Program-made: the position numbers and the translations under genes
In this document: positions 1 to 64,000 of the stretch, in pieces
Layout: the number at the start of each line of letters is the position of its first letter
How positions within the stretch are numbered: the first letter of the stretch is position 1
NCBI GenBank assembly: GCA_964443325.1
Contig: CAYUCL010000003.1
Span: forward strand, 100,519 to 164,518
Direction: 5' to 3'
DNA: 64,000 bases
Origin: an uncultured Dehalococcoidales bacterium
GTDB taxonomy: Bacteria; Chloroflexota; Dehalococcoidia; E44-bin15
Notes under the pieces: model-generated
Told to the model about the DNA's origin: nothing
Database searches by the model: none
Seen by the model: only the letters and a program-made list of their open reading frames with translations

Positions 1-2
1 CA

Positions 3-266
3 CCTATCGATCTTAGCCCCTTCCCCGAGCAGTTCTTGTCCCGAACTTTGGTCGGTGCTGTTTCCTCGTTGAAGGAGATCGAGAATATCGAAAACCTGGG
101 GATTTATTTAAAGCAGAGAGAGATCACACTTATCGTCAATGGCAATCAAGTAGAACTCATGATCTTCCCCAATGACCTTATCGCCAGCATAGTAGTTGGC
201 ATGGTCTCTTCACTCAAAGGGATCGACAAAATAGATAATGTGAAGATCACCGTTAAAGTAACTTGA
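3..266 (+). CDS. 3' end of a gene entering the window; two tandem ~40-aa units resembling the MobB-associated C-terminal domain
   Basis: Frame is open from nt 3 (PIDLSPFPEQFLSRTLVGAVSSLKEIE.. / ..VNGNQVELMIFPNDLIASIVVGMVSSLKGID..). Both units share [AM]VSSLK. Family call is from memory of MobB C-termini. Confidence 0.45.
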   Translation, partial: PIDLSPFPEQFLSRTLVGAVSSLKEIENIENLGIYLKQREITLIVNGNQVELMIFPNDLIASIVVGMVSSLKGIDKIDNVKITVKVT

Positions 267-273
267 CCAGGAG

Positions 274-304
274 ATTAATACAAGCCTGGACATCATTAAT
301 ACAA
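274..304. promoter_or_regulatory. Direct repeat ATTAATACAA x2, 21-bp period, upstream of the GRE gene; possible regulator site
   Basis: Exact 10-mers at 274-283 and 295-304. Confidence 0.3.
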
Positions 305-444
305 ATATCACATATAACAAAGCCGAAAAAGCATAGATTTGAACAGAGCATCTAGATATTGAACTTGGATTGACATGAAATCGCCAAGGGAATCGGCAAT
401 ATAGACTCGGCAATGATGGAGACATATCAATACACTGGCCAACA

Positions 445-473
445 TTGACGGTTACGAGGGAATGTGATATAGA
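445..473 (+). promoter_or_regulatory. Possible sigma70-type promoter for the GRE gene
   Basis: TTGACG-N17-TATAGA; imperfect -10. Confidence 0.3.
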
Positions 474-566
474 TTATGTATGGCAGTATCCTTATGGATT
501 TGTGAGGAGATATTTAATCTTTAACAAGGTATGTGTGTTAAAAACCATACCTGAGGGGAGAATGAA

Positions 567-2888
567 ATGGTTGTACAAACGAGAAGCAGAATCCAATCCT
601 TGACAGAACGTTATTTGGAGACCAGGCCCTCTATATGCGCCGAGAGAGCACGCATAGCAGCGGAGTCTTACAAGGAAACTGAATCGGAGCCACCAATCAT
701 CAGGGCGGCTAAAGCCCTGGATGCAGTCCTGCGTGGTATCACCGTCTGGATTCTCGATGATGAGCTTATTCTGGGGCACTGGGCGAGTACCTTTAGAGGG
801 GTCCCAGTGTGGCCAGAGTTCGGCATCCACCCCCCGCAATTAGGCTTCGCATATGGAGATCCTAAACTCCTTCCGTTATGGACCGAGAAAACTCAGCAAG
901 AACTGCAAGAGCTTATTTCATACTATAAAGGGAAAAATCCCACCGAGAAAGTCTGTGCCGAGCTCCCCCAAAAAGTCAAATCCGCTAGAGAAGCATCTTT
1001 GTGGTACTGGCACCTGGGGGTGGTACGAAACAGGGGTGGACGCTACCTTGTAGACCTGCCACTGGTGCTCGGCAAAGGGTTCAATGGTATAAAGAAAGAG
1101 GCGAAAATAAAGCTCAGGGAAATTGACCTGGAAGAAGCCGGCGCTATTGATAGGCAACTGTTCTACAAGTCAGTAATTATTGTCTGCGATGCCACAATTT
1201 CCTTCGCCAAGAGGCATGCAACAAAGGCAAGAGAGGCAGCCAGCGAAGCCAGTGGAGAGAGGAAGCAGGAATTGGAGGAGTTAGCCAGGATTTGTGAGCG
1301 TGTGCCAGCCAATCCTGCCGAGACTTTGTGGGAAGCGTTGCAGTCCGCCTGGTTCGCCTTCATGATAGGTAATCTAGAAGCCGGCGGAGACTCGATATCC
1401 CTTGGAGGGCTGGATCAGATTCTCTATCCTTATTACCAGGCAGACATCGCAAATGGCCGGATTACGAAAGGTAAAGCACAAGAGTTGCTTGACTCGTTTT
1501 TGTTCAAGTTTGGTGAAAACTCTACCCCAGGCGCTGATCTGGATTCTCACGTAAACGGGATAACCATCGGTCGCCAAACAGAGTATGGGCAGGATGCCAC
1601 CAACGAGATAACGTATATGCTTTTGGATGCTCTTGAGCATGTACGCCTGCCAAAACCACAATTTGGTATGAGAATTAACAAGGGAACTCCTAGAGAGCTT
1701 TTGATGAGGGCCATTGATGTAATGAGGGTAAGTGGAGGACGGCCCCAGCTCAACAACGATGATGCAATTATCCCGGCCCTGCTAAGGCGTGGGGTACCCA
1801 TTAAGGAAGCACGCGATTACTCCATGGACGGTTGCCAGCACTTCACTACATACTCCAGAAAAGACCACAGTGCCTGGTTCAACCTGGCAAAAGTACTGGA
1901 CATGGCCTTGAACAACGGGGTTGACAGATTGAGCGGAAAGCTGCTAGGCATCCATACAGGAGACCCCAGGAAATTCACTGTGTTTAATGATGTTATGAAA
2001 GCATTCAAGAAGCAGCTTGAGAACAGTGTTAAAATGCTCAATACCGAGAGTGAAATTACCGACGCCTCAATTAGAGGTGAGATGTGTTTGCCCTATGCCT
2101 CAACCCAGGTGAGAGGCTGTATGGAGAGAGGGGTTGAGGTCTTAGCAGGTGGAGGACGCTACAACTGGACCGGCATGCATGCCGTGGGACTAGCTACAGT
2201 AGCCAACTCACTGGCAGCCATCAAGAAGCTCGTCTTCGAAGAGAAGAAGTTCACCATGGCAGAACTGCTCAACGCTCTGGACAAGAACTTCGAGGGATAT
2301 GAAGAGATGCAGCAAAGGTTAGTTCGAGCACCAAAATGGGGAAATGACGATGACTATATTGACTCACTGGGGGTCGAAGTGGCCAATGCCTGGCTGGACG
2401 AGTGCGACAAGCACACATGTCATACCGATCCTGAGAATCCAGGCCCAACCATACCGGGCTTTCACTCGCTAACCTTCAATTTAGGATTTGGTGAGGCTAC
2501 CGCAGCTACACCTGATGGGAGAAAGGCCGAGGAACCGCTGAGCGACGGGATAGCTCCCTCTATTGGCACTTACCAGGGAGGACCGACAGCGGTGTTTGGC
2601 TCGGCAGCAAAGATTGACCATGCCAGAAGCTGGACAGGTTCACTCACCCTAACCCTTAATCAGCCGACAGAGATAGTAGCTACCCTGGCGAAAACCTATT
2701 TGACCGACATGGGAGGCACGCACCTGATGGGCAATCTCGTCTCCCCTGACACTCTACGAGATGCCAAGGCACATCCAGAGAATTACCGCGATTTGCTGGT
2801 GAGAGTTGCCGGGTTTAGCGCCCGTTTTGTTGAGTTACCCGAAGACATGCAGAATCTGGTTATCGAAAGGGCAGTTGTAGGCGCATAG
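567..2888 (+). CDS. Glycyl radical enzyme (PFL2/GRE superfamily), substrate unknown
   Basis: 773 aa. C-terminal LLVRVAGF glycyl-radical motif (Gly749), Cys loop SMDGCQH (Cys423), TPDGRKAEEPLSDG motif, typical GRE N-terminus. Confidence 0.93.
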   Translation: MVVQTRSRIQSLTERYLETRPSICAERARIAAESYKETESEPPIIRAAKALDAVLRGITVWILDDELILGHWASTFRGVPVWPEFGIHPPQLGFAYGDPKLLPLWTEKTQQELQELISYYKGKNPTEKVCAELPQKVKSAREASLWYWHLGVVRNRGGRYLVDLPLVLGKGFNGIKKEAKIKLREIDLEEAGAIDRQLFYKSVIIVCDATISFAKRHATKAREAASEASGERKQELEELARICERVPANPAETLWEALQSAWFAFMIGNLEAGGDSISLGGLDQILYPYYQADIANGRITKGKAQELLDSFLFKFGENSTPGADLDSHVNGITIGRQTEYGQDATNEITYMLLDALEHVRLPKPQFGMRINKGTPRELLMRAIDVMRVSGGRPQLNNDDAIIPALLRRGVPIKEARDYSMDGCQHFTTYSRKDHSAWFNLAKVLDMALNNGVDRLSGKLLGIHTGDPRKFTVFNDVMKAFKKQLENSVKMLNTESEITDASIRGEMCLPYASTQVRGCMERGVEVLAGGGRYNWTGMHAVGLATVANSLAAIKKLVFEEKKFTMAELLNALDKNFEGYEEMQQRLVRAPKWGNDDDYIDSLGVEVANAWLDECDKHTCHTDPENPGPTIPGFHSLTFNLGFGEATAATPDGRKAEEPLSDGIAPSIGTYQGGPTAVFGSAAKIDHARSWTGSLTLTLNQPTEIVATLAKTYLTDMGGTHLMGNLVSPDTLRDAKAHPENYRDLLVRVAGFSARFVELPEDMQNLVIERAVVGA

Positions 2889-2907
2889 TGCCCCCATCCC
2901 CTCAAAT

Positions 2908-4197
2908 CTACGACACTGAAGGCAGATACGTATCTCCAATAAGCTGTTCTTCTTCAAGCTGAGCTATCTCTTCCCTTGACATGCCCAAAATTTCTCCGTA
3001 AACATACTGATTATGCTCCCCGAGGCAGTTGGGTGGCATTCGGACATCGGCTGGCGTCTTGGAAAACTTAAAGCTCATACCGGGGTATAGATGAGTCCCT
3101 GCCTCACGGTGAGTGACCTCCTTGAAGAAACCGCGCTCCTTAAGATGAGGATCGCTATACAGGTCGGAGGGAGTGACAACCGGGCCCGCCGGAACCCCCA
3201 CCTTCTGTAGAATATGCATCACCTCGTAAGGGTCGTGCATTGTTGTCCATTCCTCTACGAGCTTATCGAGCTCATCCTGGTTCGACAACCTGCCTGAGAT
3301 ATCTCCAAACCTCGCCTCTCTTGTCCAGGCGGGATTCCCCAGTGCCTGGCAGAACGCCTGCCACTGCTCGTCCGATGAGACAGCGATGGTCACCCATCTA
3401 TCGTCACCTCGGCAGCGGTAGCATCCGTGGGGAGCCATTGAAGGGTCTCTATTGCCCATCGGTTTGGCGACTCTTTGATTCATAGTGTAATCCATGATCG
3501 CCTCACCCATGTGGGGAAGCATCGTCTCAGCCTGAGACAGGTCGATCAGTTGTCCTTTCCCCGTCCTGCACCGATAGTGCAGCGCGGTCAATGCAGCAAA
3601 AGCGAGAGTACCAGCGGCGACATTGTCACTCCAAACCGGAGCCGGGTTCCTTATCCTCATATCGTCCCCCGGATAACCTCTCAACGCCATCATCCCGGTT
3701 ACTGCCCCAATGTTGGTGCCAAACGTGCTATAGCCCTTATATGGGCCTTCTGTCCCCAAGCCGGATGCCGAGATCATAATGATGTCCGGCTTTACCTCCT
3801 TAAGCACTGAATAACCTATTCCCAGCTTGTCCATTATCCCCTGAGCGAAGTTCTCCAGGACAATATCGCTTATCCTGACCAAGCGTTTGTATATCTCTAC
3901 TCCTTCGGGTCGATTGAGGTCCAGGGTTATTCCATACTGGTTGCGGTTCATCGCGTGGAATGAGTAAAATCGTTCCCAAGGTTTTTCACCGGCGTCATTG
4001 TCAGCATACCCGAAATTCGCATCCATTCCCTTTGGCGGCCGCGCCACTGCACCCCTGGTCCAAGCAGGAAAACGCTGGATCGACTCCACCCTGATAACCT
4101 CACAGCCCATGTCTGCCAGCATAGTAGCTGCTGCGGTGCCAGTGTACACTATACCGTGAGAGATGACCCTTATCCCTTCCAATGGTAGCCTAGGCAT
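2908..4197 (-). CDS. Family III (CaiB/BaiF) CoA-transferase; subunit retaining the catalytic Asp
   Basis: LADMGCEVIRVES, MNRNQYGITLDL, ENFAQG, VWSDNVAAG (Asp at the catalytic position). Confidence 0.9.
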   Translation of the reverse strand: MPRLPLEGIRVISHGIVYTGTAAATMLADMGCEVIRVESIQRFPAWTRGAVARPPKGMDANFGYADNDAGEKPWERFYSFHAMNRNQYGITLDLNRPEGVEIYKRLVRISDIVLENFAQGIMDKLGIGYSVLKEVKPDIIMISASGLGTEGPYKGYSTFGTNIGAVTGMMALRGYPGDDMRIRNPAPVWSDNVAAGTLAFAALTALHYRCRTGKGQLIDLSQAETMLPHMGEAIMDYTMNQRVAKPMGNRDPSMAPHGCYRCRGDDRWVTIAVSSDEQWQAFCQALGNPAWTREARFGDISGRLSNQDELDKLVEEWTTMHDPYEVMHILQKVGVPAGPVVTPSDLYSDPHLKERGFFKEVTHREAGTHLYPGMSFKFSKTPADVRMPPNCLGEHNQYVYGEILGMSREEIAQLEEEQLIGDTYLPSVS

Positions 4198-4227
4198 ATC
4201 TATCTCCTGTATATCTCCACATATTAA

Positions 4228-5436
4228 TCAGATAACCCCTGCCTTTCTTAGCCTTGCCATATCTTGCTCGGTGTATCCCAGGCGCCCACAGTAGACCTCG
4301 CGGTTGTGCTGGCCAATAATGGGTGCTGGCTGTTGCGGTTGTGATGGCGTTTCGGGCAGTCTAAATGGCAAACCAGGATAGGTGCACTTTCCAACAACAG
4401 GGTGCGCAATCTCCACAAAAGATCCCCTGGCTTTGAACTGTGCATCCTCCAGCATCTCGTCAATTCTATATACCGCTGTGCATGGGAGTCTATGTGTCTG
4501 AGCTGTCCCGACCACTTCCTTGACCGTTCGCTGCCTCAGCCAGGACAATAGGATAGCTTCGAAATCTTGTCGATGCTCTCGTCGAGCTCCCGGGGTAGCA
4601 AATCTAGGGTCTTTATAAAGCTGAGGCATATCCAGCCATCTAAGCGTACGAGGCCAAAACATCGGCACCATCCCCCATATGAAAACGTATCCATTCTTGC
4701 AGGGGTACACCCCCCAGGGATACCCACCTGGTCGTCTCCACCCCGGTCTGTCCGGGTCGCGCCCGCCGAAGGCGTAGTTGATAATCCAGGATGCGCCTTC
4801 GGGAGGGCTGGATAAGCATTCCATGATAGAAACATCCACCTGCTGACCTTCGCCCGTTGCTCTGCTGCCGAACAACGCACCCATGGTAGCCGCCGCCGCA
4901 TCCGTACCAGCCAGATATTGTGCCTTATAGCCGGGATACTTCAACGGTTCGCGCTCAGGCTCTCCTTCAACAAACATATGAGGCCCCATAGCAGAGATCA
5001 CCAGCTCCGTAGCCTTGAAGTCTCGATAGGGACCCGTTTGCCCAAAGTTGGAGATGGATGTCATCACCAGCCTTGGGTTTATGTCCGCCAGAGTCTCGTA
5101 TTGCAGGCCCAGGCTGGGCATAACACGGGGCTCGAAGTTTTCCACCAAAATATCCACGTCTTTGACCAGTTCCTTGAACATCTTAACCCCTGTCTTACTC
5201 TTCAAGTTCAGGGTAATCCCCTTCTTATTGGTATTGAGATGAAGAAAGAGCCCGCTTTTTTCGGGATGTGGGTCATCCCCAAGAAAAGGCTCCATTCTCC
5301 TCGCTCCATCCCCTTCACCAGGCTTCTCAATCTTAACAACCTCAGCACCGTAGTCAGCCAGTAGCTTGGTGCAGTAAGGACCAGCAACATTATGGGTCAG
5401 GTCTAAAACTCTAACATCTTGCAAAGCTTGTTCCAT
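4228..5436 (-). CDS. Family III (CaiB/BaiF) CoA-transferase; subunit with Gln at the catalytic Asp position
   Basis: RVLDLTHNVAGPYCTKLLADYGAEVVKIE, LNTNKKGITLNL, KAQYLAG. ATG 5436 preferred on SD spacing. Confidence 0.9.
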   Translation of the reverse strand: MEQALQDVRVLDLTHNVAGPYCTKLLADYGAEVVKIEKPGEGDGARRMEPFLGDDPHPEKSGLFLHLNTNKKGITLNLKSKTGVKMFKELVKDVDILVENFEPRVMPSLGLQYETLADINPRLVMTSISNFGQTGPYRDFKATELVISAMGPHMFVEGEPEREPLKYPGYKAQYLAGTDAAAATMGALFGSRATGEGQQVDVSIMECLSSPPEGASWIINYAFGGRDPDRPGWRRPGGYPWGVYPCKNGYVFIWGMVPMFWPRTLRWLDMPQLYKDPRFATPGARREHRQDFEAILLSWLRQRTVKEVVGTAQTHRLPCTAVYRIDEMLEDAQFKARGSFVEIAHPVVGKCTYPGLPFRLPETPSQPQQPAPIIGQHNREVYCGRLGYTEQDMARLRKAGVI

Positions 5437-5602
5437 TACCACCTCTCGAATATTCTACCTCTCCGCCAGACTACATCTTAAATTGCCACAAACGACTCTT
5501 ATTATAATAGCACCTGTCGATGACCAAATGCCACGCCTGCTGGCAATCTCACTATAGCAGTAATGACAACACAGATAGCCCTCATCCACTCAGCGTGCAT
5601 TA

Positions 5603-5631
5603 TTGACACTTAGTTGGCCGAAGGTTAGTAT
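5603..5631 (+). promoter_or_regulatory. sigma70-type promoter of the 2-oxoacid:ferredoxin oxidoreductase operon
   Basis: TTGACA-N17-TAGTAT, 46 nt before the ATG at 5677. Confidence 0.7.
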
Positions 5632-5676
5632 TAGACAATCCAGTCATAGTGCCCCCCAGATACAGAGAGCGGCCTA

Positions 5677-6264
5677 ATGAATCAATTATCGAATAGAAGC
5701 AAGGAAATCTACGAGATTAGATGGCATGGGAGGGGCGGTCAGGGAGCGGTTACCAGTGCTCAGATCTTGGCTGAGGCTGCGTACTACGCTGGATATAAGG
5801 GTGTGACATCCGCCCCCTATTTTGGTGCGGAGAGAAGAGGGGCTCCGGTTACTGCCACTACCAGGTTCTCTTCCGAGCCCATCAGGGTTTATTCCGAGGT
5901 GGAGACCCCAGATGTAGTAATGGTGCTCGATGAAAGCCTTCTAAAGTTCAGCGATGTTATATCCGGTCTCAACCAGGGAGGGTGGTTAGTAGTAAATAGC
6001 ATGAGGAGACCGGCCGAAATAGGCCTGATGGGTGAATTCCAAATCGTCACTGCCAATGCTACAGAAATCGCCCATGAGCTTGGTCTGGTGGTGGCTGGCG
6101 TCACTGTGGTAAACACCCCCATCCTGGGTGCTTTTCTTCGAGCTACTGGGTTGCTATCTCTAGACAGTGTGCGCCAAGCGATAATGGGCAAATTCTCAGC
6201 CACGGATGCCGACAGAAATTTCAGGGCAGTGCAGTTAGCCTTCGAGAAGACGCTCCTGAAATAG
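5677..6264 (+). CDS. porC: 2-oxoacid:ferredoxin oxidoreductase gamma subunit
   Basis: EIRWHGRGGQGAVT, FGAERRGAPV, VNTPILGA. Confidence 0.9.
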   Translation: MNQLSNRSKEIYEIRWHGRGGQGAVTSAQILAEAAYYAGYKGVTSAPYFGAERRGAPVTATTRFSSEPIRVYSEVETPDVVMVLDESLLKFSDVISGLNQGGWLVVNSMRRPAEIGLMGEFQIVTANATEIAHELGLVVAGVTVVNTPILGAFLRATGLLSLDSVRQAIMGKFSATDADRNFRAVQLAFEKTLLK

Positions 6265-6329
6265 ACTAGCCTTCGATTCACCTGTGGCATAGTGGTAAAT
6301 TATACGATTAGTAAAGGATTGGAACTGCA

Positions 6330-6629
6330 ATGCATACAAGAGATTGCGGTAATATATCCGGTGTGTCATTTCCCAGCATTGGCGAGGCAGGAAAGACAGG
6401 CGACTGGAGAGAGTTAACGCCAGTCATCGATCCCCTGAAGTGCATACCAGTGAAGAGGCACAAGCCTTCCTGTTTCCTCTGCTGGCTATACTGCCCAGAG
6501 GCGGCAATCAAAAGGGGCATTCCCGTGGAAATAGACTTAGAGTACTGTAAAGGTTGTGGAATCTGTGCTGAGGAATGCCCGACAGGAGCCATTGCAATGG
6601 TAGAGGAAAACAATCTGACAGCAGGATAG
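6330..6629 (+). CDS. porD: 2-oxoacid:ferredoxin oxidoreductase delta subunit (2x[4Fe-4S])
   Basis: GKTGDWR, C-x9-CFLCWLYCPE, YCKGCGICAEECP. Confidence 0.88.
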   Translation: MHTRDCGNISGVSFPSIGEAGKTGDWRELTPVIDPLKCIPVKRHKPSCFLCWLYCPEAAIKRGIPVEIDLEYCKGCGICAEECPTGAIAMVEENNLTAG

Positions 6630-6647
6630 AGTGAGGTGTGTTAGACC

Positions 6648-7865
6648 TTGAAAGAAACAGCGGATAATACACAGATAATCACCGGCAACTATGCTACCGC
6701 CATGGCAGCCAAATTGAGCCGGGTTCAGGTAGTTGCCGCTTACCCCATCACTCCTCAATCTCCAGCGACTGAGGCCCTGTCCCAGTTCGTCGAAAGGGGC
6801 GAATTGGATGCCGAGTACGTCAGGGTTGAGAGTGAGCACAGTGCCCTCGGGGTATGTATAGCTGCGTCAACCGTGGGCGCTCGCACCTTCACCGCCACCA
6901 GCGCCAATGGGCTGGCATATATGTGTGAGCAGCTTCATTGGGCAGCCGGAGCCCGCCTTCCCATTGTGCTTGCCTGCGTCAATCGCGCCATGGCAGCGCC
7001 GTGGAGCGTGCTCAACGACCAGCAGGACTCCATATCTCAAAGGGATACGGGTTGGATTCAAATATACGCCCGAAACAGCCAGGAGATTCTGGACTCTATC
7101 ATCCAGGCCTATAAGATCGCTGAGAGCCTATACGTGCCGGTAATGGTGGGCTACGATGGTTACATCCTGTCCCATACGGTGATGCCGGTCGACATTCCTA
7201 ACCAGGAGCAGGTGGACCGCTTTCTCCCCCCATATAAGCCCCATACCATCCTTGATCCCGCCGCTCCTCAGAATCTGAATCTCGTTACCTTGGCAAATCC
7301 CAGGCAAGATGCTCACGGCGTTATGTGCCACGGATACATGGAGCTCAGGTATCTCCTTCAAGAGGCACTGGAGAGTTCCTTAGAGACAATTGTAGAAGTA
7401 GACAGCGAATTTAACGACACCTTTGGTCGCAGCTATGGAGGTACTTATTGGGGGTATCGTCTGGAGGATGCCAACTTGATCCTGGTGGCTATGGGCAGCC
7501 TCGCCACCGAGGCTACGGTGGCGGTTGACCAGCTCAGGCAACGAGGCCACAGGGCTGGGCTGCTAGCTCTAAGGGTCTATCGCCCCTTCCCCAGGCAAGC
7601 TATGATATCTGCAACTAAGAAGGCGGAGCTAATCGTAGTCTTTGACAAGAACATCAGCTATGGCTATGAGGGTGCTACATGCTCTGACCTGAAGGCAGCC
7701 CTCTATGGAAGCGGTATCCAGGTGCCGGTGCACAACTATATTGCAGGCCTGGGGGGCAGAGACGTCAAAGCCAGAGAGCTGGCCGATGCCGCCGAGAGGT
7801 CACTGCGACAAGTGGAAGAAGGCCGACCGCAAAAGGAAGTCGAGTGGTTGAATTGCCACATCTGA
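6648..7865 (+). CDS. porA: 2-oxoacid:ferredoxin oxidoreductase alpha subunit
   Basis: AAYPITPQS, VESEHSA, TATSANGL; TTG start. Confidence 0.9.
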   Translation: MKETADNTQIITGNYATAMAAKLSRVQVVAAYPITPQSPATEALSQFVERGELDAEYVRVESEHSALGVCIAASTVGARTFTATSANGLAYMCEQLHWAAGARLPIVLACVNRAMAAPWSVLNDQQDSISQRDTGWIQIYARNSQEILDSIIQAYKIAESLYVPVMVGYDGYILSHTVMPVDIPNQEQVDRFLPPYKPHTILDPAAPQNLNLVTLANPRQDAHGVMCHGYMELRYLLQEALESSLETIVEVDSEFNDTFGRSYGGTYWGYRLEDANLILVAMGSLATEATVAVDQLRQRGHRAGLLALRVYRPFPRQAMISATKKAELIVVFDKNISYGYEGATCSDLKAALYGSGIQVPVHNYIAGLGGRDVKARELADAAERSLRQVEEGRPQKEVEWLNCHI

Positions 7866-7889
7866 GACATTTGGTTTGAGGACATTGAG

Positions 7890-8780
7890 ATGACAGAAAG
7901 CGTGCTGAGCCTACCCAAAAAGGAATATATGCTTCCCGGAAACAGGACCTGTGCTGGTTGCGGTCTGGGCATTGCCTATCGCCATATCCTCAGGGCGCTG
8001 GGGGAGAACACAATCGTTACCGTGCCCGCTAGCTGTCTCACCGTTCTCCATGGCATGTATCCCATCACCTCGGTGAACATCCCGTGCATGAATGTCACCT
8101 TTCCCAGCACTGCGGCGGCATCGTCAGGGCTTGTCGCCGGTCTGAAGGCGTTAGGAAAGAAGGGGATTACGGTGGTAGGCTTTGCCGGCGATGGAGGGAC
8201 CCATGACATCGGAATCCAGGCTCTAAGCGGCGCCGCCGAGAGGAACACCGATTTCATCTACATCTGCTACGACAATGAGGCTTACATGAACACCGGGGGC
8301 CAACGCTCCAGCTCCACCCCCCTGGGGGTTACCACGACTACCACCCCCGTGCTGGGCAAAGCGCAGCATCAGAAGGACATGCCAGCCATAATGGCAGCCC
8401 ACAGGATACCCTATGTAGCTACAGCCTCATCTTCCTATCCCCTCGACCTCTATGAAAAGGTTAAAAAGGCAAAGGACATCACCGGCACCAGGTTCATTTA
8501 CATCTCCACGCCCTGTCCTCCTGGATGGTTCTTCCCCCCCAAGGACACGGTGAAGATGGGCCGTCTGTCAGTTGAAACGGGGATGGTCGTCCTCTACGAA
8601 ATAGAGAACGGGGCGTTTCATCTCACCGGAGCCAGCGAGAGGCTGGCGGCAAAGGGTGGACTAAAGCCAGTGCGAGAGTACATCGAGCGTCAGGGACGGT
8701 TCCGCCGCATCACCGAGGCTCAGATAGACGAGCTGCAGAGATGGGTAGCTGATAGGTGGGCGCAATATACCTCCCATTAA
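7890..8780 (+). CDS. porB: 2-oxoacid:ferredoxin oxidoreductase beta subunit (TPP-binding); substrate (pyruvate vs branched/aromatic 2-oxoacid) not determinable
   Basis: CAGCG, GDGGTHDIG, DNEAYMNTGGQRS, PCPPGW. Confidence 0.9.
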   Translation: MTESVLSLPKKEYMLPGNRTCAGCGLGIAYRHILRALGENTIVTVPASCLTVLHGMYPITSVNIPCMNVTFPSTAAASSGLVAGLKALGKKGITVVGFAGDGGTHDIGIQALSGAAERNTDFIYICYDNEAYMNTGGQRSSSTPLGVTTTTTPVLGKAQHQKDMPAIMAAHRIPYVATASSSYPLDLYEKVKKAKDITGTRFIYISTPCPPGWFFPPKDTVKMGRLSVETGMVVLYEIENGAFHLTGASERLAAKGGLKPVREYIERQGRFRRITEAQIDELQRWVADRWAQYTSH

Positions 8781-8920
8781 AACGTGAAGCCATGCTAGGT
8801 ACATTTCACTCAATCAGTACTGCATTACTTGAATTGCCACTACAGTATTAAATCCTACATATTTGGTTCAGCTAATTCGAGTATCGAAATGCTTATGTAT
8901 CTGTATGATAAGAATATCTA

Positions 8921-8950
8921 TTGCGATATCTTACCCATCAGTGGTAGAAT
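8921..8950 (+). promoter_or_regulatory. Extended -10 promoter for the 8980 gene
   Basis: TTGCGA-N18 with TG-n-TAGAAT, 29 nt before the ATG. Confidence 0.5.
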
Positions 8951-8979
8951 ATTTGTGCTAAAAGGAAAAAGGTTAAAAT

Positions 8980-10047
8980 ATGGCAAAGCCGAAGGCCACC
9001 TTCATTGATGCTTTCGAACCAATACTTATTAAGGCTTGGGGTTCATATCAAGATAGCTTGGATGACAATCTTCTTAACAGAACCCGAGAGGCTCTAACTT
9101 ACATCCGCCGTGTTTATAGATTTAAAGGCGAGCTGGGTGCTAAGTCTCCATCGCATATTGACTTCAAGGAGCCCAGGAACAGGGCAGGATACCTTGCAGC
9201 TTTTGGTGAGCGTCATGCCTATCTTGCTTACGAACATCTCAAAATGGTTCAATCAGTTGACCCTAGCGCAATCCCAGCGCCTGACAACCACGGAGAACTC
9301 ACAGTAACGCTGGTTGGAGCAGGCCCGGCGATTGAGACATATGGTCTTTGTCTATTTTACAACGAATCTGCTCACCAGCTCAAAAGACTTACTCTTAATC
9401 TTATTGATAAAATTCGCGAATGGCAACCTACACGAGACATGGTACTTTCTGGATTGATAAAGGAGGTACTACCCAAATTGGACATTTTTAGTGTCCCAAT
9501 CGAAGCCGATCTGAAGGAAGCTAGTTGCGTACAAATATTTGCTGCGCATCATGATTCACTCGTTAGGACTCGAATACTCATAGTTTATAATGTATTAAAC
9601 GAAATCGAGTCTACTCACGCACCCATTATCTTGAGAAACCTCGGCTACATAGTGAGGCAATGCGAGCAACCACTCCTTCTACTGCTTGCTGAACCTACAG
9701 CTAAAAAAGCGTGGCCTAGGATAAAATGGTTTCGCAAATTGCTTTTTGAACACACGACAATAATCTTAGATAACCCTAACGAAGAGATCAGTTTTTACGA
9801 AGAACCAACTAACATCGCCATGAGTGGGGTAAATGAGCGTTTGTTCAGCAGGGCCTTTGGAAAGAACCCACCTGTATTTGAAACAACTCTGAAGCGTGTC
9901 CTCATGGCATGCAAAATGATCCCCCAACCTCCGTTTTCAGAACAGCAGTATGAGCAACTGCGAAGACTGCAATTTAGAAGAGACCGCAAAGGAAGAATTG
10001 TACCAGAACCTGTCGCCGATTTTAATCGTCAGCTCACTTTGTTCTGA
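8980..10047 (+). CDS. Uncharacterised protein with class I SAM-methyltransferase-like motifs (Rsm22-like) and C-terminal QLTLF
   Basis: VTLVGAGPA (motif I-like), NLIDK, EADL, IVYNVLNEI, LLLAEP. Lower GC than neighbours by eye. ORF is clearly real; function is inferred. Confidence 0.5.
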   Translation: MAKPKATFIDAFEPILIKAWGSYQDSLDDNLLNRTREALTYIRRVYRFKGELGAKSPSHIDFKEPRNRAGYLAAFGERHAYLAYEHLKMVQSVDPSAIPAPDNHGELTVTLVGAGPAIETYGLCLFYNESAHQLKRLTLNLIDKIREWQPTRDMVLSGLIKEVLPKLDIFSVPIEADLKEASCVQIFAAHHDSLVRTRILIVYNVLNEIESTHAPIILRNLGYIVRQCEQPLLLLLAEPTAKKAWPRIKWFRKLLFEHTTIILDNPNEEISFYEEPTNIAMSGVNERLFSRAFGKNPPVFETTLKRVLMACKMIPQPPFSEQQYEQLRRLQFRRDRKGRIVPEPVADFNRQLTLF

Positions 10048-10206
10048 TAGTTCGTCGCCATTCATACGACTACAATCGCTTCTCTAAATCCATATAAGAT
10101 GTATTACAGACGAAAGCTACGCTTCTAGATTTATTCATCACCCAATCAACATCATCACAGGCTTTTCTATGATAGCTACATGCTTGTTGTTAACGTAGGC
10201 AGAATC

Positions 10207-10458
10207 TCACTTGAGACAACTGTCGATGTATTTCACAAAATCGTCAATCGAGGCGAGCTCTTTCATCCGTTCGATGTCTATCTCTATATCAAAGGCGTTT
10301 TCGACCCCGACTATAATCTGCACCCAGTGCAGCGAGTCAGCTTTAATGTCCTTTAGAGCCGTCTCCAAGCGAATCTCGTCCTCACTGCACCGCGCGATCC
10401 TGGCTATTATCCTTCTTACTTCATCTAATGCTGCCGTTACCATGTCTCCCTCCAGCAA
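10207..10458 (-). CDS. Acyl carrier protein (divergent)
   Basis: 83 aa, acidic; KADSLHWVQIIVGVENAFDIEI contains the DSL phosphopantetheine site. Confidence 0.88.
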   Translation of the reverse strand: MLEGDMVTAALDEVRRIIARIARCSEDEIRLETALKDIKADSLHWVQIIVGVENAFDIEIDIERMKELASIDDFVKYIDSCLK

Positions 10459-10482
10459 CTATTCAACATAAGAACCTGAGTT

Positions 10483-11517
10483 CTATTCACTTGATGACAT
10501 ACCCGCCTGGGCCTTTTCCAGCTCAACGCGAAGCTTACCGACGAAGTCGGTCTCCAATGCTATCTTCGCCTGCTCGATAGTACCGACAATCTGGGGCGCC
10601 TGGCTACTGCCATGTGCGACAGCCACTACACCGTTGACCCCCCATAGAGGACCACCGCCTAAGACCGTTCCCGGGCTCATGAGCCTCACTAGCTTGCCGG
10701 TGACTTTGTCCAGTTCCTCTGGCGAAAGCGTATCCTTTAGCTCCTCTGCCATCCAAGGGCCAATAGCCCTCCCCAGACCCTCGCAAAACTTCACCACTAT
10801 ATTACCCACAAAACCGTCGCAGACTATTACATTCGCCTTCCCCACCACTATATCCATGCCCTCCACATTGCCAATGAAGTTCAAATCGCTTTTCTTGAGC
10901 AAAGAGTAAGCCTCCTTGGCCACATCATTGCCCTTACCTTCTTCAGCACCTACGTTGAGCAGGCCAACTGTAGGCTCGTCTATTCCAAGGAATATCCTTG
11001 CATAAACAGTGCCAGCCGCAGCAAAGTTCAACAGATGATATGGCTGGCAACCCACGTTGGCTCCCAGGTCGAGGACTACAGTCTCTGGCGCCAGCCCCAG
11101 GAAAGGTCCCCCCGCCATCGGCCGGTCTATCCCGGGCAAAGTCCCTAAATATTGAAGCGCGGCTACCATAGCGGCGCCGGTCGAACCAGCGCTAACCATA
11201 GCGTCTGCTTCACCCTCCTTAACAAGTCTGGCGGCCATCGCAACCGGGCTGTTTGGCTTGCGTAAAACAGCAAATGCCGGCTCCTCTCCATCCCTGATAA
11301 GGTCATTGGCCTCCACTATCCTAATCTGGAGGCCAGTTGCGTTAACTCCGCTAAGCTCTTTCTCAATATCGGGCTTTATGCCGACCAGCACTATCTCGAC
11401 CCCCAATTTCCTTGCCGCCTCAACCGCTCCCTTCACTATCTCGCCAGGAGCGTAGTCGCCACCCATGGCGTCAATCGCTATTCTCATTGGCTGCTTTGTG
11501 CCATCTGACTCGCTCAT
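10483..11517 (-). CDS. plsX: Phosphate:acyl-ACP acyltransferase
   Basis: RIAIDAMGGDYAP, SAGSTGA, PGIDRP, LDLGANV, LLNVGAEEGKG, CDGFVGN, AHGSS. ATG 11517 follows a GGAGG SD. Confidence 0.93.
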   Translation of the reverse strand: MSESDGTKQPMRIAIDAMGGDYAPGEIVKGAVEAARKLGVEIVLVGIKPDIEKELSGVNATGLQIRIVEANDLIRDGEEPAFAVLRKPNSPVAMAARLVKEGEADAMVSAGSTGAAMVAALQYLGTLPGIDRPMAGGPFLGLAPETVVLDLGANVGCQPYHLLNFAAAGTVYARIFLGIDEPTVGLLNVGAEEGKGNDVAKEAYSLLKKSDLNFIGNVEGMDIVVGKANVIVCDGFVGNIVVKFCEGLGRAIGPWMAEELKDTLSPEELDKVTGKLVRLMSPGTVLGGGPLWGVNGVVAVAHGSSQAPQIVGTIEQAKIALETDFVGKLRVELEKAQAGMSSSE

Positions 11518-11564
11518 AGCGCCTCCCTTCTCTCTGCACATTGATTATAGATGATGACTTAAGC

Positions 11565-12629
11565 TTACCAGCTATGGCTTATTGCGTCCTGCGGGCAAAC
11601 GCTGTGACAGTTCATTTCGTGCGAGTTGCTACAGGAATCGAATCCCGGACAAACCAAAGCCAGCTTTTTCCTTATCTCTTCCTTCACCTTAGCTTTCGGC
11701 CGGCCATAGTCATCCTCAGCTATCTCGAAAACGTCCGACGGGCACGCCTGCACGCACTCTCCACAGCCATCGCACAGGGCATTATCAACTGTGATGAAGT
11801 ACTCACCTGTCCCATCGGTGTACCCATAGTTCACCTTCATCTCCTTTGTGCCCCTGCTATCACGCCTCTCCGTAGCAAAAAGCGCTGCGCCAACAGCGCC
11901 TACTATCTGCGGGTCCTCACATAGCAACGGCTCAAGGCCAACCTTCTCCCTTAGTTTCTCCACCATCCCCTTGTTCTTGGCAATCCCCCCAGTGATGCTG
12001 AATTCCTTTTCTATCGATACCCGCTTCAACAGTTGAACCGACCTGGTCGCTATGGCGTCATGGAGGCCGGCTAATATATCGCTCTTGGCTACCCCTTCCT
12101 TGAGATGCACCAGCGCCTCTGAGCGGGCGAATACAGCACAAACAGTATTGAAGAGGATTGCCTTATCCGAAGTAAGTGACAGGTCTCCAATCTGTTCCAG
12201 AGGAATGTTCAGCACCTCGGCTATCATTTCAAGAAACCTGCCGGTACCTCCAGCGCACTTATCATTCATGACAAAATTGACCACCCGGCCACTTCCATCA
12301 CAACTTATTGCTTTGCAGTCCTGTCCCCCCATATCCAGAATTGTCCTAACCGATGGGAAGTACCAGTTGATACCTCGGGCATGGCAGCTTATCTCGGATA
12401 TATTCTCATTGGCGAAGGGAACGAGCACCCTTCCATAGCCGGTGGCGACAGTATAATCAATGTCACTCAGCGATAGTCCCGTTCCTTTTAGCACCGCCTC
12501 TATCGTCATATAGGATGTCTTTGCACTTTCGGGTCCAGTATCACAGATTACCGACGATACTATAGCTCCGTTTCGCATTATCACCGCCTTTGCCGCCCGC
12601 GACCCGATATCTATTCCGGCAACCGTCAT
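11565..12629 (-). CDS. ATP-dependent activase subunit (BcrA/BzdQ/HgdC family) fused to a C-terminal BzdM-like [4Fe-4S] ferredoxin
   Basis: GIDIGS, ATGYGR, EISCHARG, LDMGGQDCK, MNDKCAGGTG, CAVFARSE. Tail NYGYTDGTGEYFITVD..CDGCGECVQACP..CPQDAISHSW. Confidence 0.88.
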   Translation of the reverse strand: MTVAGIDIGSRAAKAVIMRNGAIVSSVICDTGPESAKTSYMTIEAVLKGTGLSLSDIDYTVATGYGRVLVPFANENISEISCHARGINWYFPSVRTILDMGGQDCKAISCDGSGRVVNFVMNDKCAGGTGRFLEMIAEVLNIPLEQIGDLSLTSDKAILFNTVCAVFARSEALVHLKEGVAKSDILAGLHDAIATRSVQLLKRVSIEKEFSITGGIAKNKGMVEKLREKVGLEPLLCEDPQIVGAVGAALFATERRDSRGTKEMKVNYGYTDGTGEYFITVDNALCDGCGECVQACPSDVFEIAEDDYGRPKAKVKEEIRKKLALVCPGFDSCSNSHEMNCHSVCPQDAISHSW

Positions 12630-13421
12630 CTAGCTAGCCTCTTTCTCCATAGCTTCTCTGGCCAGAATTGCAGCACCGAGGGCTGACACAATCTGTGGCA
12701 CATCAGGTACCAGCACTGCGAAGCCCAGTTCCTTTTCCATGGTTTTTACCACGCCATCATTTAAGGCTACGCCGCCGACTAAAGCGACATCCTTTTCGAT
12801 GCCTGCTCTTTTGCATAAGGTCATGATTCGGCTCACCACAGAGTAGTAAATCCCGGCTATTATCTCTTCCTTCGGGGTTGGAGGATCTCGATGTACGTGC
12901 GATATGACCTCAGATTCGGCGAACACCGCACAGGTGCTGGTGATGCTAGCCCTTGATTTCGCCTTAAAGGATAACTCCGACATCTCCCCTAGAGACATCT
13001 GCATTAGCTTTGCCATTTGTTGAAGGAATATGCCCGTTCCGGCAGCGCATTTATCCTGGCCTGCCCAATCGTTGACACGTCCACGCTCATTCAGCTTGAC
13101 CACTGTGCTGCTCTCTGCCCCCATATCGATAACCATCCGACTGGAGGGGAACAGGTAGCGCGCCCCGCGGGCAAGACAGGTAGTAATTGCTTTCTTCTGC
13201 TGGATAAACGACACCGATTTCGCCCCTGCACCGGTTGACACGATATACAAATCGTCATTTATGCTGATCCCCGCCTGACTCAAAGACTCCTCCATAGCCA
13301 TACGAGCGCTCTCCTCTGCCTCATCGCCAGACATTATGATAGTGGAGGTCAAGATACCATTGTCAGATAGAATAACTGCCTTCGTTGTCAGGCTGCCTAC
13401 ATCTATACCCAGCGTCTTCAT
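12630..13421 (-). CDS. Second ATP-dependent activase subunit (BcrD/BzdP-like)
   Basis: GIDVGSLTTK, IDMGAES, QDKCAAGTG, STCAVFAESEVIS, GGVALN. Confidence 0.88.
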   Translation of the reverse strand: MKTLGIDVGSLTTKAVILSDNGILTSTIIMSGDEAEESARMAMEESLSQAGISINDDLYIVSTGAGAKSVSFIQQKKAITTCLARGARYLFPSSRMVIDMGAESSTVVKLNERGRVNDWAGQDKCAAGTGIFLQQMAKLMQMSLGEMSELSFKAKSRASITSTCAVFAESEVISHVHRDPPTPKEEIIAGIYYSVVSRIMTLCKRAGIEKDVALVGGVALNDGVVKTMEKELGFAVLVPDVPQIVSALGAAILAREAMEKEAS

Positions 13422-13438
13422 AGTCAGTCTAAGTCTAA

Positions 13439-14707
13439 TTAACGGTCTTCCAGCAACTCAAAGAAACGTTCCATTTTCTCAGCAACCTCCTCCTGCGAAG
13501 CGACGGTAGGGTCAACAACATCACAGTCCAAGGTTAACACTGGCACATCAATATCATTAAGGACATCTTTAAACGTCTTTATCGTTGCGCAGGTATGCCG
13601 GCATCCAACATCGGCATAGTATATGGCCCCATCCACCTTGTATTCCTCGGCAAGGGTTGCAACCCTGGTCAATTGCCGCTCATCCAGTGGCCCATACATC
13701 TGCGCCTCAGGGATCATGTATGATTTTTTCGCAACACTCTCCAGTGGCTTAGCAGGGTTAAGCCGACCCTCCCCCCAGTAGGTAAAAAATGGTTCGGTTA
13801 CACTCACCGCCCCATACTCCTGCGAGATTCTCTCTAAAAATCCCATCAAATACATCGGCGGGAGGAACAGGCTCATTAGACGGAAGCGTTCATTAGGCAC
13901 CGCCCCCTTTCCCTGTTGAACCATATCCGTCAGTTCCTGGCGAAGTGTCTCCAGATACGCGGTCGCCTCAGGCCGACCAGCGAGTAGATAATCGACCGAC
14001 AATAGCTGCAAAAAACCCTGCGAATGAAACGGTGTAGGAACAACCTTACGCAGTTCATTGATCTCACGATAAAGCTCAATTTGTTTGTCCGTTTCTGCCA
14101 CAACCTCGCTAAGACGATCCCAATCCATCTTGCGCCCTGAGTGCTCTTCTAAAAATCGTACCATGTCCTCCAATTCCCCCATCAAATACGCTATCTCCTC
14201 TTCACTATTGTGGAATGGGTGATCAATGAAGAATCCAGGACACCGGTTAATCTTCATTAGCAATTCTCCGCTCTTGGCGGTGTTGTCGCAGACCATGTTG
14301 GACCATAGCATCACATCGGGGCGGGGCAAGGTTCCCAGTGAAAAGGCACCAGCGAGGCCACGGTGTGGAGTGCATATTTCGGGGGCCAAACCTAGGTCGG
14401 CACCGGCTGAAAGGATTTCGGCAATCTCACCTGAGAACAGCGATATCATCCACGTGGTCGTCTCAGCATGCATAGGCAATATGTCCATGGCATATATGAT
14501 CTCCGACGGGAAGAACACGGTATGGGCCGCAATAAAATCTCCAGTCTCACGAGCATTAAGCAGCCGATCGTAGTAATTAGCCAGCATCTCATAATACATA
14601 GCTTCGCTCTTCAAAGCCTCAGGGCGCGCCTGGTTCATCCTGGCAATCAACCGGCAGGCTCGTATGATGGTTTTAAGATCGCTTCCCTCCCCCTTCGGGC
14701 TCGTCAT
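13439..14707 (-). CDS. 2-hydroxyacyl-CoA dehydratase / benzoyl-CoA reductase catalytic-module subunit (HgdA/BcrB-like)
   Basis: Three spaced Cys (EICTP, VCDNTAK, GCRH), KVDGAI, PVLTLDCD; overlaps the next gene by 4 nt. Confidence 0.85.
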   Translation of the reverse strand: MTSPKGEGSDLKTIIRACRLIARMNQARPEALKSEAMYYEMLANYYDRLLNARETGDFIAAHTVFFPSEIIYAMDILPMHAETTTWMISLFSGEIAEILSAGADLGLAPEICTPHRGLAGAFSLGTLPRPDVMLWSNMVCDNTAKSGELLMKINRCPGFFIDHPFHNSEEEIAYLMGELEDMVRFLEEHSGRKMDWDRLSEVVAETDKQIELYREINELRKVVPTPFHSQGFLQLLSVDYLLAGRPEATAYLETLRQELTDMVQQGKGAVPNERFRLMSLFLPPMYLMGFLERISQEYGAVSVTEPFFTYWGEGRLNPAKPLESVAKKSYMIPEAQMYGPLDERQLTRVATLAEEYKVDGAIYYADVGCRHTCATIKTFKDVLNDIDVPVLTLDCDVVDPTVASQEEVAEKMERFFELLEDR

Positions 14708-15879
14708 CTCTTTTTTGCCTCCAACATCTCCAGAAAAGCCTGGACCCTGGTCTTAATCTGTCCAGACCCTGATGTGCCGAATTCCACGTCCAAGGGGAGG
14801 ATGGGTATCCCCTGCGCTTTTAGCCTCTCTGTCATCAGCGGTAAATCATGAGCGTAGGGTACGCAATACCTGATAATCTCGCTGATTACACCATCGACCC
14901 TGAACTGCTTGATAAGGTCGAAGATACGGTCAAAGCGCTCGTCAGAGGGGAACATACGGGCGCAAGGGAAATTGCTAAGATAGCGACGCGAGATTGCCTC
15001 GATAGGCGTTGTTGACCCCTCGATAACCACCAGGTCGTACCAGTACCTGGTACTGGTGCACAGCTCATCGGTCACCACCAACCCTCCCTCTGTCTCAATA
15101 GACCTGATGAACTCGGGGTTCTCCAGTACGCTACCGACAATCATCAAGCGGACGCGGCCTTTGTTACCAATGCCAGATACAGAAAGCTCGTCCAGCAGGT
15201 CCCTGAGCCACTGGTTAAACAGCTCCTTGGGCATGTGGAAGCTGGCGATCAGTACCTCCATGGTTTCAGCGCCGGTGATGGGTGGATTGTCCGATTTGCG
15301 TAGTTCATAGAGTTCCCTAAGCAGTGTCCTCGATTCATTGTATACCTCAATAGAATGGAGCAATGCTTCATCACTAATTGTAGTCTCAAGGAATTCCTCC
15401 AGATGCTGCTTGAACTTCACCACCTGGTCCAAATATAGCTGATGTGCTCTCTCATTATACTTGCGGGGTACCGTCAGCACGTCATGAAACGGTGTGCCAA
15501 TGTACTTCCGCCACAAATCGAATAGCCGTCGGGCACCATCGCAGGTAGACCCACCAACGACACCATCTAAAAAATCGTACTCTCCTCTTAGACCCATTTG
15601 CAGGCAACTTCGAGAAAATGAGCAGCTATTAACATAGAGGTAAGCGGTACCGTCTTCAAGCTCCACTTCTGTAGGATAGCCGGTTATCCTGATGGGCAGT
15701 GCACCGGCAGCATGAATGATTTCTTCGGGGACATAGGTACACAGCCAACCAAATACCTTCCCGCCTTGCTGCTTGAAATCCAGAATCTCTTTAGCATGTG
15801 GGAAGGTTCTGTTTAGTTCTCTAAACCGTTCAAGTGTAGGTAGACTTGCGTTATTCTTGTGTGGTGTATCTATCATCAC
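14704..15879 (-). CDS. 2-hydroxyacyl-CoA dehydratase / benzoyl-CoA reductase catalytic-module subunit (HgdB/BcrC/BzdN-like)
   Basis: GWLCTYVPEEIIHAAG, NSCSFSRS, STCDGARR, RYCVPY, QIKTRVQAFLEML. Confidence 0.87.
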   Translation of the reverse strand: MMIDTPHKNNASLPTLERFRELNRTFPHAKEILDFKQQGGKVFGWLCTYVPEEIIHAAGALPIRITGYPTEVELEDGTAYLYVNSCSFSRSCLQMGLRGEYDFLDGVVGGSTCDGARRLFDLWRKYIGTPFHDVLTVPRKYNERAHQLYLDQVVKFKQHLEEFLETTISDEALLHSIEVYNESRTLLRELYELRKSDNPPITGAETMEVLIASFHMPKELFNQWLRDLLDELSVSGIGNKGRVRLMIVGSVLENPEFIRSIETEGGLVVTDELCTSTRYWYDLVVIEGSTTPIEAISRRYLSNFPCARMFPSDERFDRIFDLIKQFRVDGVISEIIRYCVPYAHDLPLMTERLKAQGIPILPLDVEFGTSGSGQIKTRVQAFLEMLEAKKR

Positions 15880-15911
15880 AAATTATATATATTTAACCAA
15901 CTTTACCAGTT

Positions 15912-16781
15912 CTACAAGTCAAGCTCAGGTTGGAAACCAACGAATATAGCTCCAGGCCCAGCACCATATCCCATGACGGGGCTATAGTCACTGATTATGA
16001 TGCTGAGACAATTGAATTCTCTCCTCAATTGCTTAACAAAGGCTTCTGCTAGCTGAGGGGCATTGGCATGGGATACGATGAAATGCAGGGCATCCGTATC
16101 CACCTCCTTCTTGATTTGCTCGAGCAGCTTGCTGTAGCCATCGCTCCGCTTTCTTACTATATCTACGGGTTCTATCGTGCCCTCATCAGTCATCCGGTTC
16201 ACTGGCTTTATCTTAAGCTTGGCCGCCTTCAAGGCTTCGTCTTTCGTCATGCGCCCGGTGCGGTAGACATACCGCAAGGTATCAAGCAGCATCAGCCCAC
16301 CTGTCTTTTGACGAACCTCTTCGGCAAAACCAGCCAACCTATTGAGCTCCGTTCCCTTTGCTGCCTCTTTGGCCACCGCCAAAACCACCAGGCCCTGCGC
16401 TCCAGCCACTGTTCTTGAATCGACGATACGGATGGTCGTCTCTGGCGATTCCTTTTGTAACTGCTCTGCTGCCACACTGGCAGTATTGAAGAATGCGCTC
16501 AGTGTAGAAGAAAGGGTAATCATAAGTATCTCATTGGACTCCGCACTTGCCTTGCGATATTCATTCACCAGTAGACCAGGAGAAGTTGCCGATGTCTCGA
16601 ACTTGTCAGGGTCTTTGGTAATCAGCTCGTAAGCCTCGGCAGCGGTGATGTCTATCCCTTCTGTATATGCCTTGCCGTCAAACAATATGTTGGCTGTTGG
16701 GACTATCCTGATGCGGTTCTGCTCAGCTATGTCACTGGGGATACAAGCCACATTGTCGGTCATCATAACTACATTCGGCAA
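15912..16781 (-). CDS. DegV/FakB-family fatty-acid-binding protein (divergent)
   Basis: MMTDN, TSATSPG, ITLSSTLS, IVDSRT, DTLRYVYRTGR, SPVMGYGAGPG. Confidence 0.85.
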   Translation of the reverse strand: MPNVVMMTDNVACIPSDIAEQNRIRIVPTANILFDGKAYTEGIDITAAEAYELITKDPDKFETSATSPGLLVNEYRKASAESNEILMITLSSTLSAFFNTASVAAEQLQKESPETTIRIVDSRTVAGAQGLVVLAVAKEAAKGTELNRLAGFAEEVRQKTGGLMLLDTLRYVYRTGRMTKDEALKAAKLKIKPVNRMTDEGTIEPVDIVRKRSDGYSKLLEQIKKEVDTDALHFIVSHANAPQLAEAFVKQLRREFNCLSIIISDYSPVMGYGAGPGAIFVGFQPELDL

Positions 16782-16841
16782 TCTCGCACCTCCTTATCAA
16801 ACTTTTTACCTGGGACTACCCGGAAGCAAGGCACTGGTCTA

Positions 16842-17654
16842 TCATGATATAAGATAGCCTCCATCCACAACCACGAGGCTGCCGGTCATGTAGCCGGCCA
16901 AATCCGATGCCAGGAACAGGGCCACCCGTCCCACATCGTCGGCTTCGCCCATCCGACCCAAAACCATCCGCGCCATAAACGCCTTTAGCTCCGACTTGCC
17001 TTGCGCCGTTGAGCTTCCAGTGACATGCGACAGCATGCTTTCTGTAAGAATCCCACCGGGAGCAATGGCATTCACCCGTATGTCATACTGCCCAAGTTCG
17101 AGCGCCATGCTCTTGGTTAAGGATAAGACACCGCCCTTGGATGCATCGTAAGCGGACAGCCCTTTAGACGACGGGTGTAGGGAATCGATGGAGGCGATGT
17201 TTATAATACACCCACCTCGTCTCTTCTGTATCATATGTTGGCTTGCTTCTCGGCTGCAGAGAAAGGCACCCTTTAGATTTACCGCCATCACCTGCTCGAA
17301 GTCCTCACCGCTCATCTCTGTCAAGGGCACCCTTGGATATATACCAGCATTGTTCACGAGAATGTCAATTCTGCCGAATTCACCCACCGCCGTGATCACC
17401 ATGTTCCGCACATCATCTTCCTTGCTTACATCACACTCTACAGAGATCGCACGATAGCCATAGCTCCTCAGCTCCTGGCTGGCCTGCTGAGCCCTCTCCT
17501 CGTTGGTATCAGCAATAGCGATGGTGGCTCCTGCCTCAGCAAGTCGATAGGAAATGGCGAAGCCAATACCCATAGCGCCACCGGTAACGATAGCTGCCTT
17601 TCCTGTGAGCTTTATGAGGTCATTGAGCGGTATGTTTTTCTGCGGTGGACTCAT
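16842..17654 (-). CDS. Short-chain dehydrogenase/reductase (FabG-like classical SDR)
   Basis: TGGAMGIG, NNAG, YDASKGG (YxxxK), NAIAPG, VDGG; acidic residue after beta2 (IADT) suggests NAD(H). Confidence 0.92.
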   Translation of the reverse strand: MSPPQKNIPLNDLIKLTGKAAIVTGGAMGIGFAISYRLAEAGATIAIADTNEERAQQASQELRSYGYRAISVECDVSKEDDVRNMVITAVGEFGRIDILVNNAGIYPRVPLTEMSGEDFEQVMAVNLKGAFLCSREASQHMIQKRRGGCIINIASIDSLHPSSKGLSAYDASKGGVLSLTKSMALELGQYDIRVNAIAPGGILTESMLSHVTGSSTAQGKSELKAFMARMVLGRMGEADDVGRVALFLASDLAGYMTGSLVVVDGGYLIS

Positions 17655-17690
17655 ATCTATTCTAATAGACCCTGTTCTGAGCCAATTTTA

Positions 17691-17710
17691 ATAGCAATCG
17701 CAATTGCTAT
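17691..17710. promoter_or_regulatory. Perfect palindrome ATAGCAAT-N4-ATTGCTAT in the operon leader; candidate operator
   Basis: 8-bp perfect inverted repeat between the promoter and the SDR start. Confidence 0.5.
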
Positions 17711-17780
17711 GCATCCTGGTCGTCGTTACTACTTTGACGCACAATAGCGCAACTCTGATCACTCATTTCCCTAGCTATTG

Positions 17781-17809
17781 ATTTTATTCATACAGCGCCT
17801 AGCCGTCAA
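17781..17809 (-). promoter_or_regulatory. sigma70-type promoter for the SDR-DegV-BCR-like-plsX-ACP operon
   Basis: Minus strand TTGACG-N17-TAAAAT. Confidence 0.6.
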
Positions 17810-17944
17810 GCCTGCTGTTGCCAGCATTGGAGCCTCCGTCACAGTATTAGAATGGCATGGTAACAATATAACCCAATCATTTCCATTCTGTTTGCCAGTC
17901 CAGATAGAGGTATAACACGTTGGCTCACTACAAAAAGAGGTAAA

Positions 17945-18094
17945 CAGAATAGCGTTGATAGCCTCATGCTACAGAGACTATTAGGGCATACAAAGTTAAT
18001 GACGACAAATCGATATTGCTAGGCTGTTGGTTGCTATGATGCGATAGAGGGTCACAAACGTTATTCACCTGTGGATAGACTGGCCTCGCTATAA
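17945..18094 (+). pseudogene. C-terminal remnant of a tyrosine recombinase/integrase with an in-frame stop
   Basis: Frame of ATG 17966 reads QNSVDSLMLQRLLGHTKLMTTNRYC*AVGCYDAIEGHKRYSPVDRLASL*. Contains the LQxLLGH...T..Y box II with catalytic Tyr, TAG at 18020-22, and no recognisable HxxRH or N-terminal part. Confidence 0.8.
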
Positions 18095-20443
18095 AGCTAT
18101 GATATCTGACAATTCAGCTTCTTCAGGTTCTAGCTGGCTCAAAGTAGATATCATGGGTATAAGTATAGGCGATATTGCTCTGGTTAATAGCTTAACCCTA
18201 TCAGGAATTGACTCCCCATTTTCAATGTTCGGGTTCTTATTTCCAAGATCACTCAATTCTCGAAGTAAAGACATACCTATTAATACTACACCATAGCGGA
18301 ATTGCGCCATTAGAAGATTAACATCTATTGCTGGTTTGGCATACTTTAATTCAGTTTGTAGGCAAATGTTATCTATGTTTACGTAGAAATCATACTTACC
18401 ATCTCCTATTGGTATAACGTCTAAAGCATCAAATTCATCGAAATGATGGTTATCCCAACCATCACGATGTACATCAATGATTTCTGGTATGGTTAATAAT
18501 GACGGAATTTGCTTATTTGCTCCTTTGTTACCTGGTGGTGGAGAATCTCCTGTGGTGCCTCCCTTTTGGTGTTTTTTTCTTGGAGATACAATGACCTGGA
18601 ATGCGTCTTCGAAAGGTCCCCATTTAATAGCGTCTTTGACTATAGTATTGTATTTGACTATATAGTTTGGTTTTACTCCCTTAGGTAAAGAAACAGTTAA
18701 GTTTGCTGTCCCATTCCATAGGGATAAAACATAGTCAGTTACTTCAATACCATTAGCTAATAATATGAATTCACCTGGATCATCATCTCTGTCAAAGTAG
18801 TCATTTGAAGCGTCAGTCTCAAACTGAACTCGGAAGCGCCAATTGATTGGGCAATTTTTGATGAACTCTTTATGTTTCTTTCTCTGTAATCTGAAGTAGG
18901 TAGGATATTTGTTGCCATAGTAGATTTGGCCGATTCCAGTTTCTTCAAAGTGAAATGGATTTGGTAATTTACCTCCTACAGAAAGCAATTTCGCAAGTGT
19001 TGGAGAGTTTCTGATTACCTTCTCAATAACATCCATAAGGGGTTTGGACTCTTCTAATTTGTCCCTAATTTCTTCCTGTCTACGTTTTTCTCTTAATGCT
19101 CTTAATCCTGGATGTTCCTTTATTATCCGCTCGAGTTGGGTTTCTATTTCGTTTCTTAATTCACATGCGCTTAACCGGTCTCTACTGTTCATAAATAGAT
19201 CTTCTTTGAGTCTATCATCAAGATTAGTGCAATCAACGATTATGAGCAAAGAGTCTCTTAAATATCCCATACCAACGGCTTCATGTTGGAAAAACGTGGA
19301 TGGTAAATTGGCATGAGTTTGTCCATTGATAGTGAAAATTACGCCTTCATTACGCCGATAAGTTGAGGACTGGCCTTTTCTAAATGCATAAACCTGAGCT
19401 TGCAGCCTTTGTCCCATGCAAGCGATTTGATGAGAACTTGGATATGTAGGCTCTAGATTTTGTCTTTTGTCTTCTTCTAATCGTACACTTAAACCCGATA
19501 GGGTCGTTTCAAAAGTATGACCAGAGTAACCGTTCCTACGCTCAAATAATCTTACAGGTAATGCTATGTTGGGCATGAGTAAAGAGAGAGCATTGTAGAG
19601 ATCAAAGAGAATATTCGTTTTAAGTCCCTGTATGTTATACTCATATAATTTTATATAGGTGCCCCATTCCAGAGGTACTCCGAATTTGTTCGGATATGGA
19701 CCGGGTAATAGTGGTAATGAGTCAGCTTTAAAAGAGGGGATCTTATCTTCGGGCGCTAAATACGTGTATGCAGAGGTACGTCGATTACCACGTGGATCTT
19801 CTCTCCTTACTACAGTGAATCCCCATGTGTTACTCTCTCCAGGCAAAAGTATTTTTGGATTACGTTTAGATACAACCAATTGCATATGGTGTTGACCACA
19901 AAACCTAAAAGCTCCGGTTCCTCCCATATGGAATTTTCCTTGTACAAATGGGATTTCACTTTTGATGGACTTGAAAAGGCCAAGTAAGGTCTTCGGCATA
20001 TTTTCAGGAGTCTGTCCTTCACCGCGATCAATTATGGAATAACAAGGATTACTTTTTGATCCTGTGGCTACAAGGCTGATGTCTTCAGCAAGATTGGCCC
20101 TTTTTCTTGTATTCATCTTGGATAGTATTCCTTCTGGGATGTCATAGAATCTTATAAGTGCTTCGGTTACATCTCTAGGTGCTTCTTTACTCTTGGGGTC
20201 AATACCACTTTCAAAACATTTGCCCAATAGCAATGAGTCGACTGAATTGACGATCTTTTCAACAAGCGCATATTCCGCTCGGCTTTGTTGGTTACCTATA
20301 GTTGAATAATTATCTTCGATATCTCCAAAATACCGCCAGCATGATAGATCATCCCAATACTTATTTAGCTGCAAAGTTTTCACTATTTCATTTTCTGTTT
20401 CGCACTCAGCAAGAGCTAAAAACATGTCTTTGTAATTCATCAT
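18089..20443 (-). CDS. GHKL (HSP90/MutL/MORC-like) ATPase domain protein, 784 aa
   Basis: ALVEKIVNSVD (motif I), IIDRGEGQ (DxGxG), GKFHMGGTG (ATP-lid Gly motif), then an S5-like segment (TINGQTH..EDLFMNSRDRL), a coiled coil and an unknown C-terminal region. Confidence 0.7.
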   Translation of the reverse strand: MMNYKDMFLALAECETENEIVKTLQLNKYWDDLSCWRYFGDIEDNYSTIGNQQSRAEYALVEKIVNSVDSLLLGKCFESGIDPKSKEAPRDVTEALIRFYDIPEGILSKMNTRKRANLAEDISLVATGSKSNPCYSIIDRGEGQTPENMPKTLLGLFKSIKSEIPFVQGKFHMGGTGAFRFCGQHHMQLVVSKRNPKILLPGESNTWGFTVVRREDPRGNRRTSAYTYLAPEDKIPSFKADSLPLLPGPYPNKFGVPLEWGTYIKLYEYNIQGLKTNILFDLYNALSLLMPNIALPVRLFERRNGYSGHTFETTLSGLSVRLEEDKRQNLEPTYPSSHQIACMGQRLQAQVYAFRKGQSSTYRRNEGVIFTINGQTHANLPSTFFQHEAVGMGYLRDSLLIIVDCTNLDDRLKEDLFMNSRDRLSACELRNEIETQLERIIKEHPGLRALREKRRQEEIRDKLEESKPLMDVIEKVIRNSPTLAKLLSVGGKLPNPFHFEETGIGQIYYGNKYPTYFRLQRKKHKEFIKNCPINWRFRVQFETDASNDYFDRDDDPGEFILLANGIEVTDYVLSLWNGTANLTVSLPKGVKPNYIVKYNTIVKDAIKWGPFEDAFQVIVSPRKKHQKGGTTGDSPPPGNKGANKQIPSLLTIPEIIDVHRDGWDNHHFDEFDALDVIPIGDGKYDFYVNIDNICLQTELKYAKPAIDVNLLMAQFRYGVVLIGMSLLRELSDLGNKNPNIENGESIPDRVKLLTRAISPILIPMISTLSQLEPEEAELSDIIAL

Positions 20444-20454
20444 ATATCACCTTT

Positions 20455-20706
20455 TCATAGCCTAAATCTCTGCCTGTTTTCGCCTTTCCCTTGAAACTGA
20501 ATTTTTACTTCCCTGACTTTCCGTTCGATTTCTCGGAATATCTTGCGTACTTCCTCGTCATCATAATCGTAGTTTTTCCTATTTGAACATTTACCTAAAC
20601 TGTCCAAACTGTCGAGTATTCTATTTACTCTACGCTCAACAATTTTTATGAATCTTTGCCGCTTCATATCTACATTTTGAATATCTCGAGTTCTGATAGC
20701 TGTCAT
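20455..20706 (-). CDS. Small basic helical hypothetical protein (83 aa) co-transcribed with the GHKL ATPase
   Basis: AAGGAGG SD before ATG 20706; KRQRFIKIVERRVNRILDSLDSLGKCSNRKNYDY; 11 nt gap to the next gene. The ORF-track TTG at 20757 is the -35 box. Confidence 0.75.
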   Translation of the reverse strand: MTAIRTRDIQNVDMKRQRFIKIVERRVNRILDSLDSLGKCSNRKNYDYDDEEVRKIFREIERKVREVKIQFQGKGENRQRFRL

Positions 20707-20728
20707 AGGAACCTCCTTATATAGCAAA

Positions 20729-20757
20729 ATAATACCACAAATAATAGCATATGTCAA
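20729..20757 (-). promoter_or_regulatory. Near-consensus sigma70 promoter for the small protein-GHKL pair
   Basis: TTGACA-N17-TATTAT with TG extension. Confidence 0.75.
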
Positions 20758-20998
20758 GTGTTATATGATATATATCCCGAATATAGCCAATAATCGTGGA
20801 CATAATTAAAATATGTAGAATGGAATTGCACCTCTAAAAAAACCGACTTTGTCATGTAGGTAGGGAATACTAAGGGATTGTAAGACCTATGTTTGATACT
20901 AAGTCAAATGGTAGAGAAACATACTATGTCAGTTAGGTCAGTGAGGATTGAGGATAGTCATAACTTTTTAATGAATCGTCAGCGAAAATGGCACATTT

Positions 20999-21193
20999 CT
21001 AGGGCATATGTTTCTTATAACAGACTGCACAGTATTTCTTGGCATGTAGACTGTGAAGGAATTTATCTTGAACGTGTTCCTTCCAATAAGTCTCCCCGGG
21101 TGATATTTCTTTCCCGCAATCATAGCAAATATGTCTTGTCCTAGCTTTGATTTGCTTAAGAACCGGTAAATGACTGTATTTGCCCATTAACAA
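20999..21193 (-). CDS. Small zinc-finger-like protein
   Basis: KARTRHICYDCGKEISPGETY..KYCAVC (two CxxC); 5 nt downstream of the nuclease gene. Confidence 0.55.
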   Translation of the reverse strand: MLMGKYSHLPVLKQIKARTRHICYDCGKEISPGETYWKEHVQDKFLHSLHAKKYCAVCYKKHMP

Positions 21194-21198
21194 TGTGT

Positions 21199-22131
21199 TT
21201 ATATGGAATTATTCTTATAAGACTGCTTCGCTAAACTAATAATATAGTCAAGACTTTCATCGTCGCTGAATTGTATCTCATAATCTCCATTGCCCCAATG
21301 ACCAGTAGTCGACATGTCTCTTGTCATTTTCTTTTGGTCATTCAATTCGCCAATTCTAAGATTCAACCACAGTTTCAGCGCATTCTTCTGAATGTGAACG
21401 TCAACGAAATTTGTCTTAGCTATGAACCCTATGTATTTCTTAGTCGGTTTCACCTTTATACTGTTACCAATATCCAGCAAAGAGGCCCTTAGTTGTTCAT
21501 ACAATTCCCGTGTTTCACCAGAAGCGATTGATAGATGATCATCTTCCGTATATACCTTTATTTCTTTAGTCACGCCTTCAATAGTCTTACTTTTCGATGA
21601 AATAGTTTTTACTGATTCCATTGATCCTGAAGGCTGTATTTGCGATAAACCAATAGTTTCATTTGCATATTTTCTAATTTCCCAAAGTTCTATTGGTAAA
21701 TCTTTGAAATTGATCGACTGGACTTGATACTGCGTAAATAAAGGGGCTACGAATATTACCCTCGTTTGTGTCCAATCTACATCATTCTTTTTTATTGGTA
21801 ATTTGTGGCTTTCATAATATTCAAGAATACAATCAGCTTTATTATTAAGTACTATAGAAAGGTAAGCATATCCTTGATCTATAACGCTGAAATTTTTGTC
21901 TTTCTTATACTCGATTACGACAAAAGATTTCGTTTTGGTATCAAAAGCAAGTGTGTCTATTCTTAAATTTTGAAGGATGAATTCTGATTTCACAGTCTGT
22001 AATCCAAATATTTGAGAGAGATTATCCTCGCAAAGTCTCTGAATATCTTTTTCCAATTTGAAATCCATGCTCTCAATATTACTGAGCTTTCCGTTCTTAA
22101 CTGAATACATTTCCATAGACATAATCTCCAA
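21199..22131 (-). CDS. PD-(D/E)xK nuclease (NucS/EndoMS-like) fused to a DUF5655-like C-terminal domain; exact start uncertain (22110-22131)
   Basis: SEF..RIDTLAFD..VVIEYKK..IDQGYAY nuclease core; C-terminal NFVDVHIQK..GHWGNGDYEI. Confidence 0.72.
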   Translation of the reverse strand: MEIMSMEMYSVKNGKLSNIESMDFKLEKDIQRLCEDNLSQIFGLQTVKSEFILQNLRIDTLAFDTKTKSFVVIEYKKDKNFSVIDQGYAYLSIVLNNKADCILEYYESHKLPIKKNDVDWTQTRVIFVAPLFTQYQVQSINFKDLPIELWEIRKYANETIGLSQIQPSGSMESVKTISSKSKTIEGVTKEIKVYTEDDHLSIASGETRELYEQLRASLLDIGNSIKVKPTKKYIGFIAKTNFVDVHIQKNALKLWLNLRIGELNDQKKMTRDMSTTGHWGNGDYEIQFSDDESLDYIISLAKQSYKNNSI

Positions 22132-22179
22132 TTAATAATTATAATCCGAAAAATGGTGAGTCGATAGTATTATAACGGA

Positions 22180-22208
22180 ATTGTAGAAGCCATTATGCTA
22201 GTTGTCAA
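22180..22208 (-). promoter_or_regulatory. sigma70 promoter for the nuclease-zinc finger pair
   Basis: TTGACA-N17-TACAAT. Confidence 0.7.
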
Positions 22209-22475
22209 CGACCTGACCCCTAAAAATCGGCTTAGTTATAATGTTAATCCTAAAGATATTGATTCTATATGTTCCTAGTTACTCAAGCCATTTGTTGATT
22301 TAATCTACATTTCATCTATGAATAAATACCTTTTTATAGAGCTATAAAAAGTATATGAAATCTACATCATTTATAGATATTCAGTAGTTCCTTCGCTTAT
22401 ATGGCCTTAGCTGACTGGAAAACTCTCACCGCAATTGGTACACAAAAGAGGGCAACGTTACTCTTCTTATTACCT

Positions 22476-23501
22476 TTACATTAGCATCGCATCGCCGAAG
22501 CTATAGAATCTGTAGCCCAAACGCTTCGCCTCGCTGTAGGCTTGCTGGATCATTTCCTTTCCAGCGAACGCGGATACAAGCATCAGTAGTGTGGAGCGGG
22601 GCAAATGGAAGTTTGTAATCAGTCCGTCGACACTGCGAAAGCTATGCCCCGGTAGTATGAGGATATTCGTCCAACCTCGGAAGGCCTCGATCCCATTTCC
22701 CTTGATCGCCGCCTGCTCCAGAACCCTGACTGCAGTAGTGCCAACACAGATAATTCTCCTCCCCTCACCCTTCGCCCTACAAAGCTCCTGGGCAACCTCT
22801 TCCCCCAGCTCGCAATACTCCTTGTGCATCGGATGCTCCCTTGGGTCCTCGGCCCTCACTGGCAAAAAGGTGTCAAGGCCAACATGGAGCGTGACAAAGG
22901 CAAATTGGACACCCTTTTCGGCAAGTCTACGGAGAAGCTCCGGGGTGAAGTGGAGCCCCGCCGTTGGCGCAGCAACGCTCCCCTTTACTCTGGAGTAAAC
23001 CGTCTGGTAGCGCTCTGAATCCTTGATTGGGGAGTGAATATAAGGAGGTAGTGGCACCTGTCCTATTTCTTCCAGGGCAGCTTCATCAGAGAAGCGAACC
23101 ACCCTGACCCCTCTTTCTCTCCTCTCAACAATCTTACCATAAACGCCACTAAAAGACCCTTCGTCGTAGCTGAGCTCTATTCCTGTCCCCACGGCAACCC
23201 TTCGCCCTGGCCTTACCAAAGTTTCCCAAAGCCCCGAAGCTAACTGGCGAAGCAGTAGCAACTCCACCTTCCCTCCAGTCCCTGCCTTCCGCCCTAATAG
23301 CCGCGCCGGTATCACACGACTATCATTGAACACCAGCACATCACCTTCGTGGAGAAAATCAACGAGCTCGAAGAATCGGCGATGCTCTATTAATCCATCG
23401 CCCCGCGAAACAACCATAAGGCGAGAATGGTCCCGTGGCTCAATAGGGGTTTGGGCGATAAACTCGGGAGGCAGATGATAGTCGAAGTCGCTGGTTTTCA
23501 C
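22476..23501 (-). CDS. queA: S-adenosylmethionine:tRNA ribosyltransferase-isomerase
   Basis: DFDYHLP, VFNDSRVIPARL, PLPPYI, YQTVYS, AAPTAGLHF, TNFHLPRSTL, YRFYSFGDAM. Confidence 0.97.
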   Translation of the reverse strand: MKTSDFDYHLPPEFIAQTPIEPRDHSRLMVVSRGDGLIEHRRFFELVDFLHEGDVLVFNDSRVIPARLLGRKAGTGGKVELLLLRQLASGLWETLVRPGRRVAVGTGIELSYDEGSFSGVYGKIVERRERGVRVVRFSDEAALEEIGQVPLPPYIHSPIKDSERYQTVYSRVKGSVAAPTAGLHFTPELLRRLAEKGVQFAFVTLHVGLDTFLPVRAEDPREHPMHKEYCELGEEVAQELCRAKGEGRRIICVGTTAVRVLEQAAIKGNGIEAFRGWTNILILPGHSFRSVDGLITNFHLPRSTLLMLVSAFAGKEMIQQAYSEAKRLGYRFYSFGDAMLM

Positions 23502-23696
23502 GGTGACAATTATAAGTCCGCCCTTCAGCCTATGTCGAGTACACCCACTTTATTTATGGCCCCAATAGGTGTATCCTCTGTAGGATACGTGACAGGGTAT
23601 GTGATTACTGCAGTCGCCGCCGAATTACCGCTGCTTCGGCGCCACTAGCCAGCGAGTCAAAAAATTATATGTGCAGGATATGGGGGACTAATAGCA

Positions 23697-25097
23697 ATGA
23701 AACTGCCACAAAGTAATGATCTGGAATATATCTTCCACCCCAATTCTATTGCGTTTGCTGGGGTTTCCCGTACAGGACAAGCCTTGCTAGAGAGTCACTT
23801 AACCTCCGGTTTCGAGGGGAATATGTATCCCATAAGCAGGACTCTAACCGAGGTATTGGGGCTGCAGTGCTACACCGATATCAAGGAAATCGCAGGTCAG
23901 GTAGATTATGTGTGGGCAACCATCCCAGCACGATCCACACCACAGTTTGTAGAAGACTGCGTAGATAAAGGGGTAAAAGTCGCTAGCTTTTTCACCGCTG
24001 GTTTCAGCGAGAAGGATGAAGAGGGGGCAAGGTTAGAAGCTGAAATCGTTCAGATTGCCCGCAATGGTGGGATGCGAATTCTAGGACCTAACTGTATGGG
24101 GATATATTGTCCATCAACGGGTTTAACCTTTGCTCATGGGCTTCCGCAGCAGAGTGGCCCGATTGGCTATCTTTGCCAAAGTGGTGGGAACTCAGCTTAT
24201 GGGGTACGAATAGCGGTGGCAAGAGGTGCTTACTTCAGTAAGGCTATCAGCTATGGGAATGCCTGTGACATCAACGAATGTGACCTGCTGGAGTATCTTG
24301 CCCTTGACCCTGAAACCAAGATAATAACCGCCTACATCGAGGGGATAAAAAATAGAAGAAGATTCTTCAAGTTACTAAGGGAAGTAACAAAAGTTAAGCC
24401 TGTAATAGTACTGAAAGGGGGACATACCGCGCCAGGAGCAGCAACTGCTACTGCCCATACCGCTGCCCTTCCCTTCTCCAAAAAGAATTGGAATGCACAC
24501 ATGAGGCGAGCAAGGGCAATTCAAGTGTACAGCGTAGATGAAATGGTGGACGTAGTTTTGCCCTTCATATTTATGCCGCCTCCCAAAGGACGGAATGTGT
24601 GTGTCATAGGTTTGGGTGGAGGGGCAAGCGTCATATCTGCCGACCATTGTGTCAGGGCTGGTTTATCTGTCCCGCCACTGCCTGAAGAAATTATACAAAA
24701 AATAGGAGAGTTCATTTTAAACCCAGCGGGCAATATCTTCGTCAACCCCATAGACCCACAATTCGCTCCAGGAGGGCTCAGCGGAATTCTTAAAACCGTT
24801 GCCGATTGGGACGGAATCGATATGCTATTTCTGCGCATACCACACAATATAACACCGTTTTATCGGGATCCAGGACGACAAGCTCTAGACATGATGATAA
24901 GTTTCGCCCAGGAAAGCAGCAAGCCCGTAGCCATTATCCTGGACCATGTTGCCACACCAGAAGCTATACAGGTGTTCCTTGACAGGCAACAGCTCTGCGC
25001 TGATGCTGGAGTAGCATCTTTCCCCTCAGTAAAAAGGGCGGCCAATGCCATGAGCAAATTTATTCGGTATCACCAAAGAAGGAGCGAAAGTTCATAA
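23697..25097 (+). CDS. ADP-forming acyl-CoA synthetase alpha-type subunit (CoA-binding and ligase domains, no ATP-grasp)
   Basis: FHPNSIAFAG, FTAGFSE, RILGPNCMG, QSGG, SYGNACD, AHTAAL (phospho-His). Confidence 0.85.
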   Translation: MKLPQSNDLEYIFHPNSIAFAGVSRTGQALLESHLTSGFEGNMYPISRTLTEVLGLQCYTDIKEIAGQVDYVWATIPARSTPQFVEDCVDKGVKVASFFTAGFSEKDEEGARLEAEIVQIARNGGMRILGPNCMGIYCPSTGLTFAHGLPQQSGPIGYLCQSGGNSAYGVRIAVARGAYFSKAISYGNACDINECDLLEYLALDPETKIITAYIEGIKNRRRFFKLLREVTKVKPVIVLKGGHTAPGAATATAHTAALPFSKKNWNAHMRRARAIQVYSVDEMVDVVLPFIFMPPPKGRNVCVIGLGGGASVISADHCVRAGLSVPPLPEEIIQKIGEFILNPAGNIFVNPIDPQFAPGGLSGILKTVADWDGIDMLFLRIPHNITPFYRDPGRQALDMMISFAQESSKPVAIILDHVATPEAIQVFLDRQQLCADAGVASFPSVKRAANAMSKFIRYHQRRSESS

Positions 25098-25225
25098 TGC
25101 TGCCCCCGTGGCCAAAAGAGCGGCGGTAGCATAACCAACAGCGCACCTGCTCAGACTTTATCTATCTCAACGTGTTTCTGCGCCGAACTCAGTGTGCAAT
25201 TAGCAATCCAAATTGCGGCTCCTTA

Positions 25226-26650
25226 TTAATTGCCCCGATGAAACCTGTAGTACCAATTCATGTTAGCGATTGCCCTGGCGGCTCGATCCAAGCTGGGATA
25301 GACCGTTACCCACGCATCAGCGAGCTTCTTCTCCAGCGACATCGTCTCAGCGCCACCTAAGGTAGGCGAAGAAACTATCACAATAGGCTTCTTCTCTCTA
25401 ACACGGATGAAAATATCGTTCATCTCATTGAGCGTCTCCTTCGACAACCCCATGAGAAGCTGATCCAGATGCTCATTCACAATGATTACATCTATCCTCG
25501 GGTCAGCGACCACTGTCTCCATGGTCTTTGCCAGAATCTCCAGAACCCCACCAACCCCACCCATATCCAACGGGTTCCTTAAAATGCAACCAGCGGGAGG
25601 AAGGATGGGCTTTAGCTTTTTTCTAGTCTCATCGGTGAAAGGAGGTACGTTCAGCCCTACACTGGCACAGGCATCGGTGGAAGAGACGCTCTCACCCCCA
25701 CCACCACCAGAAAGCCCGGCGACGATAGCCACATTCTCGCCAAGGAATGGCGCATAATGCTGAAAGGTCAGCATGGTATCGGCAAGCTCCTCCAGGCTAT
25801 CCACCTTAATGACTCCTGCTTGCTTGAGCACCGCAGTCCAGATATTATCCGATATAGCAAGGGAACCAGTATGAGACTTAGCAGCCTCCGCTCCTGGTTC
25901 AGTCTTGCCACCTTTCCAGATTATCATAGGCTTGCTTTTTGAGACCTCTTTAGCAAGCTGGAAGAATCTTCGCCCTTGCCTCATACCTTCTAAATAGGCA
26001 CCGATAATTTTGGTATCCGGGTCGACAGCTAGATACTCCAGATAATCCACGCTATCGAGGTCACACCCGTTGCCAAAGCTAACCACCTTGCTAAAGTGAA
26101 TCCAGCGCCTCAGCCCTATCCCTATCACCCTCCCCGCATGTCCACCACTCTGAGAGATAAAGCCCACCGATCCAACTTCTCCCAATAACGGCGTAGGACC
26201 GTAGGGCATCAGGTGAGCTGGTGAATATACGCCGATGCAATTAGGCCCGATGATTCGGAAGCCGCCCTCCCTTGACTTCTTTACCATCTCCGTTTCCAAT
26301 CGCCGCCCTTCCTCCTCCCCTGTCTCAGAGAACCCAGCGGTAAAGAACTGAACCACCTTCACTCCCCTGGCGGCGCAATCATCCAGCACACCTAGAACAT
26401 GCTGCGCAGGAATGCAAACAATCACATATTCAACAGGGTCAGGGATATCCTGTACAGTTGGATAGGCCTTGAGACCCATTATTTCACCATCACTGGGATT
26501 GACTGGATAGAGCCTGCCTTTGAAACCTGCTTTGATCAGGGCTTCAAGGTATCTGTTGCCAAACTTAGCGGGGTTTGGCGAAGCGCCCACTACAGCGATG
26601 GATTTGGGATAAAAGACGGGCTCGAATTCTCGAAGCTTATCTCGATTCAG
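25226..26650 (-). CDS. ADP-forming acyl-CoA synthetase alpha-type subunit; probable CTG start
   Basis: FYPKSIAVVGAS lies upstream of the ORF-track start; AAGGAGG-N5-CTG at 26650; RIIGPNCIG, SQSGG, SHTGSL. Confidence 0.85.
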   Translation of the reverse strand: MNRDKLREFEPVFYPKSIAVVGASPNPAKFGNRYLEALIKAGFKGRLYPVNPSDGEIMGLKAYPTVQDIPDPVEYVIVCIPAQHVLGVLDDCAARGVKVVQFFTAGFSETGEEEGRRLETEMVKKSREGGFRIIGPNCIGVYSPAHLMPYGPTPLLGEVGSVGFISQSGGHAGRVIGIGLRRWIHFSKVVSFGNGCDLDSVDYLEYLAVDPDTKIIGAYLEGMRQGRRFFQLAKEVSKSKPMIIWKGGKTEPGAEAAKSHTGSLAISDNIWTAVLKQAGVIKVDSLEELADTMLTFQHYAPFLGENVAIVAGLSGGGGGESVSSTDACASVGLNVPPFTDETRKKLKPILPPAGCILRNPLDMGGVGGVLEILAKTMETVVADPRIDVIIVNEHLDQLLMGLSKETLNEMNDIFIRVREKKPIVIVSSPTLGGAETMSLEKKLADAWVTVYPSLDRAARAIANMNWYYRFHRGN

Positions 26651-26748
26651 AGATGCCTCCTTTTTTCGAACACCGGGATTTCAATCCTCAACTCTTCTCA
26701 AACCCCTCCTGCTATCCCGGTGCTGTTAACGAGCTATGCCGAGGTGTG

Positions 26749-27456
26749 CTATTTGCCTCTCTCGCCTTTCTCAGCAAGCTCAGCACGAGTGGGGAAAATG
26801 CCGCAACTCTCCACTTCATCGCAGTATCCGAGGCGGTAACATTTAGGTTTAAGCTCAGCGCCAAGGCGAGGGGCTACCTTCTCTACCTCAGCCTTGATAT
26901 GCTCGAATAGCTCAACGATCTCCCACTGCGCTCTGAGGCAAAGCCGCAATGAGCAAGCGTGAATCAACTCCCGAGCATTCATGGTCATCACTAGCCTGGT
27001 CTCAGCAGCATTAGGAAGTACATAGCGGGCATCCTCTGCTGGAATGCCCACATCGAGCATTTCAAGATAGAGGCGATGGGCAGCGCGAACCATCTCATTA
27101 TACTTAACCCCCCATTCAGGCTTAGCGCTTATGGTAGCAGGAGTGATATAGTTGAACTCCTTTAAAGAAACATATCTCTGACTCTGCTGGGTGTAGCTTG
27201 CCAGCCGATGGCGCACTAGTTGATGGCTGGTTACCCTGGAGATGCCCTCAATGGCGAATGTAAAGCTAGCGTGTTCGAATACCGAAAGATGGCCTGAAGA
27301 AAGAAGCCGGCTTATAAGACGTTCCACTCTGTCAGGGGTTAGCTTTCCCAAAAGCTCGACAGCACTCACCGGGGAAGTAGAAACACGGGCAGCGGCTGCG
27401 ATTGTTCGCTCAGGGTCAGGGGTATAACTTAGTAATACCACGTTTACCATAATCAC
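26749..27456 (-). CDS. thyX: FAD-dependent thymidylate synthase
   Basis: HLSVFEH, SHQLVRHRLASYTQQSQRY, AQWEI. Confidence 0.96.
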   Translation of the reverse strand: MIMVNVVLLSYTPDPERTIAAAARVSTSPVSAVELLGKLTPDRVERLISRLLSSGHLSVFEHASFTFAIEGISRVTSHQLVRHRLASYTQQSQRYVSLKEFNYITPATISAKPEWGVKYNEMVRAAHRLYLEMLDVGIPAEDARYVLPNAAETRLVMTMNARELIHACSLRLCLRAQWEIVELFEHIKAEVEKVAPRLGAELKPKCYRLGYCDEVESCGIFPTRAELAEKGERGK

Positions 27457-27786
27457 ACCAACCTCTGATTAGAGTAGCATTTTACCTTATAGTCTGAGGC
27501 AAGGCAACAAGTCGCATCAATGGATTGCGAACACCTATACATCATAACAAGGATAGCTAGAAGGGAGTCCAGAGGGTACTGACCTCTGGCGGGGTCTGGG
27601 GGTTTCCCCAAGTAATACATCTCAGGGCGGGTGGATGGAAAATACAAGATTACTTCTCTATTGATTCGTAATCGCAGTAAAATAATGGAGGAAAGGCGAT
27701 GTGTTTCCAGCTACCTAGGCGAGAAGAGCTATGTTGTTAAACACTTCTTCAATCCCTATAATAGAAAGGCAACGCATAATAGAGGT

Positions 27787-28182
27787 ATGATAACGCAGAT
27801 GCACTTTGTCGGCGTGGATATAATTGAGATCGAGCGCATCGAAGAAGCGGTAGTGCGATGGGGAGAACGTTTCCTCAACCGAATCTATACAGAGGCAGAA
27901 CTCAGCATCTGTCGAGGGCGCACTCCGGCACTGGCAGTACGTTTTTCCGCCAAAGAGGCGGTGATGAAGGCTTTAGGCACAGGGACTAATGGGGTTGGCT
28001 GGCGGGAAATCGAGGTGCTTTCAAACTCCGATGGTAAACCACTCGTCTATCTTTATGGGGGAGCTCAAAAAAAAGCCGATGAGTTGGGCTTAGTGGATAT
28101 GGACGTCAGCCTCTCCCATTCCAGAGAATATGCCGTCGCCTCGGTAGTTGGAGGAAGAATTGAAAATAGTCACCGTAAATGA
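27787..28182 (+). CDS. acpS: Holo-ACP synthase (start 27787 or 27799)
   Basis: GVDIIEIERI, RFSAKEAVMKALG, GKP, SLSHS. Confidence 0.95.
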   Translation: MITQMHFVGVDIIEIERIEEAVVRWGERFLNRIYTEAELSICRGRTPALAVRFSAKEAVMKALGTGTNGVGWREIEVLSNSDGKPLVYLYGGAQKKADELGLVDMDVSLSHSREYAVASVVGGRIENSHRK

Positions 28183-29719
28183 GATGAAGGAAATCGAGCG
28201 CCGTGCTGCCGAGATTGGCCTTCCCCCGAACGTGCTAATGGAGAACGCCGGGCTCTCCGTCGCCCAAAAGATAAAGGGATGGCTCGGCAATGTGGTCCAG
28301 CAGCAGATTCTCGTCCTCATCGGACCGGGCAATAATGGTGGGGATGGACTGGTTGCAGCCCGCCACCTCCACGACTGGGGAGCAAGAGTTCACATCCACC
28401 TTTGCGCCGAGCGAAGCAACGATGACTCAAACTATGTCATAATCAGAGAGAGAGGTATCCCCTGCACTGCAGCCAGTGAAGATCAGGACTTTTCTAACCT
28501 AGATACCGTACTTTCCTCAAGCGATGTGGTCATCGATGCTCTTTTCGGTACGGGTAAGCTACGCCCTCTTGAAGGTTCCGTTAAGCAGACTCTGACCAGA
28601 TTGAGGCACTTTAAAGAAATGAAGCCCTCCTTGAATGTAATCGCCCTGGACCTGCCCTCAGGGGTGGACGCCGACACTGGAACCGCTGACCCTTCATGTG
28701 TTGCTGCCGATCTTACCATCACCCTGGGCTATCCAAAGCTGGGGCTTTTCTCATTCCCCGGTCGAGACCTGGTGGGGCAACTCATCGTTGGTGACATTGG
28801 CATACCACAAAGCCTGGGTGAGGATATCGCCAACGAGCTGATTACTGATGATTATGTCAAGACAATGCTCCCACAACGACCGCGAAGTGCCCATAAAGGT
28901 ACCTTCGGTCGGGTACTTGTTTGCGCGGGTTCCCTTAATTATATAGGTGCCGCTTACCTAGCCTGCGAGGGGGCGATTCGCGTCGGTGCAGGGCTGGTTA
29001 CACTTGCCGTCGCTCGCAGCCTCCAACCCATTCTGGCAGCAAAGCTCACCGAGGTGACTTACGCACCCTTGCCCGAATCAGAGCCAGGCTTCGTCGATAG
29101 CGAAGCATACGAGGTTCTCCATGAATGGCTTTCAGGCTATGATGTCCTGCTTATAGGGTGTGGATTGAGCCAACATCCGTCAGTGATGGACTTTGTCAGA
29201 AATTCTTTACTCGAGATGCCGCCATCCCTTTCCCCGTCCCTTGTCATTGATGCCGATGCCCTCAATGCCCTTGCTCAGATTCAGGGCTGGTGGCAAAGGC
29301 TCAATCAGAATGCTATACTTACTCCCCACCCAGGGGAAACGTCCCGACTCAGTGGGCTCACCGTTAACCAGATTGAGCGAGAGCGGCTAATGGTGGCAGG
29401 GGAGAAAGCTGCCCTCTGGGATAAGATAGTGGTGCTCAAGGGAGCTCATACAGTAGTAGCTTCACCAAACGGTGAAGCAAAGATTAGCCCTGTAGCTAAC
29501 CCAGGCCTGGCTTCAGCAGGCACTGGTGACGTGCTTGCTGGGGCTATCGCTGGATTGATGGCCCAGGGGCTTACACCCTTTGACGCCGCCTCCTGTGGCG
29601 TCTATTTGCATGGAGCAGCGGCGGAGTCTGTTGGAGCTGAGCTTGGCGATGCTGGCATGGTTGCCAGCGATCTGCTGCCCGCGTTGCCCAAGGTTATCAA
29701 GAAAATCAAGGAAGGTTAA
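28160..29719 (+). CDS. nnr: Bifunctional NAD(P)H-hydrate epimerase/dehydratase (YjeF)
   Basis: LMENAG, GPGNNGGDG, DALFGTG, DLPSG, HKGTFG, DADALN, TPHPGE, LKGAHT, AGTGDVLAG; GGAGG-N5-TTG start. Confidence 0.93.
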   Translation: MKIVTVNEMKEIERRAAEIGLPPNVLMENAGLSVAQKIKGWLGNVVQQQILVLIGPGNNGGDGLVAARHLHDWGARVHIHLCAERSNDDSNYVIIRERGIPCTAASEDQDFSNLDTVLSSSDVVIDALFGTGKLRPLEGSVKQTLTRLRHFKEMKPSLNVIALDLPSGVDADTGTADPSCVAADLTITLGYPKLGLFSFPGRDLVGQLIVGDIGIPQSLGEDIANELITDDYVKTMLPQRPRSAHKGTFGRVLVCAGSLNYIGAAYLACEGAIRVGAGLVTLAVARSLQPILAAKLTEVTYAPLPESEPGFVDSEAYEVLHEWLSGYDVLLIGCGLSQHPSVMDFVRNSLLEMPPSLSPSLVIDADALNALAQIQGWWQRLNQNAILTPHPGETSRLSGLTVNQIERERLMVAGEKAALWDKIVVLKGAHTVVASPNGEAKISPVANPGLASAGTGDVLAGAIAGLMAQGLTPFDAASCGVYLHGAAAESVGAELGDAGMVASDLLPALPKVIKKIKEG

Positions 29720-29724
29720 GCGAG

Positions 29725-30498
29725 ATGTTACTGGCACTCGACATAGGAAATACAAACATTGCCTTTGGCATCTTCGAAGAGGAGACGCTTCGGGCTAAGT
29801 GGAGTATTGCCACCGATCTTAACAAGACAGCCGATGAGTACGCCGTGCTGCTTTTGAACCTGCTGCCGCAAGAGAGTCTTGCCCTCTCTGACATCGACCA
29901 TACTGTCATCTGTAGCGTCGTGCCTCCACTGGATCCAGTTATCGATGAATTGAGCCAGCGCTACCTTCGAACGTCACCCCTTGTCGTAAGCCCTGGGATT
30001 AAAACCGGGGTGCGCCTCGGCATTGACAATCCTCGTGAGGTTGGTGCCGACCGTGTGGTAAATGCCGCTGCGGCCCACCGAATCTACAGTGGTCCCATTA
30101 TCATCATCGATTTTGGCACTGCCACCACTCTTGACGCAATCTCTGAAGACGGCGATTATCTCGGCGGCGCTATTGCTCCAGGCATTGGCATTGCTGCAGA
30201 AGCCCTTTTCACCCGAGCATCGAAGCTGCCAAGAATCGAGCTGATTCCCCCCGAACATGCGATCGGCCGAAATACGGTAACGGCAATGCAATCAGGGGTA
30301 ATGTTCGGTTATGTGGGACTGGTCGAAAGTTTAGTATCTCGTATTCGGCAAGAATTAGGCGGTAAGGTAAAAGTAGTGGCCACCGGTGGTCTTGCCTATG
30401 TGATCGCCAAGGAAACCAAGGTTATAGATGAGGTGAACCCCAACCTCACCCTTTTAGGATTACGATTCATCCACGAGATGAATAGATCGGGGGAGTAA
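29725..30498 (+). CDS. coaX: Type III pantothenate kinase
   Basis: LDIGNTN, EVGADR, IDFGTATT, GGAIAPG, ATGG. Confidence 0.95.
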   Translation: MLLALDIGNTNIAFGIFEEETLRAKWSIATDLNKTADEYAVLLLNLLPQESLALSDIDHTVICSVVPPLDPVIDELSQRYLRTSPLVVSPGIKTGVRLGIDNPREVGADRVVNAAAAHRIYSGPIIIIDFGTATTLDAISEDGDYLGGAIAPGIGIAAEALFTRASKLPRIELIPPEHAIGRNTVTAMQSGVMFGYVGLVESLVSRIRQELGGKVKVVATGGLAYVIAKETKVIDEVNPNLTLLGLRFIHEMNRSGE

Positions 30499-31694
30499 TG
30501 ATTAGGGAAAAGAATATTGTTCTCGGTGTTACCGGCAGCATAGCTGCCTACAAGGCGGTGGAGCTTGCCAGTAAGCTTACTAAAGAGGAAGCCATAGTTA
30601 CTGTGGTGATGACCAGCTCGGCTAAAGAGTTTGTCACGCCAATGACCTTCCGCACCATCACCCAGCAATCAGTGGTTAGTGAGATGTTCGATCCCGCCTC
30701 TGAGTTCAGTGTTGCGCATATAGCTTTGGCGGAACGGGCAGACTTGGTGGTCATCGCTCCCGCTACTGCAAATGTCATGGCCAAGCTGGCGTGCGGAATC
30801 GCCGATGACATGCTCTGCTGCACCGTGCTCGCCACCAAGGCCCCTGTAATCATTGCCCCAGCGATGCATTCAAATATGTATGAAAACCAGGTCACTCAGG
30901 AGAACGTCTCCAATCTTAAGGCCAGAGGTTTCACCTTCGTCGGCCCTACCTATGGCCGTCTCGCCGGTGGAGCCTACGGATTGGGCCGATTTGCCGAAAT
31001 CGAAGACATCTTGGGCACGATTCATCAGGTGCTGGGAAGAGGTGGCGATCTGGCAGGGAGACGAATCGTGGTCAGCGCTGGTGGAACTCGAGAGACCATC
31101 GACCCGGTTCGCATTATCGGCAATCGCTCCTCAGGAAAGATGGGCTATGCCGTGGCTGAGGCCGCCCGCGACCGCGGGGCAGATGTGTTCCTGGTGAGCG
31201 CCCCAACTGCCCTCAACTCTCCTGTTGGCATAGAGGTTGCTCAGGTGGAGACCACAATCCAGATGCGAGACGCCATCGTAAATTCCACGGTTCAGGCGGA
31301 CGCGCTAATCATGGCGGCCGCCCCCTCCGACTTCCGCCCGGTTTCCACCGCAGAAAGCAAGATCAAGAGGAAAGCCGAAAAGATCACCCTGGAGCTGGTG
31401 GAAAACCCCGACATCCTCGGCGCGGTCAGAAGCGACCTCATCCGGGTTGGCTTTGCTGCCGAAAGCGAGAACGTGGTTGAAAACGCCACCGAGAAGTTAA
31501 AGAGGAAAAACCTCGACCTCATCGCCGCCAATGACATTACTGCCACCGATAGCGGCTTTGACGTCGATACCAACAAGGTGGTAATCATCGACCGCGAAGG
31601 TAATCTGGACGACCTGCCCCTGATGTCCAAATACGAGGTCGCCAATCGCATCCTGGACAAGGTAGTGGAATTGTTGCCAAAAGAGTCCGTTTAG
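30498..31694 (+). CDS. coaBC: Phosphopantothenoylcysteine decarboxylase/synthetase
   Basis: GVTGSIAAYKA, PATAN, PAMHSNM, DPVRIIGNRSSGKMG, GFAAES. Confidence 0.96.
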   Translation: MIREKNIVLGVTGSIAAYKAVELASKLTKEEAIVTVVMTSSAKEFVTPMTFRTITQQSVVSEMFDPASEFSVAHIALAERADLVVIAPATANVMAKLACGIADDMLCCTVLATKAPVIIAPAMHSNMYENQVTQENVSNLKARGFTFVGPTYGRLAGGAYGLGRFAEIEDILGTIHQVLGRGGDLAGRRIVVSAGGTRETIDPVRIIGNRSSGKMGYAVAEAARDRGADVFLVSAPTALNSPVGIEVAQVETTIQMRDAIVNSTVQADALIMAAAPSDFRPVSTAESKIKRKAEKITLELVENPDILGAVRSDLIRVGFAAESENVVENATEKLKRKNLDLIAANDITATDSGFDVDTNKVVIIDREGNLDDLPLMSKYEVANRILDKVVELLPKESV

Positions 31695-31698
31695 AAAT

Positions 31699-31749
31699 GT
31701 AGCGCGAGGCTTTAGCCTCGCTTAAAGCGACCCTGAAGGGTCGCGCTAC
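31699..31749. repeat. GTAG-type REP-like double-hairpin element
   Basis: GTAGCGCGA...TCGCGCTAC termini; hairpins GCGAGGCT-TT-AGCCTCGC and GCGACCCT-GA-AGGGTCGC; second copy at 56202. Confidence 0.8.
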
Positions 31750-31901
31750 AGAAATGCCCAAAATTGAGCGGAAAATCAAAATTAAACACCCTCGCCAGAA
31801 ACCTAGGAGGTGAAACTACGCCCTTTGAAGAGATTGCGAAATCATTGATGGCGGGCTTCAAAACTACCGCCGATAGCCGATATTAGCAGGGGGAAAAGCT
31901 C

Positions 31902-32645
31902 TTATCCTATTTGGTTAGTGTTTATAGCTAGTTTCTGTGCCAGCGTCCGCGCGTTTTGTATGGCATATCCCTCGGCATCGTTGTTGAAGTAGATATAGAC
32001 CGCATCCAGGTCTTTCGCCAGCCCTGAAATCCTTCTTGCCCAGTTTTCAAGCTCCTCTTCAGAGTAGCAGCTATAGTATAGTCCGCTTGAGCCATGAAAG
32101 CGGATGTAGGCGAAATCCGCCGTAGCCAGCAACGGGCAAGCGAGGCCGGGCATGTCGAAGACACAGAAGCCTACATTGTGCTTGCGCAGTATGTCGAAAA
32201 CCCCCTCATCAAGCCAGGACTCATGGCGAAACTCCAAGACATGACTAAGCTCCTTGGGCAAGAGGGAGAGAAAGTTTTCAAGCCTCTCGTCGTTTCGATG
32301 CATATTTGGCGGAAGCTGGTAGAGCAAAGGCCCCAGCTTTTCCCCAAGAAGGCGCGCCCTCGATAGAAAGGTCTGTATCGGCTCCTCGACATCCTTGAGC
32401 CGCTTGATGTGGGTTATGAAGCGGCTAACCTTAACCGCATAGATAAAGCCCTCGGGGGAGGTCTGGCGCCAGTTCGAAAATGCCTTCTCTGTGGGCAGTC
32501 GGTAGAAGCTGTTATTCAGTTCAACTGTGGCGAAATGTTGGCAGTAGAATTCCAGCCACTTAGACTGCGCCAGCTTTGGCGGATAGAACACCTCCCTCCA
32601 TTGCCGATAGACCCAACCGCTTGTCCCGATGAAATATCTGGCCAA
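31902..32645 (-). CDS. DUF72 (YecE-like) family protein
   Basis: IGTSGW, VELNNSFY, VKVSRFITH, LYQLPP, EFRHESW, YIRFHG, YFNND. Confidence 0.9.
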   Translation of the reverse strand: MARYFIGTSGWVYRQWREVFYPPKLAQSKWLEFYCQHFATVELNNSFYRLPTEKAFSNWRQTSPEGFIYAVKVSRFITHIKRLKDVEEPIQTFLSRARLLGEKLGPLLYQLPPNMHRNDERLENFLSLLPKELSHVLEFRHESWLDEGVFDILRKHNVGFCVFDMPGLACPLLATADFAYIRFHGSSGLYYSCYSEEELENWARRISGLAKDLDAVYIYFNNDAEGYAIQNARTLAQKLAINTNQIG

Positions 32646-32789
32646 ACCTTATCACCTCGCCATCTTGAATTATATGCCACTCCAATATCGCCATCAACCT
32701 TGATAGCCTCCTCCTTTTATGGTAGATTTCCAATAGCAAAGACTAGCATAAAATCGCCTGAGATGATGGCAGTAATCGTCAGGTTAGTT

Positions 32790-33428
32790 ATGAATCTGGA
32801 AGAGAGCCGAGAAAGACTAATCCGACACCTTAGCCGTGATATACATGACAAGAGGGTGCTTGATGCTATGCGCCGAGTGCCACGTGAGCTTTTCGTTCCC
32901 CAAGCAGAGCGTCACCTTGCCTACGATGACAGACCGCTACCCATCGGTGAGGGGCAAACCATCTCTCAGCCATTTATCGTCGCCCTGATGACCCAGGCAT
33001 TGAAACTTACTGGAACGGAAAAGGTTCTAGAGCTAGGCTCTGGAAGTGGCTATCAGGCAGCCATCCTTGCTGAACTGGCACGACAGGTGATCACTGTGGA
33101 GCGACTGCAAAATCTTGCTGACACTGCCCGACAGACACTGAAGAAAATGGGCTATACCAATGTACAGGTTTACCTTGCCGAGAAAACCATCGGCTGGCAA
33201 GCCAAGGCACCATACGAAGCAATCATGGTAACCGCCGGCGCGCCGCAGATCCCCCCAAAGCTACTCGAACAGCTAACAGTGGGCGGTCGTATGGTTATCC
33301 CTGTCGGCTCCATGTGGGATCAGGATCTGCTTCAAGTAACCAAGCAAAAGAAAGGGTTCACCGTTAATAATTTAACCCCCTGCCGCTTCGTACCCCTTAT
33401 CGGCGAGGGAGCCTGGAGCGGTGATTAG
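32790..33428 (+). CDS. pcm: Protein-L-isoaspartate O-methyltransferase
   Basis: VPRELFVP, AYDDRPLPIG..QTISQP, VLELGSGSGYQAA, VTAGA, CRFVPL. The ORF-track N-terminal extension overlaps the DUF72 gene and is rejected. Confidence 0.93.
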   Translation: MNLEESRERLIRHLSRDIHDKRVLDAMRRVPRELFVPQAERHLAYDDRPLPIGEGQTISQPFIVALMTQALKLTGTEKVLELGSGSGYQAAILAELARQVITVERLQNLADTARQTLKKMGYTNVQVYLAEKTIGWQAKAPYEAIMVTAGAPQIPPKLLEQLTVGGRMVIPVGSMWDQDLLQVTKQKKGFTVNNLTPCRFVPLIGEGAWSGD

Positions 33429-33461
33429 ATGAGCTTTGGCCTGAGAAGGCTTGGAATCAAG

Positions 33462-34058
33462 CTATGAGGCTCTCTCCACATGTCGCGGCCAAAGGGCTAT
33501 AACGATGAGCGCCCCCAGCCCAACGCCAGCGATGACAGCGCCGACCCAACCCAATAGACACAGCACAGTAACAATCACCCCGGACAAGAGTACCCCCAGG
33601 GAAATTGACAGCATGGCATCCCTAAATCTCATCCCAAGCAAAAATGCGACCATTGAACCGGTCCATGCACCCGTCACCGGCAAGGGGATGGAGACGAAGA
33701 GCATAAGCCCAATCCGCCCATATCTTTCTACAAGCCTTCCTCGCTGCTGCGCCAGGCCTAAAACCCACTCCAGTGCATTCCCAACAATGCCAATTTTGGC
33801 GGCGACTCGCCTCACAAAGCCTAGAAAGATAAGAAGAAAGGGTACGGGAAGAATGTTGCCAACAAGAGCGATGGGGCAGGCATAATACCATGGGATATGG
33901 AAAATGTTTATCGCTACCGGCAGTGCACCCCTGAGTTCCACTATGGGGAGCATCGAGACGATAAACACGATCAGTGTTTCTGAAATCCCTAAGTTTTGTA
34001 AGCTCTCGAACACAGTTATCCTATCGGCACAATACCATGAGCGGGAAAACCCCGTCAA
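33462..34058 (-). CDS. Small multidrug export-type membrane protein (COG2426)
   Basis: SMLPIVELRGALP, GNILPVP, FVSIPLPVTGAWTG. Confidence 0.8.
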   Translation of the reverse strand: MTGFSRSWYCADRITVFESLQNLGISETLIVFIVSMLPIVELRGALPVAINIFHIPWYYACPIALVGNILPVPFLLIFLGFVRRVAAKIGIVGNALEWVLGLAQQRGRLVERYGRIGLMLFVSIPLPVTGAWTGSMVAFLLGMRFRDAMLSISLGVLLSGVIVTVLCLLGWVGAVIAGVGLGALIVIALWPRHVERAS

Positions 34059-34154
34059 GTCAACTGATGCCCCCAGCCATTGTCATATTTTGAAATGTCT
34101 GCTACATTATACTGGCGAGGAATTGCCAAGAGAAGCAAAAAGAAAGGCAGAACA

Positions 34155-34433
34155 GTGGAAACGGCATTAGTCATATTCTTGCTCGCCTTTATTTCGTTCT
34201 GGGGTTTGCTGACCATCGGTCAAATCATATTCGGCACGATTTACATACGGCGATACAAGAGATTGCACGGTCGCTATCCGAAGCGCGAAGACATGCGTTG
34301 GTGGGTGTGGCAGCTTCTTAATCCCGTGGCTTGGCGAAGCAGAGGTATCTTCGTACCTACGGGTCGCCGACGTGATAAACGTGGCGATGCCGCAGGCGAC
34401 GGAGGAGGCAGTAGTGATAATGGTGGCCCATAG
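34155..34433 (+). CDS. Small hypothetical membrane protein
   Basis: AGAAAGG SD then GTG; hydrophobic N-terminal helix followed by a basic segment. Confidence 0.5.
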   Translation: METALVIFLLAFISFWGLLTIGQIIFGTIYIRRYKRLHGRYPKREDMRWWVWQLLNPVAWRSRGIFVPTGRRRDKRGDAAGDGGGSSDNGGP

Positions 34434-34555
34434 GCTAACGGCAACGTTAGTTTGGTTGCAGGGCAACCAGGAAGCCAGCAAGCCTACCACCATCGTATTA
34501 AACATCGACCACCATCCTTGCCGTGCCGTTAAAACACTGCTATACTACTTCTAGC

Positions 34556-36016
34556 ATGGATTATGAGACGGTCATCGGTCTGGAGGTTCATTCGCAGCTA
34601 CTGACAGAGAGCAAGATGTTCTGTAGTTGCAGCGCAGACTACATAAATGCTGCCCCTAACACTCATGTTTGCCCCGTTTGCCTGGGCATGCCCGGTGTTC
34701 TACCTGTAATAAACCAGCAAGCATTGGAATACACAGTAATGACAGCGCTTGCCTTAAACTGTACCATCCCCGAATATACCAAGTTCGACCGAAAGAACTA
34801 CCCTTATCCCGATCTCATGAAAGGCTATCAAATCTCTCAGTATGACACTCCTATAAGCATCGATGGGTGGATGGACATCGAGATTGAAATTGAACAAAAG
34901 AGGATCGAGATCACCCGAGTTCACCTTGAGGAGGACACGGCAAAACTACTTCACCGCCATACGCCAGAGGGGGAGTCTTATAGTCTGATGGATGTCAATC
35001 GTTCTGGTGTGCCTCTTATGGAAATCGTAAGTGAGCCTGATCTACGCTCACCTGAGGAGGCGCGACAATACCTGATCAAGCTGCATACCATCCTCCAGTT
35101 TCTCGGCGTCTCCACCGGGAATATGGAGGACGGTAGCTTCAGGTGTGATGCCAATATAAGTATTCGGCCGCTCGGCAGAACCGATTACGCAGCCAAGGTC
35201 GAAGTTAAGAATATGAACAGCTTCAGAGCTGTTTATCGTGCCCTTGAATACGAGGAGAAGAGGCAGAAAGAGGTACTTGAGGCAGGAGGAACCATCGCTC
35301 AAGAAACCAGAGGCTGGATTGAGGAAAGAGAAGTCACAGTATCGCAGCGGAGCAAAGAGTATGCCCATGACTATCGGTATTTCCCTGAGCCTGATCTCCC
35401 TCCAATGGCGTTCAGCCGTACCTGGGTTGAAGAGCTTAGAGCCAGACTCCCCGAGCTTCCCGATGCTAGGCGCAATAGATTTACACAGCAGTATGGCCTA
35501 CCGGTTTATGATGCCAGCCTACTAACCACCTCTAAAGCGATGGCTGATTACTTCGAAGGCTGCATCAGCCTGATTGAGGGCCCAAATCTTGAAAAGAGAG
35601 CTAAAGCAGTAAGCAACTGGCTTCTCGGCGATTTCACCAGGTTGCTACACTCTACAGGCAACGACATCAGCGACTGCAAGGTAACATCCAAGCATCTGAT
35701 GGAGATGCTGGACCTCATCGATCATGGGAGGCTTAGTGGTGCCGCAGCCAAGACAGTCCTTGAAGATATGTTCACTGATGGCAAGCGCGCCAGCGAGATC
35801 ATTGCCGAAAAAGGGCTTACTCAAATAAGCGATACCAAGGAGGTGGCGGACATTATAGCCCAGGTAATTGCCAGCAATGCGCAGGCGGTGGCCGACTTCA
35901 ATAAGGGAAAGGAAAAGGCACTGACCTTTCTGGTAGGGCAGGTGATGAGACAGACAAAGGGGCGGGCCAATGCCTCATTGGTAAATGAACTCTTGAAGGA
36001 GAAACTGGAAGGTTAG
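34556..36016 (+). CDS. gatB: Asp-tRNA(Asn)/Glu-tRNA(Gln) amidotransferase subunit B
   Basis: VIGLEVHSQL, CPVCLGMPG, RKNYPYPD, HLEED, RCDANIS, YRYFPEPDL, VGQVM. Confidence 0.97.
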   Translation: MDYETVIGLEVHSQLLTESKMFCSCSADYINAAPNTHVCPVCLGMPGVLPVINQQALEYTVMTALALNCTIPEYTKFDRKNYPYPDLMKGYQISQYDTPISIDGWMDIEIEIEQKRIEITRVHLEEDTAKLLHRHTPEGESYSLMDVNRSGVPLMEIVSEPDLRSPEEARQYLIKLHTILQFLGVSTGNMEDGSFRCDANISIRPLGRTDYAAKVEVKNMNSFRAVYRALEYEEKRQKEVLEAGGTIAQETRGWIEEREVTVSQRSKEYAHDYRYFPEPDLPPMAFSRTWVEELRARLPELPDARRNRFTQQYGLPVYDASLLTTSKAMADYFEGCISLIEGPNLEKRAKAVSNWLLGDFTRLLHSTGNDISDCKVTSKHLMEMLDLIDHGRLSGAAAKTVLEDMFTDGKRASEIIAEKGLTQISDTKEVADIIAQVIASNAQAVADFNKGKEKALTFLVGQVMRQTKGRANASLVNELLKEKLEG

Positions 36017-36018
36017 CC

Positions 36019-36240
36019 ATGCTGAGCTATCTCAATATCGCTCAAATCATCATAGCTATAGTCTTGATTGCTGCCATCATGCTCCAGGTGAGGGGGGGCG
36101 GACTGGGAGGCATCTTCGGCACCCAGACGGGCACGTACCGCACCAAGAGAGGGATAGAGAAAACGCTGTTTCAGATCACCATCATCCTCGCCGTGATCTT
36201 TATCATCATCGCTATATTCGCTGTTCGTGTTGCCGGTTAG
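36019..36240 (+). CDS. secG: Preprotein translocase subunit SecG
   Basis: 73 aa, two TM helices, GGGLGGIFG, RTKRGIEK. Confidence 0.9.
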   Translation: MLSYLNIAQIIIAIVLIAAIMLQVRGGGLGGIFGTQTGTYRTKRGIEKTLFQITIILAVIFIIIAIFAVRVAG

Positions 36241-36244
36241 CATT

Positions 36245-37066
36245 ATGGGCGTAATTACACTGACCACTGACTTTGGCCTGCAAGACCCTTATGTGGCAGC
36301 GGCAAAGGGTGTGATCCTCAGTATCAATCCCAAAGTTGATATCATAGACATCAGCCATGCCATTGAGCCACAGAATATCGCTCAGGCTGCCTTTTTATTG
36401 AGCACCACCTATCATTATTTTCCCAAAGGCACCATCCATGTTGCTGTCGTTGATCCCGAGGTGGGCACCGAACGAAAGGCAGTGCTGTTAGTTACGCCAT
36501 CAGCCTTCTTTCTTGCTCCAGACAACGGTCTTCTCAGCTACATAATAGACGAAACTCCTCCTGATACCATACAGGTCTTTGCCCTTACAAATCCCCGTTA
36601 CTTGCTTTCAACCGTTAGCGATACCTTTCACTGTCGTGACATCTTTGCTCCCGCAGCCGCCCACCTATCTCGGGGCATTTCACCAGACGAGTTTGGCGAG
36701 ATTATTCACTCAATCTATGCATTTCCCATTTCCCGACCTCAGGTTAGCGAAGACGGAGTGCTTATAGGTCATATCCTTCACATCGACCACTTTGGCAATC
36801 TAATCACCGACATCAAGAAGAACAACCTCCCCAGAGGCAGGATCTTCATTGAGGTTCACGGTCACATCATAGATGATCTGAGCCGGACCTATGCCGATGA
36901 AGATGAAAACGAGCTGCTAGCGCTTATCGGCAGCAGCGGAAATCTGGAAATATCGGTGAGCAATGACAATGCCGCCAGGTTTCTTCAAGCCAAAATGGGC
37001 GATGACGTAAAGGTGGGGATCAACAAATCATCACTGAGACAGATTAGCAGCAGGGCAGCCGAGTAA
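36245..37066 (+). CDS. DUF62 family SAM hydroxide adenosyltransferase (SAM hydrolase; halogenase superfamily)
   Basis: ITLTTDFG, VVDPEVGTER, APDNG, TFHCRD, IDHFGNLIT, IGSSGNLEI. Confidence 0.85.
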   Translation: MGVITLTTDFGLQDPYVAAAKGVILSINPKVDIIDISHAIEPQNIAQAAFLLSTTYHYFPKGTIHVAVVDPEVGTERKAVLLVTPSAFFLAPDNGLLSYIIDETPPDTIQVFALTNPRYLLSTVSDTFHCRDIFAPAAAHLSRGISPDEFGEIIHSIYAFPISRPQVSEDGVLIGHILHIDHFGNLITDIKKNNLPRGRIFIEVHGHIIDDLSRTYADEDENELLALIGSSGNLEISVSNDNAARFLQAKMGDDVKVGINKSSLRQISSRAAE

Positions 37067-37291
37067 TTAGATAAAGCTCAATATAATAATATCCCTAGGG
37101 GGTAGATGCGCCCCCGTCTTCTTTCAAGACTATGATTGCGACAGATGAAGGTTATCGAAGATAGCTTTAGAGAATGAGCCATAATACATCCCTCAAGCAG
37201 CAAGCATTATCCTGTAGTACACTCCTGCGCATTGACCCTAACGTATATGTACATCTGAAGTGCTGCTGGATGCATGTAGCAATCTCCAACA

Positions 37292-38200
37292 ATGAAAAGA
37301 GGTAAGCCTTTGAAGCTTAAGACATGGTTCTTAGAGACCAGGCCGCAGTTTCTGCTTCTTTCCGTGGTATTGGCATTTCTGGGTACATGTATTGCATGGC
37401 ACGATGGTGCCTTTCATCTTGGTTATGCGCTGCTCGCTTTCCTTGGGCTTCTGCTAGCCCACATCAGTGTCAATGTGCTCAACGATTATTTTGATTATAG
37501 AAGTGGGATAGACCTTGAAACAAAAAGAACGCCGTTTAGTGGCGGTAGTGGCATTCTGCCGGCAGCCCTGCTTAAGCCGAGGCAGGTCTTCTGGCTTGGC
37601 CTAGTCTCCTTCCTATTGGCAGCACTAATCGGTGTCTATTTCGTAGTAGCCATAGGTTGGCTCTTACTGCCATTACTTTTAATTGGTGCAGTATGTATAC
37701 TTCTTTATACCCCTTTGCTGACTAAACTGGGTTGGCCCGAATGGGCTCCCGGGTTGGGAATGGGGGCGTTGCCGGTTCTGGGGACTTACTTCATTCAGAC
37801 CGGTGACTACACCCTGCCAGCGGTAATTGCTGCGATACCCTCTGGCATTCTGGTGCATAACCTGCTTCTGCTGAACGAGTTTCCCGATACCGAGGCTGAT
37901 AAGAAGGCCGGTAGAAAAACGCTGCCGATTACTATAGGGAAGGCAAAGGCAGGCATAGTCTATTCAGCGCTGACTGTCGCCGTCTATCTCTGGATAATTG
38001 GTAGTGTTATCGCCGAGCAAATGCCGGTCTTCACATTGATAGCGTTATTGACGCTCCCCTTCGCCATAAAGGCGATTCGGGGTGCCTTAAAGCCACAGGA
38101 AATGGCCAAGCTGATACCAGCGATGGCAAATAATGTCCTGGTTATCCTGCTAACCCAGTTGCTGTTGGGCATTGGCTATCTTCTGGCACATATTATATGA
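37292..38200 (+). CDS. UbiA-family prenyltransferase, MenA-like
   Basis: ETRPQFL, NDYFDYRSGID, NEFPDTEADKKAGRKTL; multiple TM helices. Confidence 0.85.
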   Translation: MKRGKPLKLKTWFLETRPQFLLLSVVLAFLGTCIAWHDGAFHLGYALLAFLGLLLAHISVNVLNDYFDYRSGIDLETKRTPFSGGSGILPAALLKPRQVFWLGLVSFLLAALIGVYFVVAIGWLLLPLLLIGAVCILLYTPLLTKLGWPEWAPGLGMGALPVLGTYFIQTGDYTLPAVIAAIPSGILVHNLLLLNEFPDTEADKKAGRKTLPITIGKAKAGIVYSALTVAVYLWIIGSVIAEQMPVFTLIALLTLPFAIKAIRGALKPQEMAKLIPAMANNVLVILLTQLLLGIGYLLAHII

Positions 38201-38249
38201 TCAAGAATTATAGTATTAGCTGTGACTAGTTTCCGTTGAGGTGATAGGT

Positions 38250-39956
38250 ATGTCTGTTGATCTGGTTTTATTGCATCCGCCAAGTGTGTACGATTTTCGG
38301 CAAAAAACCATCCTTTACGGACCGGTTGGCGACCTTATTCCGCCATCCCCTGTTTTCGAGATGTACCCAATAGGCTTTACCAGCATTGCCGAATACCTGA
38401 AGCGCTCCGGCTATCAGGTGCGCATTATCAACCTTGCGGTGCGGATGCTGAATGATAGAAGCTTCAACGCTGAGGCAGTGATAAAGCGCCTTAGGTCACC
38501 AGTTTTTGGCATCGATTTGCACTGGCTGGTCCATTCTCATGGTGCGATTGAGCTGGCGCAATTGGTGAAACGGCACCATCCCAATGCCAAGGTCGTGGTA
38601 GGGGGATTTTCCGCTTCTTACTACTATCAGGAGCTAATGGAGTACCCTGAGATAGACTATGTAATGAGAGGTGACTCGACTGAGGAGCCTTTGCGACAGT
38701 TAATGGACTGCATAAAGATGGGGGCAGAGCCAGAGGCAGTTCCCAATCTTGTCTGGCGAGATAGCCAGGGCAGAACCCGAGAAAATCCCTTTTCCCATGT
38801 TCCTGCTGACCTTAGTGAGGTAATGGTCAACCATTATTCCAATGTTGTTCGCTCGGTGATTAGATACCGTGATCTTGCCAGCTATGTTCCGTTTAGCAAC
38901 TGGGCAAAATATCCAATTACCGCTGTGTTTACCTGCCGTGGTTGCACCCAAAATTGTGCCATTTGTGGTGGTTCTTCTTCAGCCTTCCGCCAGTTCTATA
39001 ATCGAGATAGGACTGTTTTTCGCTCCCCTCAATCGGTGGTTGAAGATGTAAGACAAATCGAGCGTTTCAGCAGTGGCCCCATCTTCATCCTCGGTGACCT
39101 GCAGCAAGCGGGCAATAACTATGCTTATGAGGTTTTGAAATTGCTCCATATGAATAAGGCGAAGAATCAATTCATCCTAGAGCTATTCTCCCCAGCGCCA
39201 ACGGAGCTTCTAACCCAGATGGGTCTATCCTGTCCTAAATTCTGCTTGGAGATTTCTCCTGAATCTCACGACCCTGAGGTGAGAAAGGCTGCTGGCAGAC
39301 ACTATTCCAATGCAGAGCTGGAGCGAACGTTGAGCGATGCCCTTGATGCCGATTGCGGGCGATTAGACATCTTCTTTATGATCGGGCTGCCGAGGCAGAC
39401 CCAGCAATCGGTAATGGATACCATTGACTATTGCGACTATTTATTCCAGAAATTTAGGGGAGATAAGCGGCTTTCCCTTTTCATTGCCCCACTATCACCC
39501 TTCCTTGATCCTGGTAGTCTCGCCTTCGAGCAACCAGAGCGCTACGGTTACCACATCCGGTTTCGCACGCTTAAGGAGCATCGCCAGGCGCTACTTTCAC
39601 CAAGCTGGAAATACTCCCTGAACTACGAAACGGAATGGATGACCCGCCACCAAATTGCTGACGCTGCCTACGAAGCCATACTGCGCCTTAACCGTTTGAA
39701 AGCTAAGTATGGCATTATCTCGAAACAACTGGCAGAGGCTGGAGAACGACGCATTACAGCGGCTCGGGAGATGATGCAATGCATGGACGATATGCTGGCT
39801 TGCGGTAACCTTGAGGAGGAACTGCCTCACTTGAAACCAAGAATAGACGAGATAAATATGTTTCCAGTGAGTGAAAAGGCACAGTTGGAACTACCTGTGG
39901 GGCGCATTAAGCTAAAACCCTGGCGCACTATATGGTCACTGGCGACTGGGCGATGA
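38250..39956 (+). CDS. B12-binding domain radical SAM protein (resembles the TIGR04190/Ta0216 family)
   Basis: LLHPPSVYDFR..SPVFEMYPIGF N-terminus, GIDLHW..H cobalamin-binding region, CTQNCAIC (CxxxCxxC), FFMIGLP, PFLDPGS. Confidence 0.8.
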   Translation: MSVDLVLLHPPSVYDFRQKTILYGPVGDLIPPSPVFEMYPIGFTSIAEYLKRSGYQVRIINLAVRMLNDRSFNAEAVIKRLRSPVFGIDLHWLVHSHGAIELAQLVKRHHPNAKVVVGGFSASYYYQELMEYPEIDYVMRGDSTEEPLRQLMDCIKMGAEPEAVPNLVWRDSQGRTRENPFSHVPADLSEVMVNHYSNVVRSVIRYRDLASYVPFSNWAKYPITAVFTCRGCTQNCAICGGSSSAFRQFYNRDRTVFRSPQSVVEDVRQIERFSSGPIFILGDLQQAGNNYAYEVLKLLHMNKAKNQFILELFSPAPTELLTQMGLSCPKFCLEISPESHDPEVRKAAGRHYSNAELERTLSDALDADCGRLDIFFMIGLPRQTQQSVMDTIDYCDYLFQKFRGDKRLSLFIAPLSPFLDPGSLAFEQPERYGYHIRFRTLKEHRQALLSPSWKYSLNYETEWMTRHQIADAAYEAILRLNRLKAKYGIISKQLAEAGERRITAAREMMQCMDDMLACGNLEEELPHLKPRIDEINMFPVSEKAQLELPVGRIKLKPWRTIWSLATGR

Positions 39957-40271
39957 TTATTCCACCACCACTGCTGTACCATAGACCAGGATCTCTGCAG
40001 CACCGCTCATCACCATCGAGGTCATGAGCCTGGTATCCAAGACGGCATTGGCACCCATCCCTTCCGCCTGCTCCACCATCCGGTGAATAGCCTCTTCCCT
40101 AGCCTCAGCCAAAAGTTTGGTGTATTCACTGATTTCCCCGCCGACTATACTGCGAAATCCGGCAGTCAAATCTCTTCCTAAATGTCTTGCCCTGATAGTG
40201 CTGCCTTTCACCATGCCCAGGGTTTTAGTAAGCTTCTTCCCCTCTATGTGGTCTGAAGTTACAACGATCAA
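39957..40271 (-). CDS. YbjQ/UPF0145 family protein
   Basis: GSTIRARHLGRD, GGEISEY, GANAV, YGTAV. Confidence 0.9.
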   Translation of the reverse strand: MIVVTSDHIEGKKLTKTLGMVKGSTIRARHLGRDLTAGFRSIVGGEISEYTKLLAEAREEAIHRMVEQAEGMGANAVLDTRLMTSMVMSGAAEILVYGTAVVVE

Positions 40272-40498
40272 TGTTTGACTTTCTTTATATGTTTCGGTTC
40301 CTTTTTCTTACTCCGGAAGCGATCTATGACAACATATTCCAGGAGCCCGACAAAGCCTACAATAATAAGCCCCATCAATACCTTCCACCATATGTAGACA
40401 TCGGGGCGGTCAAGAAAAAAGGCCTTTAACGCATAACCTATAAGCACCACTACACCGACTCCAATCAATATCCAGCATACATATTGCCATAGTTTCAT
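40268..40498 (-). CDS. Small two-TM membrane protein
   Basis: Two hydrophobic helices; coupled to the YbjQ gene by a 4-nt overlap. Confidence 0.6.
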   Translation of the reverse strand: MKLWQYVCWILIGVGVVVLIGYALKAFFLDRPDVYIWWKVLMGLIIVGFVGLLEYVVIDRFRSKKKEPKHIKKVKH

Positions 40499-40502
40499 AA
40501 TC

Positions 40503-42026
40503 TTACCTCCTGTACCTCCAGATAGTCCCCTTATCGGTATCCTCAAGTATTATACCAAGTTCTGCAAGATTTTGTCTAATTTTATCAGAAAAGTCAAATT
40601 TTTTGCAAGCCCTCAGTTTTTCTCTGGTTTCCACCAACAATGAGATTATGGCTTCGGCGCCTGCCTGGGACATCTGCTCAACGACAGTCCCACCGGTCCC
40701 AAAGACCTCCGCTGCCAAGTCTGGAGCGACACTGCTCAACTTGGCATGGACTTCATTCAATAGCTGCGTGAAAGGCTCAACGTCAAGATGGACTTCTGCC
40801 TCCTGCAAGGTCAAGCCCAGCACACTAGCGAGCTCGTTGAGCATTCTCTGAGCCTCATCTATAGCTGAGCCCTCCTCGGCAGCTCGATTCATCTCCCTCG
40901 CCAGATCGAAGAGAGCGGCGATGGCCTGAGCAGTATTGAAATCGTCATCCATCGCCTCCATGAACCTTTCACGATATGGCGCAACCTCAACCGCCATCCC
41001 CGATGAGTCAGGGCTCTCCCGATGCGCCGCAAGGCATAGCCTTTCCAACCCTTTCCCCGCTGCTTCCAGCCCCTCCTCACTATAGGTGATAGGGCTTCGA
41101 TAATGGGAGCTCAACACGAAAAGCCGTAAAGCATCAGCACTCCAGCGCTCAAGAGCCTCTTTAACAGTGATCAAATTGCCCAGTGATTTGCTCATCTTCT
41201 CTTCGCCAAGCTGCACCAGCCCATTATGCAGCCAGTACTTAGCAAAGGGAGCAGAGCCGGTAAATGCCTCCGATTGAGCGATCTCGTTCTCATGATGAGG
41301 GAAAACGAGATCTTGCCCTCCACCGTGAATATCAACGGTATCGCCCAGGTATTTCAAGCACATAGCGCTACACTCAATATGCCAGCCAGGTCTTCCCAGC
41401 CCCCAGGGGCTTTCCCAAGAAGGCTCACCAGGTTTAGCCCCCTTCCACAGAGTGAAGTCCAAAAGACTTTCTTTGTCCTCCTGTGGTTTCTCACCCTCTT
41501 CACCTGCCCGCCGCTCCTCGCTGTCGCCAGCATCAATGTAGCACTTTTGCCATGAGCCAGGCCGTCCACTGAGTTTTCCATACTGCGGAAAGCTTGCCAC
41601 TCGAAAATAAACATCGCTTCCAGCCTGATAAGCATGCCCCTTTTCGATTAATCCTTCGACTACCTCGATAATTTTAGGGACCTCCTCCGTAGCCCTAGGA
41701 TAAATGGCTGCCCTCTTTACATTCAACGCATCCATATCAACAAAGTACTGGGTGATGAATCCCTCGGCAAGCTCCCTGGCTGAAACCCCCAGTTGATTTG
41801 AGCGAGCTATAATCTTGTCATCGACATCGGTGAAGTTCTGTACATACTTCACCCTATAGCCACGAAACTCGAGATAGCGCCTGATGACATCAAAAACGAT
41901 ATAGCTCATGGCATGCCCAATGTGACACTCACTATAGGGCGTAACCCCGCAAACGTACATCTTTATCGGGTCGCCCTCAGGCACAAACTCCTCTTTTCGA
42001 CCCGAAAGGGTGTTGAAGACTCTCAT
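40503..42026 (-). CDS. cysS: Cysteinyl-tRNA synthetase
   Basis: [38 protein letters not shown]. Confidence 0.97.
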
Positions 42027-42027
42027 T

Positions 42028-42501
42028 CTACCGCCTTTCGATCAAAGCTACCGCATGGGCAGCGATGCCTTCTCCTCTGCCTAAAAAGCCAAGCGTCGCC
42101 GAGGTAGTCGCCTTAACCGAAACCTGCTCTTTGGCGATGTCTAGGGCATCGCTGATATTGCGCCGCATTTCATCGATGTGGGCAGACAGCTTAGGCTCTT
42201 CGGCAATAATCGTGGCATCGATGTTTCCTACAACAAAGCCCTGAACATGAATCATATCTCGAACACGCTTTAGAAGCAATATGCTGGAGATACCTTCATA
42301 CTGAGGATCAGTATCGGGAAAGTGGGTGCCAATGTCCTCCAAAGCGGCGGCGCCCAATAGGGCATCGATAACGGCATGCACTAATACATCGGCATCGCTG
42401 TGGCCCAACAGACCACGCTCAAAGGGTACCTTCACTCCCCCAAGAACAAGGGGACGCCCCTCAACTAAAGCATGGACATCATATCCAATTCCAATACGCA
42501 T
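42028..42501 (-). CDS. ispF: 2-C-methyl-D-erythritol 2,4-cyclodiphosphate synthase
   Basis: [28 protein letters not shown]. Confidence 0.97.
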
Positions 42502-42541
42502 TCTTCGTACTTTTCTTTAAAAATATATCCGCTTCCGTCCT

Positions 42542-42678
42542 CCCTGATCTTGTCGAAGGGCTCGCCACTAACGGTATCTAGCATAACCTATTTGCAACCT
42601 GCTTTGCAGCCATGATTCGTTTGTTGGCGGTCGCCTAAATGTGTTTGTCCCTGTTGACTGTGCAATTGCGCATGAATG
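42542..42678. repeat. Dispersed repeat (CCTGA-CTTGTCGAAGGG family), diverged copy
   Basis: Shares CCTGA..GTCGAAGGGCTC.CCAC.AACGGTATCT.GCA.A.CCTATTT, CATGATTC and GCAATTGC.CATGAATG with 54919-55054. Confidence 0.7.
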
Positions 42679-42748
42679 CCCACCGCTACATATTCACCAA
42701 AGGCCCCTTTCCATTCGCAAGGCAAAAAGGGAGCAAGAAATCGATTTC

Positions 42749-43429
42749 CTAGCCTCGTTGCCTGCTTTTTAGGATAGCCTCTGCTAACAAGAGGTCATCC
42801 GGGGTTGTCACCTTAATATTGGCATCAGAACCTGGGTAGACCTTAACCTGATAATTTAGATTTTCAACCAGAGTAGCATCGTCTGTGGCGTAACCCTGAG
42901 CTTTTTGATAGGCTTCATTTATTATGTCAACCCGAAACACCTGAGGAGTCTGGGCAGCCCAAAGGCCCTGGCGAGGTGGCGTCTCCTCGACGAAGGAGCC
43001 TGGAGAAACAACCTTGATAGTATCAGCAACCGGTATAGCAGCAATAGCAGCGCCACACTGGCTAGCCTCCTTAATCCCTGCTTCAATTAAATCTACACTG
43101 ATGCAAGGGCGAGCTCCGTCATGTATCACCACCCATTGGCAGCCAGAGAGGTTCTTAAGCCCCTCTTTCACCGAATCCTGTCGTCGAGCCCCGCCTCGGC
43201 ACACTACACCCACCTTAGACCAGTGATACTCCTCCACCAGTCTCCTCCCCACAGTAAGATTATCCTCGCTTAATACAATAACCACCTGATCAATAGAGGA
43301 ACAATTTTGAAAGACATCAACTGCATGAGCGAGGAGGGGCTTGCCGGCTATTTTGGCGAAGACCTTATCTACCCCTCTCATTCGCCTACTTTTACCAGCG
43401 GCAACAATGACGGCACCAACCTTACCCAT
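42749..43429 (-). CDS. ispD: 2-C-methyl-D-erythritol 4-phosphate cytidylyltransferase
   Basis: VAAGKSRRM, GGARRQDSV, IHDGARP, QTPQ, TDDA, NIKVTT. Confidence 0.96.
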   Translation of the reverse strand: MGKVGAVIVAAGKSRRMRGVDKVFAKIAGKPLLAHAVDVFQNCSSIDQVVIVLSEDNLTVGRRLVEEYHWSKVGVVCRGGARRQDSVKEGLKNLSGCQWVVIHDGARPCISVDLIEAGIKEASQCGAAIAAIPVADTIKVVSPGSFVEETPPRQGLWAAQTPQVFRVDIINEAYQKAQGYATDDATLVENLNYQVKVYPGSDANIKVTTPDDLLLAEAILKSRQRG

Positions 43430-43432
43430 TCG

Positions 43433-44335
43433 TCACTCCGCTCTAGTGTGAGCGAAGATCATCCGTCCCGCCGCCGTTTGCAGAACCCTCGTAACCACCA
43501 CTTCAATGCTACTGTTAATGTAACGCCGCCCATCTTCTACCACAACCATGGTTCCATCGTCGAGGAAGCCGATACCCTGCCCAAACTCCTTTCCCTCCTG
43601 TATGACACGAACTTCCATCTCCTCGCCAGGAAGGACAACTGGTTTTAGAGCATTGGCCAATTCATTAATATTAAGCACCTGTACCCCCTGGAGCTCAGCA
43701 ACCCGATTCAGATTGAAGTCATTAGTAATGATAGCGCAACCGAGAACCTTGGCCAGTCTCACCAACTTAGCATCAACATCTGGAACATCCTCGAAGTCAA
43801 TCTCAGAGATATCCATGGGAATATCCGACTCTTTCTGTAATTTGGTTAGCATCTCCAGACCTCTGCGCCCCCGTGCGCGCCGTACCGAATCATAAGAATC
43901 AGCGACGTGCTGCAATTCATTAAGAATAAATCTGGGGATAATCAATGACCCAGGGACAAATCCAGTCCGACTTATATCAGCGATGCGCCCATCAATAAGA
44001 ACGCTAGTATCGACAACGACCTGCCCGTTGTGAGGCATTCTCCTACCCTTGCCGCCAAGCCGCTCAGACACAGAGATACCAAACACCTGGAACAGGTCTC
44101 TTGCTCGCATTACCGTAACGGAGGTAATAACCAAGCACAGGAGGATAGCGACTGCAATCGGGGCAAGCATTCCCCATAACCCGGGAAGCATGGAAAGAGG
44201 AAATGCCATAAGCGCTGAAATCAACAGGGCAATTACCAAACCCCCGATTATAGCAACAAAAACATGTATAGGAACTTTCCGGAGCCACATAAGACCCCAA
44301 CCACCAGAGGAACTCATTGCTTCCTCCTCCCCCAC
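43433..44335 (-). CDS. PIN/TRAM domain membrane protein (YacL family)
   Basis: [49 protein letters not shown]; conserved yacL-ispD-ispF-cysS order. Confidence 0.9.
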
Positions 44336-44729
44336 CCCCCGAGCAAAAGAGGAGCATTCTGAGGAATAATTAAAGAGAGCTTCTAATCTATTTTTGTATG
44401 AATTATGATTATAACTAAAAGCCCCTCGCCTTATTTGCCGGGAGGTAGCTTAAACTTTCTCAAACGGTAGCTTAGCACAAAAAAGGTAATATGTCAAAGA
44501 ACCGCTAACATCTTATCACTCATACTCTTTTCCCCCACATGTGATGCTCTTGATTGAGCTTACCAGAGTTTCCCATAAGGCTGATGGGCCCTACTTTTTC
44601 TCTATTAGAGCATGAATGAAGTGAACGCCGCTTTTTTCAGAGATGCGCTAATACTATCTATAGAGGGATTATCATAGTATGTTATACTGTAGCACTCAAA
44701 GTTTAATAACTTGAAAAAAGGGAGGGGCT

Positions 44730-45329
44730 ATGACTTATCAATATGGGACAAAAGAATGGGACGAAGCGTATGCCAAGCTAGTTGAAGAAAGAAAGAGAGC
44801 AGAAACAAAGCCATACATATTGTTTACGCCAGAGTGGGTTTCGGAATTTGAAAAAAAGATTCAGGAAAGCGACGAATACAAACAACTAGCTGCAAAATGG
44901 GAGGGTTCAGTTGTCCTGCTTATTTCAGCTGATCCTGAAGCAGGGATAATAGAAGATCTCTATGCCTTTATGTCTCTCTGGCATGGGGAGTGCGAGTTCG
45001 CTAGGCTCGTCCCCCAAGAGGCAGGTGAAAAGGCAGATTATATTCTTCAGGGTGGATATAAAATATGGAAGAATGTAATAAAGGAAAACCCAGAAACAAA
45101 AAAGAGGCTTGATGTGGTAAAGGCTATGATGACACCTACACCTTCAAATCCTTATATAAAGGTGGCAAAAGGAGATGTAGCAAAGCTTCTCTTAGCCGCT
45201 CCGGCCGCCATAAAATTAGTAAAACTATCAATAGAGGTAGACCTAGTGTGTCCAGATGAACTAAGCCCAGAGAGACGCGAGTCATTAAAAGCTCTACTTA
45301 AAGAACTGAGATCCGAATTTGGAATATAA
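44730..45329 (+). CDS. SCP2 sterol/lipid-binding-domain protein
   Basis: LFTPEWV..Y..AAKWEG..LWHGEC..ADY...GGYKIWK pattern; GGGAGGG SD. Confidence 0.6.
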   Translation: MTYQYGTKEWDEAYAKLVEERKRAETKPYILFTPEWVSEFEKKIQESDEYKQLAAKWEGSVVLLISADPEAGIIEDLYAFMSLWHGECEFARLVPQEAGEKADYILQGGYKIWKNVIKENPETKKRLDVVKAMMTPTPSNPYIKVAKGDVAKLLLAAPAAIKLVKLSIEVDLVCPDELSPERRESLKALLKELRSEFGI

Positions 45330-45421
45330 CGGAGAAGCTCCTTTCCTCTTCCAGCAGACCGCATTTCGAGCCAAGTTTCTGCCGCAACTTCAATTAATTA
45401 AAATTGCCACACTGATATATT

Positions 45422-45456
45422 TGATATAATCTTCATATGCCACAACTTGGCATATG
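45422..45456 (+). promoter_or_regulatory. Extended -10 promoter followed by a perfect palindromic operator
   Basis: TG-A-TATAAT at 45422-30; CATATGCCA-N5-TGGCATATG at 45434-56. Confidence 0.65.
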
Positions 45457-45575
45457 CGCTACGGAGTGCAAATGCGGGCTGCTAGAATTCTTTGATCAAC
45501 GGGGGAAGAATTTCTGAAGAAGAAATCCCTTTGGCGTACGAGTAAGCGCCTTGAAAATTAGAAGGAGGTAGACTA

Positions 45576-46715
45576 ATGTGGTATTTTATTTCGCCAGACA
45601 TATTTTTCGGTGAAGATGCCCTAGAAAAACTGAGAGAAGTAGCAGGAAAGCGGGCTTTTATTGTCACTGATAAAGTTATGATGGAACTGGGATATGTTCA
45701 AAAAATTCAGAGTCTTCTGGATATGGAATCTGTCGTTTTTGATGAAGTAGAACCCGACCCATCTTATGAGACGGTTATAAAAGGCAAAGAGATGATTGCC
45801 AAAACTGAAAGTGATGTGATCATTGGCCTTGGTGGTGGTTCGCCAATGGATGCTGCTAAAACCATTAGAGTGCTCTATGAAATGCCAGAGCTAGAAATCG
45901 AAAATATTACTCCGTTTATTCCACTTAAAATCGGAAAAACAACCTTAATCCTGATTCCGACAACTTCTGGCACCGGGTCAGAAGCAACAACAGCCATCGT
46001 TCTAACAAAAAAAGATGAACAGAGGAAGACCCCAACCGTAAACATCAAGGCCGGAGCTGATATAGCCATTGTCGATCCATCTTTGGCCGAAGCTCTTCCC
46101 CCTAACGTGGCAGCCAATACCGGCATGGATGCCCTCTCCCATGCAATTGATGCATATATCTCTGAGTGGAAGAGTGATTTCGCTGATGGCTTAGCTATTA
46201 AAGCAGCTATAACGATCTTTCAATACCTGCCCCGAGCTTACAACGACAGAAATGATCGAGAAGCCAAAGAAAAAATGCATATTGCAGCTAGCATCGCTGG
46301 CCTAGCTTTTGGAAATTCTCAGGTCGGGCTTTCACATAGTCTGGGGCATTCCCTTGGAGCAGTTTTTCACCTACCCCATGGCCAAGCTTGTGGGATAAGT
46401 CTTCCCTATTCTCTTCAATTCGAGGCTAAAGAGCCTGAGGTTATGGATCTTCTCGTCGAATTTGCTTACTATCTTAGAATTGAAGATGTAGCAGCACTGG
46501 TTAAGAAAATATTTAATCTATTGACTGCGATCGATATTCCTCACTCTTTAAAAGAACTCGAAATCAGTAAGGAAGATTTTGAAGCTAGTCTAGATAAACT
46601 GACAGAAAACGCTGGCCAAGATGCCACAGCCGTAACTATTAAAAGGACTGCCAGCAATGAAGAATTTAGAAAGCTTTTTGAATGTATTTATGAAGGCAAA
46701 GAGGTAGATTTTTAA
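45576..46715 (+). CDS. Iron-containing (type III) alcohol dehydrogenase
   Basis: GLGGGSPMDAAK, PTTSGTGSE, GMDALSHAID, GLSHSLGH, HLPHG. Confidence 0.92.
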   Translation: MWYFISPDIFFGEDALEKLREVAGKRAFIVTDKVMMELGYVQKIQSLLDMESVVFDEVEPDPSYETVIKGKEMIAKTESDVIIGLGGGSPMDAAKTIRVLYEMPELEIENITPFIPLKIGKTTLILIPTTSGTGSEATTAIVLTKKDEQRKTPTVNIKAGADIAIVDPSLAEALPPNVAANTGMDALSHAIDAYISEWKSDFADGLAIKAAITIFQYLPRAYNDRNDREAKEKMHIAASIAGLAFGNSQVGLSHSLGHSLGAVFHLPHGQACGISLPYSLQFEAKEPEVMDLLVEFAYYLRIEDVAALVKKIFNLLTAIDIPHSLKELEISKEDFEASLDKLTENAGQDATAVTIKRTASNEEFRKLFECIYEGKEVDF

Positions 46716-46719
46716 TACC

Positions 46720-46741
46720 GCCGCAGCGGCTTTATTATTTT
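46720..46741 (+). terminator. Weak intrinsic terminator candidate
   Basis: GCCG-CAG-CGGC followed by a T-rich tract right after the stop codon. Confidence 0.35.
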
Positions 46742-46956
46742 AATGTATGTCGTGCTATATTGCAGTCCGTCGGGGCATAGCACTACTGGATTTGGCACAT
46801 TTACGACCTTCTCGTTATAATAAGTGCTAGAGGAATGCGGAAGTAGACCAATTATGCTACATTGCGTCCCTGTCTTCTGCTAAGGGTCACGCTTGACAGG
46901 ACTTCTTGTCCTGCAGTATTGTTTGGTCAATAGAAAGTGAATGGGAAGGGAGATAT

Positions 46957-48666
46957 ATGGAGGCTAAGGATAAGTACTTCGAAAAACCGTGGCTAAAGTT
47001 CTATCCTGAAGGGGTTCCAGAAAGCGTTGAAATTCCAGAGCGATCCTTGTCCGAAGTGTTTGATGAGATAACCACTAAGTATTCGAAAAAGACTGCAATA
47101 ATATTCTATGGTAATAACATAAGCTTCAGAAATTTAAGGGAGGATGTCGATAGATTCGCAACAGCCCTACATGAGCTAGGTATCCAGAAGGGAGACAAAC
47201 TCGCCCTCTACTTGCTGAACAGCCCTCAATATGTCATTGCCTATTTTGGCGCGCTCAAAGTCGGTGCAACACTAACGCCAATAAGCCCTGTTTACACTAG
47301 CATTGAGGTAAAGCATCAGCTTGAAGATAGTGAAGCCCAGTCTATTGTGTGCCAGGATCTGCTGTACGATAACGTCGAAATGACGGGAATGGAACTTAAG
47401 AACGTCATTCTGACCAGCATCGGTGAGTATTTGCCTGCCTCAAGGAAACTTGCAGGGAAAAGTGTCCTTGGCAGGATATACGGGCAGATGGGAGTCCCCA
47501 GCCCCAAAATCCTTGAAAGGCCTGGCTTCCACCAGTTCCAAAAGATGCTAAAACAATATCCGCCAAATCCCCCTAAAATCGAAATCAACGCCAAGAAAGA
47601 CATAGCTGCACTCCCATACACCGGCGGAACTACAGGCTTGCCCAAGGGTGCATTGTTAACTCACCATAATCTGCTCGCCTGTCAGATGCAGACCCAGGCT
47701 TTTTGGCCCATACTCGAGGAAGGCAAAGAGGTTATTCCGGCATTCCTGCCATTCTACCATATCTATGGCCAGGTAGTGGCTATGATCAACGGGTTGACTC
47801 AGGGATCAACCCTGATTCTCTTCACCACACCTGACATTGAAGAGATTATATCTGCCATGGAGAGGTACAGAGCAACGGTGTTCTTTAGCGTTCCAACCGC
47901 ATACCAATTTCTCAAGGACTACGATAAGACCTCAAGGATAAATTGGAAGCGGCTCAAGATCATCACCTGTGGTGCAGACACCCTTCATGAGTCAACCGTC
48001 GCCGATTGGGAGAGGAGGACAGGGTCTAAGATCCTTGAAGGTTACGGTCTAACTGAGTGTAGCGCTGTATCTCACGCTAATCCAATGGGAAGGACAAAGG
48101 CCGGTTCATTCGGTGTTCCGATACCCGGCATGATGGCAGCGGTTGTTCGTCCTGAAACTACCGAGTATGTTCCTCCCGGCGAGGTTGGCGAACTGCTGCT
48201 AAACGGGTTGAACGTGATGCAGGGCTACTGGAAAAGGCCAGAAGATACAAGGGAGACCTTGATTGAGCTGGATGGCAAAACGTGGCTCAGGACGGGGGAC
48301 CTGGTTAGCATGGACGAGGAAGGCTACTTCTACTTCTATGATAGACAGAAGGACTTGATCAAGTATAAGGGCTATTCTGTCTTTGCCCGGGAGATAGAAG
48401 AGGTCTTAACCCAGCACCCACAGGTTAAGACGGCAGGGGTTTTTGGCGTTCCCAACCCCGATGTAGGACAGATTATCAAGGCGATCGTGGTTCTCCAAGC
48501 TGAGGCAAGAGGGAAAATATCGGAGGAAGAACTTCTCAACTATTGTGAAGAGAATCTTGCTCACTACAAAGTTCCCAAGATTTTAGAATTCAGGGGTGAG
48601 TTACCCAAGACAGATGTAGGAAAGGTATCGCGCAGGGAACTCAGGGAAGAGTACGAGGAGGAATGA
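46957..48666 (+). CDS. Long-chain acyl-CoA ligase (FadD-like)
   Basis: PYTGGTTGLPKG, EGYGLTE, LRTGD, DRQKDLIK, PKTDVGK. Confidence 0.9.
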   Translation: MEAKDKYFEKPWLKFYPEGVPESVEIPERSLSEVFDEITTKYSKKTAIIFYGNNISFRNLREDVDRFATALHELGIQKGDKLALYLLNSPQYVIAYFGALKVGATLTPISPVYTSIEVKHQLEDSEAQSIVCQDLLYDNVEMTGMELKNVILTSIGEYLPASRKLAGKSVLGRIYGQMGVPSPKILERPGFHQFQKMLKQYPPNPPKIEINAKKDIAALPYTGGTTGLPKGALLTHHNLLACQMQTQAFWPILEEGKEVIPAFLPFYHIYGQVVAMINGLTQGSTLILFTTPDIEEIISAMERYRATVFFSVPTAYQFLKDYDKTSRINWKRLKIITCGADTLHESTVADWERRTGSKILEGYGLTECSAVSHANPMGRTKAGSFGVPIPGMMAAVVRPETTEYVPPGEVGELLLNGLNVMQGYWKRPEDTRETLIELDGKTWLRTGDLVSMDEEGYFYFYDRQKDLIKYKGYSVFAREIEEVLTQHPQVKTAGVFGVPNPDVGQIIKAIVVLQAEARGKISEEELLNYCEENLAHYKVPKILEFRGELPKTDVGKVSRRELREEYEEE

Positions 48667-48667
48667 G

Positions 48668-49435
48668 CTGAACGTTCCCTTTTTTCAAGTTGAGAACCTG
48701 ACCAAGCGATTCGGCGGCCTGACCGCAGTTAACAGTGTCAGCTTCCAAATCGCCCAGGATGAGATCGTTGGCCTCATAGGCCCAAATGGAGCGGGAAAGA
48801 CTACGCTGCTGCGCCTTATAACCGGTATATTGAAGCCTGATTCCGGCAAGGTGAGATTTAAAGGCAAGGATATCACTGGATCCAAACCTTGGACCATCGT
48901 TAACCACGGAATAGTGGGGACATTCCAGGTTACTAGGCCATTTCGCCGTTTGCCCATCATTGCCAATGTCATGGTAGCTGGCCTGTGCCCCAGAGCATCG
49001 AAGAGGGGGGAATGGGTTAAGACAGTCGAGTCCAGAGCGCTAGATGCATTGGAGTTCGTCGGCGTTTCCGACCTTGCCCTTGAGCCTGCTTCCACCCTGT
49101 CTCACGGAGACCTGAATCGCCTGGAGATAGCCCGGGCGATCGCCACCGACCCTGAATTGCTCATGCTAGATGAGCCATTCAGCGGACTGAATCCCGCCGA
49201 GACCGATTTGCTGGCAAAATCTATCAAGAGGTTGCACAAAGGGGGCAGGTTCGGCAGATTGCACAGTGAAGGGCCGACCATGATTATCATCGAACACAAG
49301 TTGCCAGAGTTGATGAAAATAGTTGACCGCGTTATCGTGCTCGACTTCGGCGAGATGATTGCCGACGGCGCTCCAGAAAAGGTAGTCAAGGACGAGAAGG
49401 TGATCGAGGCTTACATCGGCAAGGAGGTTATCTAA
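48668..49435 (+). CDS. Liv-type ABC transporter ATP-binding subunit (LivG-like); probable CTG start
   Basis: Walker A GPNGAGKT lies upstream of the ORF-track start; frame is open from CTG 48668 (GAGGAGG SD 6 nt upstream); LDEPFSG, IEH. Confidence 0.85.
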   Translation: MNVPFFQVENLTKRFGGLTAVNSVSFQIAQDEIVGLIGPNGAGKTTLLRLITGILKPDSGKVRFKGKDITGSKPWTIVNHGIVGTFQVTRPFRRLPIIANVMVAGLCPRASKRGEWVKTVESRALDALEFVGVSDLALEPASTLSHGDLNRLEIARAIATDPELLMLDEPFSGLNPAETDLLAKSIKRLHKGGRFGRLHSEGPTMIIIEHKLPELMKIVDRVIVLDFGEMIADGAPEKVVKDEKVIEAYIGKEVI

Positions 49436-49436
49436 G

Positions 49437-50186
49437 TTGCTTCTCCAAGTTGAGAATATATCGGTCCGTTACGACACCGCTCTGGTGCTAAATGACCTGA
49501 GTTTGGAGGTTGATGAAGGGGAGTTGGTAAGTCTGGTGGGCCCAAATGGTGCTGGAAAGACGACGCTACTGCGTACTATAACCGGGCTGGTGAGATGGGA
49601 AAAGAGTACGATGAAGGGAGCGCGGGGTGGTGACATAACCATTGAAGGCATCGTCCACTTTGCCGGGGAAAGGATAGACAAGCTGGCAGCACATGATATT
49701 GTAAAGAGGGGCCTAGTTCATTGTCCAGAGAGAAGAAGGCCCTTTCGAGAGATGACAGTTGCTGAAAACCTGAAGGCTGGCGGTTACCTGTGCAGCGATA
49801 GAAAAGAGTTTCACAAAAGGCTAGAAATGGTGTATCAGCTATTCCCGGTGCTGAAAGATAGGGGAAATCAGATATCGGGTAAACTATCCGGCGGAGAGCA
49901 ACAGATGCTCGCCATTGCAAGGGCTTTGATGCTCCAGCCTAAGCTACTATGTATCGATGAGCCTTCGACCGGGCTTGCGTCCAAGCTGAAACAGGAATTG
50001 TTTGAGCGCATACAGGAGATTAAGAGTTCGGGCATTGCTATGCTCCTGGTTGAGCAGGATGTCAACATGGCATTTAAATTGGCCAGCAGAAACTACGTTA
50101 TGTCTCATGGAAAAGTGATCTCCGAAGGAACGAGCGAGGAATTGCTCAAAGACGAGGCCATCAGAAAGACATACTTAGGCTTATAG
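49437..50186 (+). CDS. Liv-type ABC transporter ATP-binding subunit (LivF-like)
   Basis: GPNGAGKT, CPERRRPF, LSGGEQQM, IDEPS, VEQ. Confidence 0.92.
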   Translation: MLLQVENISVRYDTALVLNDLSLEVDEGELVSLVGPNGAGKTTLLRTITGLVRWEKSTMKGARGGDITIEGIVHFAGERIDKLAAHDIVKRGLVHCPERRRPFREMTVAENLKAGGYLCSDRKEFHKRLEMVYQLFPVLKDRGNQISGKLSGGEQQMLAIARALMLQPKLLCIDEPSTGLASKLKQELFERIQEIKSSGIAMLLVEQDVNMAFKLASRNYVMSHGKVISEGTSEELLKDEAIRKTYLGL

Positions 50187-50197
50187 CTTTATAATTC

Positions 50198-51244
50198 CTA
50201 ATCCAGATCCGCCCCACATATTCGGCATGTCTTGCGGGTAGCTATGTTCCGTATCTTGCATCTGGGGCATTCTTTTTCTATCTTGTCCCTCACCCAGGTG
50301 GTGATTCCCTCAGGCATAAACAACAGGACTAGCAGTACTATGATGGCAAAGACCAACATTCGTATCTCAGGCATGGCACGCAGCAATTCTGTAACCGGGA
50401 CAAGGATGAAGACCCCGGCTATTGGCCCGTAGATGGTTGCGATTCCTCCAAAAATGGCCCATATGATGGCCTGAAATGATACCATGAGCGCCAACGTTGA
50501 TGTTGGACCAGCAATCCTCATGAAATGGACAAAGAGCCCTCCAGCTATCCCGGCAAATAGTCCGCTGAGACAAAAGGCCAACAATTTATACTTGGTTGTG
50601 TTTATTCCAGACGCCCTGACCGCAACCTCATCCTCCCGTATGGCGTGAAAAATGATGCCAGTCTTGGAACCGGTGATCTTCCACATAATAAACCCCAGGC
50701 CGATCATAAGGGGGATGCAGATATAGTAATCGATCAGTCGCGAGCCAGAAAGAGGGTCTATGCCATAGACACCCAGTTCACCACCTGTTATATTTGGGAA
50801 AATATAGATTATTCCAGTCAGGATTAAGGGAAATGCCAGTGTGGCAAGGGCCAGGTAGGGACCCCTCAACCTAAGACAGGGCACACCGACAACAAGTCCA
50901 GCCAGTACCGCAGCAACTGCTCCAATAGGTATAGTCAGCCAATGCGGTAGTCCGATGTGCAGATTTAAAAGAGCAGATGTGTAGGCAGCGACCCCGAAAA
51001 AAAGGGCATGGCCAAAATTTATCTGACCAGTGAAGCCAGATAACAGGTCCCAGCTAGCAGCGAAGATGGCAAATATGCTCGCCAGTATCAAGATACGAAG
51101 AATGTATGTCTCTGACGTTATGAGGGGCATTAGAAAAAGGAGCAAACAGAAAAGCAAAACTATTGTTTTGCTGGGAAGTACCAGTATCTCTCCCCTGAAC
51201 TCCTTATATACCCTACCAATGTAAGCTCTTAAAATGCCAATCAT
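50198..51244 (-). CDS. Liv-type ABC permease (LivM-like) with a C-terminal zinc ribbon
   Basis: GFTGQINFGHA, LRLRGPY, IREDE, GGIAT, PEG; tail CPRC-x10-CRIC. Confidence 0.9.
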   Translation of the reverse strand: MIGILRAYIGRVYKEFRGEILVLPSKTIVLLFCLLLFLMPLITSETYILRILILASIFAIFAASWDLLSGFTGQINFGHALFFGVAAYTSALLNLHIGLPHWLTIPIGAVAAVLAGLVVGVPCLRLRGPYLALATLAFPLILTGIIYIFPNITGGELGVYGIDPLSGSRLIDYYICIPLMIGLGFIMWKITGSKTGIIFHAIREDEVAVRASGINTTKYKLLAFCLSGLFAGIAGGLFVHFMRIAGPTSTLALMVSFQAIIWAIFGGIATIYGPIAGVFILVPVTELLRAMPEIRMLVFAIIVLLVLLFMPEGITTWVRDKIEKECPRCKIRNIATRKTCRICGADLD

Positions 51245-52110
51245 CTCTCTTCCTCGAAGGATACTCCAAACAGGCCCTCAGGCCTTATCAAGATGATGAC
51301 CAACATGATCGCCAGCGCCACAGCTCCCTTCAAGAATGCACCCATAGGCACCAAGAAAACAACCAGCGTCTCGGTAAATCCCAGGATAAGGGCCCCGACG
51401 AAACTCCCTTTGATACTCCCCAGCCCACCGAGGACAACAACGGCTAAAACCATAATCAGCGGGTGCATCCACATATAGGGCGTCAAAGTGAATAGGGGAG
51501 CTACAAGTGCTCCGGCTATAGCCGCCAGCACTACCGCAATTGCCATGGTTATCATTCCTATTCTGGCGACGTTTATGCCCATCAAATTTGCTATCGCTCT
51601 GTCCTGAGCCGTGGCCCTGATAGCGATCCCCAACCTGGTCTTCATCAGCAGAGCCCATGTACCGAAAAGAATGATGGACACCGCCCCAAATGTTAGTAAA
51701 TACTGATAGGTAACCTTGACCCCCAGTATCGTTGCATATCCTGAAATCAGGCTGGAAACCCCGCGAAAATGACCACCAAACGCCAGGAGAACTACCTCCT
51801 GGATGATAATAGCCAGAGCTATAGTCACTATCAGTACCGTGGCCTCATGTGCCCGTACGCGTTCGATGACAAACTTGTAGACCAATACACCGATGATTGT
51901 TACAGCTACTATCGAGATGATGATAGACAAAACGGGATCTAGATCGAAGGACCTGGTGAAGGTGTATATCAAATAGGCGGCTAACATGTAAAATGCGGTG
52001 TGGGTCAAGTTGATGATGCGGGCTGCCCCAAAAATGAGAGAGAAACCTATCGCCAATAGGGCGTACACGCCACTGCTTATTATTCCATTTATTATTATGC
52101 CTTCAATCAT
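51241..52110 (-). CDS. Liv-type ABC permease (LivH-like)
   Basis: YALLAIGFSLIFG, INLTH, TRLGIAIRA, VVLGGLGS, RPEGLFG. Confidence 0.92.
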   Translation of the reverse strand: MIEGIIINGIISSGVYALLAIGFSLIFGAARIINLTHTAFYMLAAYLIYTFTRSFDLDPVLSIIISIVAVTIIGVLVYKFVIERVRAHEATVLIVTIALAIIIQEVVLLAFGGHFRGVSSLISGYATILGVKVTYQYLLTFGAVSIILFGTWALLMKTRLGIAIRATAQDRAIANLMGINVARIGMITMAIAVVLAAIAGALVAPLFTLTPYMWMHPLIMVLAVVVLGGLGSIKGSFVGALILGFTETLVVFLVPMGAFLKGAVALAIMLVIILIRPEGLFGVSFEEER

Positions 52111-52141
52111 GCCTTATTTGATCCTCGCAAATAAACATAGT

Positions 52142-52186
52142 GTATACCCCCTCGGCAAAGGCACATGCCCCGAAGAGGGGGTATAC
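52142..52186. other. Strong intercistronic hairpin between the binding-protein gene and livH
   Basis: 12-bp perfect stem GTATACCCCCTC / GAGGGGGTATAC. Confidence 0.65.
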
Positions 52187-52262
52187 TCCTATTACTGTTA
52201 ATGCCATAGCCCAATCCATGGCAAAGGATAAAATTGAAACCATCTAGCCAACGGCTAAAGCA

Positions 52263-53555
52263 TTACGGCCCCAGTGCTTCTATTACCCACGATGGCAGTT
52301 CATACTCTACAACGCCTTCGTAGGCTACGCCCTCCCACGACCCATCGGCAGGAGGCCAAACGGCCAGCATCTCCCCATCTCGCCACTGGACGCCGAGAGC
52401 GGTCACATAACCAGGGCCCCAGATTACATCATGGTTGCCATCGAATACCATTCTGCCAGCGGTTCCGGTGTAATCGGTCTTTTCAAGTTCAACAACGACG
52501 GCATCGCTATCCACAGTGCCTGCCGCCTCAATAGCGTCTTTCAATATGAACAGCGCTTCATAGGTGCCGGCATTATACGTGGGAAACTGCCCAAACCTAT
52601 CCACAAAGGTATTAAAAAAGGGTATGGTTTGGTCGGTGATTTTAACACCTGAGGCATAGGTATTCAAAGCCGTCTCATACTCGCCATATCCATCCGTTGC
52701 ATCCCAGAAGCCCTGCTTCTGCGCTTCTACATTAATCCCCACCGAAGCCGCAGGGATTTGCTTCTCGCCCCATTGCTTGGCGTAGACAATCCCCATCGGT
52801 CCAGATATTGTGGTAAAGATTATGTGTGCTCCAGCATCCTCTATGGCCGTCAACTCAGCCGTCACATCTGTAGCGGTATCGGAAGGCCGCCATGTGCCAA
52901 CCACCTCCATACCCGCGCTGGGTATCAAGGTGTTAGCAAACGTAACTATAGTTTCCGCCCACTCCAACTTCTCGGCTAATATGGCCACCTTTGGCGTCTC
53001 GATGCCGCATTCAGTTCTCAGTACGTCAGCCACCCTTTTCAGAAGCTCCATATCGACTCCGAAAAGGTAAACGTCATTTACCGGGGTAACTCTGAACCAG
53101 TACTTATACTTGTCATAATCGTCCGCTACCCCGTCACACAGCGCCTTGGTGGCGGAACCACAGCCAAGGAAGATCGTCTTGTTTTCCATGGCAATCTCTT
53201 GCATCGGAAATACGCCCTCAGTCCTGAAGCCACCAACTACAAAGTCCACCTTATCAACGGTTAGCACCCTTTCCATTGCACTGGCAGCATCTGTAGGGCT
53301 GAGGATTTCATTAGAGTCAACTTGTACCAGTTGTATCTGGTATGCCTCACCCCCCATCATTATGCCGCCTGCAGCGTTTATCTCCTCGGCTGCCAACGTA
53401 GCCCCATACCAATGGTGCTCGCCCTGTATAAAGGTCATCGGTCCAACTACGCCTATCTTTACCACATTCCCCGCCGCACCCCCGCCACAACTTGTCACCA
53501 AGAGTACCAGACAGGTAACTAGCGGGATAGTGGCCCCAAATATCACCTTCTTCAT
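52263..53555 (-). CDS. Liv-type ABC substrate-binding lipoprotein
   Basis: Lipobox LVTSC, KIGVVGP, AAEEINAAGG, VVGGFRTE; AAGGAGG SD. Confidence 0.9.
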   Translation of the reverse strand: MKKVIFGATIPLVTCLVLLVTSCGGGAAGNVVKIGVVGPMTFIQGEHHWYGATLAAEEINAAGGIMMGGEAYQIQLVQVDSNEILSPTDAASAMERVLTVDKVDFVVGGFRTEGVFPMQEIAMENKTIFLGCGSATKALCDGVADDYDKYKYWFRVTPVNDVYLFGVDMELLKRVADVLRTECGIETPKVAILAEKLEWAETIVTFANTLIPSAGMEVVGTWRPSDTATDVTAELTAIEDAGAHIIFTTISGPMGIVYAKQWGEKQIPAASVGINVEAQKQGFWDATDGYGEYETALNTYASGVKITDQTIPFFNTFVDRFGQFPTYNAGTYEALFILKDAIEAAGTVDSDAVVVELEKTDYTGTAGRMVFDGNHDVIWGPGYVTALGVQWRDGEMLAVWPPADGSWEGVAYEGVVEYELPSWVIEALGP

Positions 53556-53639
53556 CTCTTTAACCTCCTTTAGTCACCTAAATCTTGACCATTTTCTATT
53601 CTAACCCGGTAGCATCACCCCCTTCACATTACTAACTCC

Positions 53640-53796
53640 GCGGCGAACCTGTTCCGTTAAGGGGAATCGCCGCCTGCTCACAGGCCAAGCATGTCTTCAT
53701 TCACGACTCCAGATGCCTTCAAGCTCGTAACACGCCTGTTCAATCACAATAAACTCAAGTTGTCTGACAATAGCATTAGGCATCGATGTTGTCAAC
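53640..53796 (-). promoter_or_regulatory. Promoter and long structured leader of the binding-protein operon
   Basis: TTGACA-N17-TATTGT (53796-53768); palindrome TTGTC-T-GACAA at 53761-71; GCGGCGA/TCGCCGC stem at 53640-73. Confidence 0.55.
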
Positions 53797-53856
53797 CCTA
53801 GGACAGTTGATATAGCCCCTATCTATAAAGACTCATTACTGTGATTCGGTAAAAAA

Positions 53857-54870
53857 CTAAAGCCCCTTTACAGCAATAAAGGCTGCCAGGTCAGCGAGAC
53901 GACAGCTATAGGCCCACTCATTATCATACCACGAGAGCACCTTCACCATATTGCCCCCTATAACCATCGTGCTTGGGGCATCGACGATGGAGCTCGTCGG
54001 ATTCCCCTTGAAGTCGATACTCACCAATTCCTCTTCGCAAACGTCGAGAATCCCCTTCATCGCACCAGCAGCAGCCTTTCTGAAGGCTTCGTTAACCTGT
54101 TCAACAGTGACCTCTCGCTTCAGGTCGGCGACGAAGTCCACCACAGAAACCGTAGACACCGGTACACGGTATGCCATGCCATGAAGCCTCCCCACCAGTT
54201 CTGGTATCACCACGGTTACCGCCCTGGCGGCACCAGTAGTGGTGGGGATGATATTCATCGCCGCCGCCCGTGCTCTTCTTAGGTCATTATGATACATGTC
54301 AAGTATCCTCTGGTCGTTGGTATAGGCATGAATGGTTGACATTAACCCCTTTTCAACCCCGAAAGCATCATGAAGGACCTTGACCACCGGGGCAATACAG
54401 TTGGTAGTGCAGGAGGCATTGGATATGATGCGATGCTTCTTGGGGTCATAGTGGTTCTCATTAACCCCGAGGACAATGGTGACATCCTCATTCTTCGCCG
54501 GCGCTGAGATGATTATCTTCTTGGCACCTCCCTCAAGATGGGCAGCGGCCTTGGTGGCATCGGTGAAAAGCCCGGTGGACTCCATCACCACCTCAGCCCC
54601 ATAATCCCTCCACGCGATCTTTGCTGGGTCACGCTCAGAGAGCACCCTTACCGCCCGACCATCGACGATAATGCTATCCTCGGTGAAATCAACCTTGCTC
54701 GTGCTGACACCGTAGTTGGTGTCATACCTTAGAAGATGGGCGTTGGTCTTGGTGTTGGTGAGGTCATTCAACGCGACCACCTCGAGTTTCCCTGGGTAGT
54801 TTTCATTAATCGCCTTAAGAACTTGCCTCCCTATCCTGCCGAAGCCATTGATGCCAATCTTGGTTGCCAT
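53857..54870 (-). CDS. gap: Type I glyceraldehyde-3-phosphate dehydrogenase
   Basis: [35 protein letters not shown]. The ORF-track N-terminal extension is translated repeat DNA. Confidence 0.97.
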
Positions 54871-54918
54871 TTTCATCCTCCTTTCTTTTGTCCCTATCTT
54901 TTCCGAAAATAGCTTTAT

Positions 54919-55054
54919 TCCGTTTGCCCTGAACTTGTCGAAGGGCTCTTCATGGTTCGACAAGCCTGTCCTGAGCCCGTCGAAGGGCTCACCACGAACG
55001 GTATCTGGCACAGCCTATTTTCATGATTCATTGATAGGCAATTGCCCATGAATG
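54919..55054. repeat. Dispersed repeat (CCTGA-CTTGTCGAAGGG family) with two tandem core units
   Basis: CCCTGAACTTGTCGAAGGGCTC and CCTGAGCCCGTCGAAGGGCTC plus downstream motifs shared with 42542-42678. Confidence 0.72.
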
Positions 55055-55119
55055 TTTGCTCTTAGCATCCCGTCCAGCATCCATCGCTACAAGCATCACC
55101 GACCCAGCAAGCTTAAAGA

Positions 55120-56178
55120 TCAAGGATGGGACTGTTTTACCTTGCTAGCAACTACACTTGACAAAGGTAAATGACCATCACCCTCTCTTGAACTTCGGCG
55201 CTTAATCATGTCAATAAAAGCCTCAACCCTCGTTTGCAGGTGCTGGGTGAGAAGATAATCGTTGTTTCCTTCCAGGGTCAGAATAGGCAGTTCGATTCGC
55301 TTGCGAAATATAATGTCACCGATGCCACGGTGGCAAAAGGCTTGAACATAGTGAATTACCCCATCCACCCGGCGAAGGCTTAGCTGGGGAATGATATCGT
55401 TCAGCCTGTCGAAAATGGAGTACGGATAGGTATAGGCTGAGTACTGTTCAGTAAGTGTGTTAACGCTGTTGGGCATGGCGAACTGGCGCTGAATCTCGTT
55501 GAATACAATCCTTGCCCCCTGGGTTTCTACAAAATGGTACAGATCCTTGGCGAAGATCGGAGGCACGCCGATATAGGCGAGGTGAAGCATGTCATCAGGG
55601 TAGGGGTTCCGCCCCTGAGCGTCATGCAGAACGATGCTCAGTTGCCGCCCATATTCTTCGTAGTCCCCTAAGAAGTCGGAGCTTGAAACAAGCCAGTAGT
55701 GGTTCTCCCACCCACTGATGACGCCATCTCTCCAGGTAAGCCGGTCAAGCTCCTCGGCCAGGCTTCTCGCTGGCTCAAGCTTTTTCCGAACTTTTTCTGC
55801 CGCCCCTATAGTTGTTCCCAAAGTATCCGCGAGAGATTCCAAGGTACTCTGCATGTCCAAGGCATCGGGATGGTCAGGGTAGGCGAAAGGAATCACGTTG
55901 AGCCCTTTCAACTTGAAGACCTCCATAAGCATAATGGTATTGGAGCAATCGCCGGTGGTAACGCAGAGGAGGTTATCTATTCCCCGCTCCATAGCAACCC
56001 CGTATATACCCTTGATCCAGGTGCAGCAGTTTATAGGAAAGCCATCCCGCTCGGCAATGTTGACCAGCCTCTCTGGGTCAGGGTCGGATATAAACAGATT
56101 GTTTAAGTCAACCGGCATATAGCCCGCTGCCAGTAGGATCTCTATAGGGACTGTGGTTGTAATGCCTAGCTGTTTCAT
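55120..56178 (-). CDS. Stand-alone 2-hydroxyacyl-CoA dehydratase-family (HgdB/FldC-like) Fe-S subunit
   Basis: GITTTVPIE, NCCTWIKG, GDCSNT, RVDGVIHYVQAFCHR, TRVEAF. Confidence 0.8.
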   Translation of the reverse strand: MKQLGITTTVPIEILLAAGYMPVDLNNLFISDPDPERLVNIAERDGFPINCCTWIKGIYGVAMERGIDNLLCVTTGDCSNTIMLMEVFKLKGLNVIPFAYPDHPDALDMQSTLESLADTLGTTIGAAEKVRKKLEPARSLAEELDRLTWRDGVISGWENHYWLVSSSDFLGDYEEYGRQLSIVLHDAQGRNPYPDDMLHLAYIGVPPIFAKDLYHFVETQGARIVFNEIQRQFAMPNSVNTLTEQYSAYTYPYSIFDRLNDIIPQLSLRRVDGVIHYVQAFCHRGIGDIIFRKRIELPILTLEGNNDYLLTQHLQTRVEAFIDMIKRRSSREGDGHLPLSSVVASKVKQSHP

Positions 56179-56201
56179 GTATTTTGGTCCTTTTACCCAG
56201 C

Positions 56202-56373
56202 GTAGCGCGACCCTTCAGGGTCGCCTATACTATTATCACCCTAACTTCGTTTGCACTTTGACATTCTTAAGAGTTGAAGCGACTGGAGAATCTCATCGAG
56301 ATTCTTCGCCTGCGGCTCAGAATGACAAGAATAAGGTCACTTCTACTATGGCGAGGCTAAAGCCTCGCGCTAC
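56202..56373. repeat. Second GTAG REP-like element (inverted), split by an inserted palindromic GAGATTCTTCG..CTCAGAATGACA element
   Basis: GTAGCGCGACCCTTCAGGGTCGC (56202) and GCGAGGCTAAAGCCTCGCGCTAC (to 56373) match the reverse complement of the two arms of 31699-31749; inner element at 56259-56327. Confidence 0.78.
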
Positions 56374-56429
56374 ATTATACCAGCCTACACCTCCAGGCAG
56401 AGCAGCATAGCCTCTTCTATCAATCACCT

Positions 56430-57737
<1,308 letters not shown>

Positions 57738-57858
57738 TCAATGCCCTTTCCTTCAATGATAGATTCTTACACTCTGTATTGGGTGTATTGGTCGCCTAAG
57801 GCGACTAATCAAGCCTAGAGAAGATGCTCTGGGCTAGCCTATCATTTCTTTGATTTAT

Positions 57859-58347
57859 TCATGGGCGACCACCATGAGTATTTGCACCAGCAACCGCCTT
57901 CTCCACAGCATCAGCAGCATTTTCAGCAAGGATTATCGATCTATCCTCTTGCCCGCCTCTTGATAGCGACCAAGTGCCGAGGCCAATAACGGGGATGCCA
58001 TTTTGCAAAGCATAGGCGACCTCGGAAAGCGTTCCATAGCTTCCGCCAATGGCAATAACCGCCTTGCCCGACTTGGCGACAATGGCATTTCTTGCATAGC
58101 CCATGCCGGTGACAATGGGGATTCTAACATAAGAATTGGCATCGTAGCGACTGTTCCCTGGCAGGATGCCAATAGTGGTGCCTCCTTGAGAAGCTGCTCC
58201 CCGACATGCTGCCTCCATCACTCCACCAAGGCCACCGCATATCAGGGTAGCGCCTCGTCTCGCCAGTTCCTGTCCCACCTCCTCAGCAAGCCGCTTCTCA
58301 TCCTCAGAGCAATCACTGCCACCGATAACAGATATAAACATTTGCAC
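57859..58347 (-). CDS. TIGR00725-type SLOG/LOG-family Rossmann protein
   Basis: ISVIGG, CGGLGGVMEAAC, GILPG, TGMGYARN, GSYGTLSE. Confidence 0.85.
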   Translation of the reverse strand: MQMFISVIGGSDCSEDEKRLAEEVGQELARRGATLICGGLGGVMEAACRGAASQGGTTIGILPGNSRYDANSYVRIPIVTGMGYARNAIVAKSGKAVIAIGGSYGTLSEVAYALQNGIPVIGLGTWSLSRGGQEDRSIILAENAADAVEKAVAGANTHGGRP

Positions 58348-58456
58348 TCCTCACCAACATGCCAGAAATTCCAGCCTTTTCGAAAGGTTAAGGCAAATTA
58401 TAGCACTTCGGTTTGAGATGCTACAACTAAAGAGGCTATTAGAAGTGAGGAGAGAG

Positions 58457-59008
58457 TCAGTTATAGCGGTTCATCGCCGCATCAATCCCTTCGCTGATTA
58501 TGCAATAAATAGCGTCAGAGACCGTGGTCATAACCTGTTTTACGACTTCTCTCTCTTCGGAAGTGAATCCCTTCAGAACATAGGAAATTACATCGCCCTC
58601 GGGGTGACCGATGCCAACGCGAATTCGGGGGAACTCATCGCTTCCCAAGGAAGCGATGATAGACTCGACCCCTTTATGTCCTGCCGAACTGCCTCGCTGG
58701 CGGATACGCACTTTACCCAGAGGCAGGTCCATATCATCGTAGATAACCAGGAGGTCGCCGGGTGAAACGCTAAACCGGCGCACCAGTAAGCCAACCGCCT
58801 GACCGCTCAGGTTCATGAAGGTCTGGGGCTTAGCAAGGACAACCTCCGTCTCCGCAATGTCGCCAGTGCCCAACTTAGCCCTCGACTTCCGCTCCATGAT
58901 GGAGATACCGTTCTTTCGAGCAAAGTGTCCCAGGCAGCGAAACCCAACATTGTGGCGGTCGTTGGCATAATACCTACCAGGATTTCCCAGGCCAACAATC
59001 AGTTTCAC
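58457..59008 (-). CDS. pth: Peptidyl-tRNA hydrolase
   Basis: LIVGLGNPG, RHNVGF, KPQTFMNLSG, YDDMD, GHKG, RIRVGIG. Confidence 0.97.
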   Translation of the reverse strand: MKLIVGLGNPGRYYANDRHNVGFRCLGHFARKNGISIMERKSRAKLGTGDIAETEVVLAKPQTFMNLSGQAVGLLVRRFSVSPGDLLVIYDDMDLPLGKVRIRQRGSSAGHKGVESIIASLGSDEFPRIRVGIGHPEGDVISYVLKGFTSEEREVVKQVMTTVSDAIYCIISEGIDAAMNRYN

Positions 59009-59011
59009 TGT

Positions 59012-59449
59012 TTAGCCAGTAGTAAGCTTCTTACCCAACTCCCGGCACTCGTCCAGAATCTCAGGAGCAGGTTTCCCCTTGGCAAGGGGTCCATCCGCAA
59101 CTTTCTTTAAACCAAAGGAACTAGCTATCCTCTCGATAGCATCAATGGCGGACCTTTTCTCTAAGGCCATGCTGGCAAAGGCAGCGAAAGGCTTACCATC
59201 AACCTTGCCACGGCAAGCTGGAAGAGTTCGATCGAAGAAGTCTTTTACCGCTCCGGACATATAGCTAAAGTTTGTTGGTGAACCAAAGGCGACAACATCG
59301 CAGGCAATGAGGTCATCAGCGGTGGCGTCAAATGCCCTCTTCACTGTGACCTCCTCCGCCCCCGCCCAGCTTGCCCCTTCGGCGACTGCCTCCGCCATCT
59401 GCTCCGTACATCCTGTCTGAGAGTGGTAGATGATGAGTAGCTTTGCCAT
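59012..59449 (-). CDS. Flavodoxin-like (WrbA/multimeric flavodoxin) protein
   Basis: IYHSQTGCTEQMA, FGSPTNF, KDFFDR. Confidence 0.85.
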   Translation of the reverse strand: MAKLLIIYHSQTGCTEQMAEAVAEGASWAGAEEVTVKRAFDATADDLIACDVVAFGSPTNFSYMSGAVKDFFDRTLPACRGKVDGKPFAAFASMALEKRSAIDAIERIASSFGLKKVADGPLAKGKPAPEILDECRELGKKLTTG

Positions 59450-59461
59450 ATACTACCTCCT

Positions 59462-62994
<3,533 letters not shown>

Positions 62995-63083
62995 TTTTAT
63001 ACCACCTTTGCAAATAACCTTTGGATTATTACCCGAAGCCTTACTACCTTCCCCACCGTTCTATCACAACCACCCCTCGCCAA

Positions 63084-64000
63084 TCAGCCGAGCTTCCTTA
63101 ATTCCTTCTTCAGAATCTTACCCATTATATTCTTAGGCAGGTCATCTATGAACTGCACCGACTTCGGCGTTTTAAAACTTGTGAGTTGCTTTTTACAATG
63201 CTCGATTATCTCGTCCCCGGTGCACTGCTCTCCCGGCTTCAAGGCCACGAAAGCCTTTATATCCTCACCATAGACATCATCCTTAACTCCCACTACCCCA
63301 CATTCAGCAACCTTGGGATGGGCCATAAGAACCTCCTCCACCTCCCGCGGGAAAACATTTTCCCCAGCCTTTATAATCATGTCCTTCTTTCTGTCGGTTA
63401 TAAATATATACCCATCCTCGTCCTTATACCCGATATCCCCAGTGTGCAGCCATCCATCCTTCAAGGCCTCCGCTGTCTCATTCGGCAAGTTCCAGTAGCC
63501 CTTCATTAACGTCGGCCCCCGCACCACTATTTCTCCTTCGTGGCCAGAGGGAAGCTCATGGTCCTCATTATCGAAAATCTTTATCTCGACATCCTTCATC
63601 GGCAGGCCGATAGAACCATTCTTAACCAGCCCACCAAATGGGTTAACCGAATTATGGGCAAATGCCTCAGTAAGGCCCCAGCCCTCGTAGATGGTGGCTC
63701 CAAATTTCTCCTTGAAGGCCCTTGCAGTCTCCAAAGGCAGTGGAGCGGATCCCGAGATCCAAATGCCGACAGAGCTCAAATCATACTTATCCGCTTCTGG
63801 AGACATAAGCATAAGCTTGTACATCATGGGAACCGCTGGGGCAATAGCCGGCTTATACTTTTCCACAAGCCTGAAGAACTCTTCAACCTGGAACCACCTC
63901 ACCAAAACTATCTTAGCCCCGGTAGAAAAGCACGTATTCATAGTAGCTATGCCGTACGAATGGCATAGGGGCAGGGAGATTAGCATAGGAGGCAGTTGTA
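63084..64000 (-). CDS. Long-chain acyl-CoA ligase (FadD-like), tandem paralogue 2; 5' part lies outside the window
   Basis: Frame is open to the window edge (QLPPMLISLPLCHSYG); highly similar to paralogue 1. Confidence 0.9.
   Translation of the reverse strand, partial: QLPPMLISLPLCHSYGIATMNTCFSTGAKIVLVRWFQVEEFFRLVEKYKPAIAPAVPMMYKLMLMSPEADKYDLSSVGIWISGSAPLPLETARAFKEKFGATIYEGWGLTEAFAHNSVNPFGGLVKNGSIGLPMKDVEIKIFDNEDHELPSGHEGEIVVRGPTLMKGYWNLPNETAEALKDGWLHTGDIGYKDEDGYIFITDRKKDMIIKAGENVFPREVEEVLMAHPKVAECGVVGVKDDVYGEDIKAFVALKPGEQCTGDEIIEHCKKQLTSFKTPKSVQFIDDLPKNIMGKILKKELRKLG

Follow-up and report, generated by a model that had tools for sequence, protein, structure and literature searches.

The open reading frame at positions 567-2888 (+) of the window, the 64 kb stretch of DNA analysed as a whole, encodes, with a probability of roughly 60%, a functional, oxygen-sensitive glycyl radical enzyme (GRE) of a rare, uncharacterised clade that would act on an anionic substrate and be activated by a protein whose gene lies at another place in the genome. 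The uninterrupted frame specifies 773 amino acids (P0001). The clade is marked by a Cys loop in which the radical cysteine is followed by glutamine and histidine, and the residues that form the catalytic set of the best-matching characterised GREs, the eliminases, are replaced.

An intact gene from a rare GRE clade

P0001 possesses both domains that define the GRE superfamily, a PFL-like barrel (PF02901, 7.9e-178) and a C-terminal glycyl radical domain (PF01228, 5e-17; residues 659-755). It also has the conserved Cys-loop cysteine and a Gly loop of the form RVxG[FWY]. The Gly loop RVAGF (residues 746-750; 2802-2816, +) contains the glycyl radical site, Gly749, and RVAGFSARFVEL at this loop is kept across the Cys-Gln-His clade. 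The Cys loop SMDGCQH (residues 419-425; 1821-1841, +) comprises the thiyl radical site Cys423, Gln424 and His425. Within it, GCQH (residues 422-425; nt 1830-1841) aligns to GC433VE435 of glycerol dehydratase (GDH), placing Cys423 on GDH Cys433 and His425 where eliminases have Glu. The initial annotation had reported these two loops and the motif ITIGRQ, and scripted residue numbering verified all three. The AF2 model (pLDDT 91, pTM 0.92) has the ten-stranded barrel of the superfamily, and Foldseek comparison with more than 40 GRE chains gave TM scores of 0.90-0.94.

A Shine-Dalgarno-like GAGGGGAG can be read from the sequence at 551-558 (+), about 7 nt before the ATG, and the gene is preceded by 300 nt of AT-rich intergenic sequence. 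No Rfam riboswitch or other RNA was found in positions 1-6000, the region upstream of the GRE included. Pairwise comparison with an 89% identical relative gave a dN/dS of 0.11 (dS 0.50), by which measure the gene is under purifying selection. It is very improbable that P0001 is a decaying or radical-less relic in a genome without an activase. Such a reading could draw on the lack of an activase in the window and the 7.5 kb upstream of it, on the 17-codon gap and frameshift in the GRE gene of one relative (L013) and on the split GRE gene of a sister group (L040). However, the P0001 frame is intact with invariant Gly and Cys loops, the low dN/dS speaks against decay, the identical protein occurs in four independent assemblies, and near-identical DNA is present in many salt-marsh runs. 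Unlinked activases are also normal among GREs: the MAG GCA_964580315.1 (L044), found by homologue search with the L012 activase, carries an orphan activase (P0287) with no GRE within 8 kb.

The clade consists of 14 sequence clusters sharing 61-89% identity. Its hosts are Dehalococcoidia/Chloroflexota and Desulfobacterales MAGs from salt-marsh and marine sediment, with one MAG from a tar biofilm. The motif DGCQHFTTY is invariant in all 14 members, and at these levels of identity such invariance indicates that it did not arise by chance. Glutamine and histidine follow the cysteine in none of the 255 other aligned GREs, and the full signature R159/D275/C423/Q424/H425/H434/H633 is likewise confined to the clade (14/14 members, 0/255 others). 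The clade is monophyletic (support 1.0) on a stem of 0.71 substitutions per site. When GREs are clustered at 50% identity, the whole clade accounts for a single one of about 2,100 GRE representatives, and at this level its nearest relative beyond the clade is 41% identical. The 14 clusters include no characterised GRE, as the initial annotation had anticipated for GCQH, and a search of the literature turned up neither a publication on a GRE with a Cys-Gln-His loop nor one describing a characterised GRE from Dehalococcoidia. Two groups represented by P0135 and P0053, with Cys-Ser-Thr and Cys-Ser-Ile loops, are sister to the clade (support 0.98). They are 42-46% identical to P0001 and share with the clade Arg159, His434, His633, the lack of the Glu and canonical activases, but they are without the Gln-His pair. 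The Cys loop is less exceptional than the initial annotation had implied, as other loops that depart from Cys-X-Glu (CFT, CNS, CIH, CST and others) are common among the uncharacterised GREs of the alignment.

Active site and putative substrate

NCBIfam equivalog and subfamily cut-offs were used as family tests, and P0001 scored below every equivalog cut-off and below the TIGR01774 subfamily cut-off (566 vs. 678). The equivalog scores were 487 for HypD (cut-off 1100), 451 for CutC (cut-off 1050), 492 and 470 for HpsG and HpfG (cut-off 1000) and 102 bits for PFL (TIGR01255, cut-off 994). For the decarboxylase models of IAD and HPAD they were 361 (NF033718, cut-off 1100) and 277 (NF033715, cut-off 1150). 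The best PDB relatives are all eliminases, at 31-35% identity. Among these, the glycerol dehydratase of Clostridium butyricum (1R8W/1R9D) and the 1,2-propanediol dehydratases (5I2G, 9RCO) have a common fold with P0001 (TM 0.93, rmsd about 2.2 Å, 33-35% identity), a single Cys-loop cysteine, an RVxG[FY] Gly loop and no small subunits. Their activases belong to the same subfamily, TIGR02494, as those of the relatives of P0001. In contrast, GDH has Cys-Val-Glu where P0001 has Cys-Gln-His, and P0001 lacks the GDH Tyr339 loop and has a second deletion near residue 695.

The Cys-X-Glu motif is shared by GD, PD, HypD, CutC, IslA, HpsG, HplG, YbiW and PflD, and P0001 instead has Cys423-Gln424-His425. 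The paired cysteines of PFL/TdcE are also absent, the corresponding residues being Gly422-Cys423. The initial annotation had stated that eliminases keep Cys-X-Glu and that PFL has Cys-Cys. A June 2026 review agrees, reporting that all characterised eliminases and isomerases retain Cys-X-Glu and that Cys-Cys occurs only in PFL/TdcE (PMC13450708).

Sequence alignment to GDH maps the eliminase catalytic set His164, His281, Glu435, Asp447 and Tyr640 onto Arg159, Asp275, His425, His434 and His633 of P0001, and indels at 327-331 and 433-434 make the equivalences of the Tyr339 loop and Asp447 approximate. Thus P0001 has neither the His164 proton donor nor the substrate-binding residues of the glycerol and diol dehydratases. 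Arg159 belongs to the β-1 strand segment N155-R156-G-G-R159-Y-L-V-D163 (1029-1055, +; aligned to 1r8w), in which Arg156 is also clade-invariant. Its position corresponds to GDH His164, HypD His160, CutC Asp216 and IslA Gln193; the equivalence of this site among IslA, CutC and HypD has been described (PMC8473560). Asp275 is found in GGDSIS (1383-1400, +), where Ser276 corresponds to GDH Ser282. His434, aligned to GDH Asp447, lies in RKDHSAW (1857-1877, +) together with Lys432 and Asp433, and all three are invariant in the clade. His633 replaces Tyr640 in PGFHSL (2454-2471, +). The motif ITIGRQ (residues 332-337; 1560-1577, +) directly follows the 7-residue deletion that removes the Tyr339 loop and has Arg336 for the second Gly of the usual GG. 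This arginine marks a sub-clade only, with P0014-P0017 carrying ITLGGQ. Three arginines, Lys432 and four histidines are invariant across the clade. Of these, Arg159, His425, His434 and His633 stand at mapped GDH active-site positions, while Arg156, Arg392, Lys432 and His538 are further invariant residues.

These basic residues point to an anionic substrate. In the isethionate sulfite-lyase IslA/IseG and the DHPS lyases HpsG/HpfG the anionic group is held by arginines on barrel strand β-1 (and β-8; PMC8473560; PMC13450708), and the sites equivalent to Arg159 bind the sulfonate in IslA and, via water, the substrate in HypD (PMC8473560). The basic residues of P0001 are placed differently from theirs, with Arg at the site equivalent to IslA Gln193, and IslA/IseG and HpsG/HpfG keep the Glu of the CXE motif whereas P0001 does not. 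GRE decarboxylases such as the phenylacetate decarboxylase PAD/PhdB also act on carboxylates, and PAD Gln484 is among the residues essential for its catalysis (PMC13450708). However, their similarity to P0001 is low, and the P0001 locus has no arylacetate-type context.

The proposed mechanism would follow the generic GRE cycle, as expected from family membership, in the altered pocket described above. The substrate would be a small anionic compound held by arginines, with a dicarboxylic or hydroxycarboxylic acid as the likeliest candidate, and His425 may take over the proton-transfer role of the absent Glu. It is also possible, although unlikely, that P0001 is a divergent 1,2-eliminase, that is, a dehydratase or lyase acting on a new hydroxy compound in the same reaction class, with His425 in the role of Glu. 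All of the closest structures and HMMs belong to eliminases, histidine is able to serve as a general base at this position, and the sister loci hold catabolic genes for small organic acids. Against this, the replacements extend beyond Glu435 to His164, His281, Asp447, Tyr640 and the Tyr339 loop, and the Cys-X-Glu motif is universal among the eliminases and isomerases characterised to date.

Activase and gene neighbourhood

The window begins 566 nt upstream of the GRE gene, and a public contig (L001, 99.99% identical) extends it by 7.5 kb. A six-frame scan of the 64 kb found a single ORF of at least 100 aa with CxxxCxxC (38241-39956, +). It has B12-binding and Radical_SAM domains, which bears out the initial annotation that the only such radical SAM gene is not a GRE activase. 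A tblastn search of the window with two bona fide activases, both from relatives in the clade, returned ferredoxin-motif matches only. Neither the window nor the additional 7.5 kb yielded an activase. A divergently oriented, non-canonical radical SAM gene is encoded 1.6 kb upstream of the GRE (L001 5459-6448). Being the nearest radical SAM gene, it might be considered a new type of GRE activase, yet this is extremely improbable. It has a CX4CX2C motif with weak Elp3/YtqA/B12-rSAM-like matches and none to TIGR02494, it is absent from that position in the relatives L007 and L008, and clade relatives use canonical activases. The candidate was rejected.

Canonical TIGR02494 activases are encoded directly downstream of the GRE in two of the remoter clade members (L006, L012) and beside it in both sister groups (L040, L042). 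These four score 329-350 bits, where the cut-off is 174, and share 44-51% identity. Three other clade members (L005, L010, L011) have no activase within ±10 kb. As activases adjoin the GRE in L006, L012 and the two sister groups, that of P0001 is probably unlinked, and from this comparison it would be a canonical TIGR02494-type protein encoded elsewhere in the genome. The absence of an activase noted in the initial annotation is therefore correct as far as the window goes, but it is nothing unusual.

Downstream of the GRE lie two family III CoA-transferase genes on the opposite strand. The first (2908-4197, -; 429 aa) has a Pfam CoA_transf_3 match of 8e-100, falls under all NCBIfam equivalog cut-offs and is convergent with the GRE across a 19-nt gap. 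The second (4228-5442, -; 404 aa) is 29% identical to the first, and together they form a BbsEF/LssDE-style pair. The pair is convergent with the GRE, so no transcript is shared. The CoA-transferase next to the GRE is kept in the Dehalococcoidia relatives L007, L008/L009 and L041, and L013 has ORFs of matching position and size. The pair is absent beside the GRE in L005, L006, L010, L011 and L012, and the neighbourhoods of L005, L010 and L011 have nothing in common with the window. The first CoA-transferase is a possible pathway partner of P0001, whose product may enter CoA-dependent metabolism.

The pair beside the GRE in Dehalococcoidia members with annotated neighbours is consistent with an anionic substrate. 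The sister loci, where the GRE sits beside TRAP DctPQM transporters, family III CoA-transferases and HMGL-like or HpcH-like lyases (L040, L042), point in turn to an organic acid. TRAP transporters are also a feature of IslA/HpsG-type loci. As they import sulfonates too, the anion could be something other than a carboxylate. Neither the TRAP transporters nor the acyl-CoA lyases adjoin the GRE of the window. Orthology between the CoA-transferases of the window and of L040 is unsupported, with 33-36% identity, which is near the paralogue level.

The 3' part of a gene for a 101-aa, Cys-free tandem-repeat protein (P0004) occupies positions 3-266 (+). In Dehalococcoidia relatives P0004 and a DUF5658 membrane protein stand ahead of the GRE region, and P0004 is probably outside the GRE system. 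It was rejected as a GRE small subunit because it contains no cysteine, is not next to the GRE in L007 and L008 and does not occur beyond Dehalococcoidia. No small Cys-rich ORF adjoins the GRE.

The CoA-transferases raise the alternative of a role in an anaerobic hydrocarbon or X-succinate pathway, in which P0001 would either be a divergent enzyme that adds fumarate or use alkyl- or arylsuccinates as substrates. In the Bbs and Lss pathways, X-succinates are activated by pairs of this kind (PMC12583861), one clade member derives from the tar-biofilm MAG, and a second GRE lies immediately upstream of the clade GRE in L041. Even so, we consider this quite improbable. X-succinate synthases are closest to XSS alpha and are accompanied by adjacent Fe-S small subunits, whereas P0001 has no such neighbour and is far nearer to the eliminases (GDH, 3e-140) than to BSS/MASS alpha (about 5e-79; TutD 4.6e-79, MasD 6.8e-79), a ranking that Foldseek reproduces. 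The patchy distribution and convergent orientation of the CoA-transferases also weigh against it.

Reaction class and significance of the clade

The preferred reading, a functional GRE with an anionic substrate, leaves room for more than one reaction, be it elimination, decarboxylation, C-C cleavage or rearrangement. Tentatively, and with odds that remain low, the Cys-Gln-His clade and its Arg159/His434/His633 sisters may catalyse a GRE reaction of an undescribed class. This could be a carbon-skeleton rearrangement that needs no B12, the cleavage of a C-C bond or, for example, the loss of CO2 from an aliphatic hydroxy acid or di- or tricarboxylic acid. An Arg/His-lined pocket would then replace Glu-based ketyl chemistry and feed CoA-transferase/lyase pathways in sediment anaerobes. 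Of the uncharacterised class with different chemistry proposed in the initial annotation, the distinct and rare clade stands, with no orthologue characterised, while the different chemistry is suggested by the residue replacements.

Newly characterised GRE clades have each exposed an unsuspected anaerobic pathway, including the conversion of choline to TMA, the metabolism of hydroxyproline, the conversion of isethionate to sulfide, and anhydroglycolysis. Whole GRE clades are still without a function (PMC13450708). On present evidence the Cys-Gln-His clade stands among the many GRE clusters that have no assignment, and a new reaction would be speculative. The clade nevertheless offers a clean target, being small, sharply delimited and under purifying selection, with the entire eliminase catalytic set lost, and natural partner activases are available from its relatives for reconstitution. 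Its hosts belong to groups of salt-marsh and marine sediment and tar biofilm, and the carbon sources of these uncultured Dehalococcoidia and Desulfobacterales are poorly known.

The window gene and its clade

The glycyl radical enzyme (GRE) is encoded by a 773-codon frame without interruption at 567-2888(+), with the ribosome-binding site GAGGGGAG about 7 nt 5' of the ATG. Pfam assigns residues 7-642 to the PFL-like domain (7.9e-178) and residues 659-755 to the glycine-radical domain (5e-17). A script check found every coordinate of the initial annotation to be correct, namely GCQH at residues 422-425 (nt 1830-1841, forward strand) with the catalytic Cys423, RVAGF at residues 746-750 with Gly749, and ITIGRQ at residues 332-337. 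Every member of the Cys-Gln-His clade retains an intact Gly loop RVAGFSARFVEL and an intact Cys, the AF2 model reaches a pLDDT of 91 and a pTM of 0.92, and comparison with the 89% identical relative gives a dN/dS of 0.11 at a dS of 0.50. By its sequence and predicted fold, the enzyme carries all features for glycyl/thiyl radical catalysis, and it is kept under selection.

None of the curated families accepts this GRE. It reaches 566 bits with TIGR01774 (cut-off 678), and it falls far under the cut-offs of the HpsG, HypD, HpfG, CutC, PflD-type, IAD, HPAD and PFL equivalogs. The nearest solved structures (glycerol dehydratase, CutC, propanediol dehydratases and HypD) share 31-35% identity. Among 5.8 billion proteins, 13 clusters (764-774 aa) lie at 61-89% identity, followed by a fall to 40%. 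In a 50%-identity library of 1.84 billion proteins, with approximately 2,100 GRE representatives at E < 1e-30, the clade is a single representative (1100 bits) and the next scores 553 bits at 41%. The 14 Cys-Gln-His sequences group as one clade (support 1.0) when 269 GREs are placed in a tree, and their stem measures 0.71 substitutions per site.

Of 185,579 species representatives covered by a pattern scan, four carry a member of the clade: a Dehalococcoidales MAG, Dehalococcoidia CSMAG_854, Desulfobacterales BLK5-2.bin.101 and a tar-biofilm Chloroflexota MAG. Many salt-marsh metagenome runs hold DNA near-identical to the window gene, and the identical protein is encoded on four further public contigs. 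One Dehalococcoidales species representative has an 88% identical GRE (L013:2948-5211) that is without residues 673-689 and changes frame there, either because the gene is a pseudogene or because the contig is misassembled.

A replaced catalytic set

DGCQHFTTY is invariant in 14/14 clade members, within a block (ARDYSxDGCQHFTTYxRKDHS[AG]W) that varies at few positions. Pocket residues were mapped through a HMMER alignment to the B12-independent glycerol dehydratase of Clostridium butyricum (1R8W/1R9D), with most of the mapped positions being pocket residues of the 1R9D structure. In this alignment, His164 corresponds to Arg159, His281 to Asp275, Ser282 to Ser276, Gly346 to Arg336 (only in the ITIGRQ sub-clade, to which the window GRE belongs), Cys433 to Cys423, Val434 to Gln424, Glu435 to His425, Asp447 to His434, Tyr640 to His633 and Gly763 to Gly749, while seven residues of the Tyr339 loop are deleted. 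In the dehydratase, Cys433, Glu435 and His164 are active-site residues (PMC13450708). The signature R159/D275/C423/Q424/H425/H434/H633 occurs in all 14 clade members and in 0/255 other GREs; Arg156, Tyr160, Arg392, Asn396, Asp421, Phe426, Lys432, Asp433, His538 and Phe637 are likewise clade-invariant and rare elsewhere.

The Arg159 position (beta-1) is occupied by His160 in HypD, Asp216 in CutC and Gln193 in IslA (PMC8473560). Four residues upstream of this site, IslA and HypD have an Arg that binds the sulfonate directly in the former and contacts hydroxyproline through water in the latter (PMC8473560). With its three invariant Arg, one Lys and four His, the pocket as aligned argues for an anionic, probably polyanionic substrate.

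A 2026 review covering all characterised PFL-like GREs reports that Cys-X-Glu is kept in all characterised eliminases and isomerases, that Cys-Cys occurs in PFL and TdcE only, and that PAD has an essential Gln484; it also stresses that entire GRE clades remain unassigned (PMC13450708). That the enzyme performs a conventional 1,2-elimination, with His standing in for this Glu as the base, is unlikely. Our literature search found no description of a Cys-Gln-His GRE. The initial annotation had set GCQH apart from known GREs, which holds in that no curated family fits. Non-CXE loops are frequent among the uncharacterised GREs of the aligned set, so the loop alone is not extraordinary.

Activases and the upstream region

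The B12-binding radical SAM protein at 38241-39956 is the only CxxxCxxC open reading frame of at least 100 aa in six frames of the 64 kb, as had been noticed initially, and a tblastn search of the window, with two authentic activases of clade relatives as queries, retrieved only ferredoxin motifs. In the ITLGGQ sub-clade (P0014-P0017, 61-67% identity), the loci L006 and L012 carry a 316-325-aa gene 5-24 nt downstream of the GRE, with GCPLRCLWCDNPES, two ferredoxin motifs and 341-343 bits to the GRE activase model TIGR02494 (cut-off 174). A 66% identical activase is presumably adjacent to the P0014 GRE, as its contig equals that of P0014 in length. Both sister-group loci (L040 and L042) also have TIGR02494 activases, 44-51% identical to those of the clade. 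No activase was found within 10 kb in seven loci of the Arg336 sub-clade (L001, L005, L007, L008/9, L010, L011 and L041). Thus, the lineage employs activases of the ordinary kind, which in the Arg336 sub-clade are probably unlinked as a rule; the absence from the window stands, but not as an anomaly. Stand-alone activase genes do exist, an example being the TIGR02494-like gene at L044:8001-8936 (MAG GCA_964580315.1), which has no GRE within 8 kb.

Contig L001 (GCA_034430535.1), one of the four that encode the identical protein, matches window 1-12888 at 99.99% identity and reaches 7.5 kb further upstream. This extension encodes a membrane protein of the DUF5658 family and a 101-aa, Cys-free repeat protein (+), of which window 3-266 is the 3' end. 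Outside the window, 1.6 kb upstream of the GRE, it also carries a divergently oriented gene for a 329-aa radical SAM protein (L001:5459-6448(-)). This protein has a CX4CX2C motif, weak Elp3/YtqA/B12-rSAM-type and Radical_SAM_C matches, and no match to curated families, including the activase family. As it is also missing at this position in L007 and L008, it is not regarded as the activase of this GRE. The DUF5658 and 101-aa proteins (L001:6723-7747) recur as a pair upstream of the GRE region in the Dehalococcoidia relatives L003, L007 and L041, and the 101-aa gene is seen there in the relatives L002, L004 and L008. The 101-aa protein comprises two repeats of about 45 aa, with weak likeness to the C-terminus of MobB/FeS-domain proteins.

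Gene neighbourhoods and candidate chemistry

In Dehalococcoidia members with annotated neighbours, the GRE faces a pair of family III CoA-transferases (429 and 404 aa, 29% identical mutually) in convergent orientation, with a stop-to-stop gap of about 19 nt. Next come a four-subunit 2-oxoacid:ferredoxin oxidoreductase and a BCR/HAD-like cluster that includes PlsX, ACP, DegV and an SDR and is a separate operon. The CoA-transferase link is absent in L005, L006, L010, L011 and L012 and is therefore lineage-specific. Two-subunit enzymes of family III are typical of X-succinate pathways (PMC12583861), so the pair may instead serve another GRE, of the hydrocarbon type. A role of the window GRE in X-succinate metabolism is quite improbable.

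Several other genes were observed. Long open reading frames at window 18089-20443(-) (784 aa) and 8980-10047(+) (355 aa) have no Pfam/NCBIfam match. On the 12-kb contig L041 of a Dehalococcoidia relative, which has no activase, a second, different GRE (1387-3849(+), 820 aa) lies 69 nt upstream of the 89% identical GCQH GRE (3918-6239), so that the two form a tandem pair; the window is without it at the matching position. It is 29% identical to the window GRE, has a Glu-free Cys loop (APTACVGGGSP), and best matches glycerol dehydratase in the PDB (3e-126), with MasD and TutD near 1e-98. L006:15290-22295 and L012:14612-22085 also contain a class II aldolase, acyl-CoA dehydrogenases and AcnX (in L006 only the swivel subunit within the locus), and L012 has UbiD/UbiX genes as well. 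As this combination of AcnX and UbiD/UbiX is reminiscent of the archaeal-type mevalonate pathway, an archaeon or an atypical Chloroflexota may be the host.

In the sister locus L040:6298-19022 (P0053), TRAP DctPQM comes first, then a GRE that a frameshift divides into parts of 133 and 649 aa, and then a TIGR02494 activase, a 295-aa unknown gene, a family III CoA-transferase, an HMGL-like lyase and a class I fumarase-like hydratase; the arrangement suggests a candidate GRE-dependent cluster for dicarboxylate catabolism. In L042:150-13855 (P0135), genes for an HpcH/HpaI-type lyase, an activase and TRAP DctPQM lie upstream of a sigma-54 activator; a GRE (Cys-Ser-Thr loop) and an MFS transporter come after the intervening genes, which include this regulator. 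Both are organic-acid catabolic layouts, which fit the Arg/His pocket common to the sisters and the clade (Arg159, His434 and His633).

By analogy with the family, the Gly749 radical would generate a Cys423 thiyl radical that abstracts an H atom from the substrate, and this atom would be returned to the product radical. Given the residues and sister contexts, the substrate would be an anionic organic acid bound by Arg156, Arg159 and Arg392, with His425 as a proton relay replacing Glu (roughly 55% probability). It is doubtful that the reaction class is new to GREs. What is distinctive is that the whole catalytic set is replaced together, in a rare and sharply bounded clade.

Follow-up and report, generated by a model that had tools for sequence, protein, structure and literature searches.

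A Dehalococcoidia operon linking a benzoyl-CoA reductase-like iron-sulfur module to DegV, PlsX and an acyl carrier protein: a candidate system for acyl-ACP chemistry

An eight-gene operon of an uncultured Dehalococcoidales bacterium combines the parts of a BCR/HAD-superfamily iron-sulfur enzyme, powered by ATP and ferredoxin, with a DegV protein, PlsX, an acyl carrier protein (ACP) and an SDR, and related modules recur in many Dehalococcoidia species. We tentatively propose, with a little less than even confidence, that the operon encodes a four-subunit enzyme that acts on fatty acyl-ACP and not on a CoA ester. The conserved linkage to DegV, PlsX and ACP suggests radical chemistry on carrier-bound fatty acids instead of aromatic breakdown, and we found no description of such an operon or enzyme in the literature. 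The original prediction, which placed a reductase-type module in lipid or acyl-ACP modification, is partly supported.

The operon lies in a window (the whole stretch of DNA that was analysed) of 64,000 nucleotides from contig CAYUCL010000003.1. It is real as first described: eight genes, all on the minus strand, follow one another at distances of 60, 32, -4, 17, 0, 23 and 24 nt, in agreement with the predicted order and gaps of -4 to about 60 nt, and Pfam and NCBIfam support all eight assignments. From the upstream end, the features are:

17781..17809, minus strand: TTGACG-N17-TAAAAT, promoter-like hexamers 5' of the SDR gene (motif scan)
16842..17654, minus strand: SDR, 270 aa (Pfam adh_short/adh_short_C2, 1e-60 to 1e-66)
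15912..16781, minus strand: DegV/FakB-family fatty-acid-binding protein, 289 aa (Pfam DegV 1.5e-53; TIGR00762 214 bits)
14704..15879, minus strand: HGD-D subunit A, 391 aa (HGD-D 3.3e-99)
13439..14707, minus strand: HGD-D subunit B, 422 aa (HGD-D 1.2e-60)
12630..13421, minus strand: ATPase ('archerase') subunit 1, 263 aa (BcrAD_BadFG 2.4e-47; TIGR00241 213 bits)
11565..12629, minus strand: ATPase subunit 2 with ferredoxin (BcrAD_BadFG 3.3e-60 and Fer4 families)
10483..11541, minus strand: PlsX (TIGR00182 279 bits, exceeding the cut-off of 243)
10207..10458, minus strand: ACP (PP-binding 7.9e-11)

The start codons of PlsX and ACP are probably the ATGs at 11517 and 10443, respectively. The hexamers had been taken for the promoter of the operon. 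The sequence is there, but such sites are no commoner in the window (8) than in shuffled sequence (9.4 +/- 3.5), so that the site is weak and provides no evidence of a promoter. The reported lack of dienoyl-CoA hydratase and oxoacyl hydrolase holds, in that no crotonase-type (Dch/Oah) family occurs among the Pfam-annotated window ORFs of at least 120 aa (nearly all are annotated). With Had assessed at family level, neither the window nor the homologous loci contain linked ring-cleavage genes (dch/had/oah). FakA, FabD and FabH are likewise missing from the window.

How tightly are these genes associated? In 49 of the 53 species-level Dehalococcoidia loci covered on both sides of the module, DegV, PlsX or ACP adjoins the catalytic genes on the same strand, which bears out the predicted conservation of this neighborhood across many genomes; the complete eight-gene order is found in 14 of the 53. 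No other gene family exceeds 11 of 83 loci. The flanking genes beyond the operon vary between loci, and because dozens of species show the arrangement among unrelated neighbors, it is far beyond chance. The SDR gene lies upstream of the module in 39/60 covered loci and PlsX downstream in 38/63, while ACP follows without PlsX in 5 loci and neither follows in 20/63. An ACPS phosphopantetheinyl transferase gene stands directly after the operon, in convergent orientation, in 7 loci.

A sister lineage carries the same A-B-ATPase-ATPase/ferredoxin module at the head of one co-directional FAS II/Fak array, in which the module is followed by a MaoC-type hydroxyacyl-ACP dehydratase pair, PlsX, ACP, FabL (338 bits, cut-off 328), FabF, FabG (327 bits, cut-off 298) and FakB. 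This array was found in all four loci picked solely by similarity to FAS-type PlsX, and also in L073, L078, L108, L127, L147, L155, L161 and L166. In some of these loci (L073, L168) FakA comes next, in others (L167, L169) it does not; orthologues of the operon SDR (60-67% identity) end the array in L073, L078, L166, L167 and L168. The claim that no fab genes accompany plsX and ACP thus holds for the operon's own lineage and fails in its sister. Since the module heads a FAS II/Fak array there, the link reaches beyond any exotic side pathway into mainstream acyl-ACP metabolism.

The closest solved structures to subunit A are BzdN (184 bits), DCCP (170 bits) and HadC (155 bits). Its Cys47/86/113/274/306/339 align with Cys36/73/100/263/293/327 of BzdN, the ligands of an [8Fe-9S] double cubane (PMC11971306), and all 116 relatives keep the six without exception. 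Subunit A is therefore predicted to be a BzdN/DCCP-like electron-storage subunit with such a cluster. Among NCBIfam models it scores highest with that of the double-cubane reductase (248 bits, below the cut-off of 350). DCCP (with DCCP-R; 6ENO, 7YYL) shares the six cluster cysteines, but it is a single-gene homodimer with a seven-cysteine motif and uses the double cubane as its active site, whereas subunit A has a catalytic partner encoded by its own gene, as BzdN has in BzdO, and does not conserve the seventh cysteine position. HadC differs as well, carrying a three-cysteine [4Fe-5S] cluster (PMC11971306, PMC7317905).

Subunit B matches HadB (74 bits), BzdO (71 bits) and MbdO (70 bits) about equally, with 21-22% identity to BzdO and HadB. 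Its AF2 model (pLDDT 82.7) gives TM scores of 0.80-0.84 to HadB, the best match in both sequence and fold, and 0.79-0.82 to BzdO. Being equidistant from the two, subunit B cannot be assigned to either by sequence or by fold. Cys112/140/369 and Glu82, the three cysteines and glutamate of the BzdO site, are invariant in 149/149 sequences, and we predict from them a HadB/BzdO-like catalytic subunit with a three-cysteine [4Fe-4S] site. However, BzdO His131 is replaced by Thr143 (Thr in 139 of the 149 sequences) and Leu302 by Gly312 (Gly, Ala or Ser in most).

The two ATPase subunits are 36% identical to each other. In subunit 1 the two cysteines that bridge the cluster, Cys125 and Cys164, are kept by 120/120 and 119/120 sequences. 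Subunit 2, present with its ferredoxin in 56 of 63 covered loci, consists of an ATPase (residues 1-255) and a 2x[4Fe-4S] ferredoxin domain (residues about 270-354); its Cys125 and Cys164 and all eight ferredoxin cysteines are invariant (97/97). A one-activase variant of the module adjoins genes for a B12-radical SAM enzyme, an RND/MMPL transporter and an epimerase/NAD_binding_4-like protein.

The N-O-P-Q-ferredoxin gene order, the cluster ligands and the two different ATPases with bridging cysteines are all shared with the Bzd-type class I benzoyl-CoA reductase BzdNOPQ and BzdM (8S02; 9G87 for its Mbd relative). Yet here the second ATPase and the ferredoxin form a single protein, and DegV, PlsX, ACP and FAS II take the place of a linked benzoate-CoA ligase. 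With HadBC and HadI (3O3M) the operon has in common a three-cysteine catalytic cluster, whose free iron is available to the thioester carbonyl, and an ATP-dependent ASKHA activator. HAD activators, however, are homodimers used catalytically, whereas most loci here have two different ATPases and a ferredoxin (PMC11971306, PMC7317905), and the operon lacks a CoA-transferase and a D-2-hydroxyacid dehydrogenase. None of the operon proteins reaches the NCBIfam equivalog cut-offs of Bzd, Bcr or Had (BzdN 180 vs 454; BzdO 80 vs 449; HadB 98 vs 750; HadC 188 vs 700; ATPase subunit 2 with the BzdQ model, 232 vs 380). By these scores, the low identity of subunit B and its changed BzdO ring-binding residues, the enzyme is neither an orthodox BzdNOPQ nor an orthodox HadBC.

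The accessory proteins also depart from their housekeeping relatives. Like the FakA/FakB-PlsX system that activates exogenous fatty acids in Firmicutes, the operon has a DegV/FakB protein with the equivalents of FakB Thr61, Ser93 and Arg170, a PlsX above its equivalog cut-off and an ACP as acceptor; unlike that system, it contains no FakA and is co-transcribed with a radical enzyme. The carboxylate-binding His of FakB (for residue roles, see PMC10848957) is Gly, Ala or Ser in 53/53 operon-type DegV sequences, with a Tyr directly before it in 52/53, while FakA-adjacent DegVs retain the His; the operon DegV thus appears to be a fatty-acid-binding family member with a remodelled carboxylate pocket. 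PlsX identities are bimodal (56-78% to operon-type PlsX, only 41-53% to FAS-type), and the type is independent of subunit B identity. The ACP reaches none of the NCBIfam ACP cut-offs (46 vs 70.45 for TIGR00517). It keeps the serine of DSL, in a DSL[H/N/Q]W motif as opposed to DSLD[I/V] in fab-linked ACPs, and the net charge of its helix II is -2, compared with -4 in FAS-type ACP and -6 in E. coli AcpP. By sequence, PlsX, ACP and DegV form lineages separate from the FAS-linked ones. The suggestion that PlsX and ACP are specialised second copies stands as to separate lineages, to which DegV can be added; no genome was seen to carry both types of PlsX/ACP. The SDR is a classical oxidoreductase (TGxxxGxG, NNAG and YxxxK motifs) that reaches no NCBIfam equivalog, and an Asp after beta2 suggests a preference for NAD.

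How might such a system work? Gene content, cofactor ligands, linkage to DegV, PlsX, ACP and FAS II, and separate paralogue lineages are the established ground for a model. An ACP thioester is the same phosphopantetheine thioester as that in CoA. The specialised DegV would hold a carboxylic (fatty) acid whose head region is unusual while the cell's FakA, encoded outside the operon, phosphorylates it, and the operon PlsX would transfer the acyl-phosphate to the dedicated ACP. Within the enzyme, subunit A would provide double-cubane storage and subunit B [4Fe-4S] catalysis, driven by the heterodimeric ATPase with its fused ferredoxin. The thioester carbonyl would coordinate the free iron of the subunit B cluster, and an ATP-energised electron would yield a ketyl radical that opens C2/C3 chemistry. 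The reaction we favor is the interconversion of 2-hydroxyacyl-ACP and trans-2-enoyl-ACP, or two-electron reductive loss of the 2-hydroxyl; the product would be an ordinary FAS II intermediate. The NAD-type SDR may handle the hydroxy or oxo group, PlsX may return the product to acyl-phosphate for PlsY, and an enoyl-ACP would be a substrate of the co-located FabL. The reductive variant is included because a simple dehydratase is not an obvious fit: a double cubane, two different ATPases and a fused ferredoxin are characteristic of reductases of the BCR type and not of dehydratases, which are redox-neutral (PMC11971306, PMC7317905). We infer ACP as the substrate carrier from gene linkage alone; the involvement of FakA, the reaction and its direction we also infer.

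Perhaps the enzyme instead reduces an acyl carbonyl, in acyl-ACP, acyl-phosphate or a lipid ester, to form fatty aldehydes or alcohols or alkyl or vinyl ether lipids. This reading, which we consider unlikely, draws on PlsA/PlsR and Ger, oxygen-sensitive members of the same superfamily with ATP-dependent activase domains, which show that the carbonyl of a lipid ester is within reach of BCR/HAD relatives as reductases (PMC12838417; bioRxiv 10.64898/2026.06.23.733905). The reductase-type cofactors are present, the SDR could reduce an aldehyde, and the neighbors of the one-activase variant would be in keeping. The analogy, made in the original prediction, nevertheless breaks down when domains are compared: in Ger and PlsA a fused pair of PF01869 domains accompanies a PF09989 reduction domain (bioRxiv 10.64898/2026.06.23.733905), whereas the window proteins are separate PF01869 genes with PF06050 subunits and no PF09989, so that any such activity would lie outside that family. 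Moreover, the neighborhood survey found no linked glycerol-lipid acyltransferase genes, and the data hold no pointer to ether lipids in these organisms. Ether lipids and products from alicyclic primers had both been proposed at the outset. The latter would require a dearomatising or other two-electron reductase on aryl- or alicyclic-carbonyl-ACP, making unusual lipid primers or chains, e.g. cyclohexenyl or cyclohexyl. The full BCR-type hardware, the position of BzdN as top solved match of subunit A and the bzd gene order would suit it, and a less acidic ACP helix II would keep FAS away from an unusual acyl group. However, the residues with which BzdO sandwiches the benzoyl ring and protonates it are not conserved; DegVs of known structure bind long-chain fatty acids, neither ligase nor shikimate-type genes are conserved nearby, and the sister-lineage module sits in an ordinary FAS operon. 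We regard it as quite improbable.

A conventional CoA-dependent enzyme, with the lipid genes as mere neighbors, is rather unlikely, if slightly less so than the aryl-ACP reductase. It could be a class I aryl-CoA reductase of aromatic catabolism or a 2-hydroxyacyl-CoA dehydratase of amino-acid fermentation. Public annotations name these proteins as benzoyl-CoA reductase or 2-hydroxyacyl-CoA dehydratase subunits, MAG papers take Dehalococcoidia bcr/bzd matches as benzoate degradation (PMC5736913, PMC10116835), and two family III CoA-transferases, a 2-oxoacid:ferredoxin oxidoreductase and several acyl-CoA ligases lie 10-50 kb away in the window. Adjacency of CoA-transferase, ligase and oxidoreductase genes to the module is not conserved across loci, though, while that of DegV, PlsX and ACP is; the sub-cut-off scores, the lack of dch/had/oah (Had assessed at family level) and the dedicated paralogue lineages of the partner proteins argue in the same direction. 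Finally, a DCCP-like small-molecule reductase unrelated to acyl groups might owe its place beside the lipid genes to regulation or history, a very remote prospect. The top NCBIfam match of subunit A fits, and the physiological substrates of DCCP are unknown (PMC7317905). Against it, besides the sub-cut-off score and the unconserved seventh cysteine, subunit A forms a heterodimer with a HadB/BzdO-type partner that keeps its substrate-side three-cysteine cluster and Glu, and the linkage to ACP is tight.

The operon consists of eight genes on one strand, and Pfam and NCBIfam assign its members as follows.

Operon, 10207-17654, minus strand: eight genes, with intergenic distances of 60, 32, -4, 17, 0, 23 and 24 nt
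Gene 1, minus strand: classical SDR
Gene 2, minus strand: DegV-family protein
Genes 3 and 4, minus strand: HGD-D subunits A (391 aa) and B (422 aa)
Genes 5 and 6, minus strand: BcrAD_BadFG ATPases, the second with a C-terminal 2x[4Fe-4S] ferredoxin domain
Gene 7, minus strand: PlsX, above the TIGR00182 equivalog cut-off (279 bits against 243)
Gene 8, minus strand: small PP-binding protein (ACP)

The ORF coordinates and these assignments bear out the eight-gene operon of the original prediction. The TTGACG-N17-TAAAAT sequence named there as its promoter is indeed present at 17809-17781, but such sites are no commoner in the window than in shuffled sequence, so the promoter assignment is statistically unsupported and carries no weight.

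Among solved structures, subunit A is closest to BzdN (184 bits), followed by DCCP (170) and HadC (155), while subunit B matches HadB (74 bits), BzdO (71) and MbdO (70) at nearly the same level. The cluster ligands of BzdNO are available from a 2025 structure paper (PMC11971306). Cys47, 86, 113, 274, 306 and 339 of subunit A align with the six ligands of the BzdN [8Fe-9S] double cubane (Cys36, 73, 100, 263, 293 and 327), and all six are invariant in 116 of 116 distinct relatives. Likewise, the three Cys of the catalytic BzdO-type [4Fe-4S]-OH2 site (Cys112, 140 and 369 of subunit B) and Glu82, the equivalent of BzdO Glu65, are invariant in 149 of 149 sequences. The two ATPases are 36% identical to each other, both conserve Cys125 and Cys164 for the bridging [4Fe-4S] cluster in an alignment of relatives, and the ferredoxin domain of the second keeps its eight Cys. 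Because the double-cubane, catalytic-cluster, bridging and ferredoxin Cys are all kept, the predicted hardware of the enzyme is BCR-like in having a double cubane and a ferredoxin along with two different ATPases.

The substrate pocket differs from that of the Bzd-type class I enzyme. The ring-pocket and proton-donor residues of BzdO are replaced in subunit B: His131 by Thr143 (Thr in 139, Ser in 8 and Ala in 2 of the 149 sequences) and the ring-stacking Leu302 by Gly312 (Gly, Ala or Ser in most of the 149); BzdO Trp46 lies beyond the alignable region. No operon protein reaches the NCBIfam equivalog cut-offs for Bzd (BzdN 180 bits against 454, BzdO 80 against 449, BzdQ 232 against 380), Bcr (BcrB 69 against 487, BcrC 161 against 421), Had (HadB 98 against 750, HadC 188 against 700) or DCCP (subunit A 248 against 350 for NF040772). 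The fold of subunit B, as modelled by AF2 (pLDDT 82.7), does not separate HadB from BzdO, with TM scores of 0.80-0.84 and 0.79-0.82, respectively. Judged by its sequence, catalytic subunit B is outside both characterised clades.

Other members of the superfamily differ from the module (subunits A and B with their ATPases and ferredoxin) in architecture as well. The beta subunit of the HadBC/HgdAB dehydratases has a three-Cys [4Fe-5S] cluster and no double cubane, whereas subunit A has the six-Cys set (PMC11971306), and their activator is a homodimer from one gene, in contrast to the two different ATPases of the window and of 56 of 63 related loci. DCCP is a single-gene homodimer with a seven-Cys motif, whereas subunit A has a separate partner, subunit B, and carries Thr at the position of the seventh Cys. 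Ger and PlsA combine two fused PF01869 activase domains with a PF09989 reduction domain (bioRxiv 10.64898/2026.06.23.733905); unlike PlsA/PlsR/Ger, the operon has PF06050 and separate single PF01869 genes, and PF09989 is absent.

Relatives of the module come largely from one bacterial group. Subunit B retrieves more than 120 database clusters at 70-91% identity, labelled '2-hydroxyacyl-CoA dehydratase' or 'benzoyl-CoA reductase subunit', and every named one derives from Dehalococcoidia or Chloroflexota MAGs. Among representatives at 50% identity, searched exhaustively, there is one close cluster and then a gradient from 47% downward; 262 clusters lie at E <= 1e-30. When one genome per GTDB species was scanned, 114 relatives emerged, and of these the best 80 all belong to Dehalococcoidia or Chloroflexota MAGs except for one 1.6-kb contig binned as Syntrophaceae. 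Distant relatives (44-47% identity) used as seeds in a metagenome scan led mostly back to the same family; the few outliers (L104, L135 and L137) are orphan B-like genes, adjoined by MFS transporters in L104 and L137, the two that are annotated.

When the eight window proteins were mapped onto 83 non-redundant loci, the A-B-ATPase core proved nearly universal. The second ATPase with its ferredoxin is present in 56 of the 63 loci covered downstream (the other seven have only one ATPase), and of these 63, 37 have both PlsX and ACP, five ACP alone and 20 neither. SDR and DegV occur in 39 and 38, respectively, of the 60 loci covered upstream. At least one of DegV, PlsX and ACP accompanies the module in 49 of the 53 loci covered on both sides, 14 of which have all eight genes in order. 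When all ORFs of the loci were clustered against one another, no other gene family turned up in more than 11 of the 83 loci; the unit is self-contained and its flanks are variable. In seven loci, a convergent ACPS phosphopantetheinyl transferase gene directly follows the operon ACP.

Several variants were met in the course of this survey. The one-ATPase form (A-B-ATPase-PlsX-ACP) is without SDR and DegV, and has DUF1786, response-regulator, B12-radical SAM and RND/MMPL transporter genes as neighbours. The DUF1786 protein (annotated 'putative PFL-activating enzyme') and the response regulator lie upstream of the module in L001, L016, L029 and L031, joined in L029 and L031 by an NAD-dependent epimerase/NAD_binding_4-like gene. 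The ACP gene is followed by MMPL transporters in L001, and by an RND (AcrB/MMPL) transporter and B12-radical SAM genes in L025, L029 and L031. An extra B-like paralogue (44-60% identical to window B) lies between B and the ATPases in L087 and L088 (8013-9248 in both) and in L122 (1302-4079), which suggests alternative substrate-binding subunits sharing one electron-delivery module. The MAG CAZFRL01 carries two copies of the module (L026 and L079). Near-complete MAG chromosomes with the module include CP070842.1, CP070819.1, CAWCLJ010000004.1, JBAZEO010000001.1 and CAWGAF010000002.1.

The lipid-related partners of the module are distinguishable from those linked to fab genes. Operon-linked ACPs read DSL[H/N/Q]W and then VQII, as opposed to DSLD[I/V] in fab-adjacent ACPs. 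The window ACP keeps the DSL Ser, yet it scores under all ACP cut-offs, including those for housekeeping AcpP (best scores 54 against 66 and 46 against 70.45), and its helix II is much less acidic, the region DSLHWVQIIVGVENAF having a net charge of only -2. PlsX identities are bimodal: operon-type proteins share 56-78% identity with the window PlsX against 41-53% with the FAS-type, with the reverse for FAS-type proteins. In a search for genomes with both types, the best-120 match lists of the two had no contig in common. The type of PlsX is independent of subunit B identity, since L127 has a B of 71% identity and yet a FAS-type PlsX, while L081 has a B of only 59% and yet an operon-type PlsX. 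This independence argues for two paralogues, as far as sequence can tell, rather than one orthologous lineage.

The window DegV belongs to the wider DegV family (TIGR00762, 214 bits against 99.7) but falls well below the FakB1 equivalog cut-off (121 against 350). FakB binds the fatty acid carboxylate through Thr61, Ser93, His264/266 and Arg170 (PMC10848957). Operon-type DegVs keep the equivalents of Thr61, Ser93 and Arg170, whereas the His position is Gly in 44, Ala in 5 and Ser in 4 of all 53, preceded in 52 of the 53 by a Tyr; FakA-adjacent DegVs keep the His. A second DegV that is also without this His (IAATGP) is encoded divergently upstream of the module in L167 (3817-4674, minus strand), on the 2.3-Mb chromosome CP070842.1. 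The subunit B gene of the same locus (6010-7276, plus strand) is called as two ORFs of 98 and 335 aa, reflecting either a frameshift or an assembly error.

A sister lineage places the module in a different setting. In L073, L078, L040, L062 and the metagenome loci L108, L127, L147, L155, L161 and L166, it abuts a FAS/Fak cluster encoding MaoC-type dehydratase subunits, PlsX, ACP, an SDR, a ketosynthase, a second SDR, DegV and FakA. The SDRs and ketosynthase of these arrays pass the NCBIfam cut-offs for FabL (338 bits against 328), FabG (327 against 298) and the FabF subfamily (477 against 387); neither FabD nor FabH is encoded in the arrays. Four further loci were chosen only by similarity to FAS-type PlsX, and in all four A-B-ATPase-ATPase/Fd lies immediately upstream in the same direction, with overlaps or spacings of only a few bases. 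The arrays in these four loci comprise 12 to 14 genes, and some end with an orthologue of the window SDR (63-66% identity). Because it heads co-directional FAS II/Fak arrays, the module is embedded in mainstream acyl-ACP metabolism in one lineage; in the lineage of the window it has its own DegV, PlsX and ACP. In L168, where the FAS II/Fak array already starts with the module, a second and different BCR/HAD-type set (two activases, then two HGD-D genes; 17747-21014) lies just downstream of the array.

What, then, does the enzyme act upon? The hardware would suit a genuine benzoyl-CoA reductase, and the superfamily also includes amino-acid-fermenting dehydratases, but either identity is unlikely, considering the low scores, the altered active site, the conserved lipid partners and the fact that no catabolic genes are linked. 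No association with benzoate-CoA ligase, dch, had or oah was found in the window or the loci; crotonase-type genes are absent from the annotated window ORFs of at least 120 aa, and no crotonase family recurs in the 83 loci on clustering of all ORFs. The CoA-transferases, 2-oxoacid:ferredoxin oxidoreductase and ligases of the window, which might suggest catabolism, are not conserved neighbours of the module. Chance adjacency to a housekeeping plsX-acpP pair was rejected on the grounds of the paralogue-specific motifs, the loci with ACP and no PlsX, and the variable flanks. The idea that the module supplies a missing enoyl-ACP reductase to the FAS array was also rejected, as the array has a FabL above the equivalog cut-off.

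The simplest interpretation makes an acyl-ACP thioester the substrate; at its reacting end, such a thioester is chemically equivalent to a CoA thioester. The enzyme probably works on acyl groups bound to ACP, as part of lipid metabolism. Enzymes of this superfamily characteristically form a ketyl radical at the thioester carbonyl, and the fatty acyl reaction that needs a ketyl radical is dehydration of a 2-hydroxyacyl thioester to the 2-enoyl thioester, or the reverse hydration. In such a pathway, substrate would be supplied through DegV, FakA, acyl-phosphate and PlsX; the module would carry out the dehydration or hydration; and the 2-enoyl product would be a FAS II intermediate that the co-located FabL could reduce. 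The remodelled head-group pocket of DegV and the NAD-type SDR would fit a 2-substituted acid. One possibility is an O2-independent route that installs or removes a fatty-acid 2-hydroxyl via 2-hydroxyacyl-ACP and enoyl-ACP, although this specific 2-hydroxy/enoyl chemistry is rather doubtful. Stoichiometric input of electrons is suggested by the double cubane, the heterodimeric ATPase and the fused ferredoxin; the reaction may therefore be a two-electron reductive dehydroxylation, or may be some other reduction, either of an aryl or alicyclic acyl-ACP or of the acyl carbonyl on the way to an aldehyde or ether.

Full-text literature searches brought up no BCR/HAD enzyme described as coupled to PlsX, ACP or DegV, and nothing relevant on Dehalococcoidia together with 2-hydroxyacyl-CoA dehydratase. 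The operon is thus a known kind of enzyme with a new partner set, widespread in an important uncultured group; its function is one that we infer, and the class of substrate carrier is probably new as well. To our knowledge, the characterised BCR/HAD enzymes all use CoA esters, with PlsA and Ger, which reduce lipid esters, as the exceptions. If a member of the superfamily depended on ACP and received its substrate by a route of the Fak/PlsX type, bacterial lipid metabolism would gain a reaction of a new kind, and ATP-driven low-potential electron transfer a new role. Perhaps, and we advance this only tentatively, the module is the first BCR/HAD-superfamily radical enzyme to act on ACP thioesters, and ATP and ferredoxin drive it as an integral part of how widespread, uncultured Dehalococcoidia make or salvage fatty acids.

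Dehalococcoidia are abundant in marine and lake sediments and in aquifers, and are almost entirely uncultured. Because the group is abundant and the system common (relatives in at least 80 to 114 species-representative genomes), the system may shape dehalococcoidial membrane lipids and possible biomarkers. Papers on Dehalococcoidia MAGs take bcr/bzd matches as evidence of aromatic degradation (PMC5736913, PMC10116835), an inference that is doubtful for this clade. If the lipid-related function is correct, many of the 'bcr/bzd' marker matches in these MAGs are lipid enzymes.

Other features of the window deserve brief mention. The genes at 567-8780 look like an organic-acid fermentation or activation cluster: they specify a glycyl-radical enzyme (PFL-like + Gly_radical) together with two CoA-transferases of family III and three subunits of 2-oxoacid:ferredoxin oxidoreductase. 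In other genomes, this cluster is not a conserved neighbour of the operon. Immediately upstream of the operon is a low-GC island (18089-22131; GC 0.36-0.39 against about 0.50 around it), probably a mobile or defence insertion. It contains a 784-aa ORF without Pfam or PADLOC match, a 100-aa ORF and a protein with DUF5655 whose PADLOC match is the candidate defence family PDC-S18 (430 bits). A row of genes some 10 kb from the operon (27631-31694, plus strand) comprises acpS (4'-phosphopantetheinyl transferase), an NAD(P)HX repair gene, coaX and coaBC. At 37292-39956 (plus strand), a UbiA-family prenyltransferase gene is followed by one for a B12-binding radical SAM enzyme of 571 aa, a type of enzyme also encoded after the ACP in the one-ATPase form of the operon. 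The GAPDH and enolase genes flank a stand-alone third HGD-D gene (55120-56178, minus strand; 352 aa, Pfam 3.3e-29) that has neither a partner subunit nor an activase next to it. Finally, a small flavodoxin gene at 59012-59449 (minus strand), unlinked to the operon, encodes a possible alternative low-potential electron donor.
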